DNA of 64,000 bases from Chloroflexia bacterium (GTDB lineage: Bacteria > Chloroflexota > Chloroflexia > QHBQ01 > JADMIH01). The notes beneath the pieces are model-generated. The model saw nothing but the letters and a program-made list of their open reading frames with translations, did not search any database and had not been told where the DNA came from. Made by a program: the position numbers and the translations under genes. The stretch is from NCBI GenBank assembly GCA_034437815.1, contig DAOTTC010000019.1, positions 1,893-65,892 on the forward strand, given 5' to 3'. Positions 1-64,000 of this stretch are shown here, in pieces (within the stretch, counting starts at the first letter, position 1; each line of letters opens with the position of its first letter).

Positions 1-1427
1 CCAACGTGGTGGCTACCGAGGCGGGGGGCATCACCCAGCACATCGGCGCATATCAGGTCGAATTGCAGGGCAAGAAGATAACTTTCCTAGACACCCCCGG
101 CCATGAAGCGTTCACCGCCATGCGCGCGCGCGGTGCTCAAGTCACCGATATCGTAGTGCTAGTGGTGGCTGCCGATGACGGCGTCATGCCCCAGACCCTC
201 GAAGCGCTGTCCCATGCTAGAGCCGCCAACGTGCCTATTGTCGTGGCTATCAATAAGATTGATAAGCCCGAAGCCAACCCCGAGCGCGTGATGACCCAGT
301 TGTCCGAGCAGGGCCTCGTGCCCACGCAATGGGGTGGCGAAACCGAATTCATCAAGGTGTCGGCCCGCACCGGCGAGGGCATTCAAGACCTGTTAGAGAC
401 CATCCTGCTGGTGGCCGAGTTGCAGGAGCTGAAGGCCAACCCCGACAAGCCCGCTGTGGGCACCATCATCGAGGCAGAAATGGACCGCAACCGCGGCCCC
501 ATAGCCACCGTGCTTATCCAGAACGGCACCCTCAACCTGCGCGACTATGTGGTGGCGGGGGCAACATGGGGTCGTATCAGAGCCATGCAAGACGACAAGG
601 GCCGCAAACTACGCAAAGCCGAGCCTTCCACACCGGTGGAGGTTCTCGGCCTGACCGCCGTGCCACAGGCCGGGGACAGGCTGATAGTGGTGCCCGATGA
701 GCAAACCGCCAAGCGCATCGCCGAGCAGCGCGCCCGCCTGCGCCGCTTCGAAGAGAGTGCCCAAGGAATTAAGACCGTCAGCCTCGACGACCTGTTCGCT
801 CAGATTCAGGCCGGCAAGGTCAAGGAACTGCGAATCATCCTCAAGGCCGACGTGCAGGGTTCGCTGGAGGCCATCACTCAGACCCTCAACAAGCTGTCTA
901 CCGATCAGGTGCGCATCAACATCCTGCACCGCGCTACCGGCGGCATCACCGAGTCCGACGTGGCGCTGGCCTACGCATCAGGGGCCATCATCATCGGCTT
1001 CAACGTGCGCCCGGATGTGGCGGCCAAGCGTGCCGCCGAGAAGAACCACGTGGACATCCGGTTCTACGATATCATCTACAAGCTGGCCGAGGACATTGAA
1101 AAGGCCATGCAGGGCCTGCTCGAACCGACCTATCAGGAGGTCACCGAGGGCTATGCCGAAGTGCGTGCGGTGTTCCGCCTGCCCAAGAACGAACAGGCCG
1201 CTGGCCTGATGGTCACCGAGGGCAAGGCCAGCCGCACCGCGCAGGTGCGCGTATTGCGCGGTGGCGCGGTGATCTACGACGGCACCGTGGCCTCGCTCAA
1301 GCGCTTCAAGGACGACGTGCGCGAGGTGGCGCAGGGTTACGAGTGCGGCATCATGCTTGCCAATTTCAACGACTTTCAGGAGGGCGACGTCCTCGAGTTC
1401 TACCGCCGCGAGCAGGTCAAAGCCTAA
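1..1427 (+). CDS. infB: Translation initiation factor IF-2, C-terminal ~475 aa (5' end truncated by window edge)
   Basis: ORF open to the window edge. It has GTPase motifs ([13 protein letters not shown]) and IF-2 C-terminal domains, and is followed by rbfA as in the conserved infB-rbfA arrangement. Confidence 0.95.
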
Positions 1428-1434
1428 CCGCTAA

Positions 1435-1465
1435 CCGCTAACCCCTCAATAGGAGGGGTTAGCGG
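1435..1465 (+). terminator. Perfect 13-bp stem hairpin just after the infB stop (no clear U-tract)
   Basis: CCGCTAACCCCTC-aatag-GAGGGGTTAGCGG, 8 nt after TAA (1425-1427). It may be an attenuator or processing site between infB and rbfA. Confidence 0.4.
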
Positions 1466-1499
1466 TCAGGGGGTGAGGGTTATAGACAGCCGACCAACC

Positions 1500-1934
1500 A
1501 TGACTAGCAGACGCCAGATACAAGTTGCCGACGAGATACAGCGCATCATCTCCCACCTGCTGGAACGCGAGCTTAAGGACCCACGGTTTGGGTTCGCCAC
1601 CATCACCAAAGTGGAGGTTAGCTCGGACCTCAAGTATGCGCGCGTGTATGTGAGCGTTTATGGATCGCCCGAGGAGCAGAGGGATACCATGCGGGCCTTC
1701 GAGAGCAGCAAGGGCTTCATCCGGCGCGAGCTTGCCGGCCGCATGAACATGCGCTTCGTGCCCGAACTGCAATTCAAGCTCGACCCATCTATAGAGTACG
1801 GCGACCGCATCAGCCGCCTGCTTGAAGAATTGAAGCAGGAGGAGAGCCGCAAAATGCAGGCGCAGCAAACCGCCCCGGACGGGAGTGCAGACGAGGGCAC
1901 ACAGGATCCCCCGCAGGAGGGCCGGCCCGATTGA
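1500..1934 (+). CDS. rbfA: Ribosome-binding factor A
   Basis: RbfA-like sequence IQRIISHLLERELKDPRFGFATITKVEVSSDLKYARVYVSV. ATG 1500 is preferred over the upstream GTG 1473. It has an acidic, Pro-rich C-terminal tail. Confidence 0.9.
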   Translation: MTSRRQIQVADEIQRIISHLLERELKDPRFGFATITKVEVSSDLKYARVYVSVYGSPEEQRDTMRAFESSKGFIRRELAGRMNMRFVPELQFKLDPSIEYGDRISRLLEELKQEESRKMQAQQTAPDGSADEGTQDPPQEGRPD

Positions 1935-3028
1935 ACACCACCGCTACCGCCATACCATCCATAAGCGACCACGAACTTGACGAGCGGGTGCCCGCGTGGA
2001 CCCTGCCCGAATACTCGCGGATAGCCTCGTGGCTGGAGGGTGCGGAGCGGGTGTGGGTTCCATTGCACGTCTCGCCCGACGGCGACTGCATTGGCTCGGC
2101 GCTGGCCTTTGCACGGGCGTTGCGGGCGCGAGGCTACGATTGTGTGGTGGTGTCGTCCGACCCCATCCCAGCGATGTACACTCCCTTGTACGACCCCGCG
2201 GACATATATGTGGGCGACTCGCCCCCCGGACCGCCGGCCACGCACATCGCCTGCCTCGACATCAGCGACCCCACACGCACCGGTGGCTTCTACACCGCCA
2301 ACCGCCATGCTTTCGAAAGCAATGCGGGTGTGAAGGTGCTCAACCTAGACCATCACGCCACCAACACCCGTTTCGGCGACCTCAACCTGCTGGACATCAG
2401 CGCCGCGGCGTGCGCCGAGCAGGTGGCCATGGCCCTGAACGAACTGGGCTGGCCGATAGATACCGAAACCGCCAACTACCTGCTGTTGGGCATCGTCACC
2501 GACACACTGGGGTTCCGCACCCCGTCCACCACCTCGCGCACCCTGCGTATCGCCGCCGACCTGATAGACAGGGGCGGCGACCTGTACCGCATCGTAGACG
2601 TGGTGTTCCAGACTCGGCCCCTGTCTACCATACTTTTGTGGAGCAAAGTGCTGGGCAGTGTATCCATCGGCGCGAAAGGGCGCGTGATATACGTGCAGGT
2701 CACCCCTAAGATGCTGGCCGAGGCCGGGGCAAAAGAGGAGGAGCTTGAGGGCATCGTGAACTTCCTGTCCTCGGTGCGGGGCGATGTGAGGGTGGCCGCC
2801 GTGCTCAAAGAGCGCGAGGACGGCACCACCCGCGTATCGCTCAGGAGCCACCCCGGCACCGACGTGGCGGCTATCGCCAGACGGTTGGGGGGTGGAGGCC
2901 ACCCGCAGGCCGCCGGCTGTACCATCTCGGCCACCGGCCGCAGGGCCGTGCGCATATTCCTGAAGGCGTGCGAACAAGTGCTGGATGCCCAAGATGAAGG
3001 GCCGGCGATCGGCGATCGGCGGCTCTAA
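1931..3028 (+). CDS. DHH/DHHA1 family phosphoesterase (NrnA-like oligoribonuclease/pAp phosphatase)
   Basis: Motifs HVSPDGDCIGS, LDHH and GGGGHPQAAG. The TTG start overlaps the rbfA stop, so the start is uncertain. Confidence 0.85.
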   Translation: MNTTATAIPSISDHELDERVPAWTLPEYSRIASWLEGAERVWVPLHVSPDGDCIGSALAFARALRARGYDCVVVSSDPIPAMYTPLYDPADIYVGDSPPGPPATHIACLDISDPTRTGGFYTANRHAFESNAGVKVLNLDHHATNTRFGDLNLLDISAAACAEQVAMALNELGWPIDTETANYLLLGIVTDTLGFRTPSTTSRTLRIAADLIDRGGDLYRIVDVVFQTRPLSTILLWSKVLGSVSIGAKGRVIYVQVTPKMLAEAGAKEEELEGIVNFLSSVRGDVRVAAVLKEREDGTTRVSLRSHPGTDVAAIARRLGGGGHPQAAGCTISATGRRAVRIFLKACEQVLDAQDEGPAIGDRRL

Positions 3029-3122
3029 CCTCCTGATCTCGATCCCCGGCCCTATGAGCTTTTGCGTGCTCCCTAGCCCCGCGAGGGGCATGGAGCGACC
3101 TCATCTCATCTCATATCATCTC

Positions 3123-6100
3123 TCACCACAGCCAGATGTCATCAAACCATACGGTGCCGCGCGTGCTCAGGTCGGTCGGGCTGAAGCCCACCAACTTGAT
3201 GCGCACCTGCGAGACCCCCTGCGGTATGGTTATCTGGCCGAGCACCTGCTGAGCGCCGGTCGTACCGGTGATCTGAGTGGCTATGCCAGTGACGGTGCTC
3301 AGCACGTTGCCAAGGCTGTCCAGATAGACCACGCTCATAGCGGGTGACGACGACAGGTTGTGGGTCTGCACGGTCATAGCCAGATTGTAGGTCTCACCCG
3401 GGGTTACCTGAATGGGCGCCGAGGTCCACGCCGGGTTGAGCAGGTTGGCCGGGCCGCCATTGCCCGTGGCGCTCACCGAACGAGTGCCATGGCTTGCGCC
3501 GGTGCCGTTGGTGTTATAGGTGGTGTTCTGCGAGCCACCCCAGCCATCGGGGGAGGAGCTTCCCTGCTCGAACGAGCCATTCTGCACCTTGTTGCCCCGT
3601 ATGGTCACCGTGCGGCTGGCCTGATTGTTAGTCTCGTTGGACTCGGCCACGGTGTTGGCCGGGTCGGCTATAGCCACGATGGTGTGCTGGCCGTTCTGAC
3701 CCCTCGTGTTCCAAGGCGTGCTCACCTGCGCGGTGGCACCAGCGGCGATCGAGGCCACAGGGGAGCTGTCGGCGATGAGAGTTGTGCCGTCGAGGAAGCG
3801 CACCACCACGTTGCTGGCCGGGGCCGTGCCGTTGTTGGTTACGCTGGCGGTGATGGTGGCCTGACCGGGCCGGCTCTGTGACACCACGATGTTGCTGATG
3901 ATCAGGTCGGGTTGCTGGTTGCCGGTGCTCTGCGGGTGCACGTGGAAGTAGAACAACTGCCCGGCCTGAATCAGGCTTGGGTTGATGGTATTGGCCTCAG
4001 TCTGTGGGAAGCCACGAGCCGCGATGGATGCGTTGCGGGCCGCGTACTCAGCGTGCAGGTAGTCGCCGTTGCGGAACAGCTCCGAGGCCTGAGCACGCCA
4101 CTGGCACATGCGCTCGTAGTCGGCCTGCCACTCGGGTGATGGCGTGGTGCGGCCCTGCCGGACCTCTTCCACCAGCCGCTGTTTGAGGATGTCCTGAGCC
4201 AGCACCAGATACTCGGCGGTGCGACCGCGCTGCAAGTTGTCCTGATCCTCTACTTCATAAGGTCTGTACGACATGGCATAGGTGGTAGGGGCCGCCGCGA
4301 TGTCGTACATCCAACCCAAGCCTTGCCAGTAGCATTCCCATCTGCCGCGCCTGTCAGGGTTGGGGTCGTCTTGCGGGCACCGATCTACACCGTAGGAGCC
4401 ATCATGTGGGTGAGACAGGCCCAGATTGTGGGCGGCTTCGTGCTCTATGGTGTAGCTGAACCCTGTGCCGGAGTCCTGAGTAGGCAGGGACTGGTTAGTC
4501 ATCGAGCGCTTGGAGCCGGGCGGGTCGCCGGGCTGCACCATCGGGTAGTGCGAGCCGGACCACTTGAAGCGGTCGTTTACGTTCTGCATCACGCCCCACG
4601 CTTCGCCGTTCTTGTCCTCGACGGCGATGCCCCCTACGATGGCGGGCAGCGCCCATGTCAGCGCCTTCTCGAACACCACGTTTATCGCCGGTATAGTGTT
4701 GATGATGGGATAGCCGGTGGTGTGCGTGATGACGTCGGCGATGCCCGGGCGGTTGGCGTCAATGTAGTCGCGCATCACGATGTGGTTCACCGAGCCGTCG
4801 TAGGTGCCCGCGCCTATGCCCATGGCCTTGGCCTTCTCGAAGGCGTTGGACAATTGGGTGAGGTTGACCTGAGTCTGGCCATAGGTCACTATCACATCGT
4901 TGCCGTCACCGGGGTAGAGAGGCTCGCGCACCAGCCGGATGCCCGTGGTGCCCTGTTGCACGTGGTACTTGGGCGCGGGCAGGTCCTCGTATTTGGGAGA
5001 CACGTCTAGCACGCGGCCCGTCGGCTGGTTGTTGGTGGGGTCGTAGATCGGGATTATCTCGCCTTTGCGGCCTACCCAGCGCGTGTAAGGCAGGGCCGAG
5101 GACAGCCACCTCAGCACATCCTCGTTGTTCGCACCCACGTGGTTGATCTTGTACAGCAAGTCGGTGTTGGTCCACCAGATGCCGTACCACGGCGCGTTGG
5201 TGAGCTGGCCGTTGACCCACTGTGGGCGCGAGTAGAAGTCGGTCCACGTAGAGGTAGCCAGCCAGTTCACGTCGCCACGGGGGATGGGCCTGTACAGGTA
5301 GCCGGCGGTGGAGCGGAAGAACAGCCCGTAGGCCACGTCGCGACCCAGTCTGGGCATCATGCGGCAGGGGGTACCGCCCGTGTAGTTGAGCACCTGTGGG
5401 TCGGCGGTGCACTCCTCGGTGGTCTGCATCCAGCGGGGGTCGGCTTTGTAGTGCCAGATGGGCGGGTCGCCATGGGGGTAATCTGACGACATCTGCCGCT
5501 CCGCCCTCAACCACGATATGGACTCGTAGTTGTTGGGCGCGGCCCCCAGATCTATGAAGTGGAAGCGGTAGCGCCCACCCCACGTGCGGGCGAAGTCCAC
5601 CCCGTCCCAGTCGTTGGTGTCAGGGTCGGTGATGCGCCACGAGCCACCTCGCTCCACCGGTGCCTGAATAATCTGGCCGTTGATCACCCTATCGGTGGTC
5701 CACGTATGGTACGCGTTGGGGCGGAAGTACTCGCTGGCGTAGGTGGGCATGAACGTGTCCAAGAAGAAGAAGGACGAGCCGCGGTTCAAGCCCTGCGGCA
5801 TGCGGTCCAAGTTCAACCCGTACCTATCGTAGAACGGGTCGTAATAGGCTGTGGGGTCGGGTTGGATGATAGAAGGGTTGAGGCACTGATTGGTCTCTAG
5901 ATCGCGGAACGCGCAGTTCCAGCGCGAGTCGTAGCGCGTATTGAATATCCAATCTTCTACCGCGTAGGCGTCAATCATGTCGGTCTTGGTGGGGTCAGTC
6001 ACCCGGTAAGACACATCGCCATTCTTGGCCGCCACGCGAAAGTGCCCGTACAGTGCATCATAGCGGGCCTGATCCTGCACGCGGGAAGACACCTTGTAGG

Positions 6101-6974
6101 TCTGGTCGCGGGCGGTGTAGTCCTCGGCCACCTGAAACAGCGCGCGGGCGTAATCATCGCTGGCCTGTATGACCCGCACCCGGTAGTTGTACTTTATGCC
6201 CAAGAAATAGGGTTGGCTGGTTATCAGGTGGTTCTTATTCCAGTTGAGCAGGCCTGCGCCTATGTTGTGGATTTCATCGCCGCCGGGAGACTGAGCCGCC
6301 ACCGTGGGCTTGTACTGCTCAGGTATCCAGCGCTTCAACTCGGCCACTTCTTCCGGGGTTGGGTGGTAGCCCACGAAGATCACATTGACCGGGTAATCCA
6401 CCGTGAGCAAGTCCATGATGGTCTGACGGGTCTCCGGGAAGCGCATGGCTTCGGGGATGGCGGTGGAACTGAGGGTCACCGCGCCCTGATAGCTGGCGTT
6501 AGCAGTGAGGAAGGCCACTATCTTCACGATGTAGGTGCCGGGCGCCAGTTCGCCCAGATCGGCACGCTCAGGGTTGTTGGCGGTAGCCGCATCTTTGACT
6601 AGCTGGCCTTCGCTGTCGTATATGTACATGTCGAAGTCGTCGGCATTGTTGGCCCAGCCGATCTGCACGGTGATATTACCCTCGTGGCCTTCCCAGTAGT
6701 TGGAAGGGGCATTCCACACGAATGTATAGTTATCGCAGGTTAGATCTCCGGGGTCACACAAAGGTGTGCCGACGAACGGCGAGGGGTTGGCCGCCGTGTA
6801 TGGCCCGCCGGTCCACGTCAGTGTGGATGTGCCGTTGCCACCGGGCGGTGGGTTGAGCGTGCCCGAGCCGGGGTTGGCGGCATGAGTAGTCACGGGCTGC
6901 GCTACAGGTGAGGCCAGACCCAGCACCATCAAAATGGTCACTATGGTGCTGGTAACACGCATCGCTTGTTTCAC
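3123..6974 (-). CDS. Large secreted multidomain zinc metalloprotease (metzincin-type) with PPC-like, CARDB-like and CBM4/9-like domains
   Basis: HEAAHNLGLSHPHDG (HExxHxxGxxH, nt 4401-4442) and a Met-turn-like YAMSY. The signal peptide is MRVTSTIVTILMVLGLASPVAQP. The GGAGG RBS fits GTG 6974 or ATG 6962 rather than the ORF-track start 7196. A CARDB-like segment lies at ~3597-3908, and a C-terminal carbohydrate-binding-like domain ends in WFDDIWLW. Confidence 0.85.
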   Translation of the reverse strand: MKQAMRVTSTIVTILMVLGLASPVAQPVTTHAANPGSGTLNPPPGGNGTSTLTWTGGPYTAANPSPFVGTPLCDPGDLTCDNYTFVWNAPSNYWEGHEGNITVQIGWANNADDFDMYIYDSEGQLVKDAATANNPERADLGELAPGTYIVKIVAFLTANASYQGAVTLSSTAIPEAMRFPETRQTIMDLLTVDYPVNVIFVGYHPTPEEVAELKRWIPEQYKPTVAAQSPGGDEIHNIGAGLLNWNKNHLITSQPYFLGIKYNYRVRVIQASDDYARALFQVAEDYTARDQTYKVSSRVQDQARYDALYGHFRVAAKNGDVSYRVTDPTKTDMIDAYAVEDWIFNTRYDSRWNCAFRDLETNQCLNPSIIQPDPTAYYDPFYDRYGLNLDRMPQGLNRGSSFFFLDTFMPTYASEYFRPNAYHTWTTDRVINGQIIQAPVERGGSWRITDPDTNDWDGVDFARTWGGRYRFHFIDLGAAPNNYESISWLRAERQMSSDYPHGDPPIWHYKADPRWMQTTEECTADPQVLNYTGGTPCRMMPRLGRDVAYGLFFRSTAGYLYRPIPRGDVNWLATSTWTDFYSRPQWVNGQLTNAPWYGIWWTNTDLLYKINHVGANNEDVLRWLSSALPYTRWVGRKGEIIPIYDPTNNQPTGRVLDVSPKYEDLPAPKYHVQQGTTGIRLVREPLYPGDGNDVIVTYGQTQVNLTQLSNAFEKAKAMGIGAGTYDGSVNHIVMRDYIDANRPGIADVITHTTGYPIINTIPAINVVFEKALTWALPAIVGGIAVEDKNGEAWGVMQNVNDRFKWSGSHYPMVQPGDPPGSKRSMTNQSLPTQDSGTGFSYTIEHEAAHNLGLSHPHDGSYGVDRCPQDDPNPDRRGRWECYWQGLGWMYDIAAAPTTYAMSYRPYEVEDQDNLQRGRTAEYLVLAQDILKQRLVEEVRQGRTTPSPEWQADYERMCQWRAQASELFRNGDYLHAEYAARNASIAARGFPQTEANTINPSLIQAGQLFYFHVHPQSTGNQQPDLIISNIVVSQSRPGQATITASVTNNGTAPASNVVVRFLDGTTLIADSSPVASIAAGATAQVSTPWNTRGQNGQHTIVAIADPANTVAESNETNNQASRTVTIRGNKVQNGSFEQGSSSPDGWGGSQNTTYNTNGTGASHGTRSVSATGNGGPANLLNPAWTSAPIQVTPGETYNLAMTVQTHNLSSSPAMSVVYLDSLGNVLSTVTGIATQITGTTGAQQVLGQITIPQGVSQVRIKLVGFSPTDLSTRGTVWFDDIWLW

Positions 6975-7034
6975 TGTCACCCTCCTCGATAGTTTGTTGT
7001 GTTTAGTTTGCGGTTTTGTCTGTAAGATCAGTTC

Positions 7035-7070
7035 CATAAATAATCGGGGCCAAGTTCTGCCAACATAAAG
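7035..7070 (-). repeat. Diverged copy of the dispersed GGGGCTTGGCCCC-type repeat
   Basis: ccataaataatcggggccaagttctgccaacataaagg resembles the reverse complement of the 18245/18318 repeat and the 48405 copy. Confidence 0.4.
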
Positions 7071-7203
7071 GCGAAGTAACGGGGGCACCCTGCGCCCCAA
7101 CAGCATCTCAGGGCTCTCTAAGGAAAAATAGTAGCAAGTTGCGCTCAATAATAGGTAGAGAGAGAAGTAACAATGGAGCAGTGAGCAAAGTGACAAGTTG
7201 ATA

Positions 7204-7255
7204 TGACTTAAGTCACATCGACTGATGACTTTGGTGGCATGCTTTTTGGTATAAT
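7204..7255 (+). promoter_or_regulatory. 12-bp palindrome TGACTTAAGTCA plus extended -10 TGGTATAAT; putative promoter of the response-regulator gene
   Basis: TGACTTAAGTCA at 7204-7215 is a perfect palindrome. TGGTATAAT at 7247-7255 matches TGnTATAAT. The -35 is weak. Confidence 0.4.
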
Positions 7256-7331
7256 TGCGGTGCGACCTCCGCAGGCGATGGCCCGCGGTTTACAATCTGC
7301 CCTTAAGGGCGATATGGCGTGGCGCAGCGTG

Positions 7332-7373
7332 CTGTACATTGTACAGGGCATGACAGTACATATACGTACATAT
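7332..7373. promoter_or_regulatory. GTAC-rich operator-like cluster in the leader of the response-regulator gene
   Basis: CTGTACA-t-TGTACAG is a perfect 7-1-7 palindrome (7332-7346). GTACATAT is directly repeated with a 10-nt period (7356-7363, 7366-7373). Confidence 0.35.
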
Positions 7374-7400
7374 TAGATAAGAGGACATAAGACGCAGCAC

Positions 7401-8033
7401 ATGATAAAAGTACTGATTTGCGAAGACCAGACTCTGGTACGCGAAGGGCTGGCTACCTTGTTGAGCCTTGAGCCGGGCATCTCGGTGGTTGGCGAAGCCG
7501 GGGAGGGACACGAGGCGGTGGAGAAGGCGGAGGCGCTCAAGGCCGACATAGTGCTCATGGACGTGCAGATGCCCGGTATAGACGGGGTAGAAGCCACGCG
7601 GCAGATAGTTGCGCGGTGCCCCGATACCAGAGTCATCATCCTCACTACCTACGACTACGACCACTACGTGCTTGAAGGGGTGAAAGCCGGAGCCATGGGC
7701 TATGTGCTCAAAGACATGGCTTCCGAGGACTTGGTGCGCATCATCAGGCGGGTGCATCGCGGCGAGCGGTTCATACAGCCGGCGGTAGCCAACAAAATCT
7801 TGTTCGAGTTGGCTCAGGCTCGGCAGCACAACACGGACCGGCAGTTGCTCAGCGACCGGGAGATAGCCATTATCAGCCGTCTGGCGCAGGGCATGAGCAA
7901 CCGCGAAGTGGCAGCAGACCTCACCCTCGCCGAGGGCACGGTGAAAAACTATGTTTCGAGCATACTCACCAAACTTCAGGCCGACAATCGCGTGCAGGCC
8001 ATCAACCGAGCAAAGCAGTATAAGCTGATCTGA
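7401..8033 (+). CDS. NarL/FixJ (LuxR-HTH) family response regulator, with no adjacent histidine kinase
   Basis: The receiver domain begins MIKVLICEDQ and contains LMDVQMPGIDG. The C-terminal LuxR-type HTH reads LSDREIAIISRLAQGMSNREVAADLTLAEGTVKNYVSSILTKL. Confidence 0.92.
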   Translation: MIKVLICEDQTLVREGLATLLSLEPGISVVGEAGEGHEAVEKAEALKADIVLMDVQMPGIDGVEATRQIVARCPDTRVIILTTYDYDHYVLEGVKAGAMGYVLKDMASEDLVRIIRRVHRGERFIQPAVANKILFELAQARQHNTDRQLLSDREIAIISRLAQGMSNREVAADLTLAEGTVKNYVSSILTKLQADNRVQAINRAKQYKLI

Positions 8034-8073
8034 TACCAGTTGTGTTATAGAGAGTTGTAAAACACGTGTAGGG

Positions 8074-8112
8074 GTGTACAGGGTGCGGGCGGGACGCTCG
8101 CACCCTGTACAC
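8074..8112. terminator. Perfect 14-bp stem hairpin between convergent genes (bidirectional terminator candidate)
   Basis: GTGTACAGGGTGCG-N11-CGCACCCTGTACAC lies between the response-regulator stop (8033) and the pncB stop (8237). Confidence 0.55.
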
Positions 8113-8236
8113 TAGCACTAATTGGGATGGAGAGGATTGGGGGACCCCCGCACCCAAAACCCAAAGGGTATCCGCTGGCAGGGGGCTCAGATCAGGCCCC
8201 TGTGGAGGGTTGGGTGGTTGCAAATGGTCATTGTGC

Positions 8237-9784
8237 CTATTCGCCGAGCACCGAGCGTATCAATTGCTGTTTCATGTCCCACAGCCGCTGTGTGAGCGAT
8301 ACGTGGTAGATGTGGGGGTTGATCAGTCTGCGGACGCCCGGGTCCAACCTCTCCACATCTGCCACGCGCCGGGCGCGCATATCCTCTATGGTAGGCAGGT
8401 CGTATACCAGCCTGCCTTCCTTCAGCACGTCTACCAGCAGAGGCTCTATGTCCGATATATCGCGGCGGTGGAGCGAGCGGTGTTTAGTGTAGTCGGAGGG
8501 GTGCCGTAGCGCTATGCGTTCCATCTGTCGTGGGTCTTCGTCTTCGAGGCTCAACAGGTCAGCAGTAGCCTTACCCCGCGTGTCATACAGCCGCCACACG
8601 CGCTTGTGGCCGGGGTTGGGCGTTTTGTCCGGGGACTCCGAGATCTTAATGGCGGGCATCCAACGGCCATCAGTGTGCACAGCCACCAGCTTATACACAC
8701 CGCCCAGCGCCGGAGCGCCATGCGAGGTGATCAACCTCGTCCCAACGCCGTACACCAACCGCTTCATCAACCGGTCCGGGTCCACCCCATAACGCCCGGC
8801 TTCCTCTGTGATCTGGGTGATGATCTGCCAGATCACCATCTCGTCCAGATCGCTGGACAGCACGATCGACACGTCAGGGAATCCCGCCTCGTCCAGCATT
8901 CTGGCGGCCTGAATGCTGAGGTACGCAAGGTCGCCGGAGTCCAGCCGGATGCCCACGGGTTTATGCCCTTTGCGGCGCAACTCCTCGAACACCTTGATGG
9001 CGTTAGGAATACCGCTCTCCAATGTATCAACTGTGTCCACCAGCAACACGCAATCATCTGGATAAGCCTCAGCATATGCTCGAAACGCACCCAACTCACC
9101 CATACCGAGCGTCATGAACAGCTGCACCATGCTGTGGGCGTGCGTACCCTTCGGGGGATAGCCGAGCACGTGGGATGTGCCCGCGTTAGAGCTAAAATCG
9201 GCCCCACCTATGAGGGCGGCGCGGGTGCCCGCGTTGGCCCCTTTGTCCTGCCCACGTCGCAACCCAAATTCCAGAAACACCCCTCCCTTGCCCACATCGC
9301 GAATCAGCGCGGCTTTGGTGGCGACCAGAATCTGGTAGTTGAGCCGGTTGAGCAGCGCCGTCTCCAGAAGCTGAGCCATGGCCAGTGGCCCCTGTACCAC
9401 CGTGAGCGGCACCTGCGGGTGGACCACGCGCCCCTCCGGTATGGCCTGCATCGAGATCGCGTCGAAGTTGCCGTTGTGGCGCAACCAGCGCAGGAAATCT
9501 TCGGCGAAGATGGGCGTGCCTGCTCGACCGCGCTGACCGCGCAAGTACTCTATATCCTCATCACGACATCGGGCCTGACGCATCCAATCTAGCAACCATT
9601 CAAGGCCGGCGTTCACACAGTAGCCTGCTTGATGAGTGCCATAGTCGGGGCACCTGCGAAAGAAGTGATCGAACTGCACCATCTGCTCGTGCAGGCCCAT
9701 GCGGTAATATACCTGCGCCATGGTGAGTTGGTATTGATCGGTGTACAAGATACCTTCGGCAATGCTCTGTTGCTCTGGCCTCAT
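8237..9784 (-). CDS. pncB: Nicotinate phosphoribosyltransferase
   Basis: NAPRTase-family sequence ([22 protein letters not shown]). ATG 9784 follows a GAGGTG RBS, and the longer ORF-track start 9940 was rejected. Confidence 0.9.
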
Positions 9785-9963
9785 AATTGGGTCCACCTCT
9801 GTCCGATGTGCTATTGGGGGCGGATAATGCATTCGATGCCCATGATAATTATACACCGCCCGTACTGGGGCATTGGTGTGGGGCGGTGATTCCACCAAGC
9901 ATGTGGCAAGGCTCCCGCCAATTGAGGAGCCGGGGGACATTTATACCCCCGGAGGTTGCGGAG

Positions 9964-9987
9964 TAGTACGTGTTAGTACTTTAGTAC
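9964..9987. promoter_or_regulatory. Triple TAGTAC box (copy 1)
   Basis: TAGTACgtgtTAGTACttTAGTAC is nearly identical to the element at 10152-10177. Confidence 0.4.
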
Positions 9988-10108
9988 CGGCGCACAATTT
10001 GGTTGCGGGCCGGCGCGCAATTGGCTACTACCCCCTCGCTGGCCGCCACTTTGCTACGTAATTCTGCTTAAGTTGGTACTAATTCTGGCCCAATCTTTTG
10101 CAAAAGTA

Positions 10109-10137
10109 TTGACAACTTACATCTTATCTGATATACT
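10109..10137 (+). promoter_or_regulatory. Near-consensus sigma70-type promoter (TTGACA-17 nt-TATACT)
   Basis: TTGACA at 10109-10114, an exact 17-nt spacer, and TATACT at 10132-10137, in an A/T-richer intergenic region upstream of the small peptide ORF. Confidence 0.7.
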
Positions 10138-10151
10138 CTGGGCGTGCCCAC

Positions 10152-10177
10152 CAGTACCGTGTTAGTACTTGAGTACT
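10152..10177. promoter_or_regulatory. Triple AGTAC box (copy 2), immediately downstream of the -10
   Basis: cAGTACcgtgtTAGTACttgAGTACT contains two AGTACT palindromes. Its position is consistent with an operator overlapping the transcription start. Confidence 0.4.
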
Positions 10178-10326
10178 ACTCGACTACGCCGGTGGCGACA
10201 ATGTGAAGAGGGGTCGGAGCCCGATTCTGGTACTAATCGGAACGTGTATTTAGATGCGATGGCATCTATACATGGTTCCGAATAGAACTTACCATACATA
10301 GTTCTACCGACCAGGAGGAGTACATA

Positions 10327-10536
10327 ATGAACCTTAACGTTTTGGAGAAGTTGACCCGGCAAGCGCTCTCGCAGGGTGACATCACCGAGAAGAGCAACGA
10401 GATGCTCAGCAAAGGCTTTATCTCTCCCGTAGAGCATCGCTCGCTCAGCTCGCTCTCGTGGCAGATCGCCGCGAACATGAAGGCCACCGGCGAAGGCACC
10501 GTTGCATGGGCCAAACCTCTTGCGATCTGGTGGTAA
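10327..10536 (+). CDS. 69-aa Trp-rich small peptide, candidate precursor (ComX-like/RiPP-like)
   Basis: AGGAGG RBS at 10313-10318. Third codon positions are G/C-rich, which is coding-like. The C-terminus reads SWQIAANMKATGEGTVAWAKPLAIWW-stop. A promoter lies upstream and a hairpin downstream. Confidence 0.65.
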   Translation: MNLNVLEKLTRQALSQGDITEKSNEMLSKGFISPVEHRSLSSLSWQIAANMKATGEGTVAWAKPLAIWW

Positions 10537-10562
10537 ACCCCGGTCAAAGTTAGGGCCCGATT

Positions 10563-10596
10563 CCCCATACTCGTGAAGTATGGGGAATTTTCATTT
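10563..10596 (+). terminator. Intrinsic terminator/attenuator between the peptide and enzyme genes
   Basis: CCCCATACT-cgtga-AGTATGGGG (9-bp stem) followed by AATTTTCATTT. Confidence 0.6.
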
Positions 10597-10643
10597 AAGG
10601 CGAAGTTACCTTTATACTATAGATGAGATATGGAAGGCCCGAC

Positions 10644-11750
10644 ATGGAAGCGCGCACCGACCCCGCAGAACACACCAGCATCGCTTCGCTCTTACAGGCC
10701 TCTTACGAGGAGTTGAGAGCCTGTCTGCTCGCCTATGCGGACCTGCTGCCCCGTAGCTTGATCGAGATCGGCAAGCTGGCGCTGTCGGCCCCCGGCAAGT
10801 TGATGGGGGAACTGCCGTTGGAGGGCGGAGCGCTGCCCGCCCGCATGCCCCGCTGGCCGCTCTTCGTGCTGCTCAGCTATCAGGCCGCGTGCGAACCCTA
10901 TCGCAGGCATACATGGAGGGAAGCTCTGCCCGCGGCGGTGGCTGTGGAGGTGGCCATGGCTGCCGCCGACCTGCTGGACGAGTTGGCTGATGGCGACCCC
11001 AGCCCGGTGGCTGCCCGCTACGGCGAAGCACAGGCCGCCAACACCGCCAACCTGATGCTGGTTATGGCCCAGCAAATACTGGCACGGCACGCACTCGCCC
11101 ATGAAGGAGAGCGCAGGGCGCGCGCGCTGGTCGCCCTCCACACCCTGCAAGACACGCTGGTGCGGGCGGCGATTGGCCAGCACCTCGACATGCTCTACGA
11201 GAAAATGGGTCCGCACGAGGTCACTCTGGAGATGAGCGCACAGGTGACCGAATTGAAGGCAGGCACGCTGATAGCCGGGGCATTCCGCATGGGTGCGCTC
11301 ATGGCCGGGGCCGAAGCTCCGGTGGTGGACCTGCTCACCCGTGCGGGTAAGGAGCTGGGAGGCATTGCCCAACTGATCAACGATGTGGAAGATGTGCTGC
11401 CCCGAACGGCTGACCGACACGGAGAAGACCCGGAAGGGAATGCAGAGCCGCGCATCCAGCCCAAAACCGACCTGCAACTGCGCAAGCGCACACTGCCCAT
11501 AGTGTTCACTCTGCGAGACGACTCGCCCCAACCCAACGCCCTCCAAACCGCCTACGCCCAGCAGGAGCCGTGCGAGCAAGATGAAGAAGCTTTGAGGCAG
11601 GCGGTGGTGATCGCCGGGGGCGTGAAGTTCGCCGAGTTGATCATGAACGTGCACCGCCAGAATGCGGAACAGGCTCTTTCAGAGTTGGAGGCCCTGCGCC
11701 CCGGCGCCCGCGAGATCCTGTCTCCCCTGCTGGCCGCGCTGGATCAGTAA
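10644..11750 (+). CDS. Polyprenyl-synthase-fold protein with degenerate Asp-rich motifs (ComQ-like candidate)
   Basis: Motif-by-motif resemblance to trans-prenyl diphosphate synthases: AVEVAMAAADLLDELADGD, GQHLD, KAGTLIAGAFRMGALMAG, GGIAQLINDVEDV, KTDLQLRKRTLP. The DDxxD motifs are replaced by DLLDELAD (10968-10997) and NDVED (11379-11393). The start is ATG 10644 (GGAAGG RBS) or ATG 10623. Confidence 0.8.
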   Translation: MEARTDPAEHTSIASLLQASYEELRACLLAYADLLPRSLIEIGKLALSAPGKLMGELPLEGGALPARMPRWPLFVLLSYQAACEPYRRHTWREALPAAVAVEVAMAAADLLDELADGDPSPVAARYGEAQAANTANLMLVMAQQILARHALAHEGERRARALVALHTLQDTLVRAAIGQHLDMLYEKMGPHEVTLEMSAQVTELKAGTLIAGAFRMGALMAGAEAPVVDLLTRAGKELGGIAQLINDVEDVLPRTADRHGEDPEGNAEPRIQPKTDLQLRKRTLPIVFTLRDDSPQPNALQTAYAQQEPCEQDEEALRQAVVIAGGVKFAELIMNVHRQNAEQALSELEALRPGAREILSPLLAALDQ

Positions 11751-11856
11751 AGCCAAGCTGAGGAGCTGTGGGGCTATATGAGAGCCTACTTTCCACGGTC
11801 TACCCGGTTTACCGATCTCGATCTTGATCCCCAAGTCAGGAGGTGAGTCTGCCTTG

Positions 11857-14421
11857 ATGGATGTGCAGAAGGCCGGGCAGGGGCGGAAAAGCAGAAGGCC
11901 CCTGCGTAAGGTAGTGTTGGTGTTCAAAACCCACTTCGATCTAGGCTTCACCGACTTACCCTCGCAGGTGATGGCCTCGTACACAGGGCCTATGTTCGAG
12001 GCGGTGCGTAAAGTGATGGAAGCCACCGCCGCGCATGAGAAGGGCTTGCGCTATACGTGGACCCTGCCCGCATGGCCCATGAAGCAGTTGCTGCACGACC
12101 CCGACCTGCCCCAAGCCACCCGGCAGGCCGCCGCCGAGTTAGTGAAAGACGGACGTCTCTTCTGGCACGTGTGGCCCTTCACCACCCACACTGCTTTTTG
12201 CGGCCTCGAAGATCTGGTGCGGGGCATGCACATCTCGCGTGCCCTGTCCGAGGAATTTGGGGTGTGGCCTGCCGGCGCCAAACAGACCGACGTGCCCGGC
12301 CACACGTGGATATTCCCCTCACTGCTGGCACGCGCCGGGGTCAGGTTTCTGCATCTGGGTTGCAACCCCGGAAGCCACCCACCGCACGTGCCGCCCCTGT
12401 TTTGGTGGCAAGGGCCGGACGGGGCGCGCATCCTCACATGGTATTCAAAGGGTGGATATGGCAGTGCGCTCCTGCCGCCGGAAGACTGGCATCTGGATAC
12501 GTGGCTGGCGGTGCAGCAGACCGTGGACAACACCGGTCCGCACACCCCCGAACAACTGCTGGGTATGATAGAGCACATCACCGGCGGCGCGCCCAATGTG
12601 CAGGTGGTGTTCGGCCAGCTCGCCGACTTCGCCGACTCGCTTCTGGAGCACCCGGAGCAGTTGGAAGACCTGCCGGTAGTGCCCTACGATCTGGCCGATA
12701 CTTGGATACACGGGGTGGGTACCATGCCCCGCGAAGTGTCTAGGGTGCGTGCCCTGCGCCCTAAACTGCTTGCCGTGGAGTGCATGGCGGCGCTGGCTGA
12801 CTGGCCGGGCGCGCAACGCAACAGCACAGAGCAGGCTGCCGCACCAGCCGACTTCTCGCTGGCCCGCGAAGTTGCCGCCCATATTGACGCGGCCTACGAA
12901 CAGCTTATGCTGTTTGGAGAGCATACGTGGGGTCTGGACGTCAAATCTACCATCAAGTGGGAGTTCGAAGACTTCGAGCGGGCACGCCAGACCGAGCCTT
13001 ACAAACGTCTGGAGTCCTCGTGGGTTGCCAAAGCCGCCTACGTGGACAGGGCCGAACAAGCCTTGGAGCGCGCCCGCCAGCTCGTTCAGGAGGCGTGGGC
13101 CCGGATTGACGTGCCCACCCACCAGCCCGGGCCGCAACCCCCGTTGCAGTCCCAGCCACAACCAACTGACCTGCCCCTCAACGCCGGACGGGAACCGGAG
13201 AACGTGCTGGAGAACCGGTACCTGCGTGTGCAGGTGGACCCTGCGGCAGGGGCCATCACTTCGCTGGTGGATAAGCGCACCGGCCACGAATGGGTGGATG
13301 CCGGTGCAACCGGTTCTGAGCCGTTCGGCGGGTATAGATACGACATCTACTCCATAGCCGACATAGGCGAATACCTGCGCTCTTACGGCCTGCATTTGCA
13401 AGACTGGTTCATCCACGACTTCGGCAAGCCCGGCTACCCCGAAGATGTGCCCCACATCACTGCGTACGCCCGCGATTTCCAGCTGTCCAAGGCCCACAGG
13501 ACCGTGCGGCTGGCAGACGGGCAGCTCCGACCCGACATAGGTGGGCCGGGTGCGGCAAGCGGGGCGCGGGTGCCCGGCCAGAGGATAACTGTAAACATCA
13601 CCCTGCCCGATGATATCCCCTGTGTGGATTTGGAATACCGGATCGAGGGCAAGTCGGCCACGCCGCTGGCCGAAAGCGCAGTGGTGCCCTTCCCGCTCAA
13701 TCTGGCGAAGGTCGTTTACCGGCTGGGTCAGGTGGGCTCTGTGATAGACCCAGCGCGCGATATCATTGAGGGGGCCAACCGCACCCTGTGGTGCGTGGAT
13801 AAGTGGATAGATGCTACCGATGATAGATTGGGGCTTGCAGTCATACCGGTAGACATGCCCCTTGTTTCCGTGGGCACGACGGGCATATACACCTTCGACC
13901 CGGCACGCGTGCCCGGCGGCTCGACGGTCTATTCGCACCTCTTCAACACTCAGTGGGGCACCAACTTCCCTCAGTGGCTGGAGGGCGATTTCCGCTTCAG
14001 GATACGGTTGTTCCCCCACGCGGGCGACTGGCGGCAGGGTCGGGTGTGGCAGGTGGCGCACGACACCCTCTACCCACCCGACCCGGTGGATATGCCCGAA
14101 GCCGAGCGCTTGCCCCGGTTGTTGCCACTGCAAGCATCGGAGGGATTCCTGTTGCAGGCTGTTCGCCCCAGACACGATGGGGCAGGGCTTATCGTGCGCT
14201 ACTGGGACGCGCTCGGCCTGCCCAGACGGGTGAGCCTGCGAATAGCGGGGCCGGTGAGCAAAGTGTGGCGCTGTGACCTGATGGAACGGCCCATCGGCCA
14301 AGATAGCTTGCCCTTGACACCCGTGGAGCGAGGCGAGGGCGAGAGCGAGGGCGTGCGGCTGGATCTGGACATAGCGGCGCACGCCCTTGAAACGTTGCTG
14401 GTAGAGTTCCGACCCGGCTGA
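11857..14421 (+). CDS. Glycoside hydrolase, GH38-like / alpha-mannosidase superfamily (function tentative)
   Basis: The N-terminal VVLVFKTHFDLGFTD motif is typical of the GH38-type catalytic barrel. The ~855-aa ORF has strong coding bias. The start is ATG 11857 after an AGGAGG RBS; TTG 11824 and 11854 are alternatives. Confidence 0.75.
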   Translation: MDVQKAGQGRKSRRPLRKVVLVFKTHFDLGFTDLPSQVMASYTGPMFEAVRKVMEATAAHEKGLRYTWTLPAWPMKQLLHDPDLPQATRQAAAELVKDGRLFWHVWPFTTHTAFCGLEDLVRGMHISRALSEEFGVWPAGAKQTDVPGHTWIFPSLLARAGVRFLHLGCNPGSHPPHVPPLFWWQGPDGARILTWYSKGGYGSALLPPEDWHLDTWLAVQQTVDNTGPHTPEQLLGMIEHITGGAPNVQVVFGQLADFADSLLEHPEQLEDLPVVPYDLADTWIHGVGTMPREVSRVRALRPKLLAVECMAALADWPGAQRNSTEQAAAPADFSLAREVAAHIDAAYEQLMLFGEHTWGLDVKSTIKWEFEDFERARQTEPYKRLESSWVAKAAYVDRAEQALERARQLVQEAWARIDVPTHQPGPQPPLQSQPQPTDLPLNAGREPENVLENRYLRVQVDPAAGAITSLVDKRTGHEWVDAGATGSEPFGGYRYDIYSIADIGEYLRSYGLHLQDWFIHDFGKPGYPEDVPHITAYARDFQLSKAHRTVRLADGQLRPDIGGPGAASGARVPGQRITVNITLPDDIPCVDLEYRIEGKSATPLAESAVVPFPLNLAKVVYRLGQVGSVIDPARDIIEGANRTLWCVDKWIDATDDRLGLAVIPVDMPLVSVGTTGIYTFDPARVPGGSTVYSHLFNTQWGTNFPQWLEGDFRFRIRLFPHAGDWRQGRVWQVAHDTLYPPDPVDMPEAERLPRLLPLQASEGFLLQAVRPRHDGAGLIVRYWDALGLPRRVSLRIAGPVSKVWRCDLMERPIGQDSLPLTPVERGEGESEGVRLDLDIAAHALETLLVEFRPG

Positions 14422-14499
14422 AGCCCGCTTCGCGCTTGGATACCTGCGTTCGACTGTGTTCGGGTTTGTGTCGGTGCCGCGCCCACCGGAGGACTTGCC

Positions 14500-15012
14500 A
14501 TGAAGATCATCCTGATGGCCGCCGTCACCATTGACGGCAAGATCGCCCGCAACGAGCGCCATTTCGTAGACTGGAGCTCTAAAGAGGACAAGAAGCTCTT
14601 CTTCAGGGAGACCAAGCGGGCGGGCGTGGTTATCATGGGCAACAACACTTACAAGACCCTGCCCTCGCCACTGCCGGGGCGATTGCACATAGTGCTCACA
14701 GCCAACCGGTCGGACAAGACCGACCTGCCGGGGGTGGTGGAATACACAGACCGCCCTCCCGAAGAGATAGTGACCGGGCTGGAGGCACGCGGTTATTCGG
14801 AGGCAGTGCTCATCGGCGGCGCTCAGGTGAACTCCCTGTTCCTGAAGCGCGGGCTGGTTGATGAGCTGTGGCTGACTATCGAGCCGCTGATCTTCGGCTC
14901 AGGCATAGACCTGCTCAGGGGGGCCGACTTCGACCTGAGGGCTAGGCTCACCCGCATCGAGCGGCTGAACGAAACAGGCACGGTGCATCTTCGCTACAGC
15001 CTGAGGCCGTAA
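14500..15012 (+). CDS. Dihydrofolate reductase family protein (RibD C-terminal-like reductase)
   Basis: MKIILMAAVTIDGKIA...VIMGNNTYKTLP...LHIVLT is characteristic of RibD_C/DHFR-like reductases. Confidence 0.85.
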   Translation: MKIILMAAVTIDGKIARNERHFVDWSSKEDKKLFFRETKRAGVVIMGNNTYKTLPSPLPGRLHIVLTANRSDKTDLPGVVEYTDRPPEEIVTGLEARGYSEAVLIGGAQVNSLFLKRGLVDELWLTIEPLIFGSGIDLLRGADFDLRARLTRIERLNETGTVHLRYSLRP

Positions 15013-15094
15013 AAGAGTTCGGTGTTACGACCGACGCGCATCTGTGCTACAATACTAGTGCTGTTGTACAGCCCATAGGGTGCAACGCACAGGT

Positions 15095-15232
15095 GGGGTA
15101 TGGGCAGGGCAGGTCCATGCCATGGCATGGCAGGGCATGGACCCCTTCTCACACCTCAGGACTTTCTGCACCAGCGTTATGCTGTTATGCTAGTGTTCCG
15201 GGCGCAAGTCTTGCCTCTTGAGTATGCACTAG
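15095..15232 (+). repeat. Dispersed intergenic element, copy 1 (G-rich hairpin head plus TGAGTATGCACTAG tail)
   Basis: The head gggcagggcaggtCCATGCCATGGCATGGcagggcatggacc includes a 16-bp perfect palindrome at 15115-15130. The tail TTGAGTATGCACTAG lies at 15218-15232. Confidence 0.5.
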
Positions 15233-15233
15233 C

Positions 15234-16193
15234 GTGGGGAAGACACAACAAACCGTGGAGCATACGCACCCACACCGGCGCCAATACCCATACCCGCTGC
15301 CGATAGCACGCGGGTTGGCCGCAGCCGAGCAGACCTGTGCTCAGGATGGGACTTTGGCCTGTCATGATGCCGTGCTCTTCTTGGCCGACGCCATCACATA
15401 CTACCTTGGGGCGGTGGCGGTGGCCCAGTATATGCAAGCCGTGTACGGGGGGCGGATAAAGCCCGACCCCACCCTCAACCGTAGCCTGCGGAATCTGCGG
15501 CGGGTGCTGCCCGGCCAGTGGCTTGGTTGGATAAGCAAGAGCCTCGCGGTCACCCAAGATGCGCCCATCCCCGACCTCAACCGGTGGTACAACCACAAGC
15601 AGGGTGGTGAGCTAGCCCTTGCCTATCAGACCCTGCACCGTGTTATGGTCGAGCAACTGGCTTACATGGGCGATTACGGTCCACAGGATATTGTTTCCCC
15701 TCGTCTATTGCTGGAGCTTATCGACCAGTACAGGATCAGGCGGGGCAAAGCCCTCAACCGAATCGGGCGCTTACCCGCGCAACTGGAGGCGGAGGTGGCG
15801 GGGGCTTTGCTGGCAGGTGAGCGCGCCCTGTTGCAAGGCACTGACCTTTTCACAGACTACCTTATGTACGCTCCCCATGCGCGCCAGCTTCTGATGGGGC
15901 AAGAGCCGGTCACGCCCGTGCCGCCCATCGTGGCCCCCGCTGACGCCGAAGCCAGCATCCTGCTTTACCCACCGGGCAAAGCGCACGACCACGACTACAC
16001 AGGAAGGTCTGACTCGTACTTCGGGCCGGCACCGCTGTTCCCACTGGACCCGCTGCTGATTTACGCGCGATGCGCCCAGTGCGACCGCTTCCGGGTAGCT
16101 GCTCTTCAGGGCGTAGAGGACGGCGCACCATTCTATCTGGGGCTGGATCCCGAATGCAGGCACACAATCAGGCCCGCTCACCATGTACCCTAG
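15234..16193 (+). CDS. Hypothetical protein (C-terminal Cys/His cluster CAQC...C.H)
   Basis: Long ORF with G/C-rich third positions and no motif I recognise. The GTG start is uncertain (15234 or 15255). Confidence 0.6.
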   Translation: MGKTQQTVEHTHPHRRQYPYPLPIARGLAAAEQTCAQDGTLACHDAVLFLADAITYYLGAVAVAQYMQAVYGGRIKPDPTLNRSLRNLRRVLPGQWLGWISKSLAVTQDAPIPDLNRWYNHKQGGELALAYQTLHRVMVEQLAYMGDYGPQDIVSPRLLLELIDQYRIRRGKALNRIGRLPAQLEAEVAGALLAGERALLQGTDLFTDYLMYAPHARQLLMGQEPVTPVPPIVAPADAEASILLYPPGKAHDHDYTGRSDSYFGPAPLFPLDPLLIYARCAQCDRFRVAALQGVEDGAPFYLGLDPECRHTIRPAHHVP

Positions 16194-16314
16194 CACACGA
16201 GCACACGTTCATGGTGTCGCGTGAGGGGTGGGACAAGGAGGCACAGCCCATCTACATCTAATCCTCTACTCTGTTGGATAAGCACATAAAGAAAAGACTA
16301 AGGAGGGCATAACC

Positions 16315-16767
16315 ATGGGAGCTATCTTGGATGCGGCTATTAATTTTTTCAAAGAGGACGAGTGGTCCTTCACGCAGGTTGAAGACCGGCCCATCCTCAC
16401 AATGGCCTTCACTGGCAAAAACGGCACGTGGGCGTGCTATGCGCGCGCCGTAGAAGATAAGGACATATTCGCCTTCTACTCTTACTGCCCCGTGAAGGCG
16501 CCTGAGGACAAGCGACCTATTATGGCCGACTTCCTGACCCGTGCTAACTACGGGCTGTACGTGGGCAACTTCGAGATGGACTTCAACGACGGCGAGGTGC
16601 GCTATAAAACCAGCATAGACGTAGAAGGCACTGAACTCAACTCCGCGCTGATCAAAAGGCTGGTCTACGACAACCTCATCGTCATGGACAAGTACCTGCC
16701 CGGCATTATGGCGGTCATATTCGGAGGCGCATCCCCTACCGAAGCCATAGCACAAGTAGAAAACTAA
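16315..16767 (+). CDS. YbjN domain-containing protein (T3SS-chaperone-like fold)
   Basis: The sequence pattern FFKEDEWSF...MAFTGKNGTW...FYSYCP...LTRANYGLYVGNFEMDF..GEVRYKTS is typical of the YbjN family. Confidence 0.8.
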   Translation: MGAILDAAINFFKEDEWSFTQVEDRPILTMAFTGKNGTWACYARAVEDKDIFAFYSYCPVKAPEDKRPIMADFLTRANYGLYVGNFEMDFNDGEVRYKTSIDVEGTELNSALIKRLVYDNLIVMDKYLPGIMAVIFGGASPTEAIAQVEN

Positions 16768-16777
16768 GCCCGACGCG

Positions 16778-18175
16778 GTGGCTGCGGTGAGACCGGGTGC
16801 TGTTTTGCGCTTTGTCGGCCTGTTTCTGACCCTCGTTGGACTGCTTGGCCACTTTTACTGGGCGATAAGCGGTGGCCTCGTGAGAGAAGGCCACTGGGTG
16901 GGCATGGACTTCCATGTCTATTATCAGGCTGCGCTGGTGCTGCGCCGGGGCGAAGACATCTACCATGCAGGCATCTCCCCGCTGTATGTGTACCCTCCAA
17001 CCCTCGCGGTACTGGTAGTGCCTCTCAGCTTCTTGCAGGCAGACCACGCCACAATCCTGTGGAAGCTGAGCCAATACGCTTGCTTGATGCTGGCAGGCGT
17101 GCTGTTGGTCAATCTTCTGCCGCCCCGCGCTCGCCCGCTGGTGGGCGGGCTGTTGATGCTGGGTTGGCTCACCTCGCCGTTCCGCGATGAAGTGCACTTC
17201 GGCGAGTCAAACAGCTTGGTACTTGCGCTGGTGGTGGGTTCGGTGTGGCTCATAGCGCGCACACAGTCAGAGCAGCCGGCTCGCATCCGCCTCTCGCTGG
17301 CGCTGGCCGGGTTTCTGCTTGCGCTGGCGGTGAGCATCAAGGTGTTGCCGGTTTTGCTGGTAGCACTGCTGTGGTGGCGCGGGCCGAGGGTGGTGGCCGC
17401 TGCGGCCACGGGCGGCTTTGCGCTGTTGCAGTTGCTCACTCTGGCTGTTGTGCCCGCCACCGCTTACTATTGGCTGGTGGAGTTTCCGGGCCTGTTCGGG
17501 CAGGCATTCCCTTTCCCGGATAACCAGAGCCTGAACGCGGTTATCGCCCGCGCCCTGCTCCCCACCGATCCTACCCAGCCGCCCACCCAACTGGCCGATG
17601 GGGCAGCGGTGCGCCCCGTCCTGACTTGGGCGGCCAATCTGACCGTGCTGGCCGCTGCTGCATGGGTGCTGTGGTCGTCGCGCAGAGTTACCACGGCGCA
17701 CGACTACGCGGGGCGCAACATCGGTCTGCTGTTGCAGGTGGGGCTTGTGTTGTTGACCACCCACCTCGTATCAGGCAGCACATGGGTGCACCATCTGGTA
17801 GCCCTCAGCGTGCCCATCACAGGGCTGGTAGGCGCGTGGTGGTTGGCATGGTCAGATTGGTCAACGCATCGGTGCCTGCCCACGTCCGATACACCGGCGC
17901 ACGCAGCGGGAGACGGCCACCCGGAAGGCCGATTGAAGGGCAGCGAGGCGGGCACAGTGGGGCTTGCGCTGTTGCTGGGAGGCGCATATGGCCTCCTGCT
18001 CTGGAGACCTTCGGAGTGGTGGGCAGTGGCGGGCCAACTTGCTTACGGCAACGCACTGCTGGCGCTGATAGCCAGCAGTATGGCCACTTGGGTAGTAATC
18101 GCTCTGTGGCTGGCTGTGGCCTTCACCCTGAGGCGAATGGGCAGAGTGGGCAGCACTCCCAATAACGGCGGTTGA
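16778..18175 (+). CDS. Glycosyltransferase family 87 / DUF2029 polytopic membrane protein
   Basis: Multi-TM protein with the DFHVYYQAALVLRRGEDIY motif typical of DUF2029 mannosyltransferase-like enzymes. Confidence 0.8.
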   Translation: MAAVRPGAVLRFVGLFLTLVGLLGHFYWAISGGLVREGHWVGMDFHVYYQAALVLRRGEDIYHAGISPLYVYPPTLAVLVVPLSFLQADHATILWKLSQYACLMLAGVLLVNLLPPRARPLVGGLLMLGWLTSPFRDEVHFGESNSLVLALVVGSVWLIARTQSEQPARIRLSLALAGFLLALAVSIKVLPVLLVALLWWRGPRVVAAAATGGFALLQLLTLAVVPATAYYWLVEFPGLFGQAFPFPDNQSLNAVIARALLPTDPTQPPTQLADGAAVRPVLTWAANLTVLAAAAWVLWSSRRVTTAHDYAGRNIGLLLQVGLVLLTTHLVSGSTWVHHLVALSVPITGLVGAWWLAWSDWSTHRCLPTSDTPAHAAGDGHPEGRLKGSEAGTVGLALLLGGAYGLLLWRPSEWWAVAGQLAYGNALLALIASSMATWVVIALWLAVAFTLRRMGRVGSTPNNGG

Positions 18176-18244
18176 CAGGGGCTGATCTAAGCCTCCTGTT
18201 GGAGAGTTGGGTGCAAGTGTCCCCAGCCCTTTACTTTTCCTCAG

Positions 18245-18355
18245 CATATTGGTGGGGCTTGGCCCCAGATTCTGGGTGCAACGTGCTTCGTGGCCCCCGA
18301 AGGGTACGTGCTGCTTTCATATTGGTGGGGCTTGGCCCCAGATTCTGGGTGCAAC
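18245..18355 (+). repeat. 38-nt direct repeat x2 (period 73 nt) of a dispersed hairpin element
   Basis: CATATTGGTGGGGCTTGGCCCCAGATTCTGGGTGCAAC occurs at 18245-18282 and 18318-18355. Each copy contains the GGGGC-ttg-GCCCC and CCCAG-att-CTGGG mini-hairpins. Confidence 0.85.
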
Positions 18356-18458
18356 CCACCGGATAGACGTGGTCGCACCGCGATGCCCGTCTGATGTATA
18401 ATCGGGGGTGAACCTGCGAACAGTCTTGCCCGAAAGCGATCAGGAGAAAGCCAGAGCC

Positions 18459-19547
18459 ATGCATAGCCAGCCATCAGCGCGTTCCGAACGAGTGACGGTC
18501 GTGGGCACGGGTAGCTGGGGCACCACACTGGCTATACTGGCGGCGCGGCGCGGCATGACCACCTACTTGCTGGCGCGTACCGAAGAAGAAGCCGCCACCC
18601 TGCGGGCCGATGGCGAGAATCGGCGCTTCATGCCCGGATATCCATTCCCCCCAAACCTGATAGTTACCGCCGACGCGCACCGGGCGCTGGAGCGGTGCGA
18701 TATGCTGCTGATGGTGGTGCCCTCTCAGACCATGCGGGCCAACACCCGCAACATCAGACCTCACCTTACCGACCCGCAGACCATCATAGTGAGTTGCGCC
18801 AAAGGCCTCGAAGTAGACACTCTGTCGCGCATGACCGAGGTGCTGGCCGAGGAACTGGGCGAACCGTGGAAGGCAAGGTTGGCGGCCATGTCCGGCCCCA
18901 ACCTTGCCAGAGAGATAGTAGCTGGCTTGCCTGCCACCACGGTGATAGCTTCGGACGTGATGGAGGTGGCGCAGAAGGCCCAGAGTCTGCTGACCGGTGG
19001 GCGCTTCCGGGTGTACACCAACCCCGACGTGACCGGGGTGGAGCTGGCCGGCGCCCTCAAGAACATCATAGCCATAGCCGCAGGTATGGCCGATGGCATG
19101 AAGGCCGGAGACTCGTCCAAGGCGGCGCTGGTCACACGCGGGCTTGCCGAGATCGCCCGGCTGGGCATGGCCGCGGGCGCATCTCTGTTCACATTCGCCG
19201 GGCTGGCCGGGCTGGGTGACCTGATTGCCACCTGTGCCTCGCCACTGTCCAGAAACCGATTTCTGGGGCAGGAGCTGGCCCGCGGTAAGACCATAGACGA
19301 GGTGGTGGCCGGCATGAATGGGCAGGTAGCCGAAGGTGTATCCACCACGCAGGCCGCGCTCCGGTTGGCCGCCCGCCATAACATCGAGATGCCTATCACC
19401 GAGCAACTGTATCAGGTGCTCTTCGAGGGTAAATCGCCGCTCGATGCCCTGAACGCCCTGCTGATGCGAGAGCCGACCGATGAGTTCCTGTCGCTCGGTG
19501 TGCAACCCGATGCAAGGGTGGAAAGCCTTGGCAGCACGCCAGCCTGA
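18459..19547 (+). CDS. gpsA: NAD(P)H-dependent glycerol-3-phosphate dehydrogenase
   Basis: VTVVGTGSWGTTLA Rossmann motif and GpsA-like sequence throughout. ATG 18459 is preferred over ORF-track start 18408. Confidence 0.92.
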   Translation: MHSQPSARSERVTVVGTGSWGTTLAILAARRGMTTYLLARTEEEAATLRADGENRRFMPGYPFPPNLIVTADAHRALERCDMLLMVVPSQTMRANTRNIRPHLTDPQTIIVSCAKGLEVDTLSRMTEVLAEELGEPWKARLAAMSGPNLAREIVAGLPATTVIASDVMEVAQKAQSLLTGGRFRVYTNPDVTGVELAGALKNIIAIAAGMADGMKAGDSSKAALVTRGLAEIARLGMAAGASLFTFAGLAGLGDLIATCASPLSRNRFLGQELARGKTIDEVVAGMNGQVAEGVSTTQAALRLAARHNIEMPITEQLYQVLFEGKSPLDALNALLMREPTDEFLSLGVQPDARVESLGSTPA

Positions 19548-19594
19548 GTCGCCGAGACACCGAGAGCCATAGGACCGAAGGGGGCTTGGAACGT

Positions 19595-20062
19595 ATGCTG
19601 TTTGCTTCCGCACGACAGAAGTCTCTATTCGTGTACCACCTGCACATGGGCGGACCGAATGCCGACGCGCTTGAGTGGCAAGCCCTGCTATCGCCGCGCT
19701 TCGATGCGCGCCTGAAGCATCTCGGCGTGAGTATGGCGCGTTCGGCGGAAGAGGCAGATGTGGTGGTGGTCACGGGGCTGCTCACCGCACGCAACATGGA
19801 CGCGGTGTTCGCCGAACTGGCCCGCATGCCCTCTCCGTCGGTGCTCATCGCGGCGGGCGACTGCGCCATCAACGGTGGTGTGTGGGCCAGAGCCAACATG
19901 CCCGGCCTTGCCCCCCACCCGCTGAGCCATTTCGCCCATGTAGATATATCGGTGCCGGGTGACCCGCCTACCCCTCAGGCGTTGATCGCCTCGCTGGCCG
20001 CCGCGTCCGACCTGCTCGCCGCACCTCAGGAGCGTATCCCCCCATGGCAGGACGAGGAGTAA
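19595..20062 (+). CDS. NuoB / [NiFe]-hydrogenase small-subunit-like (Oxidored_q6) protein lacking most Fe-S cysteine ligands
   Basis: Aligns with NuoB blocks: ADVVVVTG, AAGDCAINGG (compare GACANSGG) and VPGDPPTP (compare IPGCPPRP). Only one of the four cluster cysteines is retained. It is not next to other complex I genes. Confidence 0.7.
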   Translation: MLFASARQKSLFVYHLHMGGPNADALEWQALLSPRFDARLKHLGVSMARSAEEADVVVVTGLLTARNMDAVFAELARMPSPSVLIAAGDCAINGGVWARANMPGLAPHPLSHFAHVDISVPGDPPTPQALIASLAAASDLLAAPQERIPPWQDEE

Positions 20063-20115
20063 TGCCCGTTATCCGGTAGGAAGGCCATGAATTGGGGGAT
20101 TGAGGACACTTGTCC

Positions 20116-20144
20116 TGTACCCCGCATCCAGAGGGTACCCGCCG
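20116..20144 (+). repeat. Hairpin repeat GTACCC...GGGTAC-CCGCCG (copy 1)
   Basis: tGTACCCcgcatccagaGGGTACccgccg. The 16-mer CAGAGGGTACCCGCCG is identical at 20129-20144 and 48478-48493. Confidence 0.6.
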
Positions 20145-20372
20145 CCATTGGTGCTCCCTGCATCCTCGGTATTTATCGCCTTTGCTCGGATAAGATAAGT
20201 TGGTATAAGGCGCACTCGTGCAACCCACCCGACCTGATATGCGTTACTGATGACAGAGCATGTAGAGCGGCTCATCAGGTGGGCGCTTTTCCACATCCCC
20301 TGCGGGTTCCGGCAATAACAGGGGTGCTGGGGTGCTCCCCTGTGTTGGTGAAACCTGCCCCTGCGCGTGATA

Positions 20373-20401
20373 TTGACGGGGCGTGCAGGCCCATCTATAA
20401 T
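20373..20401 (+). promoter_or_regulatory. Sigma70-type promoter TTGACG-17-TATAAT upstream of the GH18 gene
   Basis: TTGACG at 20373-20378, a 17-nt spacer and TATAAT at 20396-20401, ending 45 nt upstream of ATG 20446. Confidence 0.65.
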
Positions 20402-20445
20402 CGGGTAAGACGCTCGCCGCTGACAACCTGTACAGCGAGGACGGT

Positions 20446-22209
20446 ATGGCCTTAAGCTACAGACGAACGATCGTGCCTGTCATATTCGTTACACTGGTGC
20501 TCTTGCCTCTGGCCGGTCATGACGCGGGCACAGCGCTGGGGCAAGCGCAGGTGCGGCAAACCTCAGGATCACAGAATGCACGGTCCTCGGCTCAAGAAGT
20601 GCGCTGGGGGTTCTATGTAACCTACAACCCTAACTCATGGGCCTCATTACAGGCTAATGCCAAACACCTCAATTACGTGTCGCCATGGTTCTACAACGTG
20701 AGCAAAGAGGGGTTGGTCACTGGCAGAGACCAGCCGCACGTTACCTATCTGCTCCGCTCCATGAAGATCAAAAACCTGCCTATGGTGCAGAACTCGGCGC
20801 AATACAACGACTTCAGCGCTCTGCTGTCGGATGAAGCGCGGCGCGCCACCATAATCACTTCCATAGAAACCCTCATCGCGGCCTACAACTACGACGGCAT
20901 AACCATTGACTTTGAAGGGATCAACCCTACAGATCGGCCTCTGCTCACGACTTTCATGGGAGAGCTATACGCGCGGCTCCACCCGCAGGGCAAGTTGGTG
21001 GTGATGGCGGTGGCCGCGAAGAGCAGAGAGGTGAGCACCGGCTGGGCGGCGGCCTACGACTACGCGGCCCTGAGCGCGGTCACCGATTATCTGCTCATAA
21101 TGGCGTACGATTTTCACTGGGCTGGCGGCAACCCCGGCCCTATCGCCCCGATGGACAAATTGCGGGCCACCGCCGCCTATGCGGTCAACAACATCCCGGC
21201 ACACAAGATAATCTGGGGGATAGGCGTGTACGGGTACGACTGGCCGGTCAGGCCAGTGCAAACAACGGCTACCGTTACTGCCACCGCCACCGCCACCGCC
21301 ACGCCCACCGTCCTGCCGGGCGGCACATCCACACCCCCTTCCACCCCGACACCGGCACCGGCGCGTACGGCCGAGCCTCGGTCCCATGCCGAGGCCGTGG
21401 AGCGTGCGGGCCGCCCCGGCGCGCAGAGCGGCTACGATGAGCAGGCGCATGCCCCGTGGGTGCGCTACACCGGCGACGGCATGCACCGCGAGCTGTGGTA
21501 CGAGAACCGGCGCAGTTTCGAAGCCAAGCTGGAGATCATTGACAGATACGGCATGGCCGGCTTCAGCCTGTGGAGGCTCGGTCAGGAGGACCCGGCAATA
21601 TGGGAGACGGTGGCAGCCCGCAGGTTCGCGGCCTGCGAGCCGGTCAAGCCCTTCAAGTCCGTCGCCGACGCGGTGTACTTCCCCGAGACCGGGCACAGCC
21701 TGAGCGGGGCTTTCCTGCGCTACTGGCGCACCAACGGCGGCCTGCCCATCTTCGGCTATCCCATCACCGAGCCGTTCATGGAGCTCAGCCCCACCGATGG
21801 CAAGCGTTATCTGGTGCAGTATTTCGAGCGCAACCGCTTCGAATACCACCCGGAGAACCGCCCACCGAACGATGTGCTGCTGGGCTTGCTGGGCGTGCAG
21901 GTGACCGCCGGTCGTACCTTCCCGACAGTGCAGGTGCCCACCCCCTCACCCGATACCGTTTACTTCCCGCAGGTGCGCCACACCCTCAGCAGCCCGTTCC
22001 TGTCATACTGGCAGCGCAACGGCGGCCTCGAGCGGTTCGGCTACCCAATATCCGAACCGCTCATGGAGCTCAATCCCACCGACGGCAAGACCTATTTGGT
22101 ACAATATATGCAACGCGCCCGCTTCGAGTACCACCCTGAGTACCGAGGCACCGATGCCGAGGTGCTGCTTGGCCTGCTGGGCAGGGATGTGAGCCCTTGC
22201 AAGCCATAA
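20446..22209 (+). CDS. Secreted glycoside hydrolase family 18 protein with two C-terminal ~75-aa repeat modules
   Basis: The N-terminus is hydrophobic. The GH18 catalytic motif is YDGITIDFEG. A Thr/Pro/Ala-rich linker is inserted after YGYDW. The C-terminal repeats lie at nt 21673-21900 and 21958-22185. Confidence 0.9.
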   Translation: MALSYRRTIVPVIFVTLVLLPLAGHDAGTALGQAQVRQTSGSQNARSSAQEVRWGFYVTYNPNSWASLQANAKHLNYVSPWFYNVSKEGLVTGRDQPHVTYLLRSMKIKNLPMVQNSAQYNDFSALLSDEARRATIITSIETLIAAYNYDGITIDFEGINPTDRPLLTTFMGELYARLHPQGKLVVMAVAAKSREVSTGWAAAYDYAALSAVTDYLLIMAYDFHWAGGNPGPIAPMDKLRATAAYAVNNIPAHKIIWGIGVYGYDWPVRPVQTTATVTATATATATPTVLPGGTSTPPSTPTPAPARTAEPRSHAEAVERAGRPGAQSGYDEQAHAPWVRYTGDGMHRELWYENRRSFEAKLEIIDRYGMAGFSLWRLGQEDPAIWETVAARRFAACEPVKPFKSVADAVYFPETGHSLSGAFLRYWRTNGGLPIFGYPITEPFMELSPTDGKRYLVQYFERNRFEYHPENRPPNDVLLGLLGVQVTAGRTFPTVQVPTPSPDTVYFPQVRHTLSSPFLSYWQRNGGLERFGYPISEPLMELNPTDGKTYLVQYMQRARFEYHPEYRGTDAEVLLGLLGRDVSPCKP

Positions 22210-22244
22210 GCAGTATGTTATAATCATTTATCAAGCGTCAAGGA

Positions 22245-22320
22245 GTGAGGGGCTTGGGCAGGGCACAGCTCTCCCCGGCCTTCCCCCTTTCCCCCGACAT
22301 CTTGCGTGAATATGCACTAG
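22245..22320 (+). repeat. Dispersed intergenic element, copy 2
   Basis: The head gaggggcttgggcagggcacagctctccccggcc is homologous to 41164-41199. The tail GTGAATATGCACTAG lies at 22306-22320. Confidence 0.55.
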
Positions 22321-22353
22321 AGCGTAAAATTCACTACTAGAACACAATTATAC

Positions 22354-22410
22354 TGGAACACAACAATCACCTACATACCCTTACGCTTACGTTTCTGGAA
22401 TTGTGTTCCA
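22354..22410. promoter_or_regulatory. 10-bp perfect inverted repeat TGGAACACAA / TTGTGTTCCA upstream of the TraR/DksA-type gene
   Basis: Arms at 22354-22363 and 22401-22410. A third direct copy, AGAACACAAT, lies at 22339-22348. Confidence 0.35.
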
Positions 22411-22535
22411 CCCTTTGATGTACACGACGACTGGCGACCGGCGACCAGCGACCGGGTTCCGGACATCACCTTCACCCATTGCTCGCCAACGGTCTCCAGT
22501 CCTCAGTTCCCAGCACTCAATGAGGAGGCAGGCTT

Positions 22536-22934
22536 ATGGCCGACACACAGGAACAAGAAGAGATCACCATCGATCTGGCAGAGATCAAAGAGCGCCTGCT
22601 CAATCTCAAAGCCCAGCTTGAGCGCGACATTGAGCTGAAAGAGCGACAGGTGGCCGAGAGCGGCGACGAACTGGTGCCGGAACGCGGCGGGTTGAGCAAC
22701 CACATCGCCGACGATGCTAATGAAACGTTCGAGCAGGAGACCATGCTCACGCTTCAGCACTCGGCCGAGCGCCAGCTTGCTCAGGTCAAGGTTGCCCTGC
22801 GGCGCATCGAAGAAGGCACCTATGGCATATGCGCCAACTGCGGCACCGCCATCAACCCTGCTCGCTTGCAGGCCCGGCCTGCTTCCACCCTATGCATCAA
22901 CTGCCAGCAACTGGCAGACAGGGGAAAATTGTAG
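22536..22934 (+). CDS. TraR/DksA family C4-type zinc-finger protein
   Basis: GAGGAGG RBS and a coiled-coil N-terminus. The zinc finger is CANCGTAINPARLQARPASTLCINC. Confidence 0.88.
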   Translation: MADTQEQEEITIDLAEIKERLLNLKAQLERDIELKERQVAESGDELVPERGGLSNHIADDANETFEQETMLTLQHSAERQLAQVKVALRRIEEGTYGICANCGTAINPARLQARPASTLCINCQQLADRGKL

Positions 22935-22962
22935 CCACGAAAGCGGCCTATAGGTTTGACGC

Positions 22963-23688
22963 ATGCATCTAAACCGAGCAGTCATGGTGGTGGTCGCGGG
23001 CCTCGTGCTGGTGTTCGACCAACTCGCCAAAGCGTGGGTGATCCATAATCTGGCCTCCGGCGAGCCTCGCGTGGTGATAGAAGGCTTAGTGCGACTGCGC
23101 TACACCGAGAATACGGGCGCGGCCTTCGGTATCTTTCAGGGCGCGACCGGCGCCATAAGTATCGCAGCCATCGCCATTATCGTGGCTATCATCGTATCGG
23201 CCACGAGGGTGGGGCACACCAGCCGAGCCGCCATGCTGGCGCTGGGCCTCATACTGGGCGGGGCCATAGGCAACCTGATAGACCGGTTGCGCTTCGGCTA
23301 TGTAGTGGACTTCGTGGACCTGTACGGGCCGCGTCTGCATATCAACGACACCGTTTACACTTGGCCCGTGTTCAACGTGGCCGACAGCGCCATCACCCTA
23401 GGTGTGGTCCTGCTGATGGTGACCGTGCTGTTTGGCACGCACGAGCCGTCCAAGACGCCTGAAAGCCGTGGCGCACGTGTCCTGCATTCGGCGTGGCTGG
23501 GCGGCCTCGCTCCCGCCGGTCCGGCTTCACAACTCGCCTCGGACCTGCCTGACCACGCTCCCGCCACGGGGCGGGCAAGCGCGCGCACAGACCTGAGCCG
23601 GCCCACCCCGGCTTCGTGGGCGAGCATGCTGGCTGTGATTATGGGGGTGCTGTTCCTCGCGATACGAGCCGCTTCACGGCGCGGTTGA
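22963..23688 (+). CDS. lspA: Lipoprotein signal peptidase II with a ~80-aa C-terminal extension
   Basis: Motifs NTGAAFG and FNVADSAI. The extra C-terminal region ends with an additional hydrophobic segment. Confidence 0.9.
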   Translation: MHLNRAVMVVVAGLVLVFDQLAKAWVIHNLASGEPRVVIEGLVRLRYTENTGAAFGIFQGATGAISIAAIAIIVAIIVSATRVGHTSRAAMLALGLILGGAIGNLIDRLRFGYVVDFVDLYGPRLHINDTVYTWPVFNVADSAITLGVVLLMVTVLFGTHEPSKTPESRGARVLHSAWLGGLAPAGPASQLASDLPDHAPATGRASARTDLSRPTPASWASMLAVIMGVLFLAIRAASRRG

Positions 23689-23721
23689 ACCCTTAACCCT
23701 TGGCCGACCCTCTTGGTAATT

Positions 23722-24735
23722 ATGAACGAGCTCCCGTCCGGCCCACCCGCTCCGGTAACCACACCGGCAAGGCCGGTGTCGACACCCGCCGCGTGGGCTG
23801 CACCTCAAGTTGTCGAGTGGACAGCAACCCCCGGCCATGAAGGCGCGCGCCTCGACCGCGTGCTCGCTGACCGCCTGCCCGACATATCGAGGTCTTATGC
23901 TGCCGACCTTATCGAGGGGGGCCATGTCACGGTGAACGGACGGGCGGTGCTCAAACCCGCGTATAAGGTGAGGGCGGGCGACTACATCTCGGTGGCTGTG
24001 CCTGCGCCCCGCCCCGCCGGCGTGCAAGCCGAGCAGATACCGCTGAACATCGTGTATGAGGATGCCGACCTGCTGGTGATAGACAAGCCTGCGGGCATGG
24101 TGGTGCACCCCGCGCCCGGCCACGAAGCCGGCACGCTGGTGAACGCGGTGCTGGCCCACGTGCCCGAACTGGAGCTTGACATGGGCGGCGAATCGCGCCC
24201 CGGCATTGTGCACCGGCTGGACAAAGACACCAGCGGTCTGATGGTGGTAGCCAAACATCGCGCCGCCCACGAATATCTGTCGAAGCAGATGGCCTCGCGC
24301 ACCATGCTCAAGGAATATCTGGCGATGGTACAGGGCAGACCGGAGCCGCCGAAAGGGGTGATAGATGCGCCCATCGCCCGCGACCCGCGCAACCGCCAGC
24401 GCATGGCCGTGGTGGAGGGCGGGCGCCCGGCGCGCACCCGCTACGTGGTCGAGCGATATCTGGGCGGCTGGGCGCTGGTGCGAGCCACCCTTGAGACCGG
24501 GCGCACCCACCAGATACGGGTGCATATGGCCGCCATGGGTCACCCCGTGGTGGGCGACCCTGTGTACGGCAGGGGCACGCTGAAAGATGCAGAGAGGCTG
24601 GGTCTGCACCGCCAGTTCTTGCACGCCCACCGCCTCGGCTTCAACCTGCCCTCTACCGGCGAGTGGCGCGAATTCACCAGCCCCTTGCCGCAGGATTTAC
24701 AGCAGGTGCTGGAAAAACTGGCTAACGGTGAGTGA
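23722..24735 (+). CDS. rluD: RluA-family 23S rRNA pseudouridine synthase (RluD-like) with S4 domain
   Basis: Catalytic motif HRLDKDTSGLMVVAK, plus TGRTHQIRVH. Adjacency to lspA is common. Confidence 0.9.
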   Translation: MNELPSGPPAPVTTPARPVSTPAAWAAPQVVEWTATPGHEGARLDRVLADRLPDISRSYAADLIEGGHVTVNGRAVLKPAYKVRAGDYISVAVPAPRPAGVQAEQIPLNIVYEDADLLVIDKPAGMVVHPAPGHEAGTLVNAVLAHVPELELDMGGESRPGIVHRLDKDTSGLMVVAKHRAAHEYLSKQMASRTMLKEYLAMVQGRPEPPKGVIDAPIARDPRNRQRMAVVEGGRPARTRYVVERYLGGWALVRATLETGRTHQIRVHMAAMGHPVVGDPVYGRGTLKDAERLGLHRQFLHAHRLGFNLPSTGEWREFTSPLPQDLQQVLEKLANGE

Positions 24736-24743
24736 GATAAACC

Positions 24744-25727
24744 ATGCGCATTCTGATAACCGGCTCCAGCGGTGAAATCGGCACCAATCTGGCCCTGCGC
24801 CTATTGGATGAAGGGCATTTCGTGTTCGGGGTGGATAAACGCCTCAACCCGTGGACCGATCGCTTCCCCTATCTCCTGCAAGACCTGTCTAGCCCCTACC
24901 CCCCGTATGAGAAGGGCATAGGCGGGGTGGAATACCCACCGGTGGACATGGTGGTGCATCTGGCCGCCCACGCCAAGGTGCACGAACTGGTGCGTCAGCC
25001 CCACCGCGCCATGGAAAACATCACCATGACCTACAACGTGCTGGAGTACTGCCGGCTGGCCCACCTGCCCATCATTTTCTCCAGCAGTCGCGAGGTGTAC
25101 GGCGACATCCACCGCTACATCGAGGACGATAGAGAGCGTCCAGCCACGCTGGGCGAGACCACCGCCCACTTCGCCTACACCGAGTCCCCCTACTCGGCGT
25201 CCAAAATCGCGGGCGAGGCCCTCATATACTCCTATGCCCGCTGTTACGGCCTCAAATACATCGTGTTCCGCTTCTCTAACGTATACGGGCGCTACGACAA
25301 CGACCTCGAACGCATGGAGCGCGTGGTGCCCCTGTTCATCAAACGCATCCATCAAGACCAACCCATCACCATATACGGCGAACACAAGGTGCTGGACTTC
25401 ACCTATGTGGACGACTGCATAGACGGCATAGTGCGCGGCATCCATGCTCTACATGAGGGGCGCGTGGTCAACCAGACCATCAATCTGGCGTATGGTCAGG
25501 GCAACACGCTTGTCAAAATGGCCGAACTGGTCGGGCAGGCGCTGGGCAAGAAACCGGAGATAACCTTGGCCCCACCGCTGGTGGGCGAGGTGACCCACTA
25601 CGTGGCCGATATCACTAAGGCCAGACAACTGCTCGGCTACGAGCCAAAGGTGCCCCTTGAGAAGGGCATACCGCTGGCCGTGCAGTGGAACTTACGGTGG
25701 TGGCAAGAGCACAGCAGTAGGGGCTAG
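24744..25727 (+). CDS. NAD-dependent epimerase/dehydratase (extended SDR)
   Basis: MRILITGSSGEIGTNL Rossmann motif and a YSASK catalytic Tyr/Lys. Confidence 0.88.
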   Translation: MRILITGSSGEIGTNLALRLLDEGHFVFGVDKRLNPWTDRFPYLLQDLSSPYPPYEKGIGGVEYPPVDMVVHLAAHAKVHELVRQPHRAMENITMTYNVLEYCRLAHLPIIFSSSREVYGDIHRYIEDDRERPATLGETTAHFAYTESPYSASKIAGEALIYSYARCYGLKYIVFRFSNVYGRYDNDLERMERVVPLFIKRIHQDQPITIYGEHKVLDFTYVDDCIDGIVRGIHALHEGRVVNQTINLAYGQGNTLVKMAELVGQALGKKPEITLAPPLVGEVTHYVADITKARQLLGYEPKVPLEKGIPLAVQWNLRWWQEHSSRG

Positions 25728-25767
25728 CGCCCTCACCCTCTGCCCCTCACTTCATAGGAGAGGGGAG

Positions 25768-27765
25768 ATGCCACCCTTGCATGGACGCGCAACCTCTTCA
25801 GAGGCCAATCGTCATAATTATCGAATGATGGTTATACGCTCGAAGGGCAATAGGCATAGGCGCAGGTATGCGTTCACAACGCTTCCATTGCTGGCTCTGT
25901 TTATAATGAGCACGGCGAGCGTGGGCATACCCGTTGGCCCTCAGCAGGCCCGCGCACAGCAAACGGGGACCGGGCGTTACTACCCTCAGACCGGTAAGAC
26001 GCTGGCCCCTGAATTCATCGCCTTCTACGACTCCAGAGGTGGCCTGCCCATTTTTGGCTATCCCCTCACAGATGTGGAGGTAGAGGGCGGGTACAGAGTG
26101 CAGTATCTGGAGCGCGCGCGCTTCGAATATCACCCGGAGCACCGCGGCACCCCCTATGAGGTGCAGTTGGGCCTGCTAGGCTCCATCCTGACTGCCGGGC
26201 GCTACTTCCCACCGGCCCCACCCGATCGGGCCAGCACCGTGCCGGGGCGCATGTACTTCCCAGAAACCGGTCATACCCTGTCCGAGCCTTTCCTGAGCTA
26301 CTGGCAGCGCAACGGTGGGCTGGCGCTGTTCGGCTACCCCATATCCGAGCCGGTGCAGGAGGGTGGCTACACTGTGCAGTACTTCCAGCGCAATCGCTTC
26401 GAGCATCACCCTGAATATGCGGGCACTGCGCACGAGGTGCAGTTGGGTCTGCTGGGGCGCGACCTGCTGGCCCAGAGAGTGCAGATCCGAGAGGGTCGAG
26501 TAAGCCTGCCCACCTACGCCTATGAGCAGGCGCTGTACACCCCTCCGGACGACGTGCTGGCCCCTTACCCCAGACTGGACTTCAGCAAGATAGGCTCGCC
26601 CACCATGCGCTCTTACCGCCTGATAGTCATGGAGAACCGCTACCTGCGGTTGAGCATCATGCCTGAGCTTGGGGGCCGCCTGTACGAGGCGGTATACAAG
26701 CCCACGGGCCACAACCAACTCTACCGCAACCCGGTGGTCAAGCCTTCGCCTTTTGGGGCGCGCGGCTGGTGGCTGGGGGTGGGTGGCACCGAATGGGCTG
26801 CGCCCACTGAGGAACACGGCTTGATGGAGTACCTGCCGTGGGATGCGGATGTACAGCGCAACACCGACGGCGGTGCTACTGTCATCGTAAGCGCCACCGA
26901 TAGGCTCACTGGTATGAAAGTGATAGTGGGGGTCACCCTCGGCCCGGAAGAGAGCGCCTACACCATCTCTGCGCGTATGGAGAACCGCACGGCCCGCCGG
27001 CAGTCCGGCCAGTTATGGGCCAACACCATGCTCGCGCCGGGCGGCACCAACTACATCCCTCCTCGTACCCGCTTCGTGGTGCCCACCGACCAGATGGTGG
27101 TGCACAGCACCGACGACCCCGCCCTGCCCCCTGCGCGTGGCGTGATCGGCTGGCCCCGACACGAGGGCCGGGACCTGTCCGACCTGTCTACTTGGCAGGG
27201 GTGGCTGGGGGCATTCGCCTTGCCCGGCCCCACACGCGGCAGTTTCGCGGCGGTGTATAACCTCGATGCCGACGAGGGTATGGTCAAGACTTTCGATGGC
27301 GGCAAGATGCCCGGACTCAAGATATTCTCGTTCGGACCGAATTTCGACCCGCAGTTGTACACGGACGACCGATCTGGTTATGTGGAGCTGTGGGGTGGCA
27401 TAACCCCCACCTTCTGGGACAACGCAGTGTTCCAACCCAACACCGCGTTGGGCTGGGTGGAACGGTGGCAGCCGGTGGCCGGATTAGAAGGGGTGAGCAT
27501 TGCCGGCGGCTGGGGCACCGTGTCTGTGCAGGGGGGCGCGGTCAGGATACTGCCGGTAAGGCGCGTCGAGAGGGCCACACTGCTGGTTCGCACGGCTGAG
27601 GGACAAGTGCTGCGCCAGACCTTCAACGCCTCCCCCGACCGCCCCACCATCGTTACTATCTCCTCGCCCTCGTCGTCACCCTCGGCTCCGCCCCCGAGCG
27701 TGCGCGAGATCGAAGTGCTGGGCACGGATGGCAGAAGCGTGCTGAAGGGCGCACCGGTCAGGTAG
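25768..27765 (+). CDS. Secreted protein: two copies of the ~75-aa repeat module plus a large C-terminal domain (DUF5107-like, tentative)
   Basis: A GGAGAGGGGAG RBS precedes ATG 25768. A basic and hydrophobic signal region is present. The repeats (nt 25975-26475) are homologous to those at the GH18 C-terminus. Confidence 0.8.
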   Translation: MPPLHGRATSSEANRHNYRMMVIRSKGNRHRRRYAFTTLPLLALFIMSTASVGIPVGPQQARAQQTGTGRYYPQTGKTLAPEFIAFYDSRGGLPIFGYPLTDVEVEGGYRVQYLERARFEYHPEHRGTPYEVQLGLLGSILTAGRYFPPAPPDRASTVPGRMYFPETGHTLSEPFLSYWQRNGGLALFGYPISEPVQEGGYTVQYFQRNRFEHHPEYAGTAHEVQLGLLGRDLLAQRVQIREGRVSLPTYAYEQALYTPPDDVLAPYPRLDFSKIGSPTMRSYRLIVMENRYLRLSIMPELGGRLYEAVYKPTGHNQLYRNPVVKPSPFGARGWWLGVGGTEWAAPTEEHGLMEYLPWDADVQRNTDGGATVIVSATDRLTGMKVIVGVTLGPEESAYTISARMENRTARRQSGQLWANTMLAPGGTNYIPPRTRFVVPTDQMVVHSTDDPALPPARGVIGWPRHEGRDLSDLSTWQGWLGAFALPGPTRGSFAAVYNLDADEGMVKTFDGGKMPGLKIFSFGPNFDPQLYTDDRSGYVELWGGITPTFWDNAVFQPNTALGWVERWQPVAGLEGVSIAGGWGTVSVQGGAVRILPVRRVERATLLVRTAEGQVLRQTFNASPDRPTIVTISSPSSSPSAPPPSVREIEVLGTDGRSVLKGAPVR

Positions 27766-27795
27766 CCACGCCACGCGGTAAGCAGAGCCGCGAGG

Positions 27796-28317
27796 TCAGC
27801 CAAGCTCTTCGTCCGGGCCGGCTTCGTCCAATGCTTCGTCCTCGCCATCGTAGCCGCCGCCCAGAGCCTCCGGGTCCAAGTCCTCCATCACTTTGTCGGG
27901 GTCTTCGCCCGCCTCGATGCGGGCCAGCGCACGGTCGAACTCAGGACCCAGATCGGCCTCCGGGCCGAGGGTCTCTTTCATGCGGCGTGCCCAGCGGGCG
28001 ATGGCGCGCGGGTCCTCATCGTCAAGCCCCTCCAGCATCGGGTCCATGCTGCTCATGCCCATGCCCATGCCCATATCTTCATCGTCAGGACCGCCGCCAT
28101 CGTAATCCCCATAATCGCCGTAATCTTCATCGCCTGAGGTGGAGGTGCTGCCTCTTATGGTATAGGCTCGGGACATGAGGCGCGTCAACTCGGCACTGCC
28201 ACAACGCGGGCAGTGTACCTCGCCGGCGGCAGTGCGGCTGTCGGCGGCGCTGATGCTGGGGAAGAACACACTCACCCTTCGCTTGCACTGGCCGCATCTA
28301 TACTCGTAGATAGGCAT
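27796..28317 (-). CDS. FmdB-family zinc-ribbon protein with a long acidic tail
   Basis: MPIYEYRCGQCKRR...CPRCGS, followed by an Asp/Glu/Gly-rich low-complexity C-terminus. Confidence 0.85.
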   Translation of the reverse strand: MPIYEYRCGQCKRRVSVFFPSISAADSRTAAGEVHCPRCGSAELTRLMSRAYTIRGSTSTSGDEDYGDYGDYDGGGPDDEDMGMGMGMSSMDPMLEGLDDEDPRAIARWARRMKETLGPEADLGPEFDRALARIEAGEDPDKVMEDLDPEALGGGYDGEDEALDEAGPDEELG

Positions 28318-28587
28318 AGGTCAAGTTACCACCATATCCGATAATGCCATGAAAATTGTAGCGCAGGCCGTGTGTGCGTGCAAGCTCAGAAAAGATTTCA
28401 GTGGCGTGCTTCCCCCTCATGGGGGTTGAGGGGTGAGGGTTCAAGCTGATCTCTACGCAGTGTGATATAATTCGTGTAGCGCATTAACCCATTAACTCCA
28501 ACTTCGCTCCGACTCCCCAATCATCAAGGCTATTGCATGTATTCATGCAATGTGTTGGTGGGAGGAGGTCATATCCGGGGAGAAGAG

Positions 28588-28649
28588 AGGGTCGGGAGAG
28601 GGCGAAGCTTTCCCACCGTTGCGCACCAAGTGCCATGAAGTAGCACTAG
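28588..28649 (+). repeat. Dispersed intergenic element, copy 3 (abuts the mutS start)
   Basis: The head AGGGTCGGGAGAGGGC and tail ttgcgcaccaagtgccATGAAGTAGCACTAG closely match the 51848-51918 copy. Confidence 0.6.
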
Positions 28650-28657
28650 GAAGGGGT

Positions 28658-31543
28658 GTGGCCTTGGCCGAGACGCCGCTGCGCCGCCAGTACCTGCAAA
28701 TCAAAAAGCAATACCCCGACACCATCGTCTTCTTCCGCCTCGGCGACTTCTACGAGACGTTCGACGAGGATGCGGCTATCGTGTCGAGGGTGTGCGACGT
28801 GGTGCTCACCTCGCGACCCACGTCCAAAGACGAGCGCATACCCATGGCCGGGGTGCCCTATCACTCGGCGGAGGGCTACATAGCCAAGCTGGTGCAGGCC
28901 GGCTACAAGGTAGCCATAGCCGAGCAGTTGTCGGCGCCCACGGTGGACGAGGAGACCGCCGCCCGCCGCATCCGGCTGGGCAAGAAAGAGGCCCCCCTCA
29001 CAGCCAACTGGTCCGAGCAGGGCGTGCCCAACTACAAAGTAGGCAAAGGGCGTGAGCTGGTAGAGCGCGACGTGGTGCGCGTGGTCACCCCCGGCACCGT
29101 CACCGAGCCGGGCATGCTGGATGAGCGGCGCAACAACTACATCGCCGCTGTAATTGTGGAACGCGACGCGGCGGGCATCGCCTATGCCGACGTGAGCACC
29201 GGCGAGTTCGCCACCACCGAAATCCACCGCCCGCCCGCCGAACTGCACCTCGCCGTACAGCAAGAGCTGGACCGCCTGCGTCCCGCCGAACTGCTGGTGC
29301 CCGATGAACAGGCAGGCGGGCGTGCCGAGCACAGCACGGGGCCAAAGGCTTACCGGGCATGGGCACGTGGGGAGGCGGAAGCGAGCAAACCCCCATACCT
29401 GCGGCCCGATGGGTCGAACGGCCACCGCGCACGACAGGCCGCCGGCGGGAATGGCGAGGCCCCGCACCATGCGCAGTTCACCCCTCGCGCGGATGGCGCG
29501 CACATTACCGGCACGCCGGCGCACGACTGGGCGCTGGAGCCAGCCCGCCGCCGCCTGCTGCAACACTTTTCGGCGACCTCGCTTGAACCATACGGGTGTG
29601 CGCGCCTGCCACTCGCCATCAGGGCCGCAGGCGCACTGCTGGCTTACGTGGGCGAGACCAACCGCTCGGCCCTGCAACAGCTCGCCCGGCTGGTCACCTA
29701 TTCCACCGAGCAGTACATGACGCTGGACCCGCAGACGAGGCGCAACCTCGAACTGACCGACTCGCCCGGCGGCAGGCGCAACTCCCTGCTGGCCGTGCTG
29801 GACGAGACGCGCACGCCCATGGGGTCGCGCCTGCTGTCGCGCTGGCTCAACCAGCCCCTGCTGGACCTGCACCGCCTGCGTGCCCGTCAGGACGCCGTGC
29901 AGGCCTTCGTGGACAACGGCACCCTGCGAGCCGAGGTACGCTCACTGCTCAATAACCTGCCCGATATGGAGCGGCTGACCACGCGTGCCGTGCAGGGCAC
30001 AGCCGGCCCGCGCGAACTGCTGTCGCTCAAGACCGCCCTCGACAGGCTGCCCGACCTGCACGCGGTGCTGTCGCAGGTCACGGGGGAGGCAGGCAGGGTG
30101 CTCGGCCCCTTGTCCGGGCGAGTTCAACCCTGTCAGGAGCTTGCCGACCTCATCGGCAGGGCCATCGCCGACGACCCACCTGCCGTGCTGGGCACAGGCG
30201 AGGCCATCCGCCCCGGCTTCAACCCTGAGCTGGACAACCTGCGCACCGCCGCTCACGACGCCAAGGCGTGGATAGCCGGTCTGGAAGCACGTGAGCGGCA
30301 CAGAACCGGCATCAAAAGCCTCAAGGTGGGCTACAACAAGGTGTTCGGCTATTACATCGAGGTGTCCAACGCCAACGCCGGCGCCGTGCCCGCCGACTAC
30401 ATCCGCAAGCAAACGCTGGTGGGTGCCGAGCGCTACGTCACCCCAGAACTCAAAGAGTACGAGTCGCTCATCCTCAGCGCGCAGGAGCGGCTGGTAGAGC
30501 TTGAGCGGGCGGCCTTTCAGGAGGTGCTCAGGCAGGTGGCGGCAGGCTCGGCGCGGTTGATGCAGGTGGCCGAGGCGCTAGCTATGCTGGACGTGTTCTG
30601 CTCGCTGGCCGAGGTGGCCGTGCGCTACAACTACGTGCGCCCGCATCTGGACGATGGCCCGGTGATCCGCATCCGCGAAGGGCGTCACCCGGTGGTGGAG
30701 CGCACCCTTCAGGACGAACTGTTCGTGCCCAACGACACCCATCTGGACAACCGGGACGCGCAGATAATCATCCTCACCGGGCCGAACATGGCGGGCAAGA
30801 GCGTGTACATCAAGCAGGCGGCCCTGATCGTACTGCTGGCGCAGGTGGGCTCGTTCGTGCCCGCAGAGGAGGCGCACATCGGGCTGGTGGACCGCATCTT
30901 CACCCGCGTGGGCGCACAGGACGACATCGCCACGGGCCGCTCCACGTTCATGGTGGAGATGGAAGAGACTGCCTTCATATTGAACCACGCCACCAGCCGC
31001 TCGCTGATCGTGCTGGACGAGATAGGGCGGGGCACCTCCACCTACGACGGGCTAGCGATCGCACGCGCGGTGGTGGAATATATACATAATTCGCCGCGCC
31101 TTGGGGCCAAGACGCTGTTCGCCACCCACTACCATGAACTGACCGAGCTTGAGAAGCTGTTGCCCAGAGTGCGCAATTACAACGTGGCGGTGGCCGAGGA
31201 CGGGGAGAAGGTGGTGTTCTTGCACAAGATCGTGCCGGGCGGAGCCGACCGCTCCTACGGCATACACGTAGCGCGGCTGGCCGGCCTGCCCCGCGCTATC
31301 CTGCGCCGCGCCGAAGACATCCTGCAAGACCTCGAATCGAGCGGAGCTAAGGAGACGCGCCGCAAGGCTATGCAGCAACCCGCCAGCGCCGACGGCGACC
31401 ACAGGCAGATGCCCCTGCCTTTCACACCCATCGCTGACCCTATACGCGAGCAGTTGCGCGCTCTGCGTCCCGAAGAGATGTCCCCATTGGAGGCGCTGGG
31501 TGTGCTGTACGAGCTGCATAGAAAGGCGCAGGAAGGGGATTAG
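28658..31543 (+). CDS. mutS: DNA mismatch repair protein MutS (with lineage-specific insertions)
   Basis: TPLRRQYLQIK...FFRLGDFYETF, Walker A GPNMAGKS, and DEIGRGTSTYDG. The start is GTG 28658 or TTG 28664, just after the repeat element. ORF-track start 28550 was rejected. Confidence 0.93.
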   Translation: MALAETPLRRQYLQIKKQYPDTIVFFRLGDFYETFDEDAAIVSRVCDVVLTSRPTSKDERIPMAGVPYHSAEGYIAKLVQAGYKVAIAEQLSAPTVDEETAARRIRLGKKEAPLTANWSEQGVPNYKVGKGRELVERDVVRVVTPGTVTEPGMLDERRNNYIAAVIVERDAAGIAYADVSTGEFATTEIHRPPAELHLAVQQELDRLRPAELLVPDEQAGGRAEHSTGPKAYRAWARGEAEASKPPYLRPDGSNGHRARQAAGGNGEAPHHAQFTPRADGAHITGTPAHDWALEPARRRLLQHFSATSLEPYGCARLPLAIRAAGALLAYVGETNRSALQQLARLVTYSTEQYMTLDPQTRRNLELTDSPGGRRNSLLAVLDETRTPMGSRLLSRWLNQPLLDLHRLRARQDAVQAFVDNGTLRAEVRSLLNNLPDMERLTTRAVQGTAGPRELLSLKTALDRLPDLHAVLSQVTGEAGRVLGPLSGRVQPCQELADLIGRAIADDPPAVLGTGEAIRPGFNPELDNLRTAAHDAKAWIAGLEARERHRTGIKSLKVGYNKVFGYYIEVSNANAGAVPADYIRKQTLVGAERYVTPELKEYESLILSAQERLVELERAAFQEVLRQVAAGSARLMQVAEALAMLDVFCSLAEVAVRYNYVRPHLDDGPVIRIREGRHPVVERTLQDELFVPNDTHLDNRDAQIIILTGPNMAGKSVYIKQAALIVLLAQVGSFVPAEEAHIGLVDRIFTRVGAQDDIATGRSTFMVEMEETAFILNHATSRSLIVLDEIGRGTSTYDGLAIARAVVEYIHNSPRLGAKTLFATHYHELTELEKLLPRVRNYNVAVAEDGEKVVFLHKIVPGGADRSYGIHVARLAGLPRAILRRAEDILQDLESSGAKETRRKAMQQPASADGDHRQMPLPFTPIADPIREQLRALRPEEMSPLEALGVLYELHRKAQEGD

Positions 31544-31850
31544 CCTCCGATCCCCCTGCTAAAGCACCCGTCCCCTGCTATTGGTGGGCGTCTCGCCCAC
31601 GCTTCCGTTAACCTTCACCCCCGGCCACTCTCCCACAAGGGGGGTGGAGGTGTGTAGTGGCCGTGTGGTTGTTGTGCAGGCTGTACAGCCTGTAACAGCC
31701 CCTCTCCCATGAAGGGAGAGGGGTAGGGGTGAGGGTGAGGGTATGGGTAACCACCGGGATAATTCCTTTATATTCCCATAGCGATATGGTAACATTACGG
31801 TTAGAAACCCCGAGGGCATTACGTGTTGATGATTGACCACTGACAACGGC

Positions 31851-33746
31851 ATGCTTATCGAACTGAACATCTCTAATTTCGCTATCATAGACGACTTGCA
31901 TCTACGCCTCGGACCGGGCTTCAATGCGCTGACCGGCGAGACGGGCGCGGGCAAATCAATCATCATTGACGCTCTGGGTGCCCTGCTCGGGTCCAAGACA
32001 GGACCCGAGTTCGTACGCCATGGCTCGCAGACCGCCCGCGTAGAAGGCCTGTTCGACCTGACGCGGATGCACCCCACCCCGCTAGGGCAATTGCGCACGA
32101 TGCTGGCGGAAGGCGGGCTGTCGGACAGCGATGACGGCAGCGATGACACCATCATCATCACCCGCGAGATACATTCATCGGGGCGCACGGTAGCACGCAT
32201 CAACGGGCGATTGGTCAACCTGTCGACGCTCCAGCAGATCGGCGAACTGCTCGTAGATATACACGGGCAGAGCGAGCACGTGTCCCTGCACAGGACTGCC
32301 ACCCACATTGACCTGTTGGACCAGTATGCGGGGTTGGCCGACGAGCGCCGCACCATGGCCGAGCTTGTGGCCCGACTGCGTGCCGCGGCCCGGGAACTGC
32401 GCGACCTCCAGCGTGACGAGCGCGAGCTGGCCCGTCGCGCCGACCTGCTCACCTATCAGGTTGAAGAGATAAGTAGGGCCGCCGTCCACCCCGGCGAAGA
32501 CGAAGAGCTGGCGCGGGAGCGCTCGCGCCTGCTCAACTCGGAGAAGCTGTCGGCGCTGTGCGACTCCATATATGCCCTGCTCATCGAGGCCGAGGGCGAA
32601 GAAAGCGCCTATGGAGTGCGCGGTGGGGCACGCGGCGGGGCCGGTCGGGTGGCCTCCATGCCCGCTATGCCTGCCCCCTCTACTTCGGTACGCGACATGC
32701 TGGGCGATGCCTCGGCCATGCTGGCTGAACTGGCCCGCCTCGACCCTTCGATGGAGCAGCACCAGACCACCATTGATGCCCTCTACGACAGCGTGGAGGA
32801 GCTTGGCAGGGCGCTGCGTGCCTATCGCGAGAGTGTTGAGCACGACCCGGCCCGTCTGGAAGAGATCGAGGAGCGCTTGTCGCTGTTGCACGAACTCAAA
32901 CGCAAGTACGGCCCCACGCTGGAGGACGTGATAGCGTTCGGCGAGCGGGCCGCGCAGGAGCTGGACGCCATCACCCATAGCGAGGAGCGCGTGGCCGCCC
33001 TGCAAGAGCAATGCGAGCGGCTGGGCAAAGAGATAGGCGAACTGGCCGCCCACATGTCGGCTGTGCGCGAGCAGGCGGGCGAGCGGCTGGCGCGGGCGGT
33101 GGAGGGCGCGATGAAGGACCTGCTGATGGGTTCCACAAAGTTCAAGGTGGACTTTACCCGCACGCCGGACGAAGAGGGCGTGCCCCTGCCGGGGCGCGAG
33201 GGCAGATGGGCCTTCTCTGAGAAGGGCGTGGACCGCGTTGAGTTCCTCATATCACCCAACCCCGGCGAACCGCTCAAGCCACTCGCCAAAATAGCTTCAG
33301 GTGGCGAGACCTCGCGCCTTATGCTGGCCCTCAAGTCCATCCTGTCCGAGGCGGACCTGACGCCCACACTAGTGTTCGACGAGGTGGACGTGGGTGTAGG
33401 TGGGCGCAGCGGCGGTGTGGTGGGCGAGAAGCTGTGGGGCCTGACCACCAGCCATCAGGTGCTGTGCATCACCCACCTGCCCCAGATCGCGGCATTTGCC
33501 GACAGCCATTTCAAGATCACCAAACAGGTGGTGGGCGAGCGCACCCGCACTCAGGTCGAAGAACTAGGTCCGCAGGAGCGGGAGCAAGAGATCGCGGCTA
33601 TGCTGGGAGGCCTGCCGGTCTCTAAAGAGGCTCTGGACAACGCCCGCCAGATTTTGAAGGAGACCACGCGCATCAAACAGCACAGGGCACGACAGGCCCG
33701 GCAGGCGGAGGTGCCGGGGGCGGTCACCGCCCCCACAGGCCCTTAG
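31851..33746 (+). CDS. recN: DNA repair protein RecN
   Basis: MLIELNISNFAIID...LTGETGAGKS, a long coiled coil, and a C-terminal ABC-like signature (SGGETSR, VFDEVD). Confidence 0.93.
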   Translation: MLIELNISNFAIIDDLHLRLGPGFNALTGETGAGKSIIIDALGALLGSKTGPEFVRHGSQTARVEGLFDLTRMHPTPLGQLRTMLAEGGLSDSDDGSDDTIIITREIHSSGRTVARINGRLVNLSTLQQIGELLVDIHGQSEHVSLHRTATHIDLLDQYAGLADERRTMAELVARLRAAARELRDLQRDERELARRADLLTYQVEEISRAAVHPGEDEELARERSRLLNSEKLSALCDSIYALLIEAEGEESAYGVRGGARGGAGRVASMPAMPAPSTSVRDMLGDASAMLAELARLDPSMEQHQTTIDALYDSVEELGRALRAYRESVEHDPARLEEIEERLSLLHELKRKYGPTLEDVIAFGERAAQELDAITHSEERVAALQEQCERLGKEIGELAAHMSAVREQAGERLARAVEGAMKDLLMGSTKFKVDFTRTPDEEGVPLPGREGRWAFSEKGVDRVEFLISPNPGEPLKPLAKIASGGETSRLMLALKSILSEADLTPTLVFDEVDVGVGGRSGGVVGEKLWGLTTSHQVLCITHLPQIAAFADSHFKITKQVVGERTRTQVEELGPQEREQEIAAMLGGLPVSKEALDNARQILKETTRIKQHRARQARQAEVPGAVTAPTGP

Positions 33747-33887
33747 CGCCTCGGCGCGGCGCTCTCCGAACAGTTCCGAACCCTGAACGGGGTGACCCGC
33801 ACAGAGTGGTTTATGGGGGCCAACGAGACCAAGTCGTAAGCGCACCACAGGAGTGGACGCCTCACCTCACTTCTCAAGGAGACGCAT

Positions 33888-36800
33888 TTGCTCACTCGGT
33901 TAGGTTACTATGCTGACAGGGTAATAGAGCACGGATGGCTGGCGGCGGCCATGCTGGTGCCGCTATTTTTCAACGTGTACACCAGCCGGGTGTTCGAGCC
34001 GGATAAGATCGCGCTGCTGAGGTCGCTGGTGTTGATCATGGCCGTGGCATGGCTGGTCAAGCTGTTCGAAGGGGGCTACCGGGCCTACCGGTTGTCGGAT
34101 GCACCCACTCGAGGGGGCAGGGCCATGGCCGCCGTGCAAGGCGCAACCGAGCGAGGCCTGCCCCCGTGGCTGGGCTTCCTGCGAGTGCCTATGGTGGTGC
34201 CCATTCTGGTGTACGCGCTGGCCTACTTGATCAGCACCCTGTTCACCGTCACCCCCGACGCCACGTTGTGGGGTTCCTACCAGCGTCTGCAAGGCACCTA
34301 CACTCAGTACAGCTACATATTGCTGGCCTTTCTGGTGATCGCCAACCTGCGCACCCGCGAGCAGTTGGAGCGGCTGGTGAATTTCATGCTGTTCACCTCG
34401 TTGCCCGTGGCCCTGTACGGCATGGTGCAGGCCATGCGCCTCGACCCCCTGCCGTGGGCGGGGGATACCGCCAGCCGCGTGGCCTCCACCATGGGCAATG
34501 CCATTTTCGTGGCCGCGTGGCTCATCATGGTGGTGCCCTTCACTTTGTACAGGCTGATGAACGGCATCAGTGAAGCGCTGGCCGAGCGCCGCGCTATGCC
34601 GGGCGAGGTCTGGCCACCCGCTTCGCGCACCTCACGCAAGTCGCGTGTAACCGCCCCGGCAGATGGGGGCGGTTACACATGGGCGGTGGTAGCCAACAGC
34701 GTGGGCATCATCATGGCCCAACTTTTCATCTTCTACTTCGCCCTCAAGCTGATTGCCGGGCTGTCCTTCCCCGATGCGCGCATGTGGCCCACCCTGCCGC
34801 TGACGCTGGCTACTTTCTACATCAGCATCTGGGCTATCGAGCGGCTGGGCAAACGCCGAGACGACCCGCTTCAGGTCAGCCTGTACATGCCGGCCATTGG
34901 GGCGGTGCTGTTCCTTGCGCTGTTCATGTCTATCCCCTTCTCATGGGGTATAGAGCGGGCCGGCGACCAGTCGTTGAACATACAGGTGGGCTTCGATGGT
35001 CTGGGTCTGTTGTGGGTGCTCTTCTTCATGTTCCTGTGGGGCGCGGTGGCCACGGGCGCGTATGCGCTGAGCGGGGGCGAACGCGTGCACGAAGAGCCCG
35101 GCATCGAGCGGCGCTTTATGCGCATGGCCCTCAACTGGGGCTACGGGCTGTTGATGACTGCGCAGTTGACCTGCATCTACCTCACTCAAAGCCGGGGGCC
35201 GTGGTTGGGGTTGGGCGCCGGGCTGGTGACTTTTGCGCTGGCGCTGTGGCTGGTGGGTCGCAGGAGGGGCATGCGCTGGATGGCACGCATAGGCGGGACG
35301 GTGTCGGCGCTGGTGCTGATGGTGGCGCTGTTCGTGGTCGCCCTGAACATCCCCGGCTCGCCCCTCAAGGCGCTGGACAGCTTGCCCGTGCTCGGCCGGG
35401 GCATCGAGAGGTTGAGCACCCTCACCCAGACCGATGTGGGCACGGGCAAGGTGCGCACCCTCATCTGGAAGGGCGCAACCGACCTGATCCTGTCCGATCC
35501 TGTGCGGGCCGTCATCGGCTGGGGACCGGAGGCCATGTACGTGGCCTACAGCCCATTCTACCCACCCGAACTTGCCCACTGGGAACTGCGCAACGCCACC
35601 CCCGACCGCTCGCACAATGTGGAGTTCGACCAACTGGTGACGGTGGGCGCACTGGGCCTGTTGGCCTACTACTTCCTCGTGGGCGCGTTCTTCTTTTATG
35701 GCATCCGCACTATTCGGCGGGCCGTGGGCACGCGCGATCAGCTTCTGGCTATCACGCTGGTGTCGGCCATGGCCGCGCACTTCATTGAAATCCAGACGGG
35801 CATACAGATAGCCGCCACTTGGACTTACTTCTACCTGATCATAGCCATGATGGTGGCTTTGGGCTACTTCATCACGGGCTATCTGCGTGTGAGTGGAGAT
35901 GCGTCGGCTTCGGCGGGGCAGGCATCGGGCGATGGCGCGGTGGAGGCGGATGTGCCCTCCGAGGCGTTGGCGCAACCGGTGGTGGCCGCCACCACCGGGC
36001 CGGGCGCATCTAAACGGACTTCGCAGGCGCTCAGAGCAGGGGTGGGGGGCGACGGCAGGCAGTCGGCCAGAGCGCAAAGCCCACAAGGCTCCAGAGGGCA
36101 GGGCCGCAACGGGGGCCAGCCGCGCCACGCGGATCCCCGCCAGAGGCAGGCGCGCCTGCCGGTGTCAGAGCGTGCTGCATCCCATGCCGACTGGATGCGC
36201 AACCCCGCGATGGCGGTGGTGTACGTGATAGTGGCCGTGGCAGTGCTCACCTTCATCTCGGCGGTGAACGTGGCTACCGTGCGGGCCGACACGCTGTACA
36301 AGCAGGGGCTTGCCTATGACAACGCCGGGCGCTGGCCTGAAAGCATAGAACTGTACAGCCGGGCAATTGCCCTGCAACCCAATCAGGATTATTACTACCT
36401 GTTCCTCGGTCGCGCATGGCTGGAGTTCGCCAAGCAAGCGGATCAGGAACAGGTCAACATGCGCCGATTCTACGAGTCGCAGGGCACCGTGCAGGAGCCA
36501 TATCTGGACCAGAAGGAGCAGGATAAGCAAAAAGCCGCCCGCGACGAGCAGGTCAAGCGCAGGGCTGAGAAAGAGTACCGGCTGAAGCAGAGCGAGGCGG
36601 TGCTCAAACGCGCCAACGAGCTCAACCCCCTGAACGCCGACCATTACGCCAACCTTGGTCGTCTGTACCTGTACTGGGGCGACCCAACCGGTGGCAACGA
36701 CCCGACCAAACAACCATTGGCCGTGCAGTACATGGAGAAGGCAGTGGGCCGCGCCCCCGGCAACGCTCAACTGTGGGACGAGCTGGCGGTGGCCTATTCG

Positions 36801-37511
36801 CGCAACAACCAGTTCGACAAAGCCATACAGACCCTTGAACATTCGCAGAACAAGGTGGACCCGCAGTATGCCCGCACCCCCTTCATCAGGGGGCAACTGT
36901 ATCAGGAGCGAGCCATGATCGTGAAGAGCGCCCTGCAAACCGGCAGACCCCTGCCCACCAACGGCGAGACCGACTACGGCAAATTGGTACTGGAGGCGGG
37001 CAAAGCTTACTCGGAGACCATCGCGCTCGATCAATCGGTGTTCGTGGACAGCAACTTCAAGGCGCGGGTGGACTTCCTGCTGGATGCGGCAGCCCCGTTC
37101 ACGCAAACCAACACCCGTCTGGACCCCCAGACAGTGAGCAACGCGCTCACATCAACGGTCATGCTGGCCTTTGAATTGCAGGTGCTTAAGCATGAGAAAG
37201 ACGTGGCCGATTTCCTGCGCGAGCGTGGGCTGTTCAGCGGTATGGAGAATCAGGTGCCCGACCAACTGCTCCAATCATTGTGGGCAGACCCGGCATGGGC
37301 ACGAGCAGCCACCGCAGCCGGTCAGAAGAGTTGGCGCGACCCCACTTTTGCGGCGCTGACCCACAACGCAGCTGTAACGCATTACGCACTGGGCTATATC
37401 TACGCAAAAGTGGGGCGCACAGACCACGCGAGACAACAGTACGAGCGCGCGCTGGCCCTCGAACCCACCTATCAGGACGCGCAAACCGAGCTTGACGCTT
37501 TGAATAAATAA
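33888..37511 (+). CDS. O-antigen ligase/polymerase-like polytopic membrane protein fused to C-terminal TPR repeats
   Basis: An AAGGAGA RBS precedes TTG 33888. There are more than 10 hydrophobic segments. A basic low-complexity linker joins to a TPR-like C-terminus (e.g. YDNAGRWPESIELYSRAIALQPN). Confidence 0.85.
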   Translation: MLTRLGYYADRVIEHGWLAAAMLVPLFFNVYTSRVFEPDKIALLRSLVLIMAVAWLVKLFEGGYRAYRLSDAPTRGGRAMAAVQGATERGLPPWLGFLRVPMVVPILVYALAYLISTLFTVTPDATLWGSYQRLQGTYTQYSYILLAFLVIANLRTREQLERLVNFMLFTSLPVALYGMVQAMRLDPLPWAGDTASRVASTMGNAIFVAAWLIMVVPFTLYRLMNGISEALAERRAMPGEVWPPASRTSRKSRVTAPADGGGYTWAVVANSVGIIMAQLFIFYFALKLIAGLSFPDARMWPTLPLTLATFYISIWAIERLGKRRDDPLQVSLYMPAIGAVLFLALFMSIPFSWGIERAGDQSLNIQVGFDGLGLLWVLFFMFLWGAVATGAYALSGGERVHEEPGIERRFMRMALNWGYGLLMTAQLTCIYLTQSRGPWLGLGAGLVTFALALWLVGRRRGMRWMARIGGTVSALVLMVALFVVALNIPGSPLKALDSLPVLGRGIERLSTLTQTDVGTGKVRTLIWKGATDLILSDPVRAVIGWGPEAMYVAYSPFYPPELAHWELRNATPDRSHNVEFDQLVTVGALGLLAYYFLVGAFFFYGIRTIRRAVGTRDQLLAITLVSAMAAHFIEIQTGIQIAATWTYFYLIIAMMVALGYFITGYLRVSGDASASAGQASGDGAVEADVPSEALAQPVVAATTGPGASKRTSQALRAGVGGDGRQSARAQSPQGSRGQGRNGGQPRHADPRQRQARLPVSERAASHADWMRNPAMAVVYVIVAVAVLTFISAVNVATVRADTLYKQGLAYDNAGRWPESIELYSRAIALQPNQDYYYLFLGRAWLEFAKQADQEQVNMRRFYESQGTVQEPYLDQKEQDKQKAARDEQVKRRAEKEYRLKQSEAVLKRANELNPLNADHYANLGRLYLYWGDPTGGNDPTKQPLAVQYMEKAVGRAPGNAQLWDELAVAYSRNNQFDKAIQTLEHSQNKVDPQYARTPFIRGQLYQERAMIVKSALQTGRPLPTNGETDYGKLVLEAGKAYSETIALDQSVFVDSNFKARVDFLLDAAAPFTQTNTRLDPQTVSNALTSTVMLAFELQVLKHEKDVADFLRERGLFSGMENQVPDQLLQSLWADPAWARAATAAGQKSWRDPTFAALTHNAAVTHYALGYIYAKVGRTDHARQQYERALALEPTYQDAQTELDALNK

Positions 37512-37526
37512 CCAATGGTGCCTTAT

Positions 37527-37669
37527 ACCGGGCGCAGGCGTAGGGGCAGGCCCCCGTGCCTGCCCTATTTGCAGGCCCCTGTGCCTGCCCTATTCTAAAC
37601 ACCGGGCGCAGGCGTAGGGGCAGGCCCCTGTGCCTGCCCTATTTGCAGGCCCCTGTGCCTGCCCTATTC
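37527..37669 (+). repeat. Tandem 69-nt repeat x2 (period 74), each holding two GCAGGC-CCCTGT-GCCTGC hairpins; terminator-like
   Basis: Copies at 37527-37595 and 37601-37669 differ at one position. They lie directly after the stop at 37511 and upstream of the GT4 gene. Confidence 0.85.
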
Positions 37670-37715
37670 GCATCCCCTGCCGGGGGTAGAGATAGAAACA
37701 GAGGCAAGGCAGAAG

Positions 37716-38858
37716 ATGCTCACATCGGGACTGAGGATTGACATAGGACCGCTGCTGTTGATATTTCTGGCGGCGTTGCTGTTCGTGCTGGCGGCCACAC
37801 CGGTGGTCAAACGGGTGGCCCACAGGTACAACGTGGTGGACGTGCCCTCGGCCCGCAAGATACACGCTGGCCCGGTGCCCTTGCTGGGCGGGGCGGCCAT
37901 CTATCTGGCGGTGATCGCCGCCCTGTTGTTGTACGGCCACTTGAGCTATGTACAGCAGACCGCCTCCATCTTGATCGGGGCCACCATGATGTCCATGCTG
38001 GGCGTGTGGGACGACAAGTGGGGCTTGCGGCCCCTCGCCAAGCTCGGAGGGCAGGTGGTGGCCGCCTCACTGCTCTACTTCACTGGGGTGAGCGTGTCGT
38101 TCCTGCACAACGACTTACTGAACTATCTGGCGACGGTGGGCTGGGTGGTCACGGTGACCAACGCGCTCAACCTGATGGACAACATGGACGGGCTGGCAAG
38201 TGGTGTGGCTATGGTGGCCTCGATATTCTTCTTCTTGATAGCCACCCTCACCGACCAGTATCTGGTGGCCCCGCTGGCGGCGGTGCTGGTGGGGGCTTGC
38301 GCGGGCTTTTTGTTCTACAACCTCAACCCGGCTTCGATATTCATGGGGGATGCCGGCTCGCTGTTTCTCGGGTTCATGCTGGCGGCGGTGGGCATCAAAC
38401 TGCGCTTCCCCGAAAATTTGGACATCGTCACGTGGATGGTGCCGGTGCTGGTGCTGGGGGTGCCTCTGTTCGATACGGCGCTGGTCACCCTGTCGCGCAT
38501 CCGGCGGGGCATCCCCATCACGCGGGGCGGCAGGGACCATCTGTCCCACCGCTTGGTGGCGCTGGGCTTCACCCGGCGGGAAGCAGTGCTGATACTGTAC
38601 CTGATACAGGGGGGGCTGGGCATCGCCGCGCTGGTGGTGATGCAGGCTACCGTGCTGGAAGGCTACATAGTGGGTTTGGCGATACTGTTGGCCGCCGTGG
38701 TGGGTGCGTACAGGCTGGAGCAGGTGGACCTGACGCACACCAACCCCGCGCCGGAGGGCACGCCCGCGCCGGTGCCCCTGTCGGCCCGCCTGCCCTTGTC
38801 CCTGCGCAGAAAGCGCCCCGCCGAGAGCACGAAGGGTGATGGGTCAGGGGCAGGCTGA
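37716..38858 (+). CDS. Glycosyltransferase family 4 (WecA/MraY-like polyprenyl-phosphate sugar-1-phosphate transferase)
   Basis: Polytopic membrane protein with motifs VWDDKWGL and NALNLMDNMDGLASG. Confidence 0.9.
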   Translation: MLTSGLRIDIGPLLLIFLAALLFVLAATPVVKRVAHRYNVVDVPSARKIHAGPVPLLGGAAIYLAVIAALLLYGHLSYVQQTASILIGATMMSMLGVWDDKWGLRPLAKLGGQVVAASLLYFTGVSVSFLHNDLLNYLATVGWVVTVTNALNLMDNMDGLASGVAMVASIFFFLIATLTDQYLVAPLAAVLVGACAGFLFYNLNPASIFMGDAGSLFLGFMLAAVGIKLRFPENLDIVTWMVPVLVLGVPLFDTALVTLSRIRRGIPITRGGRDHLSHRLVALGFTRREAVLILYLIQGGLGIAALVVMQATVLEGYIVGLAILLAAVVGAYRLEQVDLTHTNPAPEGTPAPVPLSARLPLSLRRKRPAESTKGDGSGAG

Positions 38859-38877
38859 GACCCCCTGTCCCTGAGCT

Positions 38878-39921
38878 CTATCTGCTTGCCTGCTCGCGCC
38901 ACAGGTCCACCATTGACTTGATAGAAGCTATGTAGCTGGGCGGGTGGTTGTTGTCGCCCCATGGCGCGTATACAGGCACGATCTGATCTACGGTCCGCAG
39001 GTTCCACTGGCCGATGTACAGCTCGGTTATCAGTTTGTACCAGTCCTCGAAGCCCGCTTCCCAGCTGGGATAGAGGCGGTAGCCTTCGTAGTTTTCGTAG
39101 CCCTCGGTCCAGCGGATGTTGCCCAGCGAGCGCGTGAAGCGGGCCACACCTCGCGTGCCGCAGGCGCTCTCGTGCACGAAGAAGGCCAGCGCAAAAGCCG
39201 GGTCAATCCCATAAGTCACGCCAAGATCATACAGCCTCTGACCCAGACCGGCGGCAGGCGAGCCGTACTTTTGCAGGACGGCCTCGATCTGCGCCACGCC
39301 GATGCTGGGCGGCCCTACGACTTCGTAGGGTTGGCCGGTGGGCGCGTGTTGCGCGGGCGGGGCGGGCGGGGCGGGCGGCGGCTGAGCCTCTGGTTGAGGC
39401 TCAGGGTTTGCCGGGACGGTTTGTTGGGCCTTGACGGGTTGTGGGCCTGCCGACAGCTCGGTGTAGCCGCTGAGCACAAGCCCTTCCGAGCCACGGGCAA
39501 GGGCGGGCGTGACTACCAATAACATCCAAGCGAGCGCGGCCACGGTTGCGCACAACCCCACCGCAAGCAGGCCACGCCACACCACATTTGCAGCCGGGGG
39601 TACCGATGCCCGGCGGAGCAGGCCATCCCCGGTAAGGAGGTGACCGTAGAGGTCCCTGCCTTGTGCATAACCGGGCGGGCTGGGAACAGAGCGGGCCGCG
39701 CGGGGCGAGCCTTCGGGTATGGCCGCCAAGACCCACTGGGGGTGGGGGGCGTGCATCGCCTGCATCGTCGCTATCGTGGAGCCGGCATCTCCGCCCAGCA
39801 CCCGGTAGATGGTGGTGAGGGTGGGGGCAGGGGCGAGGGTGGATTTTGCGCCCCTGCGCTGCACGGACGGGTGGTGAGCAACCTGCGGCAGGTCGCGGGC
39901 GAGCAAGGCGGCGCGGCTCAC
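38878..39921 (-). CDS. Single-pass membrane protein with a C-terminal glucosaminidase/muramidase-like domain
   Basis: The GTG start overlaps the upstream stop (GTGA). One TM segment is WRGLLAVGLCATVAALAWMLLVV, followed by a Pro-rich linker. The C-terminal YGIDPAFALAFFVHESACG...IRW segment resembles a mannosyl-glycoprotein endo-beta-N-acetylglucosaminidase-type domain. Confidence 0.8.
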   Translation of the reverse strand: MSRAALLARDLPQVAHHPSVQRRGAKSTLAPAPTLTTIYRVLGGDAGSTIATMQAMHAPHPQWVLAAIPEGSPRAARSVPSPPGYAQGRDLYGHLLTGDGLLRRASVPPAANVVWRGLLAVGLCATVAALAWMLLVVTPALARGSEGLVLSGYTELSAGPQPVKAQQTVPANPEPQPEAQPPPAPPAPPAQHAPTGQPYEVVGPPSIGVAQIEAVLQKYGSPAAGLGQRLYDLGVTYGIDPAFALAFFVHESACGTRGVARFTRSLGNIRWTEGYENYEGYRLYPSWEAGFEDWYKLITELYIGQWNLRTVDQIVPVYAPWGDNNHPPSYIASIKSMVDLWREQASR

Positions 39922-40757
39922 TTGCCGCCCTCCTCGACACCGTTGTTGGTGTTGTTCGTGTCGCCGCCGGGGTTGGTCTTCCCTTGCTCTTGCGATTGAA
40001 GCGGGAGAGCCTTCTGGAGAGCGGCACGCTCTTCGGGTGTGATCAGGCGGAAGGCCGCCCCATCGTTCAGGTAGATAAGTTGCTCGCTCTTGACCGACAC
40101 CACCAGATCGGGCTTGCTGTCGGCGTTCACATCATGCACGTCCAGTTGCACGGGGGTGAGGTCTTCACCCTGACCGAACAGGTAGGGGCCGACTATGGCC
40201 GTGGCCTTGGTGGGGTCGCCGCCCGGCATTTCCATGATGATCACCCGGCGGTTCAGGTTCATGGCGATGAAATGCGAGGGCATGCCTTCGGCCTCACCGT
40301 GCCCCACATAGGCGTCCACCTGCATGGTGCGAGGCCGGCCATACTGGATGTCGTCCAGCGTGATGCGTGCCCACTCGACGGCCATACTCACCAGCACATA
40401 TACCCCCAACAGCACGATCGCCCCACCCGCGAGCATCGCCACGAGGCGAACGGGCACGCCCGGCGCGGCCGCCTGCTCGCCGGCCTGCGCGGCCTTTCTG
40501 CCGGGTTGCGGGTGTGGGGCGGTGGGCTTGATGGGCACAGGTGCGGGCGAGGGCTTCTGCCGGGCAGGCGGCTGTTGCCGACGCGGGGCAGGTGCCGGCA
40601 TGGCGTGTAGCTGTGGCGTGCCTTCGAACAACTCCTCGTCGGTTAGCGCGTCCAGTGGAAGCCAGTGGCCGGTCCTCGGTTCATCTTCTTCGTGTGGGCG
40701 GCCCCAGTCGTACGAGCGGGCGTTGGCCCCGTGAGAGCGGGTGAAAGTGGTTGCCAT
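39918..40757 (-). CDS. Hypothetical single-pass membrane protein (Pro-rich cytoplasmic N-terminus, extracytoplasmic domain)
   Basis: A strong AAGGAGG RBS lies 7 nt before ATG 40757. The TM segment is VRLVAMLAGGAIVLLGVYVLVSMAV. No family was recognised. Confidence 0.8.
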   Translation of the reverse strand: MATTFTRSHGANARSYDWGRPHEEDEPRTGHWLPLDALTDEELFEGTPQLHAMPAPAPRRQQPPARQKPSPAPVPIKPTAPHPQPGRKAAQAGEQAAAPGVPVRLVAMLAGGAIVLLGVYVLVSMAVEWARITLDDIQYGRPRTMQVDAYVGHGEAEGMPSHFIAMNLNRRVIIMEMPGGDPTKATAIVGPYLFGQGEDLTPVQLDVHDVNADSKPDLVVSVKSEQLIYLNDGAAFRLITPEERAALQKALPLQSQEQGKTNPGGDTNNTNNGVEEGGK

Positions 40758-40799
40758 GGTTGTACCTCCTTAGTAGTCCTCTGAGCACTGTTCCCAGTT

Positions 40800-41033
40800 T
40801 CAGTTACTGAACGCATAAGACAGACAGAGCAGGGCGCTGTACGAACGCAGAGCCATGCCCATGCCGGACCTTGGGTCGGCTATGGCATCGGTCTCCTCAA
40901 GGTTTGCCACCACATAGCAGTCGGCATCCGGTCGGCTGATCAGCAGGATGGATAGCAGGTCCCGACGCAGGAGCAATCGGGGTGCTGTGCGCTCGGCCCA
41001 AAGGGGGGCACGTTGGAACAGCATGGCGTTCAT
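40800..41033 (-). CDS. 77-aa hypothetical protein, first gene of the putative SOS-box operon
   Basis: A GGAGGTGA RBS lies 4 nt before ATG 41033. Third positions are G/C-rich. No homology was recognised. Confidence 0.55.
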   Translation of the reverse strand: MNAMLFQRAPLWAERTAPRLLLRRDLLSILLISRPDADCYVVANLEETDAIADPRSGMGMALRSYSALLCLSYAFSN

Positions 41034-41057
41034 GTGGTCACCTCCGCGTATCGTTAT

Positions 41058-41106
41058 GGAACGTTTGTTCTATAGCGTTCTAATGATAAATTAGAACAAA
41101 CGTTCC
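41058..41106. promoter_or_regulatory. Two LexA/DinR-type SOS boxes (GAAC-N4-GTTC) forming a perfect 15-bp inverted repeat
   Basis: GGAACGTTTGTTCTA lies at 41058-41072 (box core 41059-41070). TAGAACAAACGTTCC lies at 41092-41106 (box core 41094-41105). Confidence 0.7.
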
Positions 41107-41111
41107 GTCAA
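41083..41111 (-). promoter_or_regulatory. Promoter TTGACG-17-TATCAT (minus strand) overlapped by the SOS boxes
   Basis: On the minus strand, the -35 TTGACG is at 41111-41106 and the -10 TATCAT at 41088-41083. One box fills the spacer and the other lies just downstream of the -10. Confidence 0.6.
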
Positions 41112-41163
41112 GGGGGTTTTCCACATCTTTGCGGCGATTTTTGTCCCTGTGTGGCAATAAGAT

Positions 41164-41285
41164 GAGGGCTTGGGGAGGGCTGTGCTCCCCCGGCTCTCCA
41201 TTCTCGACGGAAGGAGAGGCTTGGTGAGGCTTCGTCTCTCCGGTTCATCTCCTCTCCCCCACCATCTGGCATGAATATGCCTCAG
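41164..41285 (+). repeat. Dispersed intergenic element, copy 4
   Basis: The head gagggcttggggagggctgtgctcccccggctctcc contains the hairpin GGGGAG-N7-CTCCCC. The tail ATGAATATGCCTCAG lies at 41271-41285. Confidence 0.5.
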
Positions 41286-41363
41286 AGAAGCGATTGGTGG
41301 CGACCCGCCAAGCGAATTCAGCCGCGACGCATCTGTGTTACAATCTCATGGGGGATGGCTTTC

Positions 41364-42107
41364 ATGATAAAAGTCGTGCTCTTCGATTTCCATAACACGC
41401 TTGCCACCTGCGACAGGTGGCTCAGGCTCGAAATCGAGACCCTGCCGGGGCTGGTGTTGCAATGGCTGGCGGACAGGGGCAGGCTCGGCCACGGGCCACA
41501 CGCGGATGTAGAGGAGACCAACCGCCGTTTTCGCGAGTTGCGTCAGGGCGTGCGCCACAGCGGCATCGAGTTGAGTGCGGTGGAGGGTACCCGGCGGGTG
41601 CTGGATAGCATGGGCATCCACCTCCCTTCCATAGACATAGAAGATGCCGTGCGCGAGCTGGAATATGCGTGCCTGCCGGAGGTGCAGATGGTGCCCGGTG
41701 CGGATGTGGCGCTGGAGCGACTGCGCGATGCAGGCTACACGTTGGGCGTGGTGTCCAGCGCTGGTTACCCACCCTTCGTAGAGCTGGCGTTGGAGACACT
41801 GGGCTTGAGGCCTTTCTTCAGCGAGGTGGTGACCAGCGCGGGCGAAGGCCTGTACAAATCGAACCCCGAGTTGTTCCGCCGAGCGGTGAGCAGGCTCGGA
41901 GCATCGCCGAGCGAGGCGGTACATGTGGGTGACCACGCCCTATACGACGTGCATGCTGCCAAAGCCGCGGGGTTGGCGGTGGTGTGGTTCGCAGGGCCGC
42001 AGGCAGCACGCTCCACCGAACCGCACGGAGTGGGCCGGGAGCAGGCCGATGCGGTGGTTACGGGCATGGAGCAGGTATTCGACGCGATCAGGCGGCTAGA
42101 CGCCTGA
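41364..42107 (+). CDS. HAD-superfamily hydrolase
   Basis: MIKVVLFDFHNTL (DxH variant of HAD motif I), SSAG and VGDHALYDV. ORF-track start 41271 lies in the repeat tail and was rejected. An extended -10 TGTTACAAT lies upstream. Confidence 0.85.
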   Translation: MIKVVLFDFHNTLATCDRWLRLEIETLPGLVLQWLADRGRLGHGPHADVEETNRRFRELRQGVRHSGIELSAVEGTRRVLDSMGIHLPSIDIEDAVRELEYACLPEVQMVPGADVALERLRDAGYTLGVVSSAGYPPFVELALETLGLRPFFSEVVTSAGEGLYKSNPELFRRAVSRLGASPSEAVHVGDHALYDVHAAKAAGLAVVWFAGPQAARSTEPHGVGREQADAVVTGMEQVFDAIRRLDA

Positions 42108-42166
42108 CCGATATGCAGAAGCAGCAATAGGCTAGACCGGTAAAGACCATACTGGAGAGTGAGAGG

Positions 42167-43159
42167 ATGCTACTGCTCGCAGGAGATATCGGCGGCACCA
42201 AAACCGATCTGGCTATATTCTCGACCGATGCCGGGCCGAGGAACCCGCTGGTGCAGGCCGAGTTCCCGAGCCGTCGGTACGAATCACTGGAAGCCATAGT
42301 GCGCGAGTTCCTCGGCAGGGCCAAACAACTGCCGGTGGACCGAGCGTGCTTTGCCGTTGCTGGCCCGGTTATCGCCGGTCGGGCCAAAATAACCAACCTC
42401 GACTGGGTGGTAGACCGGCCCAACCTGCAAAAAGAGCTTGGGCTGCAGGATGTCACCGTCATGAACGACCTTCAGGCCATCGCACTGGCCGTGCCCGTGC
42501 TCTTGCCGGAAGAGCTTGCCACCCTGAATCAAGGCGAGGCGGTGCCCCATGGGGCGATCGCAGTCGTCGCCCCGGGCACCGGCATGGGTCAGGCTTTTTT
42601 AACTTGGGATGGCACGCGCTACCAAGCCCACCCATCGGAGGGAGGGCACGCAGATTTCGCCCCCGGCAACGATATGGAGATAGAACTGCTCAGGTATCTG
42701 CTGAAGCGATACCCACACGTCAGCGTGGAGCGGGTGTGCTCAGGCAGGGGCATACCCAACATCTACGATTACCTGCGCGACACCGGCTACGCCCCCGAAA
42801 CCCCGGAGGTGGCTCGCAGGCTTGCTGACGCAGAAGACCGGTCGGCTATCATCATCGAGCAGAGCCTCGACCCTGATAACCCATGCCCTCTGTGTGCAGC
42901 CACGCTCGATATCTTCATTGACATCTTCGGCGCTGAGGCGGGCAATCTGGCCCTCAAGGTGCTGGCGACAGGGGGGGTGTATTTGGCTGGGGGCATACCG
43001 CCGCGCATCCTGCCAGCGTTGCGCGAGGGGCGCTTCATGCAGGCGTTCCTGCGCAAAGGGCGCTTATCAGATGTGCTCAGGCTGATGCCCGTGCGCGTGA
43101 TCCTGTCGCGTGCCGCACTGCTCGGCATAGCCAACTACGGGCTGGAGGGTGGCCAGTAG
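42167..43159 (+). CDS. glk: Glucokinase
   Basis: MLLLAGDIGGTKTDLAIF, with a Glk-family sequence throughout. Confidence 0.9.
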   Translation: MLLLAGDIGGTKTDLAIFSTDAGPRNPLVQAEFPSRRYESLEAIVREFLGRAKQLPVDRACFAVAGPVIAGRAKITNLDWVVDRPNLQKELGLQDVTVMNDLQAIALAVPVLLPEELATLNQGEAVPHGAIAVVAPGTGMGQAFLTWDGTRYQAHPSEGGHADFAPGNDMEIELLRYLLKRYPHVSVERVCSGRGIPNIYDYLRDTGYAPETPEVARRLADAEDRSAIIIEQSLDPDNPCPLCAATLDIFIDIFGAEAGNLALKVLATGGVYLAGGIPPRILPALREGRFMQAFLRKGRLSDVLRLMPVRVILSRAALLGIANYGLEGGQ

Positions 43160-43238
43160 ACCGGTAGATTTTGCCGAACGCCTTTTCGGGGCGCATATAG
43201 CGCACACCGCATATGGCATATATTCGGAAAGAAGGGCG

Positions 43239-43285
43239 GGGTGGGGGTCAGGCTCCATCCGACCATGACCCCCACCCATTTTTCT
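43239..43285 (+). terminator. Rho-independent terminator after glk
   Basis: GGGTGGGGGTCA-N15-TGACCCCCACCC (12-bp stem) followed by ATTTTTCT, between convergent genes. Confidence 0.7.
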
Positions 43286-43291
43286 ACCTGA

Positions 43292-44164
43292 TTACTTGAT
43301 CGCGTACACCACCTGCACGTCCACGCGTATCTCTTGATTGCCCGGCTGGATCGGGGTGGGCACGCCCGATGCACCCTGAGCGGCCCTTGCATCCAGCTCC
43401 ATGACCGGTGGTGGTACGTTCACCACACCTTCGCTGATCATAATGGGCGCGCCCAGACTGACCCCACTCAGACCGGCAAGCTGTTCGGCTTTGGCTTTTG
43501 CGTCCTGCATGGCGCGCTCTCGCGCCTGCTTGGTCAGCGCGGTGGGGTCGGAGAAGCTGAAGCGCAGGCCGTACACGGTATTGGCCCCGGACCTCACTAC
43601 GTCGTCCACCGTTTTACCCGCTTTGCTGATGTCCCGCAATTTGGCATTGACTATATTGGTCACGCGGAACCCTATTAGTCTGGGGGACTGGTTGTCGCGG
43701 TAGTCCATCACCGGTTCAACGCTGTATTGCGCAGTGGAGATGTCGTTTTCGGCCACACCCGAAGCTTTGAGCTGGTTTATCACAGCGTTCATCTTGTCCA
43801 CAGCTTCGGCCTGTGCCGCATCGAGCGAATCTCTCTGTATCTGTACGCCCACCTGCAACTCCACCATGTCGGGCCGAGCCGACACGATGCCCTGCCCACT
43901 CACAGAGATGTGGGGCTGGTCGCTTATCGTAGCCATGCTTGGTGCTCCTATCGGCTGGTACTGGGTCTTAGACGCTGGGGCATCAGCCTGCGGCCCGCCG
44001 GCGGTCAGCCCCGTGCCCGTGCCCGTGTCCGTGCCTGTGGCGTTGCCGATCTCCGGGCCACGGGGCACGAGCCATACCAGTATGAATGCCGCCAGCAGCA
44101 GGGCTATCGTGCCCACGGATGTGGCAGTTATGATAAATTTGCCGTTCCACCTGTTTCGGTTCAC
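43292..44164 (-). CDS. SIMPL (DUF541) domain-containing periplasmic/secreted protein
   Basis: An N-terminal TM/signal segment and SIMPL-like sequence (GQGIVSARPDMVELQVGVQ...). GTG 44164, 8 nt after AGGAGG, is preferred over GTG 44173, which overlaps the RBS. Confidence 0.85.
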   Translation of the reverse strand: MNRNRWNGKFIITATSVGTIALLLAAFILVWLVPRGPEIGNATGTDTGTGTGLTAGGPQADAPASKTQYQPIGAPSMATISDQPHISVSGQGIVSARPDMVELQVGVQIQRDSLDAAQAEAVDKMNAVINQLKASGVAENDISTAQYSVEPVMDYRDNQSPRLIGFRVTNIVNAKLRDISKAGKTVDDVVRSGANTVYGLRFSFSDPTALTKQARERAMQDAKAKAEQLAGLSGVSLGAPIMISEGVVNVPPPVMELDARAAQGASGVPTPIQPGNQEIRVDVQVVYAIK

Positions 44165-44394
44165 GTGGTTCACCTCCTGTAGATTATGGTTTGGTTTCGG
44201 CTGTTAGCAGGCAACTGAGGGAAGAGCAGGATGGAGCAAATCCCCCCTCATGTCTTCCGCTTCTTTAGCCATGCAGCTAGCCTCGTTATTGGGGTGGTAA
44301 CCCTTTGTATTGTGAGGACGACCGAGACGAGCTGAAAGTTCCACGCACGGCGCGGTCACTATCACCCAAATTGACTATTTTTACAAAAACGAGC

Positions 44395-44423
44395 TACAAA
44401 TTTAGTATCGGGTATGCTATAAT
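44395..44423 (+). promoter_or_regulatory. Extended -10 promoter (TACAAA-17-TGCTATAAT), copy 1
   Basis: TGCTATAAT at 44415-44423, within a 550-nt A/T-richer intergenic region. Confidence 0.45.
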
Positions 44424-44466
44424 ACGCTCGACCAACAGGGTGTAGCAAAAAACAACCCTTGCACAG

Positions 44467-44495
44467 TACAAGATTAGACCAAACTGTGCTATAAT
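44467..44495 (+). promoter_or_regulatory. Extended -10 promoter (TACAAG-17-TGCTATAAT), copy 2
   Basis: TGCTATAAT at 44487-44495, 72 nt downstream of copy 1 and with the same architecture. Confidence 0.45.
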
Positions 44496-44722
44496 AATAG
44501 CATTGAAGCACTACTCCGGATCGGGAAACTACACACGATGTAATTTCAACGTCTAGCCACTCGTGAGACATGGTGCATAAAGTAGTACCCTTACACTACA
44601 CCTTCCTGCCGACCAATCCGACGAGCAGAGCGAAGATAGAGGACTCGTGGGTGGTGAAAAGGCATGTACACTGCTTACGCACTACGTTTCGCATAGTGCA
44701 TACATCATGAGAGGAGTGATAA

Positions 44723-46225
44723 ATGGTCTCAACACTTTCAGCTAAAACGCTGGGACAGCGCATCAGGCAGATTCGCATCCGCCGAGGCCTCACCCAGCAA
44801 GACCTTGCTGGAGAAGACTATTCCAAGAGCTACATATCGGCCATCGAGCAGGGCAAGACCCGGCCATCGCTGAAAGCCTTGCAGCGCATCGCCGCCCGGC
44901 TGGAAGTGCCCGCAGGCACTTTGCTCGACCCGGAGGCCCGCGGCTTCGGACCGATAGACGAAACCATGCCCAAACGGGTGCGACGTAGGAAAGGGATGCG
45001 CCCCGGCCCCGGCGGCTACATCAGCCCATCTTACACCGAATTCCAGCTGGCGCGGGCCGAACTGCTAATCATGTTGGGCCAACCGACCCAAGCCCTCGAA
45101 GTGCTCCGCCCCTTGATACCCACCGAAGACGAACCTACGCAGGGGCAGACCCCTAGGCTCATGGAATCGGCGCAGGTCCTGCGCATGTACCATCTGGCGG
45201 CAAAGGCGGCCATCCGTGGCGACCGGTTGGCAGAGGCGCACGAATTCCTTCGCAAAGCCATACAACTCGCCGAGCGGGTGGACGACCGGGAAGAGATCGA
45301 GCGGCTGCGCAACCTACTCGGCGTAGCCTACTACCAGTCCGGTCAGGTGCTCTCTGCTCTGGAAGAACACAAGCAATGTCTGGCGGCGGTGCAAGCAGGC
45401 AGGGTGCAAGACCCCAACTTCAAGCTGGCCGTGTACAATAACATCGCACGCGATTACGCCGCCCTGCACGACAACGAGCGCGCCATGGCCACCTATAAAG
45501 ATGCGCTGACCTTGATAGAGTCGGTGAACGATCTGGAGCGGCAGGCCAACATCTTCGTGGACCTGTCCACCACCTACGCCAACCATGACGATTACTGGTC
45601 GGCCAATCGCTTCGCCACTAAAGCCACGGGTGTGTATCAGGTCCTCAGCCACATGCAGCAATTGGTGCGCATGCAGACCAGATACGCCGAATTGCTGATT
45701 GATGCCGGGCAGTTGGAAGAGGCCGAGCGATGCCTCATGTCAGGCCTACAATTGGCCGAAGACTTGGGCAGCAACCTCGATCGTGCGATGGCGCTGGCTA
45801 ATCTGGCCCGTGTGAGCCTACAGCGGGGCAACGATAAAGAAGCACAGGAGCGCAGCGAGCAGGCCGTGCAGATAAGCCGTCAGGTAGTGCAGACCATCGA
45901 AGCTGCCGACAGGGGTCAAGAAGGCGGAGACGGGGCCGCCGCCCACTACAGATACGGTTACGGACGCGCTCAGGCCATGCAGGTGCTGGCAAAGTCACTG
46001 GCTATCGCGGGCGAAGTGGCCGCTAAACAGGGCGAGGACCGCCGGGCCGACAAACTCTTCGAGGAAGCCATAAAGATACTGTCCAACCAGCCTGCGGAGG
46101 TCTCCGAGATATCGAGTGAGATCTACGAGAGCTACGCTCGCCTGCTTGCCGGCAGGGGCCAGCACGAGCGTGCCGCTACCTACTTCGAGCAGGCGTACAG
46201 GGCGATCACCCGCCGGCCCCGATAG
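44723..46225 (+). CDS. XRE-family HTH transcriptional regulator fused to TPR repeats
   Basis: A GAGGAG RBS precedes the start. The HTH reads LGQRIRQIRIRRGLTQQDLAG..SKSYISAIEQGKTRPSLKALQRIAARLEV. The C-terminal ~400 aa are TPR-like. Confidence 0.9.
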   Translation: MVSTLSAKTLGQRIRQIRIRRGLTQQDLAGEDYSKSYISAIEQGKTRPSLKALQRIAARLEVPAGTLLDPEARGFGPIDETMPKRVRRRKGMRPGPGGYISPSYTEFQLARAELLIMLGQPTQALEVLRPLIPTEDEPTQGQTPRLMESAQVLRMYHLAAKAAIRGDRLAEAHEFLRKAIQLAERVDDREEIERLRNLLGVAYYQSGQVLSALEEHKQCLAAVQAGRVQDPNFKLAVYNNIARDYAALHDNERAMATYKDALTLIESVNDLERQANIFVDLSTTYANHDDYWSANRFATKATGVYQVLSHMQQLVRMQTRYAELLIDAGQLEEAERCLMSGLQLAEDLGSNLDRAMALANLARVSLQRGNDKEAQERSEQAVQISRQVVQTIEAADRGQEGGDGAAAHYRYGYGRAQAMQVLAKSLAIAGEVAAKQGEDRRADKLFEEAIKILSNQPAEVSEISSEIYESYARLLAGRGQHERAATYFEQAYRAITRRPR

Positions 46226-46338
46226 ACCGGGCCGAGGTGGTTGCCGGAGTGCACTTGCGGGCGCGGGTGCAAGGTGAGCGGCCCGCCAACTGGTGGGCAT
46301 GTTGGCGCACGCATTAGCACATTAGCACAACAGGAACG

Positions 46339-46376
46339 ACAGGGGCGGTGGTTTGATCCACGCCCCTGTTTGCTTT
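46339..46376 (+). terminator. Terminator hairpin after the XRE-TPR gene
   Basis: ACAGGGGCG(g)TGG...CCACGCCCCTGT followed by TTGCTTT. It abuts the stop of the convergent gene. Confidence 0.6.
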
Positions 46377-47796
46377 ACTTGTGGGTGATGACCAGCGTGC
46401 CTATGGGTGCCCATTCGTATACCCATCTGGCGGCATCGGGGGGCAGGTTGACGCAGCCATGGCTCATCGGCTGGCCGAAGTTGCTGTGCCAGTAGGCCCC
46501 GTGCAGGGCATAGGCCGAGTAGAAGTACATCACATAGGGCACATTCGGCAGGAAGTAGTAATCCGCGCCGGTGCCACCGCGCATATCCTGTGCCCTGTAC
46601 TTCGCGTAGACGCGATAGGTGCCCTCCACCGTCGGATAGCGGGCGAGGCCTGTGCTGACTTTGGATACAAACACCGGCGTTTGCCCCTCAAAAGCCGTCA
46701 TGGTTTGCGTGCTGATGTCCACGTCAATCCACTTAGGACCCAGCTTGCCCATCGGGATGACATTCACAGGTCGAGACGCAGGTGTAGAAGCGGGGTCCGG
46801 AGAGGCAGGGGTTGATGGAGTGGACGGCGCAGAAGGAGCCGGCGTGGGTTCGTCTTCACCCCCATCACTGCCCTGACGGATGATGAGTGTCTGGCCCACG
46901 CGTAGAAAGTTGGGGTTCTGAATGTTGTTCAGCCTCCTCAGCGCCTCCACCGTGGTGTTGAACTTGGCCGCTACGGTGGACAGGTTATCGCCGGGCTGTA
47001 TTGTATACCGGATGGTGCTACCCTGCCCGCCCGGGTCACCGCTCGGCTCCGGACTGGGGGGTGGCAGGGTGGCGCTCGGTCGGGGCGCGGGGGTGGCAGT
47101 AGGGGCAGGTTGTTGAGGTTGAGGTGATGCCTGTTCGGCTTGCCCCGGAATCCTCAGCACCTGACCAATGTAGAGCAGGCTGGACGGAGAAAGGCCATTG
47201 GCCGCCGCCAGAGCCTCGCGGCTCACTCCGAACCTCTGGGCCAGCGTGATCAGGTTGTCGCCGGGTTGCACCACATAGGTGCCGGGAGCCTGCCCGCCGG
47301 GGTTTGGATTGGGGTCTGTACTGGTCGTGCTACCCGCGCTGCCGGCAGGTATGACCAGCGCCTGCCCTGCATAGATGATGGTGGAGTTGAGGCCGTTGGC
47401 CTGCATCAGCGCCTCGGTGGTCGTGCCGAAGCGCAGCGCTATCTCGCTCAGAGTGTCTCCCGGCTGTACGGTGTAGGTGCCCGGAGCCGAGTTTGCGCGC
47501 GCCTGTTGAGCCTGAGCCGCCGGTCTGGTGCCCGCGGTAGGTATTATGAGCACTTGACCTGCGTAAATAGTAGAGCGCGACGGCAGGTTGTTTGCGGCCA
47601 CGATGTCATCCACCGTCACGCCGAAGCGTGCAGCGATGCTGATAAGGGTATCACCGGGCTGTACTTTATATGTGGTGTCGGCGTAAGCAACTTCCGCAAC
47701 CGGGCCAAGCATCAGCATGAGGGCTAGCACCACGACCAGCGCAATCCGCGCAGACCGCCCCCATACACTCAGCTGGTTGGTCAAGCCATTTCTCAC
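46375..47796 (-). CDS. 4x LysM + YkuD-domain L,D-transpeptidase
   Basis: Four LysM repeats (Y.VQPGDTL..IA.RFG....L...N) and the catalytic motif SHGCVNLP. The GTG start follows a GGGAGGGTGA RBS. Confidence 0.92.
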   Translation of the reverse strand: MRNGLTNQLSVWGRSARIALVVVLALMLMLGPVAEVAYADTTYKVQPGDTLISIAARFGVTVDDIVAANNLPSRSTIYAGQVLIIPTAGTRPAAQAQQARANSAPGTYTVQPGDTLSEIALRFGTTTEALMQANGLNSTIIYAGQALVIPAGSAGSTTSTDPNPNPGGQAPGTYVVQPGDNLITLAQRFGVSREALAAANGLSPSSLLYIGQVLRIPGQAEQASPQPQQPAPTATPAPRPSATLPPPSPEPSGDPGGQGSTIRYTIQPGDNLSTVAAKFNTTVEALRRLNNIQNPNFLRVGQTLIIRQGSDGGEDEPTPAPSAPSTPSTPASPDPASTPASRPVNVIPMGKLGPKWIDVDISTQTMTAFEGQTPVFVSKVSTGLARYPTVEGTYRVYAKYRAQDMRGGTGADYYFLPNVPYVMYFYSAYALHGAYWHSNFGQPMSHGCVNLPPDAARWVYEWAPIGTLVITHK

Positions 47797-47919
47797 GAGT
47801 CACCCTCCCGCCTGATATAGGACGTAACACCACTTATCCAAGCAAAGACGATAAATATTGAGATGCCGGGACCTTCCCCTACGCGAGTGTGGGAGGTACC
47901 ATCTGGGTGCCGGGGCGTC

Positions 47920-48171
47920 CCCCACTTGTCTTCCCCCCACAATGGGGGTGCAGGCTCTGCTATGGGCGTCCCGTTGTAGCGCAGTCGGTTCCCCCACTTG
48001 TCGCCTCCCCACCACAATTCATAGCCTTTGCGGGGGTGCAGGGGCGCTCTCTTGCCGGGGGCGTGGGGGTGTCCCCCAGTCCCCCACTTCTCCCCCACAA
48101 TTCATAGCCTTTGCGGGGGTGCAGGGGCGCTCTCTTGCCGACGGGTACCCTCCCGCAATTCATAGCCTTTC
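47920..48171 (+). repeat. Tandem 70-90-nt repeat array (3 copies plus a partial)
   Basis: The unit CCCCCACTT.TC...CACAATTCATAGCCTTTGCGGGGGTGCAGGGGCGCTCTCTTGCC recurs. The 45-mer cacaattcatagcctttgcgggggtgcaggggcgctctcttgccg is identical at 48013-48057 and 48095-48139. Confidence 0.85.
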
Positions 48172-48404
48172 TTTGGATAATTGGTATAACACCATGATAT
48201 ATCAGGTTGTGCATACGTGTGAGTTATGCACATTATGCACATCACACAGCGGACGATGCACCCTCGGTGGTCATCATAGCATCGGCGGATGTCGCGTGTC
48301 AATAGGTTATTTGTCTCACCGGCAAGCGCCGATCGTCGTTCCTCAGTAGTAAGAGCTCTACCCACCAAGCGCAGGTGCTGTTGGTGAGTAGCTCTTCGGC
48401 GTTC

Positions 48405-48439
48405 CACCAATAATCGGGGGCCAAGCCCCACCAATATGG
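48405..48439 (-). repeat. Inverted copy of the 18245/18318 dispersed repeat
   Basis: The reverse complement reads CATATTGGTGGGGCTTGGCCCCcgattattggtgg, with the first 22 nt identical to the 18245 copy. Confidence 0.75.
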
Positions 48440-48465
48440 CGGAAAAGCAAAGAGCCGGGGACATG

Positions 48466-48493
48466 TGTACCCACGCTCAGAGGGTACCCGCCG
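48466..48493 (+). repeat. Hairpin repeat GTACCC...GGGTAC-CCGCCG (copy 2)
   Basis: tGTACCCacgctcagaGGGTACccgccg matches 20116-20144. Confidence 0.6.
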
Positions 48494-48611
48494 GACAGGG
48501 GGCTTAGACCGGCCTCTGTCAACCCCCCATTACCTGAGGCCTGTTTGCTCGGTGCCCGTGTGCTATAATTAACGTTACGTCCAGTCGGGCGAACCTAGGA
48601 GGATAACAGGC

Positions 48612-49982
48612 ATGGCCGAAGAGACAGAACCCAAGCAAAAACTCAAGCGTGTGGAGCCACAGCGCCTCAAGGGCTTTCGCGATCTCATGCCCTCGATCAT
48701 GTCGGTGCGCCTGTATGTCATAGACACGCTCCGGCATATCTTCGAACTGCACGGGTTTGCCCCTCTGGAAACGCCCGCCATCGAGTACATGTCCACCCTT
48801 GAAGGCAAGTACGGAGAGGAAGAGCGTCTCATCTACAGGTTTGAGGACCATGGTGGGCGCAAAGTGGGCCTGCGCTATGACCTTACCGTACCGCTGGCGC
48901 GCGTGGTAGCCATGCACTACCATGAGCTTCAATTCCCATGGCGGCGCTACCAGATCGGCCCTGTGTGGCGGGGTGAGAACCCCCAGTATGGGCGGTACAG
49001 GGAATTCTACCAATGCGACGTGGACATCGTGGGCACCCCGTCCATGCTGGCCGATGCTGAAATCCTGTCCATCTACGGCAAAGCCATGCAGAAGCTGGGT
49101 TTCACCGGCTACAAGGTGTTGATCAACAACCGCAAACTGCTCACGGCTATAGCCCGAAGCGCGGGGGTGGGTGCCGAGCAGGCGGGCGTCGTGTTCCGCG
49201 CCATTGACAAGCTGGAGAAGATAGGCCCCGAAGGCGTGCGTCAGGAGATGGTGCGCAACGGCATCTCCGAGCAGGCGGCGGCGCGTGTGCTTGAGCTATT
49301 CCTCAAGGGCGGGCAGGCACGCGCCTTCGAGGACAACTTGGCCCTGCTGAGCGAACTGCGAGGTGTGCTCGGCGATGACCCCTTGGCCGTACAGGGGCTG
49401 GACGAACTCCACCAGATATTGGATGCCCTGCACCTCATGGGCGTAGAGCCGGACCGCTACAGGGTAGACATAACTCTGGCGCGCGGTCTGGATTACTACA
49501 CCGGCCCAGTGTTCGAGGTGGTGGTGGACGAACCGAAGATAGGCTCTCTGGGCGGCGGCGGGCGCTACGACGAGCTGATGTCCCTTTTCTCCGGGCGAGA
49601 TTTGCCCACCACAGGCGGCTCGTTCGGGTTAGAGCGCATCGTGGACGTGATGGTGGAACTGGGCATGGTGCAGCCGATGAGCACGGCCAGCAGGGCGCTG
49701 ATCACCGTGTTCGACGCATCCCCTGACAGCGTGAGCGCTTCGCTGGCGCTGGCTACTGAGCTTAGAAGCATGGACATACCATGCGAAGTGTATCTGAACG
49801 TGGGTGACAGGCTGGGCAAGCAGCTTGCTTACGCCGATAAATTGGGCATACCATATGCTGTGGTGTTAGGCCCGGATGAGCGTGCTGCTGGCGCTGTCAC
49901 CGTAAAGGACCTCAAGGCCCCACCACCCAATCAGTGGACCGTGCCCCGCGCCGAGCTGGCCAACCTGATACGCAAGACGTAA
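48612..49982 (+). CDS. hisS: Histidine--tRNA ligase
   Basis: An AGGAGG RBS precedes the start. Class II aaRS motifs are present (LRYDLTVPLAR, FYQCDVD, RGLDYYTGPVFE), along with a C-terminal anticodon-binding domain. Confidence 0.93.
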   Translation: MAEETEPKQKLKRVEPQRLKGFRDLMPSIMSVRLYVIDTLRHIFELHGFAPLETPAIEYMSTLEGKYGEEERLIYRFEDHGGRKVGLRYDLTVPLARVVAMHYHELQFPWRRYQIGPVWRGENPQYGRYREFYQCDVDIVGTPSMLADAEILSIYGKAMQKLGFTGYKVLINNRKLLTAIARSAGVGAEQAGVVFRAIDKLEKIGPEGVRQEMVRNGISEQAAARVLELFLKGGQARAFEDNLALLSELRGVLGDDPLAVQGLDELHQILDALHLMGVEPDRYRVDITLARGLDYYTGPVFEVVVDEPKIGSLGGGGRYDELMSLFSGRDLPTTGGSFGLERIVDVMVELGMVQPMSTASRALITVFDASPDSVSASLALATELRSMDIPCEVYLNVGDRLGKQLAYADKLGIPYAVVLGPDERAAGAVTVKDLKAPPPNQWTVPRAELANLIRKT

Positions 49983-50067
49983 AAGGCCGGGCCTGTCGGG
50001 CCTTCTTGATTCTTGGCACCCATTAGTGGCAGGGGTTATATCAGACAAGAGGTTAGATATATATCAC

Positions 50068-51819
50068 ATGAACCATGAACAAAGACAGAGACAGGGCCAA
50101 TCCGGTGTGGAAGCCGGTATAGGGGGTATAGAGAGCAGTACAGGGGACGAAATAAGTGACGGAGCGAGACCGGAGCGCATACCAGAGTTGACAGCAGACG
50201 ACCCCGACGGTCTGGCTGAGCGTGCCACCGAAGCCGCTCATGAGGTAGTCGAGGCCACAGACCAATTCATGTCCCCCGGTATGGCTATCGAACCTGCGGC
50301 GCAGGCCGAACAGGTATCTCAACAAGCGGTTGAAGTGGTTGGGAGAGGGGCCGGTCTGCACGAAGAGCGCAGGGATATAGCCCGTGCCGTGTTTCGGCTG
50401 GCGTGGCCTGCCATAGCCGAGAACGCCTTGCAGACCCTGCTGGGTATTGTGGACACGGCAGTGGTAGCGCGTCTGGGCACCGCCGCGCTGTCGGGTGTGG
50501 GCGCTTCCCAGCAATTGATCTGGGTGCTGAGCAACCTGATACTTGCGGTGAGCATGGGCACCACAGTGCTGATAGCGCGTTTCACCGGCGCGCGCCAACC
50601 CGAGCGGGCCAATGCGGCGCTCAAACAGTCGCTTTTGCTGGGCGTGGTGGTCAGCCTGATGTTGATGCCGGTGGGGCTGGTGGCTCATCCCATGCTGAGC
50701 ATGCTGGGCCTGACCCCCGCCGCTGCCGACGCCGGGGCCACTTACCTGAGCATCACCCTGTTCATGAGCATGCCCTTACTGCTCATGTTCGTAGCGGGGG
50801 CAGCCTTGCGCGGCGCAGGTGACACCCGCACACCCATGTATGTCACCGGCTTCATCAACATCATCAATGCCATCCTCGCAGTAGAGTTGGTGTTCGGCGG
50901 TGTCAAAGCCAGCACCATATTCAGCGACTGGCTGTCGGGGCTGCTGGCGCTGGTCGGGGCGGATGTGCGTGTGCAGGTGCCGGGCCTGCCGTGGGTTCCC
51001 GAGATGGGCGTGGCAGGCTCGGCATGGGCCACGGTGATCGCCCGCACCCTTGGTGCCGCCATCTTGCTCAGCCTGTTCCTTCGTTCCCGCTCGTATCTTC
51101 AGCTGTGGAGCGTGTTCGGCTGGCGGCCCAACTTCGATTTGATGTGGCGCATCCTGAGGGTGGGCATCCCCTCCGCTCTGGAGATGCTGTTCATGTCGTT
51201 GGGCATACTGGTGTACAGCTTCATCGTCATAGGCATGGGCGAGGTGGTCTTTGCCACTTCGCGTCTTGTGTTGAATGCGGTGTTCCTATCACAGATGCCC
51301 GGCTTCGGCTTCTCGATGGCCGCCACCACGCTGGTGGGGCAGAGTCTGGGTGCCCGGCAACCGCACAGAGCGTGGGTCGGCTCGTGGCTGGCTACGCGCT
51401 CGGCGCTGATATGGATGAGTGCCATGGGCGTGGCGTTCTTCTTCTTCGGTGAGCAAATTTTGCGCATCTTCACCGATGACCCACGCTTGCTGGCATTAGG
51501 GGACCCGGCCATGAAGGTCGTGGCGCTGAGCCAGCCGCCTCTGGCCGTGGCGTTCGTGCTGGCAGGTTCTTTGCGCGGGGCCGGCGACGTGCGTTTCCCA
51601 ATGTGGGTGACCACCCTTGCCGTGTGGGTGGTGCGACTGCCCACCGGGGCGTTTCTGGGCTTGCCCACCGTATGCCTACCCTTCACCGGCGTGTGCCTGC
51701 CCGGTCTGGGCCTTGGTCTGGTGGGCATCTACACCGCGCTGATAGTGGAATCGACCCTGCGTGCCGGGCTTTTCTTCTGGCGTTTCCGTCAAGGCAAGTG
51801 GCAGAGCATCAAGGTGTGA
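50068..51819 (+). CDS. MATE family efflux transporter (start uncertain)
   Basis: Twelve-TM MATE-like sequence beginning at FRLAWPAIAENALQTLLGIVDTAVVARLG. The region upstream of ~50330 is weakly coding-like, and the alternative starts 50269, 50281 and 50335 all lack a clear RBS. Confidence 0.8.
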   Translation: MNHEQRQRQGQSGVEAGIGGIESSTGDEISDGARPERIPELTADDPDGLAERATEAAHEVVEATDQFMSPGMAIEPAAQAEQVSQQAVEVVGRGAGLHEERRDIARAVFRLAWPAIAENALQTLLGIVDTAVVARLGTAALSGVGASQQLIWVLSNLILAVSMGTTVLIARFTGARQPERANAALKQSLLLGVVVSLMLMPVGLVAHPMLSMLGLTPAAADAGATYLSITLFMSMPLLLMFVAGAALRGAGDTRTPMYVTGFINIINAILAVELVFGGVKASTIFSDWLSGLLALVGADVRVQVPGLPWVPEMGVAGSAWATVIARTLGAAILLSLFLRSRSYLQLWSVFGWRPNFDLMWRILRVGIPSALEMLFMSLGILVYSFIVIGMGEVVFATSRLVLNAVFLSQMPGFGFSMAATTLVGQSLGARQPHRAWVGSWLATRSALIWMSAMGVAFFFFGEQILRIFTDDPRLLALGDPAMKVVALSQPPLAVAFVLAGSLRGAGDVRFPMWVTTLAVWVVRLPTGAFLGLPTVCLPFTGVCLPGLGLGLVGIYTALIVESTLRAGLFFWRFRQGKWQSIKV

Positions 51820-51847
51820 TGCCGGGTTGCCGCGGGTTGCCACCTTC

Positions 51848-51918
51848 AGGGTCGGGAAGGGCACAGCCCTGCCCAAACCCCTCCTTTATTGCATACAAAG
51901 TGTTATGAAGTAGCGCTA
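51848..51918 (+). repeat. Dispersed intergenic element, copy 5
   Basis: The head AGGGTCGGGAAGGGC-aca-GCCCTGCCC forms a hairpin at 51854-51874. The tail ttgcatacaaagtgttATGAAGTAGCGCTAG ends at 51918. Confidence 0.6.
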
Positions 51919-52359
51919 GTCCGGCGTGCGGTCGGCTTGGTCCGGCCCAAGCGAGCCTGCGTCGCCCCCGTAGCGGGCAGGCCCGCCCGCTTCATCCTGC
52001 CCGTGCTCGCCCCCCTTCACCCGACCGGTGCGGGGATTGAGGTCATTTGGCTGCATTTCGTCTATCAGATCGAGGTCTCGGTCCCGACTGCCACCCGGCT
52101 CGGTGTCCTCCGGCGGCAGGGGATGGGTCTCCATGCTCCGGGTGAGGTCGATGCCTGTGCCGGTGTCGCGGTACTCGCCGAACTGAAGGCCTTCGCTATT
52201 GCCCTCTTGAACACCTTCAGTACCGCCGCTGTAGCCGCCACCATGCCGTTCCCCAGCGCTGTCGGCGGGGCGTTGTGTGCCCTCCATCCCCTGTTCAGTG
52301 GCCGGACTGCCGTAATCCTCCATCTTCGGGATGTCGCCTCTATGTGTGCCGCTGTCCAC
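51916..52359 (-). CDS. Highly hydrophilic Gly/Asp/Glu-rich protein, probably intrinsically disordered (stress-protein-like)
   Basis: A strong AGGAGG RBS lies 6 nt before GTG 52359. Third positions are G/C-rich. It has no hydrophobic core, and an RVKGGEHG motif is reminiscent of KGG stress repeats. Confidence 0.65.
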   Translation of the reverse strand: MDSGTHRGDIPKMEDYGSPATEQGMEGTQRPADSAGERHGGGYSGGTEGVQEGNSEGLQFGEYRDTGTGIDLTRSMETHPLPPEDTEPGGSRDRDLDLIDEMQPNDLNPRTGRVKGGEHGQDEAGGPARYGGDAGSLGPDQADRTPD

Positions 52360-52751
52360 TCGTGTCCTCCTGAGGCTATGCTGGTTTGGAAGGGTCCCTT
52401 ATGTCAGCTTCGCTTTTTGCAACCCTTCCACACACCCGGCATAAGGAGCAAGTGCTATGCCACCTGCACCTTCTTCGCTTGGCAGGACGCTTGCATCTCT
52501 ATTACCTTTCGAAGTGACAACCAGTAGCCGGTGGTGTCTGTGTAACGCTCTTTATGGGGCAATAGTGAACGAGCATGCACGTGTGGTAAAAGAGGTGAAG
52601 CTCTACCGGCCTCGGGGGCGCAGGCTACACCCGCTAACAGCACGATGACAAGATCGACATACTGTGATAGGATATGCGGGTGGGACGCCCGCGCTCCGTA
52701 GCCCAAGACATTAGCAGTCAAAGCAAGGGCTGTAAGAAGGTGCCCCCTGTT

Positions 52752-54050
52752 ATGCGCTCAAATTTTAATTTCAAGGTATTAGACCCGATATTAGGCCTGT
52801 ATACAGGTTATTCTATGCTGGCATGGGGTATTCTATCCCTGCTTGGCCTGTATGTTGGCCGGGGGGCCACCCAAGAGCTTTATACGGCACGTTTGCTTCC
52901 AGCTACCGTGGGTTTTATGATCGGTGGATCTGCCGGCGTCCTGCTTACCCTTACTCGACAATGGGTGCTTCTAACACCCCTTCGCTCCGATGTAGCTGTT
53001 ACGCTGATATGCTGGGCGTTCGGTGGGGCTTTATACATGGATGCTTGGCTCAATCTATGGTATAGCTGGGCTTTTGATCGCCATAGTACTGCGTACATGA
53101 GCGCCTATTTCTATAGCGCCATCCCTACTCTGGAAGTGGCTTTCGCCAGTGTGCTGATGGCCTCGGATTCATGGTATCTACAGCGCAGGGTCATCAAGAC
53201 CGGCAGGTATGACATACAGCCTGCTTTGTGGTGGTTCCTCTCAGTCACCGTGGCATGGCAGGTTTCCACAGCCACAACATGGATTGTATACGAGAAGGTA
53301 TTCGGCTTGATGGAATCGGTTGCGGCGCAAGTGGGTTCTGTAGTGCTTGGTGCTCTGAGCTTGGGCCTCATGACCGGATGTGTCATGGCACTGCTTGCGG
53401 TGCGGGCGAGGCAGGCGGCAGTGAGGGTACAGTTCCCGGCTCCAAGTGATACGAGGGGTGCAGACCAGATCCAGCATCTGAGCATCGGCTCTATAGTTCT
53501 GTGGGCAGTAGTGACTGCAATAGGTTCTGCCCTTGTACTGGCTCCGATTACGCATTTTGCTGGGGATAATCTACTGGGTCTGGACGGGGTGATGGGCATA
53601 AGCATGGCGCTGAGCTTGCCGGGTGGGTTGGTGATGGGTCTGGGCCAGTGGGCAATATTGTATAGCTTGCGCAACCGATCGTCAGCGTGGCTGATCGGCA
53701 CTCTTGGGGGCACACTTGTGGGTTCATGTATTGCGGCGGTGGGTAGCTACTTGGTTGTGATGTGGTCATCTGATGGTGGCCATTCGAATCCAATAGCTGT
53801 TCGTATGGCGATTGGTCTGGGGGTGGGCTTTGCGATAGGTATGTTCCAACTGCTGGCGATGCACCCGCAAAAAGTGACCCGGGCGCGATGGTTAGCTCTC
53901 TTAGCTCTCTCGAGCATAATCTGGGTCTCAGGAGCATTGGTCAATGGGCTGGTTGGCGGCACATTGGTCGGTATCTTATCAGTTGCTTTACTGTGGCTAC
54001 TTGTAGATGAATGGGGAAGCCGGAGGATGGGCTTCCACCGATCTAGTTGA
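52752..54050 (+). CDS. Polytopic membrane protein built of repeated 2-TM modules, unknown function, in an A/T-richer island
   Basis: About 12 hydrophobic segments, with a recurring loop motif (QWVLLTPLRSDVA / SWYLQRRVIKTGR / QWAILYSLRNRSSAWL / FQLLAMHPQKVTRARWL). It is visibly lower in G+C than its neighbours. Confidence 0.75.
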   Translation: MRSNFNFKVLDPILGLYTGYSMLAWGILSLLGLYVGRGATQELYTARLLPATVGFMIGGSAGVLLTLTRQWVLLTPLRSDVAVTLICWAFGGALYMDAWLNLWYSWAFDRHSTAYMSAYFYSAIPTLEVAFASVLMASDSWYLQRRVIKTGRYDIQPALWWFLSVTVAWQVSTATTWIVYEKVFGLMESVAAQVGSVVLGALSLGLMTGCVMALLAVRARQAAVRVQFPAPSDTRGADQIQHLSIGSIVLWAVVTAIGSALVLAPITHFAGDNLLGLDGVMGISMALSLPGGLVMGLGQWAILYSLRNRSSAWLIGTLGGTLVGSCIAAVGSYLVVMWSSDGGHSNPIAVRMAIGLGVGFAIGMFQLLAMHPQKVTRARWLALLALSSIIWVSGALVNGLVGGTLVGILSVALLWLLVDEWGSRRMGFHRSS

Positions 54051-54081
54051 CGCGAGAACTATATAGAACTGAAGAGAAACT

Positions 54082-54294
54082 ATGATAGCGAGACGAATAT
54101 TCACGAAAGAATATAGACTGGAGGTAATCGAACTCGCCAGAACGAGTGGCAAGGCAAGAGCAAGGCCCAGCTTGACGGGAGTTAGGGCTTACGCTTGGGC
54201 AGATCGGCAATTGGGAGAAAGCTCTTCAGCGCGATGGACAGCAGGCATTCCCAAGAACCGGCCGCCATCCATTTTGACGCCTTCAGGCAAATGA
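54082..54294 (+). pseudogene. Degenerate IS3-family transposase orfA remnant (HTH part only, no orfB)
   Basis: MIARRIFTKEYRLEVIELARTSGKA resembles the IS3/IS911 OrfA N-terminus (RR.FT.EFK.EAV.L). The rest is degenerate, and no catalytic DDE ORF follows. Confidence 0.55.
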
Positions 54295-54353
54295 CGTATA
54301 ATAACAGGCAGGCTCTGGAAAGACCAATTACAACAGGAGTAAGAGAAACACAC

Positions 54354-54764
54354 ATGCTCAAGATCAGGTTGCGCCGCATGGGCGCCATCAAGCAACCATC
54401 TTACAGGATTGTGGTTGCCGACTCTCGCTCGCCGCGCGATGGGCGGTTCGTGGACGTAGTGGGGCACTACAACCCCCTTACCGATCCTGCCACCATCCGC
54501 ATAGACATAACCAAATATGAAGACTGGAAGCGCAAAGGCGCACAACCCACACAGGCCGTGGTAAGCCTCGTGCGCCGGTTCAAAAGGATGCAGGGGCAGG
54601 CAGAGGCTGAACAGGTGCAGGCCAAGCCTGCCGATCGTCGCACCAGAGCCGCCAAGGCCGGTGCCGAGGTTGCGACTGCCGATGCAGTGGAAGCCCCCGC
54701 GCCCACGGCTGAAGCGGGTGCGACTACGCCCGAAGCGGTCGAGCAGAACGTCACCGAGAGTTGA
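54354..54764 (+). CDS. rpsP: 30S ribosomal protein S16 (with C-terminal extension)
   Basis: [32 protein letters not shown]... ORF-track start 54195 was rejected. Confidence 0.93.
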
Positions 54765-54954
54765 CTGTGTCCGCAGATGATACGCCCTGACAGTCTGAGG
54801 CCCTGCACACCTTGATGGAGGGCCTTTTGCATTAAGGCGATACACAGCGCGTTTCGGGCATGCGATCCACCTTCTACCCTTACCCTGACATGGCTGTAAG
54901 TCGCAGGGTGCTGAGCATAGTAGATGGTGATAACCCCCATAGAGAGGTGGTGCC

Positions 54955-55182
54955 ATGAAGGATCTGGTGGAATACATAGCCAAGAATCTGGTGGACAGCC
55001 CAGATGAGGTGCAGGTGCGCGAGCGGCGCGGGGATTACGTGGTGCGTGTGCATCTGCGCGTGAACCCGGAAGACAAGGGCAAGATTATCGGGCGCGAGGG
55101 CAAGATAGCGCGCGCCTTCCGCACTCTGGTCAATGCCACCGCCGCCCGCGAAGGCAGGCGCGGCGTGCTGGAGATCGAGTAG
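54955..55182 (+). CDS. KH-domain RNA-binding protein (YlqC-like)
   Basis: The KIIGREGKIARAFRTLV GxxG-type KH motif, in the conserved position between rpsP and rimM. Confidence 0.9.
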   Translation: MKDLVEYIAKNLVDSPDEVQVRERRGDYVVRVHLRVNPEDKGKIIGREGKIARAFRTLVNATAAREGRRGVLEIE

Positions 55183-55257
55183 AGCAACCTGCCCATGCCC
55201 CGGCACCCGGCCAAGCTCTGCGGGTGTTGCGGGGTGTTGTGGGATGTTGTAACTGCG

Positions 55258-55908
55258 ATGAACGAGGAGAGCGCCGTCCGCACTCCGGGGATGCCCGACT
55301 ATCTGATCGTGGGTCAGGTGGTAGCCCCTTTCGGGGTGAGAGGGCAACTGAAAGTAGACATACTGACAGAGTTTCCTCAGCGTTTCAAACGGCTGGAACA
55401 GGTGGTGATCGCTCCCTTTTCCTTCATGCCGCCCGGGCTGGCACCTTCGGCGGCACTCGACCCGGCCACCCTGCGCCGCACCCGCCCCGGCGGGCCTGAA
55501 AATGCACCTCCCCCGCCCTCAGCGCCGGTCGTCTATTCGATCGAGAGCACTCGTGTGCACAAAGGGCAATTGATCCTCAAACTGGCCGGGGTGGATACCG
55601 CCGATGCCGCCGAGGCGCTGAGGGGGTGCTGGGTGCTCGTACCTCGCGAACAGGCCCACGAATTGCCGCCGGGCTCCTACTATATCTACCAGATAGTGGG
55701 CCTTGACGTATACACTACCCGTGGGCAGTACGTGGGCAAGGTGACCGATGTGCTTACTTCTACAGCCAATGACGTGTATGTGGTGAAGGGCGACGGAGTA
55801 CAGGACCCTAGCGGGGAACTGCTGGTACCCGCCATCAAAACCGTTGTGCACAGCATCGAGCCTGAAGAAGGGCGGATCGTCATAGCACCACCCGAGGAGT
55901 GGACATAA
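55258..55908 (+). CDS. rimM: 16S rRNA processing protein RimM (with internal Pro-rich insertion)
   Basis: DYLIVGQVVAPFGVRGQLKVDILTEFPQRF and a C-terminal PRC-barrel region. The ATG 55258 start is preferred. Confidence 0.88.
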   Translation: MNEESAVRTPGMPDYLIVGQVVAPFGVRGQLKVDILTEFPQRFKRLEQVVIAPFSFMPPGLAPSAALDPATLRRTRPGGPENAPPPPSAPVVYSIESTRVHKGQLILKLAGVDTADAAEALRGCWVLVPREQAHELPPGSYYIYQIVGLDVYTTRGQYVGKVTDVLTSTANDVYVVKGDGVQDPSGELLVPAIKTVVHSIEPEEGRIVIAPPEEWT

Positions 55909-55974
55909 GCAGGTTGTCATCGGCCCACCCACGGCCACTGGCCGTGGATGCTTTGCAGTGAGGTGTCGGACGTT

Positions 55975-56115
55975 ATGGTGCTTCTTATTTCGCTGGTACT
56001 GCTTATCGTGGTCATAAGCTATCTGGACCGCAAAGTGCCGTGGCCCAAACCCACCGAGAAAGTGCAGCGCTACGTAAGCATAGCAGAGGAGAGTCGCACT
56101 TTGCGGCGGAACTAG
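55975..56115 (+). CDS. Possible 46-aa small membrane protein (below the ORF-track length cutoff)
   Basis: A GAGGTG sequence lies 9 nt upstream of ATG 55975. It translates to MVLLISLVLLIVVISYLDRKVPWPKPTEKVQRYVSIAEESRTLRRN-stop. Confidence 0.3.
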   Translation: MVLLISLVLLIVVISYLDRKVPWPKPTEKVQRYVSIAEESRTLRRN

Positions 56116-56259
56116 TATCGCGTCTGGCGTCTGGTTTCGTTCCACCCTGCCCCCACTCTCTCTGCCCGGCCATGCTATGCATATGCACCTATGCGCCGGT
56201 TTGGCATGCCACGCCCATCGCCACAAAATATAGCCTTTGAGTCAAGGAGAAAATAGCGC

Positions 56260-56877
56260 ATGCTTGCAGGACACTTCGGTCTGGCGGCCATCGTAAAGTC
56301 TCGTGAACGTCAGGTTCCCCTGTGGTCGCTTGTGCTTAGCACGCAACTGCTGGATATCGTGTTCCTCATACTCTTCCTACTGGGCATCGAGAGCTTCAGG
56401 CCTGTGCAGGGCACGTCCGGGGGCTACGGCAACTTCATATTTCAGGCGGACTATTCGCACTCGCTGGTGGGTGCGCTGGGCATCAGTCTACTGGCCATGC
56501 TCATCACCCTACCGTTCTGGGGCCGGCGCAACGGCCTGATAATCGGGGCGATGGTGTTCTCGCACTGGGTGCTCGACCTGCCGGTGCACAGGGCCGACCT
56601 GCCAGTGTTGCCGGGCAACGCCGGTGGCCTGCCCAGACTCGGTCTGGGGCTGTGGGCGATGCCATGGCTGGTCGCCGCGCTGGAGCTTGGGTTGGTGCTT
56701 GCAGGGGCCTATTTTTATTACCACGCCGCTATGAGGGCAGCGGTCGCCGCCGAGCGAAAGGAGGCCCGGCAGGGGGTCTCCGGGCCTAAGCCCTACCGGC
56801 GCAACGCGGCGATCGCTTCGGTGGCCCTGCTGGTGTCCATGCTCGGCCTGTTGGTGGGCGACTTGCTGGGCATCTGA
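56260..56877 (+). CDS. Integral membrane protein with conserved His motifs (possibly a YdjM/DUF457-like metal-dependent hydrolase)
   Basis: An AAGGAGA RBS precedes the start. Motifs include GHFG, YSHSLVG and FSHWVLDLPVH, with 5-6 TM segments. Confidence 0.7.
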   Translation: MLAGHFGLAAIVKSRERQVPLWSLVLSTQLLDIVFLILFLLGIESFRPVQGTSGGYGNFIFQADYSHSLVGALGISLLAMLITLPFWGRRNGLIIGAMVFSHWVLDLPVHRADLPVLPGNAGGLPRLGLGLWAMPWLVAALELGLVLAGAYFYYHAAMRAAVAAERKEARQGVSGPKPYRRNAAIASVALLVSMLGLLVGDLLGI

Positions 56878-56990
56878 TCTGATGCTGATCGTCCGACCGG
56901 GATCGCTGGCACGGGTCGTGCAACCGCTAGATGACCGGGTACTGGCCGGCTTACAGTTCGGCGCCCAGACACAAAAGAGAGGAAGACCAG

Positions 56991-57446
56991 ATGAAAGTTC
57001 GAGACATAATGACCAAAAACCCTGAGAGCGTGACCCCCGGCACCTACATCGGAGATGTAGCCCGCCTGATGCGCGACCTCGACGTAGGCATCGTGCCCAT
57101 CGTGACCAATGGTGGGGAGCTTATAGGTGTGATTACGGACCGTGACATCACCATCCGCGTGACCGCGGCCGGCCTGAACCCGTTCGAGACGTCTGTGCAG
57201 GATTTCATGTCGCCCAACGTAGTGACCGTGTCACCCGATGATGACGTGGATAAGGTGCGCCAACTCATGGCCGACCACCAGATACGCCGGGTGATGGTCG
57301 TGGAGGGTGGCAGGCTGGTGGGTGTGGTGTCCCTTGGGGACGTCGCCACCAAGGACCAGACGAAGGACGCGGCCACCGGTCAGGTGCTGGAAGAGATCTC
57401 CGAGCCGACCGACCTCAATCGCACGTCGGTCAAGACGGAGGAGTGA
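56991..57446 (+). CDS. CBS domain pair protein
   Basis: MKVRDIMTKNPESV...VGIVPIV...GVITDRDI...FMSPNVVTV...IRRVMVVE...GVVSLGD. Confidence 0.9.
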   Translation: MKVRDIMTKNPESVTPGTYIGDVARLMRDLDVGIVPIVTNGGELIGVITDRDITIRVTAAGLNPFETSVQDFMSPNVVTVSPDDDVDKVRQLMADHQIRRVMVVEGGRLVGVVSLGDVATKDQTKDAATGQVLEEISEPTDLNRTSVKTEE

Positions 57447-57584
57447 GCAGTACGAGACCCCGCCCGGTCTGCTCGGTCTGGTCAGTTTGGTCGGTCCATA
57501 CTGTACCATACCCGAAAGACCCGAAAGCGCTGATAAAGAGCCTGTGGCCGGGCAGGTGGGCCCACCACCCACGCCCGGCCGGGT

Positions 57585-58607
57585 CTATGGTCCCCAGCTC
57601 AGGCCGGAGGTGGCGTCTATGCCCGCCTTTTCGGTGAGGCGATGCACCGCGGCCAGCCGGGGCCGGCCGTCGTCGTCTATCGCTATCTCGCCCACGTACA
57701 GGTCGAACAGCCCATCCTTGAGCGACAGATAGGCTAACTGGGTGCCGTCGGGCGACCAAGCAGGCGAGCGGGATGCGCCGTCGGTGGTTATCTGCACAGG
57801 TGTGGGGTACTCGCCCTGCCATCGGGTGGCATCGGTGGGCACCACGTAGATATTGTGCACGCTGCCCTGCCGCATGGTGAAGGCTATCCACTCGCCATCG
57901 GGCGACCACGCCGGGCTGTACGCCCCGTCCTTCGCGTTGGTCAGTTCGACCCACCTGCCGGTTGATAGGTTGAGCACCCATATTTGACCCTGACCGTTGT
58001 TGGTGACATAGTTGGCGACGGCTAATTTGGTGCCGTCGGGCGACCAACTGGGTTGTTCTACACCCTGCACCCCGTGATTGAGCGACTCCAGCCTGCGTGC
58101 GCGGTTGCCCTGCGGGTCCATGGAGAACAGGCCGGGATATTCGGTGCCTACGTCGGAGATATAGGCTATGCGCTGGCCGTCGGGCGACCAAGCGGGCTGC
58201 ATGGCCCACAGTGCCTGCTGGTTATAGCCGAGTGCGCCGGTCTCCACGCTCGGCCGGTTATCTGTGAGGGCCACCGGCTCTGAAGGGTTCGACAGGTCCA
58301 GCCGGTAGAGGTCGGAGAAGCCTTCGTCAAAGCGGGCATATACGATCTCAAGCCCATCGGGGGAGAACGAAGGCTGGGCGTCTCGCTTATCGTTGCGATC
58401 CCTAGGCCCTTCGGTCAACTGCTGCGCCTTGCCCCCGGTGTACAACCACAGCGCCCCGTCGCGGGCAAATGCGATCTTGCCACCCACGTCCGGCCCGGTG
58501 GCTGGATTTGACACGTTGGACAGCGACAGGGCATTGCGCTGAAATAAGCCTGAGGCCAGCAGGGCAACCGCCCCGAACACCAACAGCAGCAGCAATTTGC
58601 GTAACAC
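57585..58607 (-). CDS. TolB-like PD40/WD40 beta-propeller protein (secreted or anchored)
   Basis: Repeated PD40 motifs (PSFSPDG, PAWSPDGQRIAY, PSWSPDGTKLA, PAWSPDGEWIAF, PAWSPDGTQLAY). GTG 58607 follows a GAGGGAAAG RBS and begins the signal peptide VLRKLLLLLVFGAVALLA. Confidence 0.88.
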   Translation of the reverse strand: MLRKLLLLLVFGAVALLASGLFQRNALSLSNVSNPATGPDVGGKIAFARDGALWLYTGGKAQQLTEGPRDRNDKRDAQPSFSPDGLEIVYARFDEGFSDLYRLDLSNPSEPVALTDNRPSVETGALGYNQQALWAMQPAWSPDGQRIAYISDVGTEYPGLFSMDPQGNRARRLESLNHGVQGVEQPSWSPDGTKLAVANYVTNNGQGQIWVLNLSTGRWVELTNAKDGAYSPAWSPDGEWIAFTMRQGSVHNIYVVPTDATRWQGEYPTPVQITTDGASRSPAWSPDGTQLAYLSLKDGLFDLYVGEIAIDDDGRPRLAAVHRLTEKAGIDATSGLSWGP

Positions 58608-58629
58608 TTGCTTTCCCTCGGTTATATTT

Positions 58630-59814
58630 TTAGCCCAGATCGGCCCCGCGCCAGCGCATCCATATCCGATACAGTAGCGGTCTGTACACGTAATCGTATG
58701 CACCGGGGTATGCTATTTCGCGGCCGCCGAAGCCTTTCTTGAACCAGTATACACCACGCAGTCCGGCGCGTGCATTTATTGGGGAAACTTCACCCTCTTC
58801 GCCATCTTGGGCGGGCGCATCGGGTATGCCCCAGAAGTCGTAGCGGGCACAACCCTGTTGTCTGGCCCACCTGATGGCTTCCCACTGGAGCAGGTAGTTG
58901 GGCATGTGTTCGCGCCCGCGATTATCAGATGCGCCGTACATATAGATGGCTTCACGCCCGAAGCGCAGGGTCAGCAGGCCTGCGATCGGCCCTTGGGCGC
59001 GCTCAACCTCATCCGGGTGGTCGGCCAGCAACACCAGCGCGGTATTGCTGCCCTCCGGCCCGAACACCGCCCACAACCGCTTATAGTAAGGGAATGTGTG
59101 GATTCCAAACCGGTCGCGCTCGGACGTTATCTCCAACAGTTTGTAGAAGGCATGCAGGTCGGCCAGCGTTTCGGCGCGGCGCACCAACACACCCCGCCGC
59201 CCGGCCAGTCGCAGGTTGTAGCGGGTCTTGGGCTTCATGGCTTTGAGCAGTTCGTCCTCGCTCTTATCCAGATCGAGCACGATGGTGCGCGCGGGCTGCA
59301 ACCGACCTGCCGGTCGAAAGCCAAGGGTAGCCATCCAGCCATCTACGATGTCTTTGGTCAGGTGCTCGCCCAGCTCGATGTCCGGCTCGACTTTGAGGAA
59401 GATGGCCCCGCGCCTGCCTGCCTGCTCATGCACGCTTGCCCAGAAGGCCGCCTCTAGAGGGAGCCGCTGCTCGTGCGCGAGGTCTTTCGCGCCCATATAG
59501 ACCGGCCCGCGGGGCACATAAGCTATGGAGACGGGTAGGGGGATGCGCGGCACGGATCGGAATAACACCTGTCCCCCGATGAGGGGTGGGTGGCCGGGCA
59601 TGGTGCGGCAGGAGGCCAGCCTCAGCGCCGACCAGCCGGTAGCCGCCTTGAATTCGCCCCAACGCCACGACTGGAGCAGGCCCCCTCCGTGCCGGGCGAG
59701 CAGCCAGTCCCACTCGTCGGGGTTGGTGTAGACCTGAGCAGAAGCGTGGGCGCTGTGGCTGTTGCCGGTATGCAGAGAAGCGGCTCGGGGGCGACCTTCG
59801 GTCTCAGTCATCAT
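58630..59814 (-). CDS. FemAB-family peptidoglycan interpeptide-bridge aminoacyltransferase (aminoacyl-tRNA dependent family)
   Basis: FemAB-like sequence (LLQSWRWGEFK...YVPRGP...YLLQWEAIRWARQQGCARYDFWG). The ATGATGA start overlaps the stop of the upstream NYN gene. Confidence 0.85.
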   Translation of the reverse strand: MMTETEGRPRAASLHTGNSHSAHASAQVYTNPDEWDWLLARHGGGLLQSWRWGEFKAATGWSALRLASCRTMPGHPPLIGGQVLFRSVPRIPLPVSIAYVPRGPVYMGAKDLAHEQRLPLEAAFWASVHEQAGRRGAIFLKVEPDIELGEHLTKDIVDGWMATLGFRPAGRLQPARTIVLDLDKSEDELLKAMKPKTRYNLRLAGRRGVLVRRAETLADLHAFYKLLEITSERDRFGIHTFPYYKRLWAVFGPEGSNTALVLLADHPDEVERAQGPIAGLLTLRFGREAIYMYGASDNRGREHMPNYLLQWEAIRWARQQGCARYDFWGIPDAPAQDGEEGEVSPINARAGLRGVYWFKKGFGGREIAYPGAYDYVYRPLLYRIWMRWRGADLG

Positions 59815-60703
59815 TGTGGTTGCCGGCGCTTGCCTGCTGGGCAGAGGGCCGGGGCAGTGGAATAGAGTGCACATCGGCGCACGGCTCGCCATCCGGGAGC
59901 ATGAACTCGTCATGCGTGGCGTAGCTGTACGCCGAAGGCTGAGACTGCGGCCCGTGCTCTTCTGCTGGCGCGGGGGTGCCGGCCGCCGGGGCTTGCTCCA
60001 ACTGCTTGTGCTCTCGCTCCCAGTAACCGGCGGGGTGCATCTGCAAGCGCTCGCCGGCTATGCGAGCACGCTCGCGCTCCTTCTCGCCCGACAGGCGCTC
60101 GCCCGGCAGGCCATAACTGGTAGCGCTATAGCTGTATGAGCTGTAGCTGTATATGCCGCGGGCATCGCGCAGCTCGGCGGCGTGCTGGGTGCTCCTGATG
60201 TGCAGGCCGGAGCCGGGTGGGGCATTGCGGAATATGCCCGGCAGGGTGCTTATCTCGGTGAACTGGTCGGCGGCCTCTATCAGTTCGTTGGAGGTGCTGA
60301 TGCCGAAGCTGATCACCTCGCACCGCACGCCTTTGCTCTGGATGGCTTCGACGAGGCGCACGAAATCGCCGTCACCGCTGACCAGCACCACGACGTCAAG
60401 GTTCTCGGACAGCAACATGATGTCCACGGCCATCTCTATGTCGAGGTTGGCCTTGATGCGCCCGCCCTCATATTTATGTATATCCTTGCAAACCACCTTG
60501 TAGCCGTTGGCCCTGAGGAAATCTATGAATTTGCGCTGGTTGGGGTTATCGGGGTCAACGCCGGTATAGGCGCAGGCACGTATCAGGTCGCGGCCCGCCA
60601 CCGCGTGCTCCAGCAGGCGGCAGTAGTTGACCTCCACACCCGCCGATTTGGCCGAGTAGAAGAGGTTGGACACGTCAACGAACACACCAACATTAAGGGA
60701 CAT
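59804..60703 (-). CDS. NYN (LabA/DUF88-like) domain protein with a disordered C-terminal half
   Basis: VGVFVDVSNLFYS...ACAYTGVD...KANLDIEMAVDIM...VVLVSGDGDFVRLVEAIQSKGVRCEV is the typical NYN/LabA pattern. Confidence 0.85.
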   Translation of the reverse strand: MSLNVGVFVDVSNLFYSAKSAGVEVNYCRLLEHAVAGRDLIRACAYTGVDPDNPNQRKFIDFLRANGYKVVCKDIHKYEGGRIKANLDIEMAVDIMLLSENLDVVVLVSGDGDFVRLVEAIQSKGVRCEVISFGISTSNELIEAADQFTEISTLPGIFRNAPPGSGLHIRSTQHAAELRDARGIYSYSSYSYSATSYGLPGERLSGEKERERARIAGERLQMHPAGYWEREHKQLEQAPAAGTPAPAEEHGPQSQPSAYSYATHDEFMLPDGEPCADVHSIPLPRPSAQQASAGNHNDD

Positions 60704-60894
60704 TCTGGTTTATCTCCGCTTGCTTTTTCATATCCGGGATTTTTCTGATATATGGCAATTATACAGCAAAGGCGGGCAGAAAGGCGAACGGCCTGCGCAA
60801 AACGATTTCGGCAAGGGGTCTTATCGTATCGGCGCTCACGCCCTGACGCTTATACTTCAATCGGTCCGCACTTGCGGTTTGCGTCTTTTCGGCT

Positions 60895-61566
60895 TTAGGC
60901 CCGCTGTTTCACCAAGCAGATGCCCAGTCCGTCAATCTCTTCGCGCATGATGGGCAGGATCAGCGACTCGAGCCGTGGGTCGGAGGCTATCTCTCGGTTG
61001 AAGCGTGCGATGACTTGAGCCGCTTCGTCATCAGGTGGGGGCTGTAGCACACTGCCATTGCGTATGAGGTTGTCGCTCAGGATGACGCTGCCGGGCCTTG
61101 CCAGCCTGATGCACCAGTGCAGGTAATGGGGGTAGTTGACCTTGTCTGCATCAATGAAGAACAGGTCGAACGGTCCCTCACCGCGGGCCTCTATTTGAGG
61201 GAGCAAATCGAGGGCGGCCCCAACCCGCACCTCGATGCGGTCCGACAGGCCCGCAAACGCTATGTTGGCGCGCGCTACCTCGGCGTGCTTCGGGTTGTAT
61301 TCAAGGGTGAGCACTCGCCCGTCTTCGGGCAGGGCGCGGGCCAGCCAGATGGTGCTGTATCCGCCCAGCGTGCCCAACTCAAGCACCTTGCCGGCCCCGC
61401 TCAGCTTAGCCAGCATGTAGAGCAGTTTGCCCTCGTTGGCCGACACGTTGATAGGGGGCAAGCCGTGCCGCTGGCTGTTATCCAGCGCGTGCTGTAGCGC
61501 CGGGTCGTTGGCCGAGAAGAGGTGCTGTATGTACTCGTCTACCGCATGAAGAAGGTTTGTATTCAT
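60895..61566 (-). CDS. Class I SAM-dependent O-methyltransferase (caffeoyl-CoA OMT-like family 3)
   Basis: VLELGTLGGYSTIWLA SAM-binding motif, FIDADK, and the family-typical length of 223 aa. Confidence 0.88.
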   Translation of the reverse strand: MNTNLLHAVDEYIQHLFSANDPALQHALDNSQRHGLPPINVSANEGKLLYMLAKLSGAGKVLELGTLGGYSTIWLARALPEDGRVLTLEYNPKHAEVARANIAFAGLSDRIEVRVGAALDLLPQIEARGEGPFDLFFIDADKVNYPHYLHWCIRLARPGSVILSDNLIRNGSVLQPPPDDEAAQVIARFNREIASDPRLESLILPIMREEIDGLGICLVKQRA

Positions 61567-61573
61567 AAGTTTC

Positions 61574-63904
61574 TCACTCCTGATCGTCGTGAATAAGCGC
61601 CGCCCTTTCGTCGCCGCTCGTTAGTAATTGCGGCGCGTCAGCTTCGGCCAAGCACAGCCGCCCGTAAAGGGACAGATGCATGGCGGCGATGCGGTGCCAG
61701 TCGAAGTGGCGGGCCAGCTGGCACGCCCCATCCGCCAGCCGTGCCCGCAGTGCATCGTCCGAAGCCAATTGCTTCACCGCAAGCGCCAGCGCCTGTGCAT
61801 CGCCCACCGGCACCAGCATGGCGTTGCGCCCGTGCACCAGCTCTGGCACACTGCCAGCCGACCACCGATGGCCGGCGGCCCGTGGTTGGCGCGTAGTGAT
61901 GAGGGGCAGGCCGTGTTCGAGCACCGCCAACAGACTGCCCCGGCGCAGGGAAGCCCCATCGGCGAAGGGCAATACGGCCATATCTGCCGACAGCAGGGCC
62001 GCCGACACCTGCTGTGGGGGCAGGTAGCCGGTCCACAGCAGGCGGTCCTGTACGCCCAGTTCTGCGGCAAGGCGGTCGAGCTGTGCGGCGGTGCGGCGGT
62101 TGGTGGGGTCGCTTGAGCCGAGGCCCCCGCCTACCATCAACAGGCGGAAGTGCCTCTCGCTATCCTCCTTCAGGATGGCGAGGGCGCGCAGAAGGTCGTC
62201 CAGCCCTTTGGAGCTGTTCAGGAAGCCGAAGTAAGCCAGCAGAGTGGTGCCGGGGCCAATGCCATGCTCGGCCCGCCAGCGCTCTCTGCCGAAACCGGGC
62301 GGCGGGTTACAGGGGATGTTCGAGCCTATGGGTATTATCTCCACCCGGCGCACGCCCCACTCGCGCAGGCAGGCGGCATCTTCGGGGTTGGTGGCTACCA
62401 CCGCGTGCGCCGTGCGCGCCAGCAGGCGGTTGGCCCACTCGCGCACCGGCCCCGCGCGAGGGAACAGATAGGGCACGCGCAGGTCATGGAAAGTCACTAC
62501 TATCTTGCCCCGCCACATGCGCCTGAGCAAAAGGGGCAGTACGTTGACCATGGGGCGCATCTGGTAGGCCCCGGTCTGGTATTGTATGTGGGCGATGTGC
62601 GCGCCCGTGCCCCTCAGGGCACGCAGAACGGTGCGCACGGTGATGGCCGCGGTAAGCGCTGGCGTTAGCCCCTCCTGCGCCGGGCGGTGGACCGCCGGGT
62701 CAGGTGCGGACGTGGATACATGTATGGGTATGGACGTGGGAACGTGGGCTACGGGCTGTGTGAGCACGCGCACGGACACGCCCACGCTTTGCAGGGCCAA
62801 GCTCAGCCGGCAGGTGTAATCGCCCACGCCCCCATGCGCGGGCGGGAACTCGCCGGTGATGAACATCACGCTTGGGCGCCAGCTTCTCCCCCGCAGGCCG
62901 CGCGGTCGGACCTCGCGCAGGCCTGAGCGCAATACCTGCGCGTACATGTTCAGGCGCTCAGCGCGCAGGGGTCGCTTGTGACCCACCAGCCACTTGGCCG
63001 CCTCCGACACGGCCTGCCCCGCGCACACGCCCAGCAGGTACATACGTACGATGCGCCCCGTGTGCCGGCCCTCGTGCAGACGGAAATAGCGGGCTTTGGA
63101 GGTATTGAAATGGATGTGGCGAGCGGGCACGTTCTGGCCGGTGCTCTGGCCTCCGTAGTGGGTGATAAGGGCGTGGGGCACATACAGGATGGCCCAGCCC
63201 GCGTCGCTCACCCGCCTGCACAGGTCCAGCTCTTCGCTGAACATGAAGTAGCCGGGGTCCAACAGCCCCGCCTGCCACAGCGCCTCGCGCCTGCACATCA
63301 GCGCCGCCCCGCTCAACCAGCCCACCCTGTGCACGCCCCGGTCGGGCACGTCCAGCATGTAGTAGCGGCGCAGTATGCGGGCACCCGGAAACCACTGCTG
63401 GAGCGGGGTGGACTCGACCAGCGCGGTGGCGAGGGTGGGGAAACGGCGGCGCGACGGCTGGAGCGTGCCGTCGGGGTTGAGCAGGCGGGGGCCGGCTATG
63501 CCCGCTTCAGGGTGCGCCTGCATACATTCGACCAGCGCCTCGATCGAGCCGGGATGGGCCACGGTGTCGGGGTTGAGCAGGAAGATGTAGCGGCCCCGCG
63601 AGGCGCGTATGCCCATGTTGTTGCCCTCCGAAAAGCCCACGTTAGCCGGCAGGGCTATCAGGCGCACGTGTGGGAACTGACGACGCACCATGCCCACACT
63701 GTTGTCGGTGGAGGCGTTGTCCACCACGATCACTTCGGTGCGGGGCCACCAGCGCCCGGCGGCCTGCGGCAGAGAGCGCAGGCAGTCGGCCAGCAGGCCG
63801 GCCACATTCCAGTTGAGTATCACTATGCTCAGGTCAATATCAGGCTCCACACCGGCGAATATAGCACACGCGGCTGTGGCTTGACAACCGTCGGACCCAT
63901 GCAT
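61574..63904 (-). CDS. Fusion glycosyltransferase: N-terminal GT2 plus C-terminal GT4/GT1-type domain
   Basis: N-terminus: LSIVILNWN...VVDNASTDNS...NPD (GT2). C-terminal ~400 aa: RLLMVGGG...LPF.DGASLRRGSLLAVLEHGLPLITT (GT4-like EX7E region). Confidence 0.85.
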   Translation of the reverse strand: MHGSDGCQATAACAIFAGVEPDIDLSIVILNWNVAGLLADCLRSLPQAAGRWWPRTEVIVVDNASTDNSVGMVRRQFPHVRLIALPANVGFSEGNNMGIRASRGRYIFLLNPDTVAHPGSIEALVECMQAHPEAGIAGPRLLNPDGTLQPSRRRFPTLATALVESTPLQQWFPGARILRRYYMLDVPDRGVHRVGWLSGAALMCRREALWQAGLLDPGYFMFSEELDLCRRVSDAGWAILYVPHALITHYGGQSTGQNVPARHIHFNTSKARYFRLHEGRHTGRIVRMYLLGVCAGQAVSEAAKWLVGHKRPLRAERLNMYAQVLRSGLREVRPRGLRGRSWRPSVMFITGEFPPAHGGVGDYTCRLSLALQSVGVSVRVLTQPVAHVPTSIPIHVSTSAPDPAVHRPAQEGLTPALTAAITVRTVLRALRGTGAHIAHIQYQTGAYQMRPMVNVLPLLLRRMWRGKIVVTFHDLRVPYLFPRAGPVREWANRLLARTAHAVVATNPEDAACLREWGVRRVEIIPIGSNIPCNPPPGFGRERWRAEHGIGPGTTLLAYFGFLNSSKGLDDLLRALAILKEDSERHFRLLMVGGGLGSSDPTNRRTAAQLDRLAAELGVQDRLLWTGYLPPQQVSAALLSADMAVLPFADGASLRRGSLLAVLEHGLPLITTRQPRAAGHRWSAGSVPELVHGRNAMLVPVGDAQALALAVKQLASDDALRARLADGACQLARHFDWHRIAAMHLSLYGRLCLAEADAPQLLTSGDERAALIHDDQE

Positions 63905-64000
63905 ACAATCCGGTAGAGGGTATATCGTGTGGAGCGCGAACGAGACGTTCGCACGGGGATGAGTTCACGGAGCGCAGGCGTCCTGCCGGCAAAATTGCGG

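Follow-up and report, generated by a model that had tools for sequence, protein, structure and literature searches.

Does an operon that is preceded by two LexA-type boxes and encodes putative cell-envelope effectors serve as an SOS checkpoint of the cell wall or of division? SOS division inhibitors are lineage-specific, and SulA, YneA, SosA, DivS, ChiZ, SidA, and DidA were each discovered separately. We know of no SOS division inhibitor in the Chloroflexota, a large and poorly studied phylum whose members are mostly filamentous and multicellular and have an unusual envelope. The window analyzed here, a 64-kb stretch of DNA from an uncultured soil Chloroflexia bacterium, contained such an operon at positions 38878-41111 of the minus strand. 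The co-directional genes small77 (77 aa), mem279 (279 aa), and gluc347 (347 aa) followed one another in this order, and the same three genes had been called independently in three public assemblies, with small77 being called by JGI, ENA, and Logan. In the searchable literature, we found no paper on a division or wall-checkpoint function of this module and none that tied LexA to these genera.

The original prediction had proposed an SOS-regulated module that remodels peptidoglycan or blocks septation after DNA damage. This reading was supported by the lexA operator of relatives, the conservation of the promoter, the GH73 fold of gluc347, and the linkage to lexA. The joint best explanation is that the operon is repressed by LexA and encodes cell-envelope effectors that would delay septation, and we give it about an even chance of being correct as a whole. 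Within it, SOS regulation of the operon is well supported by the comparisons of promoters described below, and the encoded proteins may act in a division or wall checkpoint.

Promoter architecture and LexA boxes

The promoter contained an inverted repeat of GGAACGTTTGTTCTA (41058-41072) and TAGAACAAACGTTCC (41092-41106), in which the two 15-nt arms were 100% complementary and separated by 19 nt, as the original prediction of a perfect 15-bp repeat at these coordinates had stated. An exact GAAC-N4-GTTC was confirmed in each arm (Table 1), and these two were the only exact copies in the 64-kb window. The proposed minus-strand arrangement TTGACG-17-TATCAT, with one box in the spacer and the other past the -10, was recovered by a consensus scan, in which the predicted promoter matched 10 of 12 consensus positions with a spacer of 17 nt. 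Box 1 began right after the -35 and took up 12 of the 17 spacer bases, and box 2 started 12 nt past the -10.

Table 1. Positions of the promoter elements and genes of the operon, in the order of transcription
Feature	Position	Strand	Remarks
Conserved element 5' of the -35	41116..41127	-	GATGTGGAAAAC; clade consensus TTGTGGAAAAC
-35 hexamer TTGACG	41106..41111	-	consensus scan; TTGAC invariant in 16 orthologous promoters
LexA box 1, GAACGTTTGTTC (minus strand)	41094..41105	-	exact GAAC-N4-GTTC
-10 hexamer TATCAT	41083..41088	-	consensus scan; TA...T kept in orthologues
Extra TAGAAC half-site, adjoining the -10 downstream	41077..41082	-	this genome only, not conserved
LexA box 2, GAACAAACGTTC	41059..41070	-	exact match; about +5 to +17 of the inferred transcript
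small77, 77-aa soluble protein	40800..41033	-	lineage-restricted family
mem279, 279-aa single-pass membrane protein	39918..40757	-	RBS 40765-40771
gluc347, predicted 347-aa single-pass membrane-anchored GH73 N-acetylglucosaminidase	38878..39921	-	RBS 39929-35

The perfect 15-bp repeat was a feature of this genome alone, and the two boxes of the relatives had unrelated N4 sequences. In the orthologues, GAAC and TGTTCT of box 1 were invariant around a variable N4, and the residues AGAAC...GT.C of box 2 were also invariant; the start-to-start spacing of the two boxes was 35 nt here and 36-40 nt in the relatives. The element upstream of the -35 showed an invariant G-T-G, A, and A-A in the 16 orthologous promoters, and its position and conservation suggest that it is possibly an UP element or an activator site.

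The number of boxes in the window was not significant by itself (2 observed against 0.56 expected), and at least two exact boxes were reached in 10 of 100 shuffles, which is the evidence that favors reading the repeat as a chance palindrome, as an RNA or DNA hairpin, or as the operator of another regulator. Boxes with one mismatch showed no enrichment in the window (12 found against 15 expected), and no exact box was found at the recN gene of the window. For a promoter-borne pair of boxes no more than about 50 nt apart, an arithmetic estimate from the background rate gave a probability of roughly 1e-3. The boxes were not attributed to chance because they were conserved in the orthologous promoters, which kept the box cores but not the complementarity between the arms. 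This reading is further opposed by the upstream arm, which precedes the -10 and is untranscribed, by the folding of the 5' UTR, which was no better than that of shuffled sequence (z = -0.6), by the lack of any matched Rfam family, and by the presence of the same box in front of lexA itself. We regard all three versions of this reading as hardly credible.

Conservation of the operator and linkage to lexA

GAAC-N4-GTTC is the established LexA motif of the Firmicutes and Actinobacteria (PMC3323433). Among 71 orthologous loci, 64 exact boxes were found at most 250 nt upstream of the first gene, in 46 of the loci, where 0.2 were expected, and a site with no more than one mismatch was present in 59; these counts do not represent independent events since the loci are related by descent. 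Only six further exact boxes occurred elsewhere in the approximately 540 kb of these loci. When the orthologous promoters were aligned, TTGAC, GAAC, GTTC, and the -10 were invariant while the N4 and the flanks varied, and the twin-box promoter formed a phylogenetic footprint across species-level genomes. A -35 followed by a box, a -10, and another box was also present in Herpetosiphonaceae, Roseiflexaceae, Chloroflexaceae, and Kouleothrix, and in some Ktedonobacteria a box was still close 5' of the gene; mem279 kept its box in these lineages.

The six background boxes were also inspected across 80 loci: none preceded a recognizable SOS gene, one pair was located between a Lon-like and a TetR-like gene, and the set was uninformative.

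The assignment of GAAC-N4-GTTC as the LexA motif of these bacteria was borne out by seven related Chloroflexota loci of a sister clade (L023, L028, L029, and L081-L084), in which the motif precedes lexA itself and box, lexA, mem279, and gluc347 follow one another on the same strand. The lexA gene of this clade was bona fide (TIGR00498; score 186.5 bits, cut-off 111), and all seven copies carried GAACATATGTTC or GAACAAATGTTC 46-84 nt upstream, mostly in the promoter spacer and after the -10 in L083 and L084. The lexA gene of the window organism lies outside the 64-kb window, and the linkage rests on these seven loci. The divergent HAD-hydrolase gene was syntenic between the window and the lexA-linked loci, and therefore lexA and small77 share one slot. 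A further 25 distant LexA loci from a metagenome scan (L086-L110, at most 46% identity) contained neither an exact box nor a mem279 gene; they probably come from other phyla.

small77 was also considered as a remnant of lexA, which was ruled out by an hhalign probability of 0.1% against LexA.

On these comparisons, we infer that LexA binds the promoter in the window organism and that the operon is induced by DNA damage. Because the boxes are kept across the phylum and the same genes stand directly behind lexA in some relatives, the operon is the best candidate for an unknown SOS cell-wall or division checkpoint of the filamentous Chloroflexota.

The membrane protein mem279

The predicted mem279 protein consisted of a disordered cytoplasmic N-terminus of about 100 residues, a TM helix at about residues 103-128, and a β-rich extracytoplasmic domain of about 150 residues with an FG-GAP-like D-x-N-x-D motif. 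The only hydrophobic segment covered residues 97-132, and in the structural model a helix of residues 103-139 was followed by the β domain. mem279 was present in all 80 genome loci as the conserved core of the module, and a profile search returned 2383 cluster representatives. Outside the Herpetosiphonaceae, the box-bearing mem279 loci of the distant lineages named above were mostly without a GH73 partner. As judged from this distribution, the SOS-linked conserved core is mem279 and not the glucosaminidase.

The clusters of distant homologues carried only the label "hypothetical protein", apart from one homologue in which the ectodomain followed a Ser/Thr kinase and a membrane-spanning segment. 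By this fusion, the mem279 domain is placed on the outer side of the membrane, where it would be a binding module. Against the FG-GAP families PF13517 and PF01839, mem279 scored only 13 bits, under the cut-offs, and some homologues had a precomputed PF13517 assignment. The model had a pLDDT of 60, its best Foldseek match in the PDB had an E value of 0.1, and a sequence profile search of the PDB gave no match. The weak Foldseek matches of this pLDDT-60 model were to the two-blade RSL lectin and to propeller blades of PVL (E values of at least 0.1), and the resemblance of the modeled ectodomain to such blades is a lead. Matches of the Pro-rich linker to gliding_GltJ and DUF6264 were far under threshold, lay in low-complexity sequence, and were discarded.

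Neither LysM nor any other family shared with known inhibitors was found for mem279 in Pfam or NCBIfam. Since there was no LysM, no shared family, and no PDB sequence match, mem279 does not belong to the LysM family of YneA and ChiZ, and its resemblance to these inhibitors is, by analogy, functional and architectural only.

The glucosaminidase gluc347 and the small protein small77

The GTG start of gluc347 overlapped the stop codon of mem279 (GTGA at 39918-39921), and the strong ribosome-binding sites that had been noted for all three genes proved to be of the GGAGG type. The gluc347 protein contained a TM helix at about residues 115-140, a linker of about 60 residues, and a catalytic domain at about residues 200-345; its N-terminal MSRA was conserved among homologues. 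The predicted single membrane pass was found for mem279 and gluc347, with one TM segment each, and not for small77, which had none.

In the HMM check of the glucosaminidase-like C-terminal domain, the query itself scored 25.1 bits against PF01832, under the cut-off of 30.2, and most close homologues had a precomputed PF01832 assignment; fold and motif upheld the claim. The model had a pLDDT above 90 over residues 200-345, and the top 15 Foldseek matches were all GH73 (probability 0.82-1.00; best E = 4.9e-4, LytB), with a probability of 1.00 for LytB, Acp, AtlE, Auto, SagB, and FlgJ. Residues H250-E251-S252 were invariant in 26 homologues, and the invariant HES(G/A)CGT aligned with HETGNGT in 5wqw, a glucosaminidase from C. 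perfringens. From what is known of GH73 enzymes, we take this glutamate to be the general acid; E138A and E585Q mutants are named among the Foldseek matches. The GH73 fold and the catalytic motif of the C-terminal domain were thus confirmed in the model, and hydrolysis is predicted.

The closest structures of gluc347, namely LytB, Acp, AtlE, and Auto, are cell-separation and autolytic glucosaminidases and the hosts come from filamentous multicellular lineages (PMC7332563), both of which would suit an operon for SOS-regulated wall cleavage. In this reading, mem279 would position or activate the derepressed GH73 enzyme, which would cut the septal peptidoglycan, and filaments would break at damaged cells or such cells would lyse, as a programmed fragmentation or autolysis of the multicellular filament. 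The regulatory evidence is the same for wall cleavage as for delayed septation. However, GH73 was present at the locus in the clade of the window, in that with linked lexA, in the Herpetosiphonaceae, and in a few unclassified MAGs, whereas most other lineages keep the LexA box and mem279 without it, so that hydrolysis is not the conserved output. In addition, a tethered enzyme with a linker of this length would reach only the wall near the membrane. Wall cleavage as the main function is therefore unlikely in our judgement.

small77 carried its RBS GGAGG at 41041-41045, 8 nt 5' of the start codon, contained no hydrophobic segment, and is predicted to be cytoplasmic. It was found in 21 genome loci at 39-64% identity, always between the boxes and mem279, and a profile search defined a family of 95 hypothetical proteins from the same clade without Pfam domains. 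Searches of small77 against Pfam and NCBIfam gave no match, and none of the three proteins matched PHROGs (phage) or PADLOC (defense).

Genomic neighborhood

The neighborhood of the operon was rich in envelope genes, including GT4, Wzy_C-TPR, and LysM-YkuD L,D-transpeptidase genes, and the HAD hydrolase, glucokinase, and GT4 genes kept their synteny with the operon across many species-level genomes. No terminator was found downstream of gluc347, where 19 nt separate it from the end of the convergent GT4 gene. The sole Rfam match, a sub-threshold sroE that lay within the coding region and on the opposite strand, was rejected as a leader RNA element.

A membrane protein and a peptidoglycan hydrolase behind a LexA-type operator resemble a lysis module, and the operon could be read as a domesticated prophage lysis cassette that pairs a holin-like membrane protein with an endolysin under an SOS-responsive promoter. 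Stable chromosomal synteny, the lack of PHROG and PADLOC matches, and the lack of phage genes flanking the operon speak against a phage origin, and mem279 is unlike holins in that it has a single TM helix and an ectodomain that folds over about 150 residues. A lysis cassette is very improbable.

Proposed mechanism

In undamaged cells, LexA dimers would occupy the two Cheo-type operators, the first within the spacer and the second at about +5 to +17, and by this placement would block both the binding of RNA polymerase and promoter escape. Upon DNA damage, RecA-stimulated self-cleavage of LexA would derepress the promoter, and the three proteins would be made together. Like YneA, SosA, DivS, and ChiZ, mem279 would then delay septation until repair is done, with its TM helix and ectodomain reaching either the machinery that synthesizes septal peptidoglycan or the wall of the septum. 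The co-translated, membrane-tethered gluc347 would cut glycan strands near the membrane and so reinforce or execute the effect on the wall. The cytoplasmic small77 would probably modulate the long cytoplasmic N-terminus of mem279, its co-occurring partner.

Genuine LexA operators might instead set a basal level of damage-independent envelope maintenance, or mem279 might be a sensor that feeds back on LexA. In favor of these readings are the surrounding envelope genes, the reuse of the ectodomain on the extracellular side of a Ser/Thr kinase, and the sharing of an operon with lexA in the sister clade. Nevertheless, tight repression relieved by damage is classically built from an operator in the core promoter and another one further downstream, and the same operator design is found on lexA of the sister clade. 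These alternatives appear improbable.

Several points stand against the main explanation of delayed septation. mem279 has 279 residues whereas the known inhibitors have about 30-170, no LysM and no significant structural match were found for it, its gene in the sister clade runs in the direction of lexA and not divergently, and recN in the window lacks an exact box. Moreover, GH73 enzymes of the LytB kind normally help cells to separate and do not block division. A more far-reaching version, which is possible but doubtful, takes mem279 as the missing SOS checkpoint effector of the filamentous Chloroflexota, from a new phylum-wide LexA-controlled family whose ancestor shared an operon with lexA. 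In this version, the ectodomain would be a two-blade propeller-like binder of septal peptidoglycan or of the FtsW/FtsI synthase, and mem279 would recruit a dedicated membrane-tethered GH73 enzyme in some lineages, such that damage would halt septation or sever the filament at the damaged cell.

With its conserved operator and physical link to lexA, the locus is a concrete checkpoint candidate, and cultured strains that carry it include Kouleothrix aurantiaca (L043), Dictyobacter aurantiacus (L070), and Thermosporothrix hazakensis (L069). To our knowledge, no GH73 enzyme is under LexA control; gluc347 would be the first known canonical GH73 glucosaminidase directly in a LexA-controlled operon, which bears on how wall hydrolysis is coupled to a division checkpoint. 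If the checkpoint reading of mem279 is true, repressor, inhibitor, and hydrolase would form a module without a described counterpart, and if the function is an ordinary one, the operon nonetheless adds a clean case to what is known of SOS regulons, from a new phylum.

Comparison with known systems

The known SOS division inhibitors of Gram-positive bacteria are mutually non-homologous, but share LexA control, co-localization with lexA, one TM helix, and an extracellular C-terminus, and the association with lexA led to the discovery of YneA, SosA, DivS, and ChiZ (PMC6851548). mem279 has no homology to YneA, SosA, or ChiZ but shares these traits, with a LexA-type box, linkage to lexA in the sister clade, one TM helix, and a predicted extracytoplasmic C-terminus. 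The orientation differs, since mem279 is co-directional with and downstream of lexA in the sister clade while yneA, sosA, and chiZ are divergent (PMC6851548).

YneA of B. subtilis is similar in its GAAC-N4-GTTC operator, lexA linkage, single TM helix, and extracellular C-terminal domain. The two proteins show no homology, and mem279 is about 2.5 times larger, carries a cytoplasmic tail of about 100 residues, has an FG-GAP-like ectodomain instead of LysM, and is accompanied by a GH73 partner. YneA is the first effector of the small lexA-adjacent operon yneA-yneB-ynzC. Its activity requires the FtsW-binding TM helix and the wall-binding ectodomain (PMC13396833). ChiZ (Rv2719c) of M. tuberculosis is likewise damage-inducible, lexA-adjacent, and single-pass, and combines a division block with a reported wall hydrolase activity (PMC6851548). 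ChiZ is one LysM protein, whereas the putative inhibitor and the GH73 enzyme are separate proteins here, without homology to it. SosA of S. aureus and DivS of C. glutamicum are also lineage-specific, LexA-controlled, lexA-linked, and single-pass without LysM (PMC6851548), but they are much smaller (77 aa for SosA) and have neither a folded ectodomain nor a hydrolase partner.

For the hydrolase, sequence identity of gluc347 to SagB, LytB, AtlE, Acp, Auto, and FlgJ was only 8-16%. SagB-SpdC of S. aureus resembles the pair of gluc347 and mem279 in the GH73 fold, the catalytic Glu motif, the one N-terminal TM tether, and the membrane partner, and the Foldseek match 6u0o carries the description "peptidoglycan release complex". 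The partners differ in that mem279 is a single-pass protein with a β-rich ectodomain and not a polytopic CAAX-type protein.

Organization of the operon and its promoter

Three co-directional ORFs were found on the minus strand: small77, encoding a 77-aa protein, mem279, encoding a 279-aa membrane protein, and gluc347, encoding a 347-aa protein with a GH73 domain. The last two shared a GTGA overlap, and gene calling in three independent public assemblies gave the identical three genes, in agreement with the original prediction of an operon with strong ribosome-binding sites and a stop/start overlap. The minus-strand promoter read cccTTGACG-GAACGTTTGTTC-TAATT-TATCAT-TAGAACGCTATA-GAACAAACGTTC-cataacgatacgcGGAGGtgaccacATG. 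A repeat finder located a 15-nt inverted repeat with 100% complementarity and 19 nt between the arms, and a motif scan found an exact GAAC-N4-GTTC box in each arm and nowhere else in the 64-kb window. TTGACG, the 17-nt spacer and TATCAT matched 10 of 12 positions in a consensus scan. The first box began right behind the -35 element and occupied the spacer, and the second began 12 nt past the -10 element, which places it at about +5 to +17 relative to the inferred transcript start. Both the perfect repeat and a promoter with one box in the spacer and one after the -10 had been read from the sequence beforehand, and the scans bore them out. The operators overlapped the core promoter. The number of boxes was by itself unremarkable, with two in the window against 0.56 expected and at least two in 10 of 100 shuffles. 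The point needing a test was their grouping on one promoter, which was decided by the comparative data.

An extra TAGAAC half-site right after the -10 element formed an 8-bp inverted repeat (GTTCTAAT/ATTAGAAC) straddling the -10, which was not kept in relatives. A second conserved element, GATGTGGAAAAC, lay just upstream of the -35 and had the same position in loci L001-L025 (clade consensus ATTG..N..TTGTGGAAAAC, with G-T-G, A and A-A unchanged across 16 orthologous promoters). A role as an UP element, or as the site of an activator alongside LexA, is possible.

The surroundings of the operon were rich in envelope genes. A convergent GT4 (WecA/MraY-like) glycosyltransferase gene ended 19 nt from the gluc347 stop, and other neighbours encoded a 1207-aa Wzy_C O-antigen-ligase-like protein with TPR repeats, a SIMPL/DUF541 protein and a 4xLysM-YkuD L,D-transpeptidase. 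The recN and mutS genes were 7-12 kb away from the operon. No exact GAAC-N4-GTTC was found in their upstream regions in the 64-kb scan, so the predicted SOS regulon may be small here, or recN may use degenerate sites. A sub-threshold Rfam sroE match (25.2 bits against a gathering score of 51, E = 0.007), antisense within the mem279 coding region, was read as chance.

Coordinates of the operon, its promoter elements and other features (window positions unless a locus is given)
Feature	Position	Strand	Remarks
small77	40800-41033	minus	77 aa, GGAGG-type ribosome-binding site
mem279	39918-40757	minus	279 aa, GGAGG-type ribosome-binding site
gluc347	38878-39921	minus	347 aa, GGAGG-type ribosome-binding site
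15-nt inverted repeat	41058-41072, 41092-41106		
8-bp inverted repeat	41077-41084, 41090-41097		
Element upstream of -35	41116-41127	minus	
Envelope-gene regions	33888-38858, 43292-47796		
XRE-HTH/TPR regulator	44723-46225		
recN (SMC_N/AAA_23)	31851-33746	+	true start ATG 31851, MLIELNISNF...
mutS	28550-31543	+	
sroE match	40006-40093	+	sub-threshold
lexA-mem intergenic hairpin	L029:3740-3790, L023:610-659, L028:3905-3952		

Conservation of the operators

Twin exact boxes, 36-40 nt apart, preceded the mem279 orthologue by 330-480 nt in the ~20 closest species-level genomes, where they directly preceded a conserved small77 orthologue. The invariant parts of the aligned promoters were TTGAC of the -35, GAAC..TGTTCT.A of box 1, the -10, and AGAAC..GT.C of box 2. 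Since the central N4 of both boxes and all surrounding sequence varied around these fixed cores, the perfect arm-to-arm complementarity in the window is incidental, and selection acts on two separate palindromic operators. Distant lineages without small77 retained cTTGAC-NN-GAAC-N4-GTTC-(-10) directly upstream of mem279, together with an additional second box there, often with one mismatch. Among 71 assessable loci, which share ancestry and give phylogenetically non-independent counts, the windows of 250 nt before the first gene contained 64 exact boxes spread over 46 loci, against 0.2 expected, and only 6 exact boxes were found in the ~540 kb outside. When one mismatch was allowed, 59 of the 71 loci had at least one site (background 0.07 per 250-nt window). 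That N4 and the flanks vary freely despite the shared ancestry shows selection on the box cores. With this excess of boxes, invariant cores and free N4, conservation of the promoter across species was confirmed, and a chance palindrome or hairpin was disfavoured as an explanation.

Linkage of the operon genes to lexA

When 80 loci were searched by tblastn with an E. coli LexA sequence, three (L023, L028 and L029) gave a match, each on the same strand and immediately upstream of the mem279 homologue. The L029 protein scored 186.5 bits against the TIGR00498 equivalog (cut-off 110.95) and by this match is a bona fide LexA. The order at L029 was a divergent HAD hydrolase gene, GAACATATGTTC, lexA, the mem279 homologue and a GH73 homologue, with a stop/start overlap before the last. 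A metagenome scan with the L029 LexA yielded five further close relatives (L081-L085), and in all five a box preceded lexA by 46-84 nt. The divergent HAD gene and the downstream mem279 homologue were found in all four loci long enough to tell (L081-L084), and the GH73 gene in all three whose contigs reached far enough (L082-L084). Most lexA promoters of this sister clade had the box within the spacer, TTGACA-GAACATATGTTC-TACCATATACT, which is the design of the window operon promoter; several had a second, degenerate site downstream, and L083 and L084 had an exact box after the -10 instead.

Because of the box before lexA and the gene order in the sister clade, GAAC-N4-GTTC is probably the operator through which LexA regulates its own gene in this branch of the phylum, mem279 and gluc347 are operon partners of lexA in the sister clade, and small77 takes the syntenic place of lexA in the clade of the window. 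The motif is also that of LexA in Dehalococcoides. It is established for LexA in Firmicutes and Actinobacteria (PMC3323433). The idea that small77 is a degraded lexA was ruled out by hhalign (probability 0.1%). A hairpin, CGGACCGC-loop-GCGGUCGG, was conserved in the lexA-mem intergenic region of the lexA-linked clade and abutted the ribosome-binding site that precedes the mem279 homologue. Its folding z-score was ~-2.4 in two of three sequences, and it may limit effector translation relative to the repressor.

Distribution of the three genes

Both mem279 and gluc347 had hundreds of homologues, nearly all in uncultured Chloroflexia MAGs and often on shared contigs. An exhaustive profile search gave 2383 cluster representatives of the mem279 family, and the family profile gave 80 loci in species-representative genomes, from Chloroflexia MAGs, Herpetosiphonaceae, Roseiflexaceae with Roseiflexus, Chloroflexaceae and Kouleothrix aurantiaca. 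Further loci were found in MAGs labelled Thermomicrobiales (taxon labels were used as given) and in Ktedonobacteria, including the cultured Thermosporothrix hazakensis and Dictyobacter aurantiacus. mem279 was present in 80 of 80 loci and was followed by a gluc347 homologue in 37, namely in the window's clade, the lexA-linked clade, Herpetosiphonaceae and a few others. A solo mem279, with unrelated genes after gaps of >100 nt, was found in Roseiflexaceae, Kouleothrix, most Chloroflexaceae and Ktedonobacteria, and small77 was limited to a single clade. Evolution has therefore kept the LexA box and mem279 as the stable unit.

Some Ktedonobacteria had two mem279 paralogues (L048/L075, DATGMF010000065/56; L061/L076, DASRHT010000023/58). 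In each pair an exact box lay just upstream of one gene and none at the other, which suggests sub-functionalization into an SOS-controlled and a constitutive copy.

Structures of the products

mem279 consisted of ~100 disordered Pro-/Arg-rich cytoplasmic residues, a transmembrane helix at ~103-128 and a β-rich domain of ~150 residues. This domain was very strongly conserved, with the motifs LDDxQYGRPRT, PSHFxAMNLNRR, GPYLFGQGEDLTPV and an FG-GAP-like DxNxDxxxDL; all its Pfam FG-GAP matches were below threshold. The AlphaFold model was mediocre (mean pLDDT 60, ~70-77 in the ectodomain), and no significant neighbour was found among PDB structures, the best matches of this model (E ~0.1) being two-blade RSL lectin units and blades of the GlcNAc-binding PVL propeller. 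A 620-aa homologue from a JGI metagenome, P0452, carried a Hanks-type Ser/Thr kinase (PF00069, residues 12-256) and a membrane span before a mem279-type ectodomain. This order fixes the domain outside the cytoplasm and suggests that it binds a ligand. The module was apparently reused in P0452 as a kinase sensor, in the place that the PASTA domain takes in PknB-type kinases. For the operon itself, a part in basal maintenance of the envelope or as a sensor was disfavoured.

gluc347 had a variable cytoplasmic N-terminus, a transmembrane helix at ~115-140 and, behind a Pro-rich linker, a C-terminal domain of 145 residues; thus both larger products are single-pass envelope proteins. The predicted glucosaminidase domain stood on fold and catalytic motif and fell short on the Pfam Glucosaminidase score (25.1 bits, cut-off 30.2); most homologues passed the cut-off. 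The domain was modelled at pLDDT >90, and its best structural neighbours were exclusively GH73 (probability 1.00): LytB, C. perfringens Acp, AtlE, Auto, SagB and FlgJ. H250-E251-S252 was invariant in 26 homologues and aligned with HETGNGT of 5wqw, and the E251 position is presumably the GH73 general-acid glutamate. SagB of S. aureus likewise joins an N-terminal membrane anchor to a GH73 domain, and with its membrane partner it is described as a 'peptidoglycan release complex' (structure 6u0o). The structural likeness to LytB and autolysins would fit an operon whose output is wall cleavage, so that filaments fragment or damaged cells lyse. The hydrolase was missing in most of the more distant lineages that retained the box, which weakens this main rival reading, and it is unlikely. 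A prophage lysis cassette was also disfavoured.

small77 had no hydrophobic segment and no family in any library searched. Its own family had 95 members of 77-98 aa with the motif AP.WAE.TAPR...P.LLL...DAIADPNS.LGRLLR.HCALL.LPY.S.N, and it occurred only where mem279 retained the cytoplasmic N-terminal motif M..TRS.GANAR..W...G.WLPLD.L.DEE.Y (alignment A1, columns 1-60), a co-occurrence that hints at a partnership. The gluc347 homologues shared a conserved extreme N-terminus, MSRA...YRLLG. A cytoplasmic partner may dock on the conserved N-termini of mem279 and gluc347.

Proposed function and comparison with known systems

The operon is very probably under SOS regulation, and a checkpoint function, argued from analogy, has about even chances. 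The regulatory half of the predicted SOS-controlled wall or division module was well supported by conserved boxes and lexA linkage; its core proved to be mem279, with the hydrolase accessory. In the proposed mechanism, LexA would repress the operon and DNA damage would derepress it; mem279 would act on septal wall synthesis, like the non-homologous YneA, SosA, DivS and ChiZ, gluc347 would trim glycan strands close to the membrane, and small77 would tune the cytoplasmic tail of mem279.

The database names were all 'hypothetical protein', 'FG-GAP repeat protein' or 'glucosaminidase domain-containing protein', and full-text searches of the literature gave no paper joining LexA to Chloroflexus, Roseiflexus, Herpetosiphon, Ktedonobacter or Chloroflexota. 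Homology of mem279 to the YneA/ChiZ LysM family was sought and not found, and mem279 is not a member of it. ChiZ combines a division block with reported wall-hydrolase activity. The known inhibitors share LexA control, co-localization with lexA, a single transmembrane helix and a C-terminus outside the cell (PMC6851548), and YneA needs both FtsW binding through its transmembrane helix and wall binding through its ectodomain (PMC13396833). The traits common to YneA, SosA, DivS and ChiZ were also those of mem279, with LexA control as predicted from its promoter. The operon may work like the SOS-controlled membrane division inhibitors and at least resembles them. To this class it adds an ectodomain of a new kind, a GH73 enzyme as dedicated partner and, in some lineages, a co-directional lexA operon.
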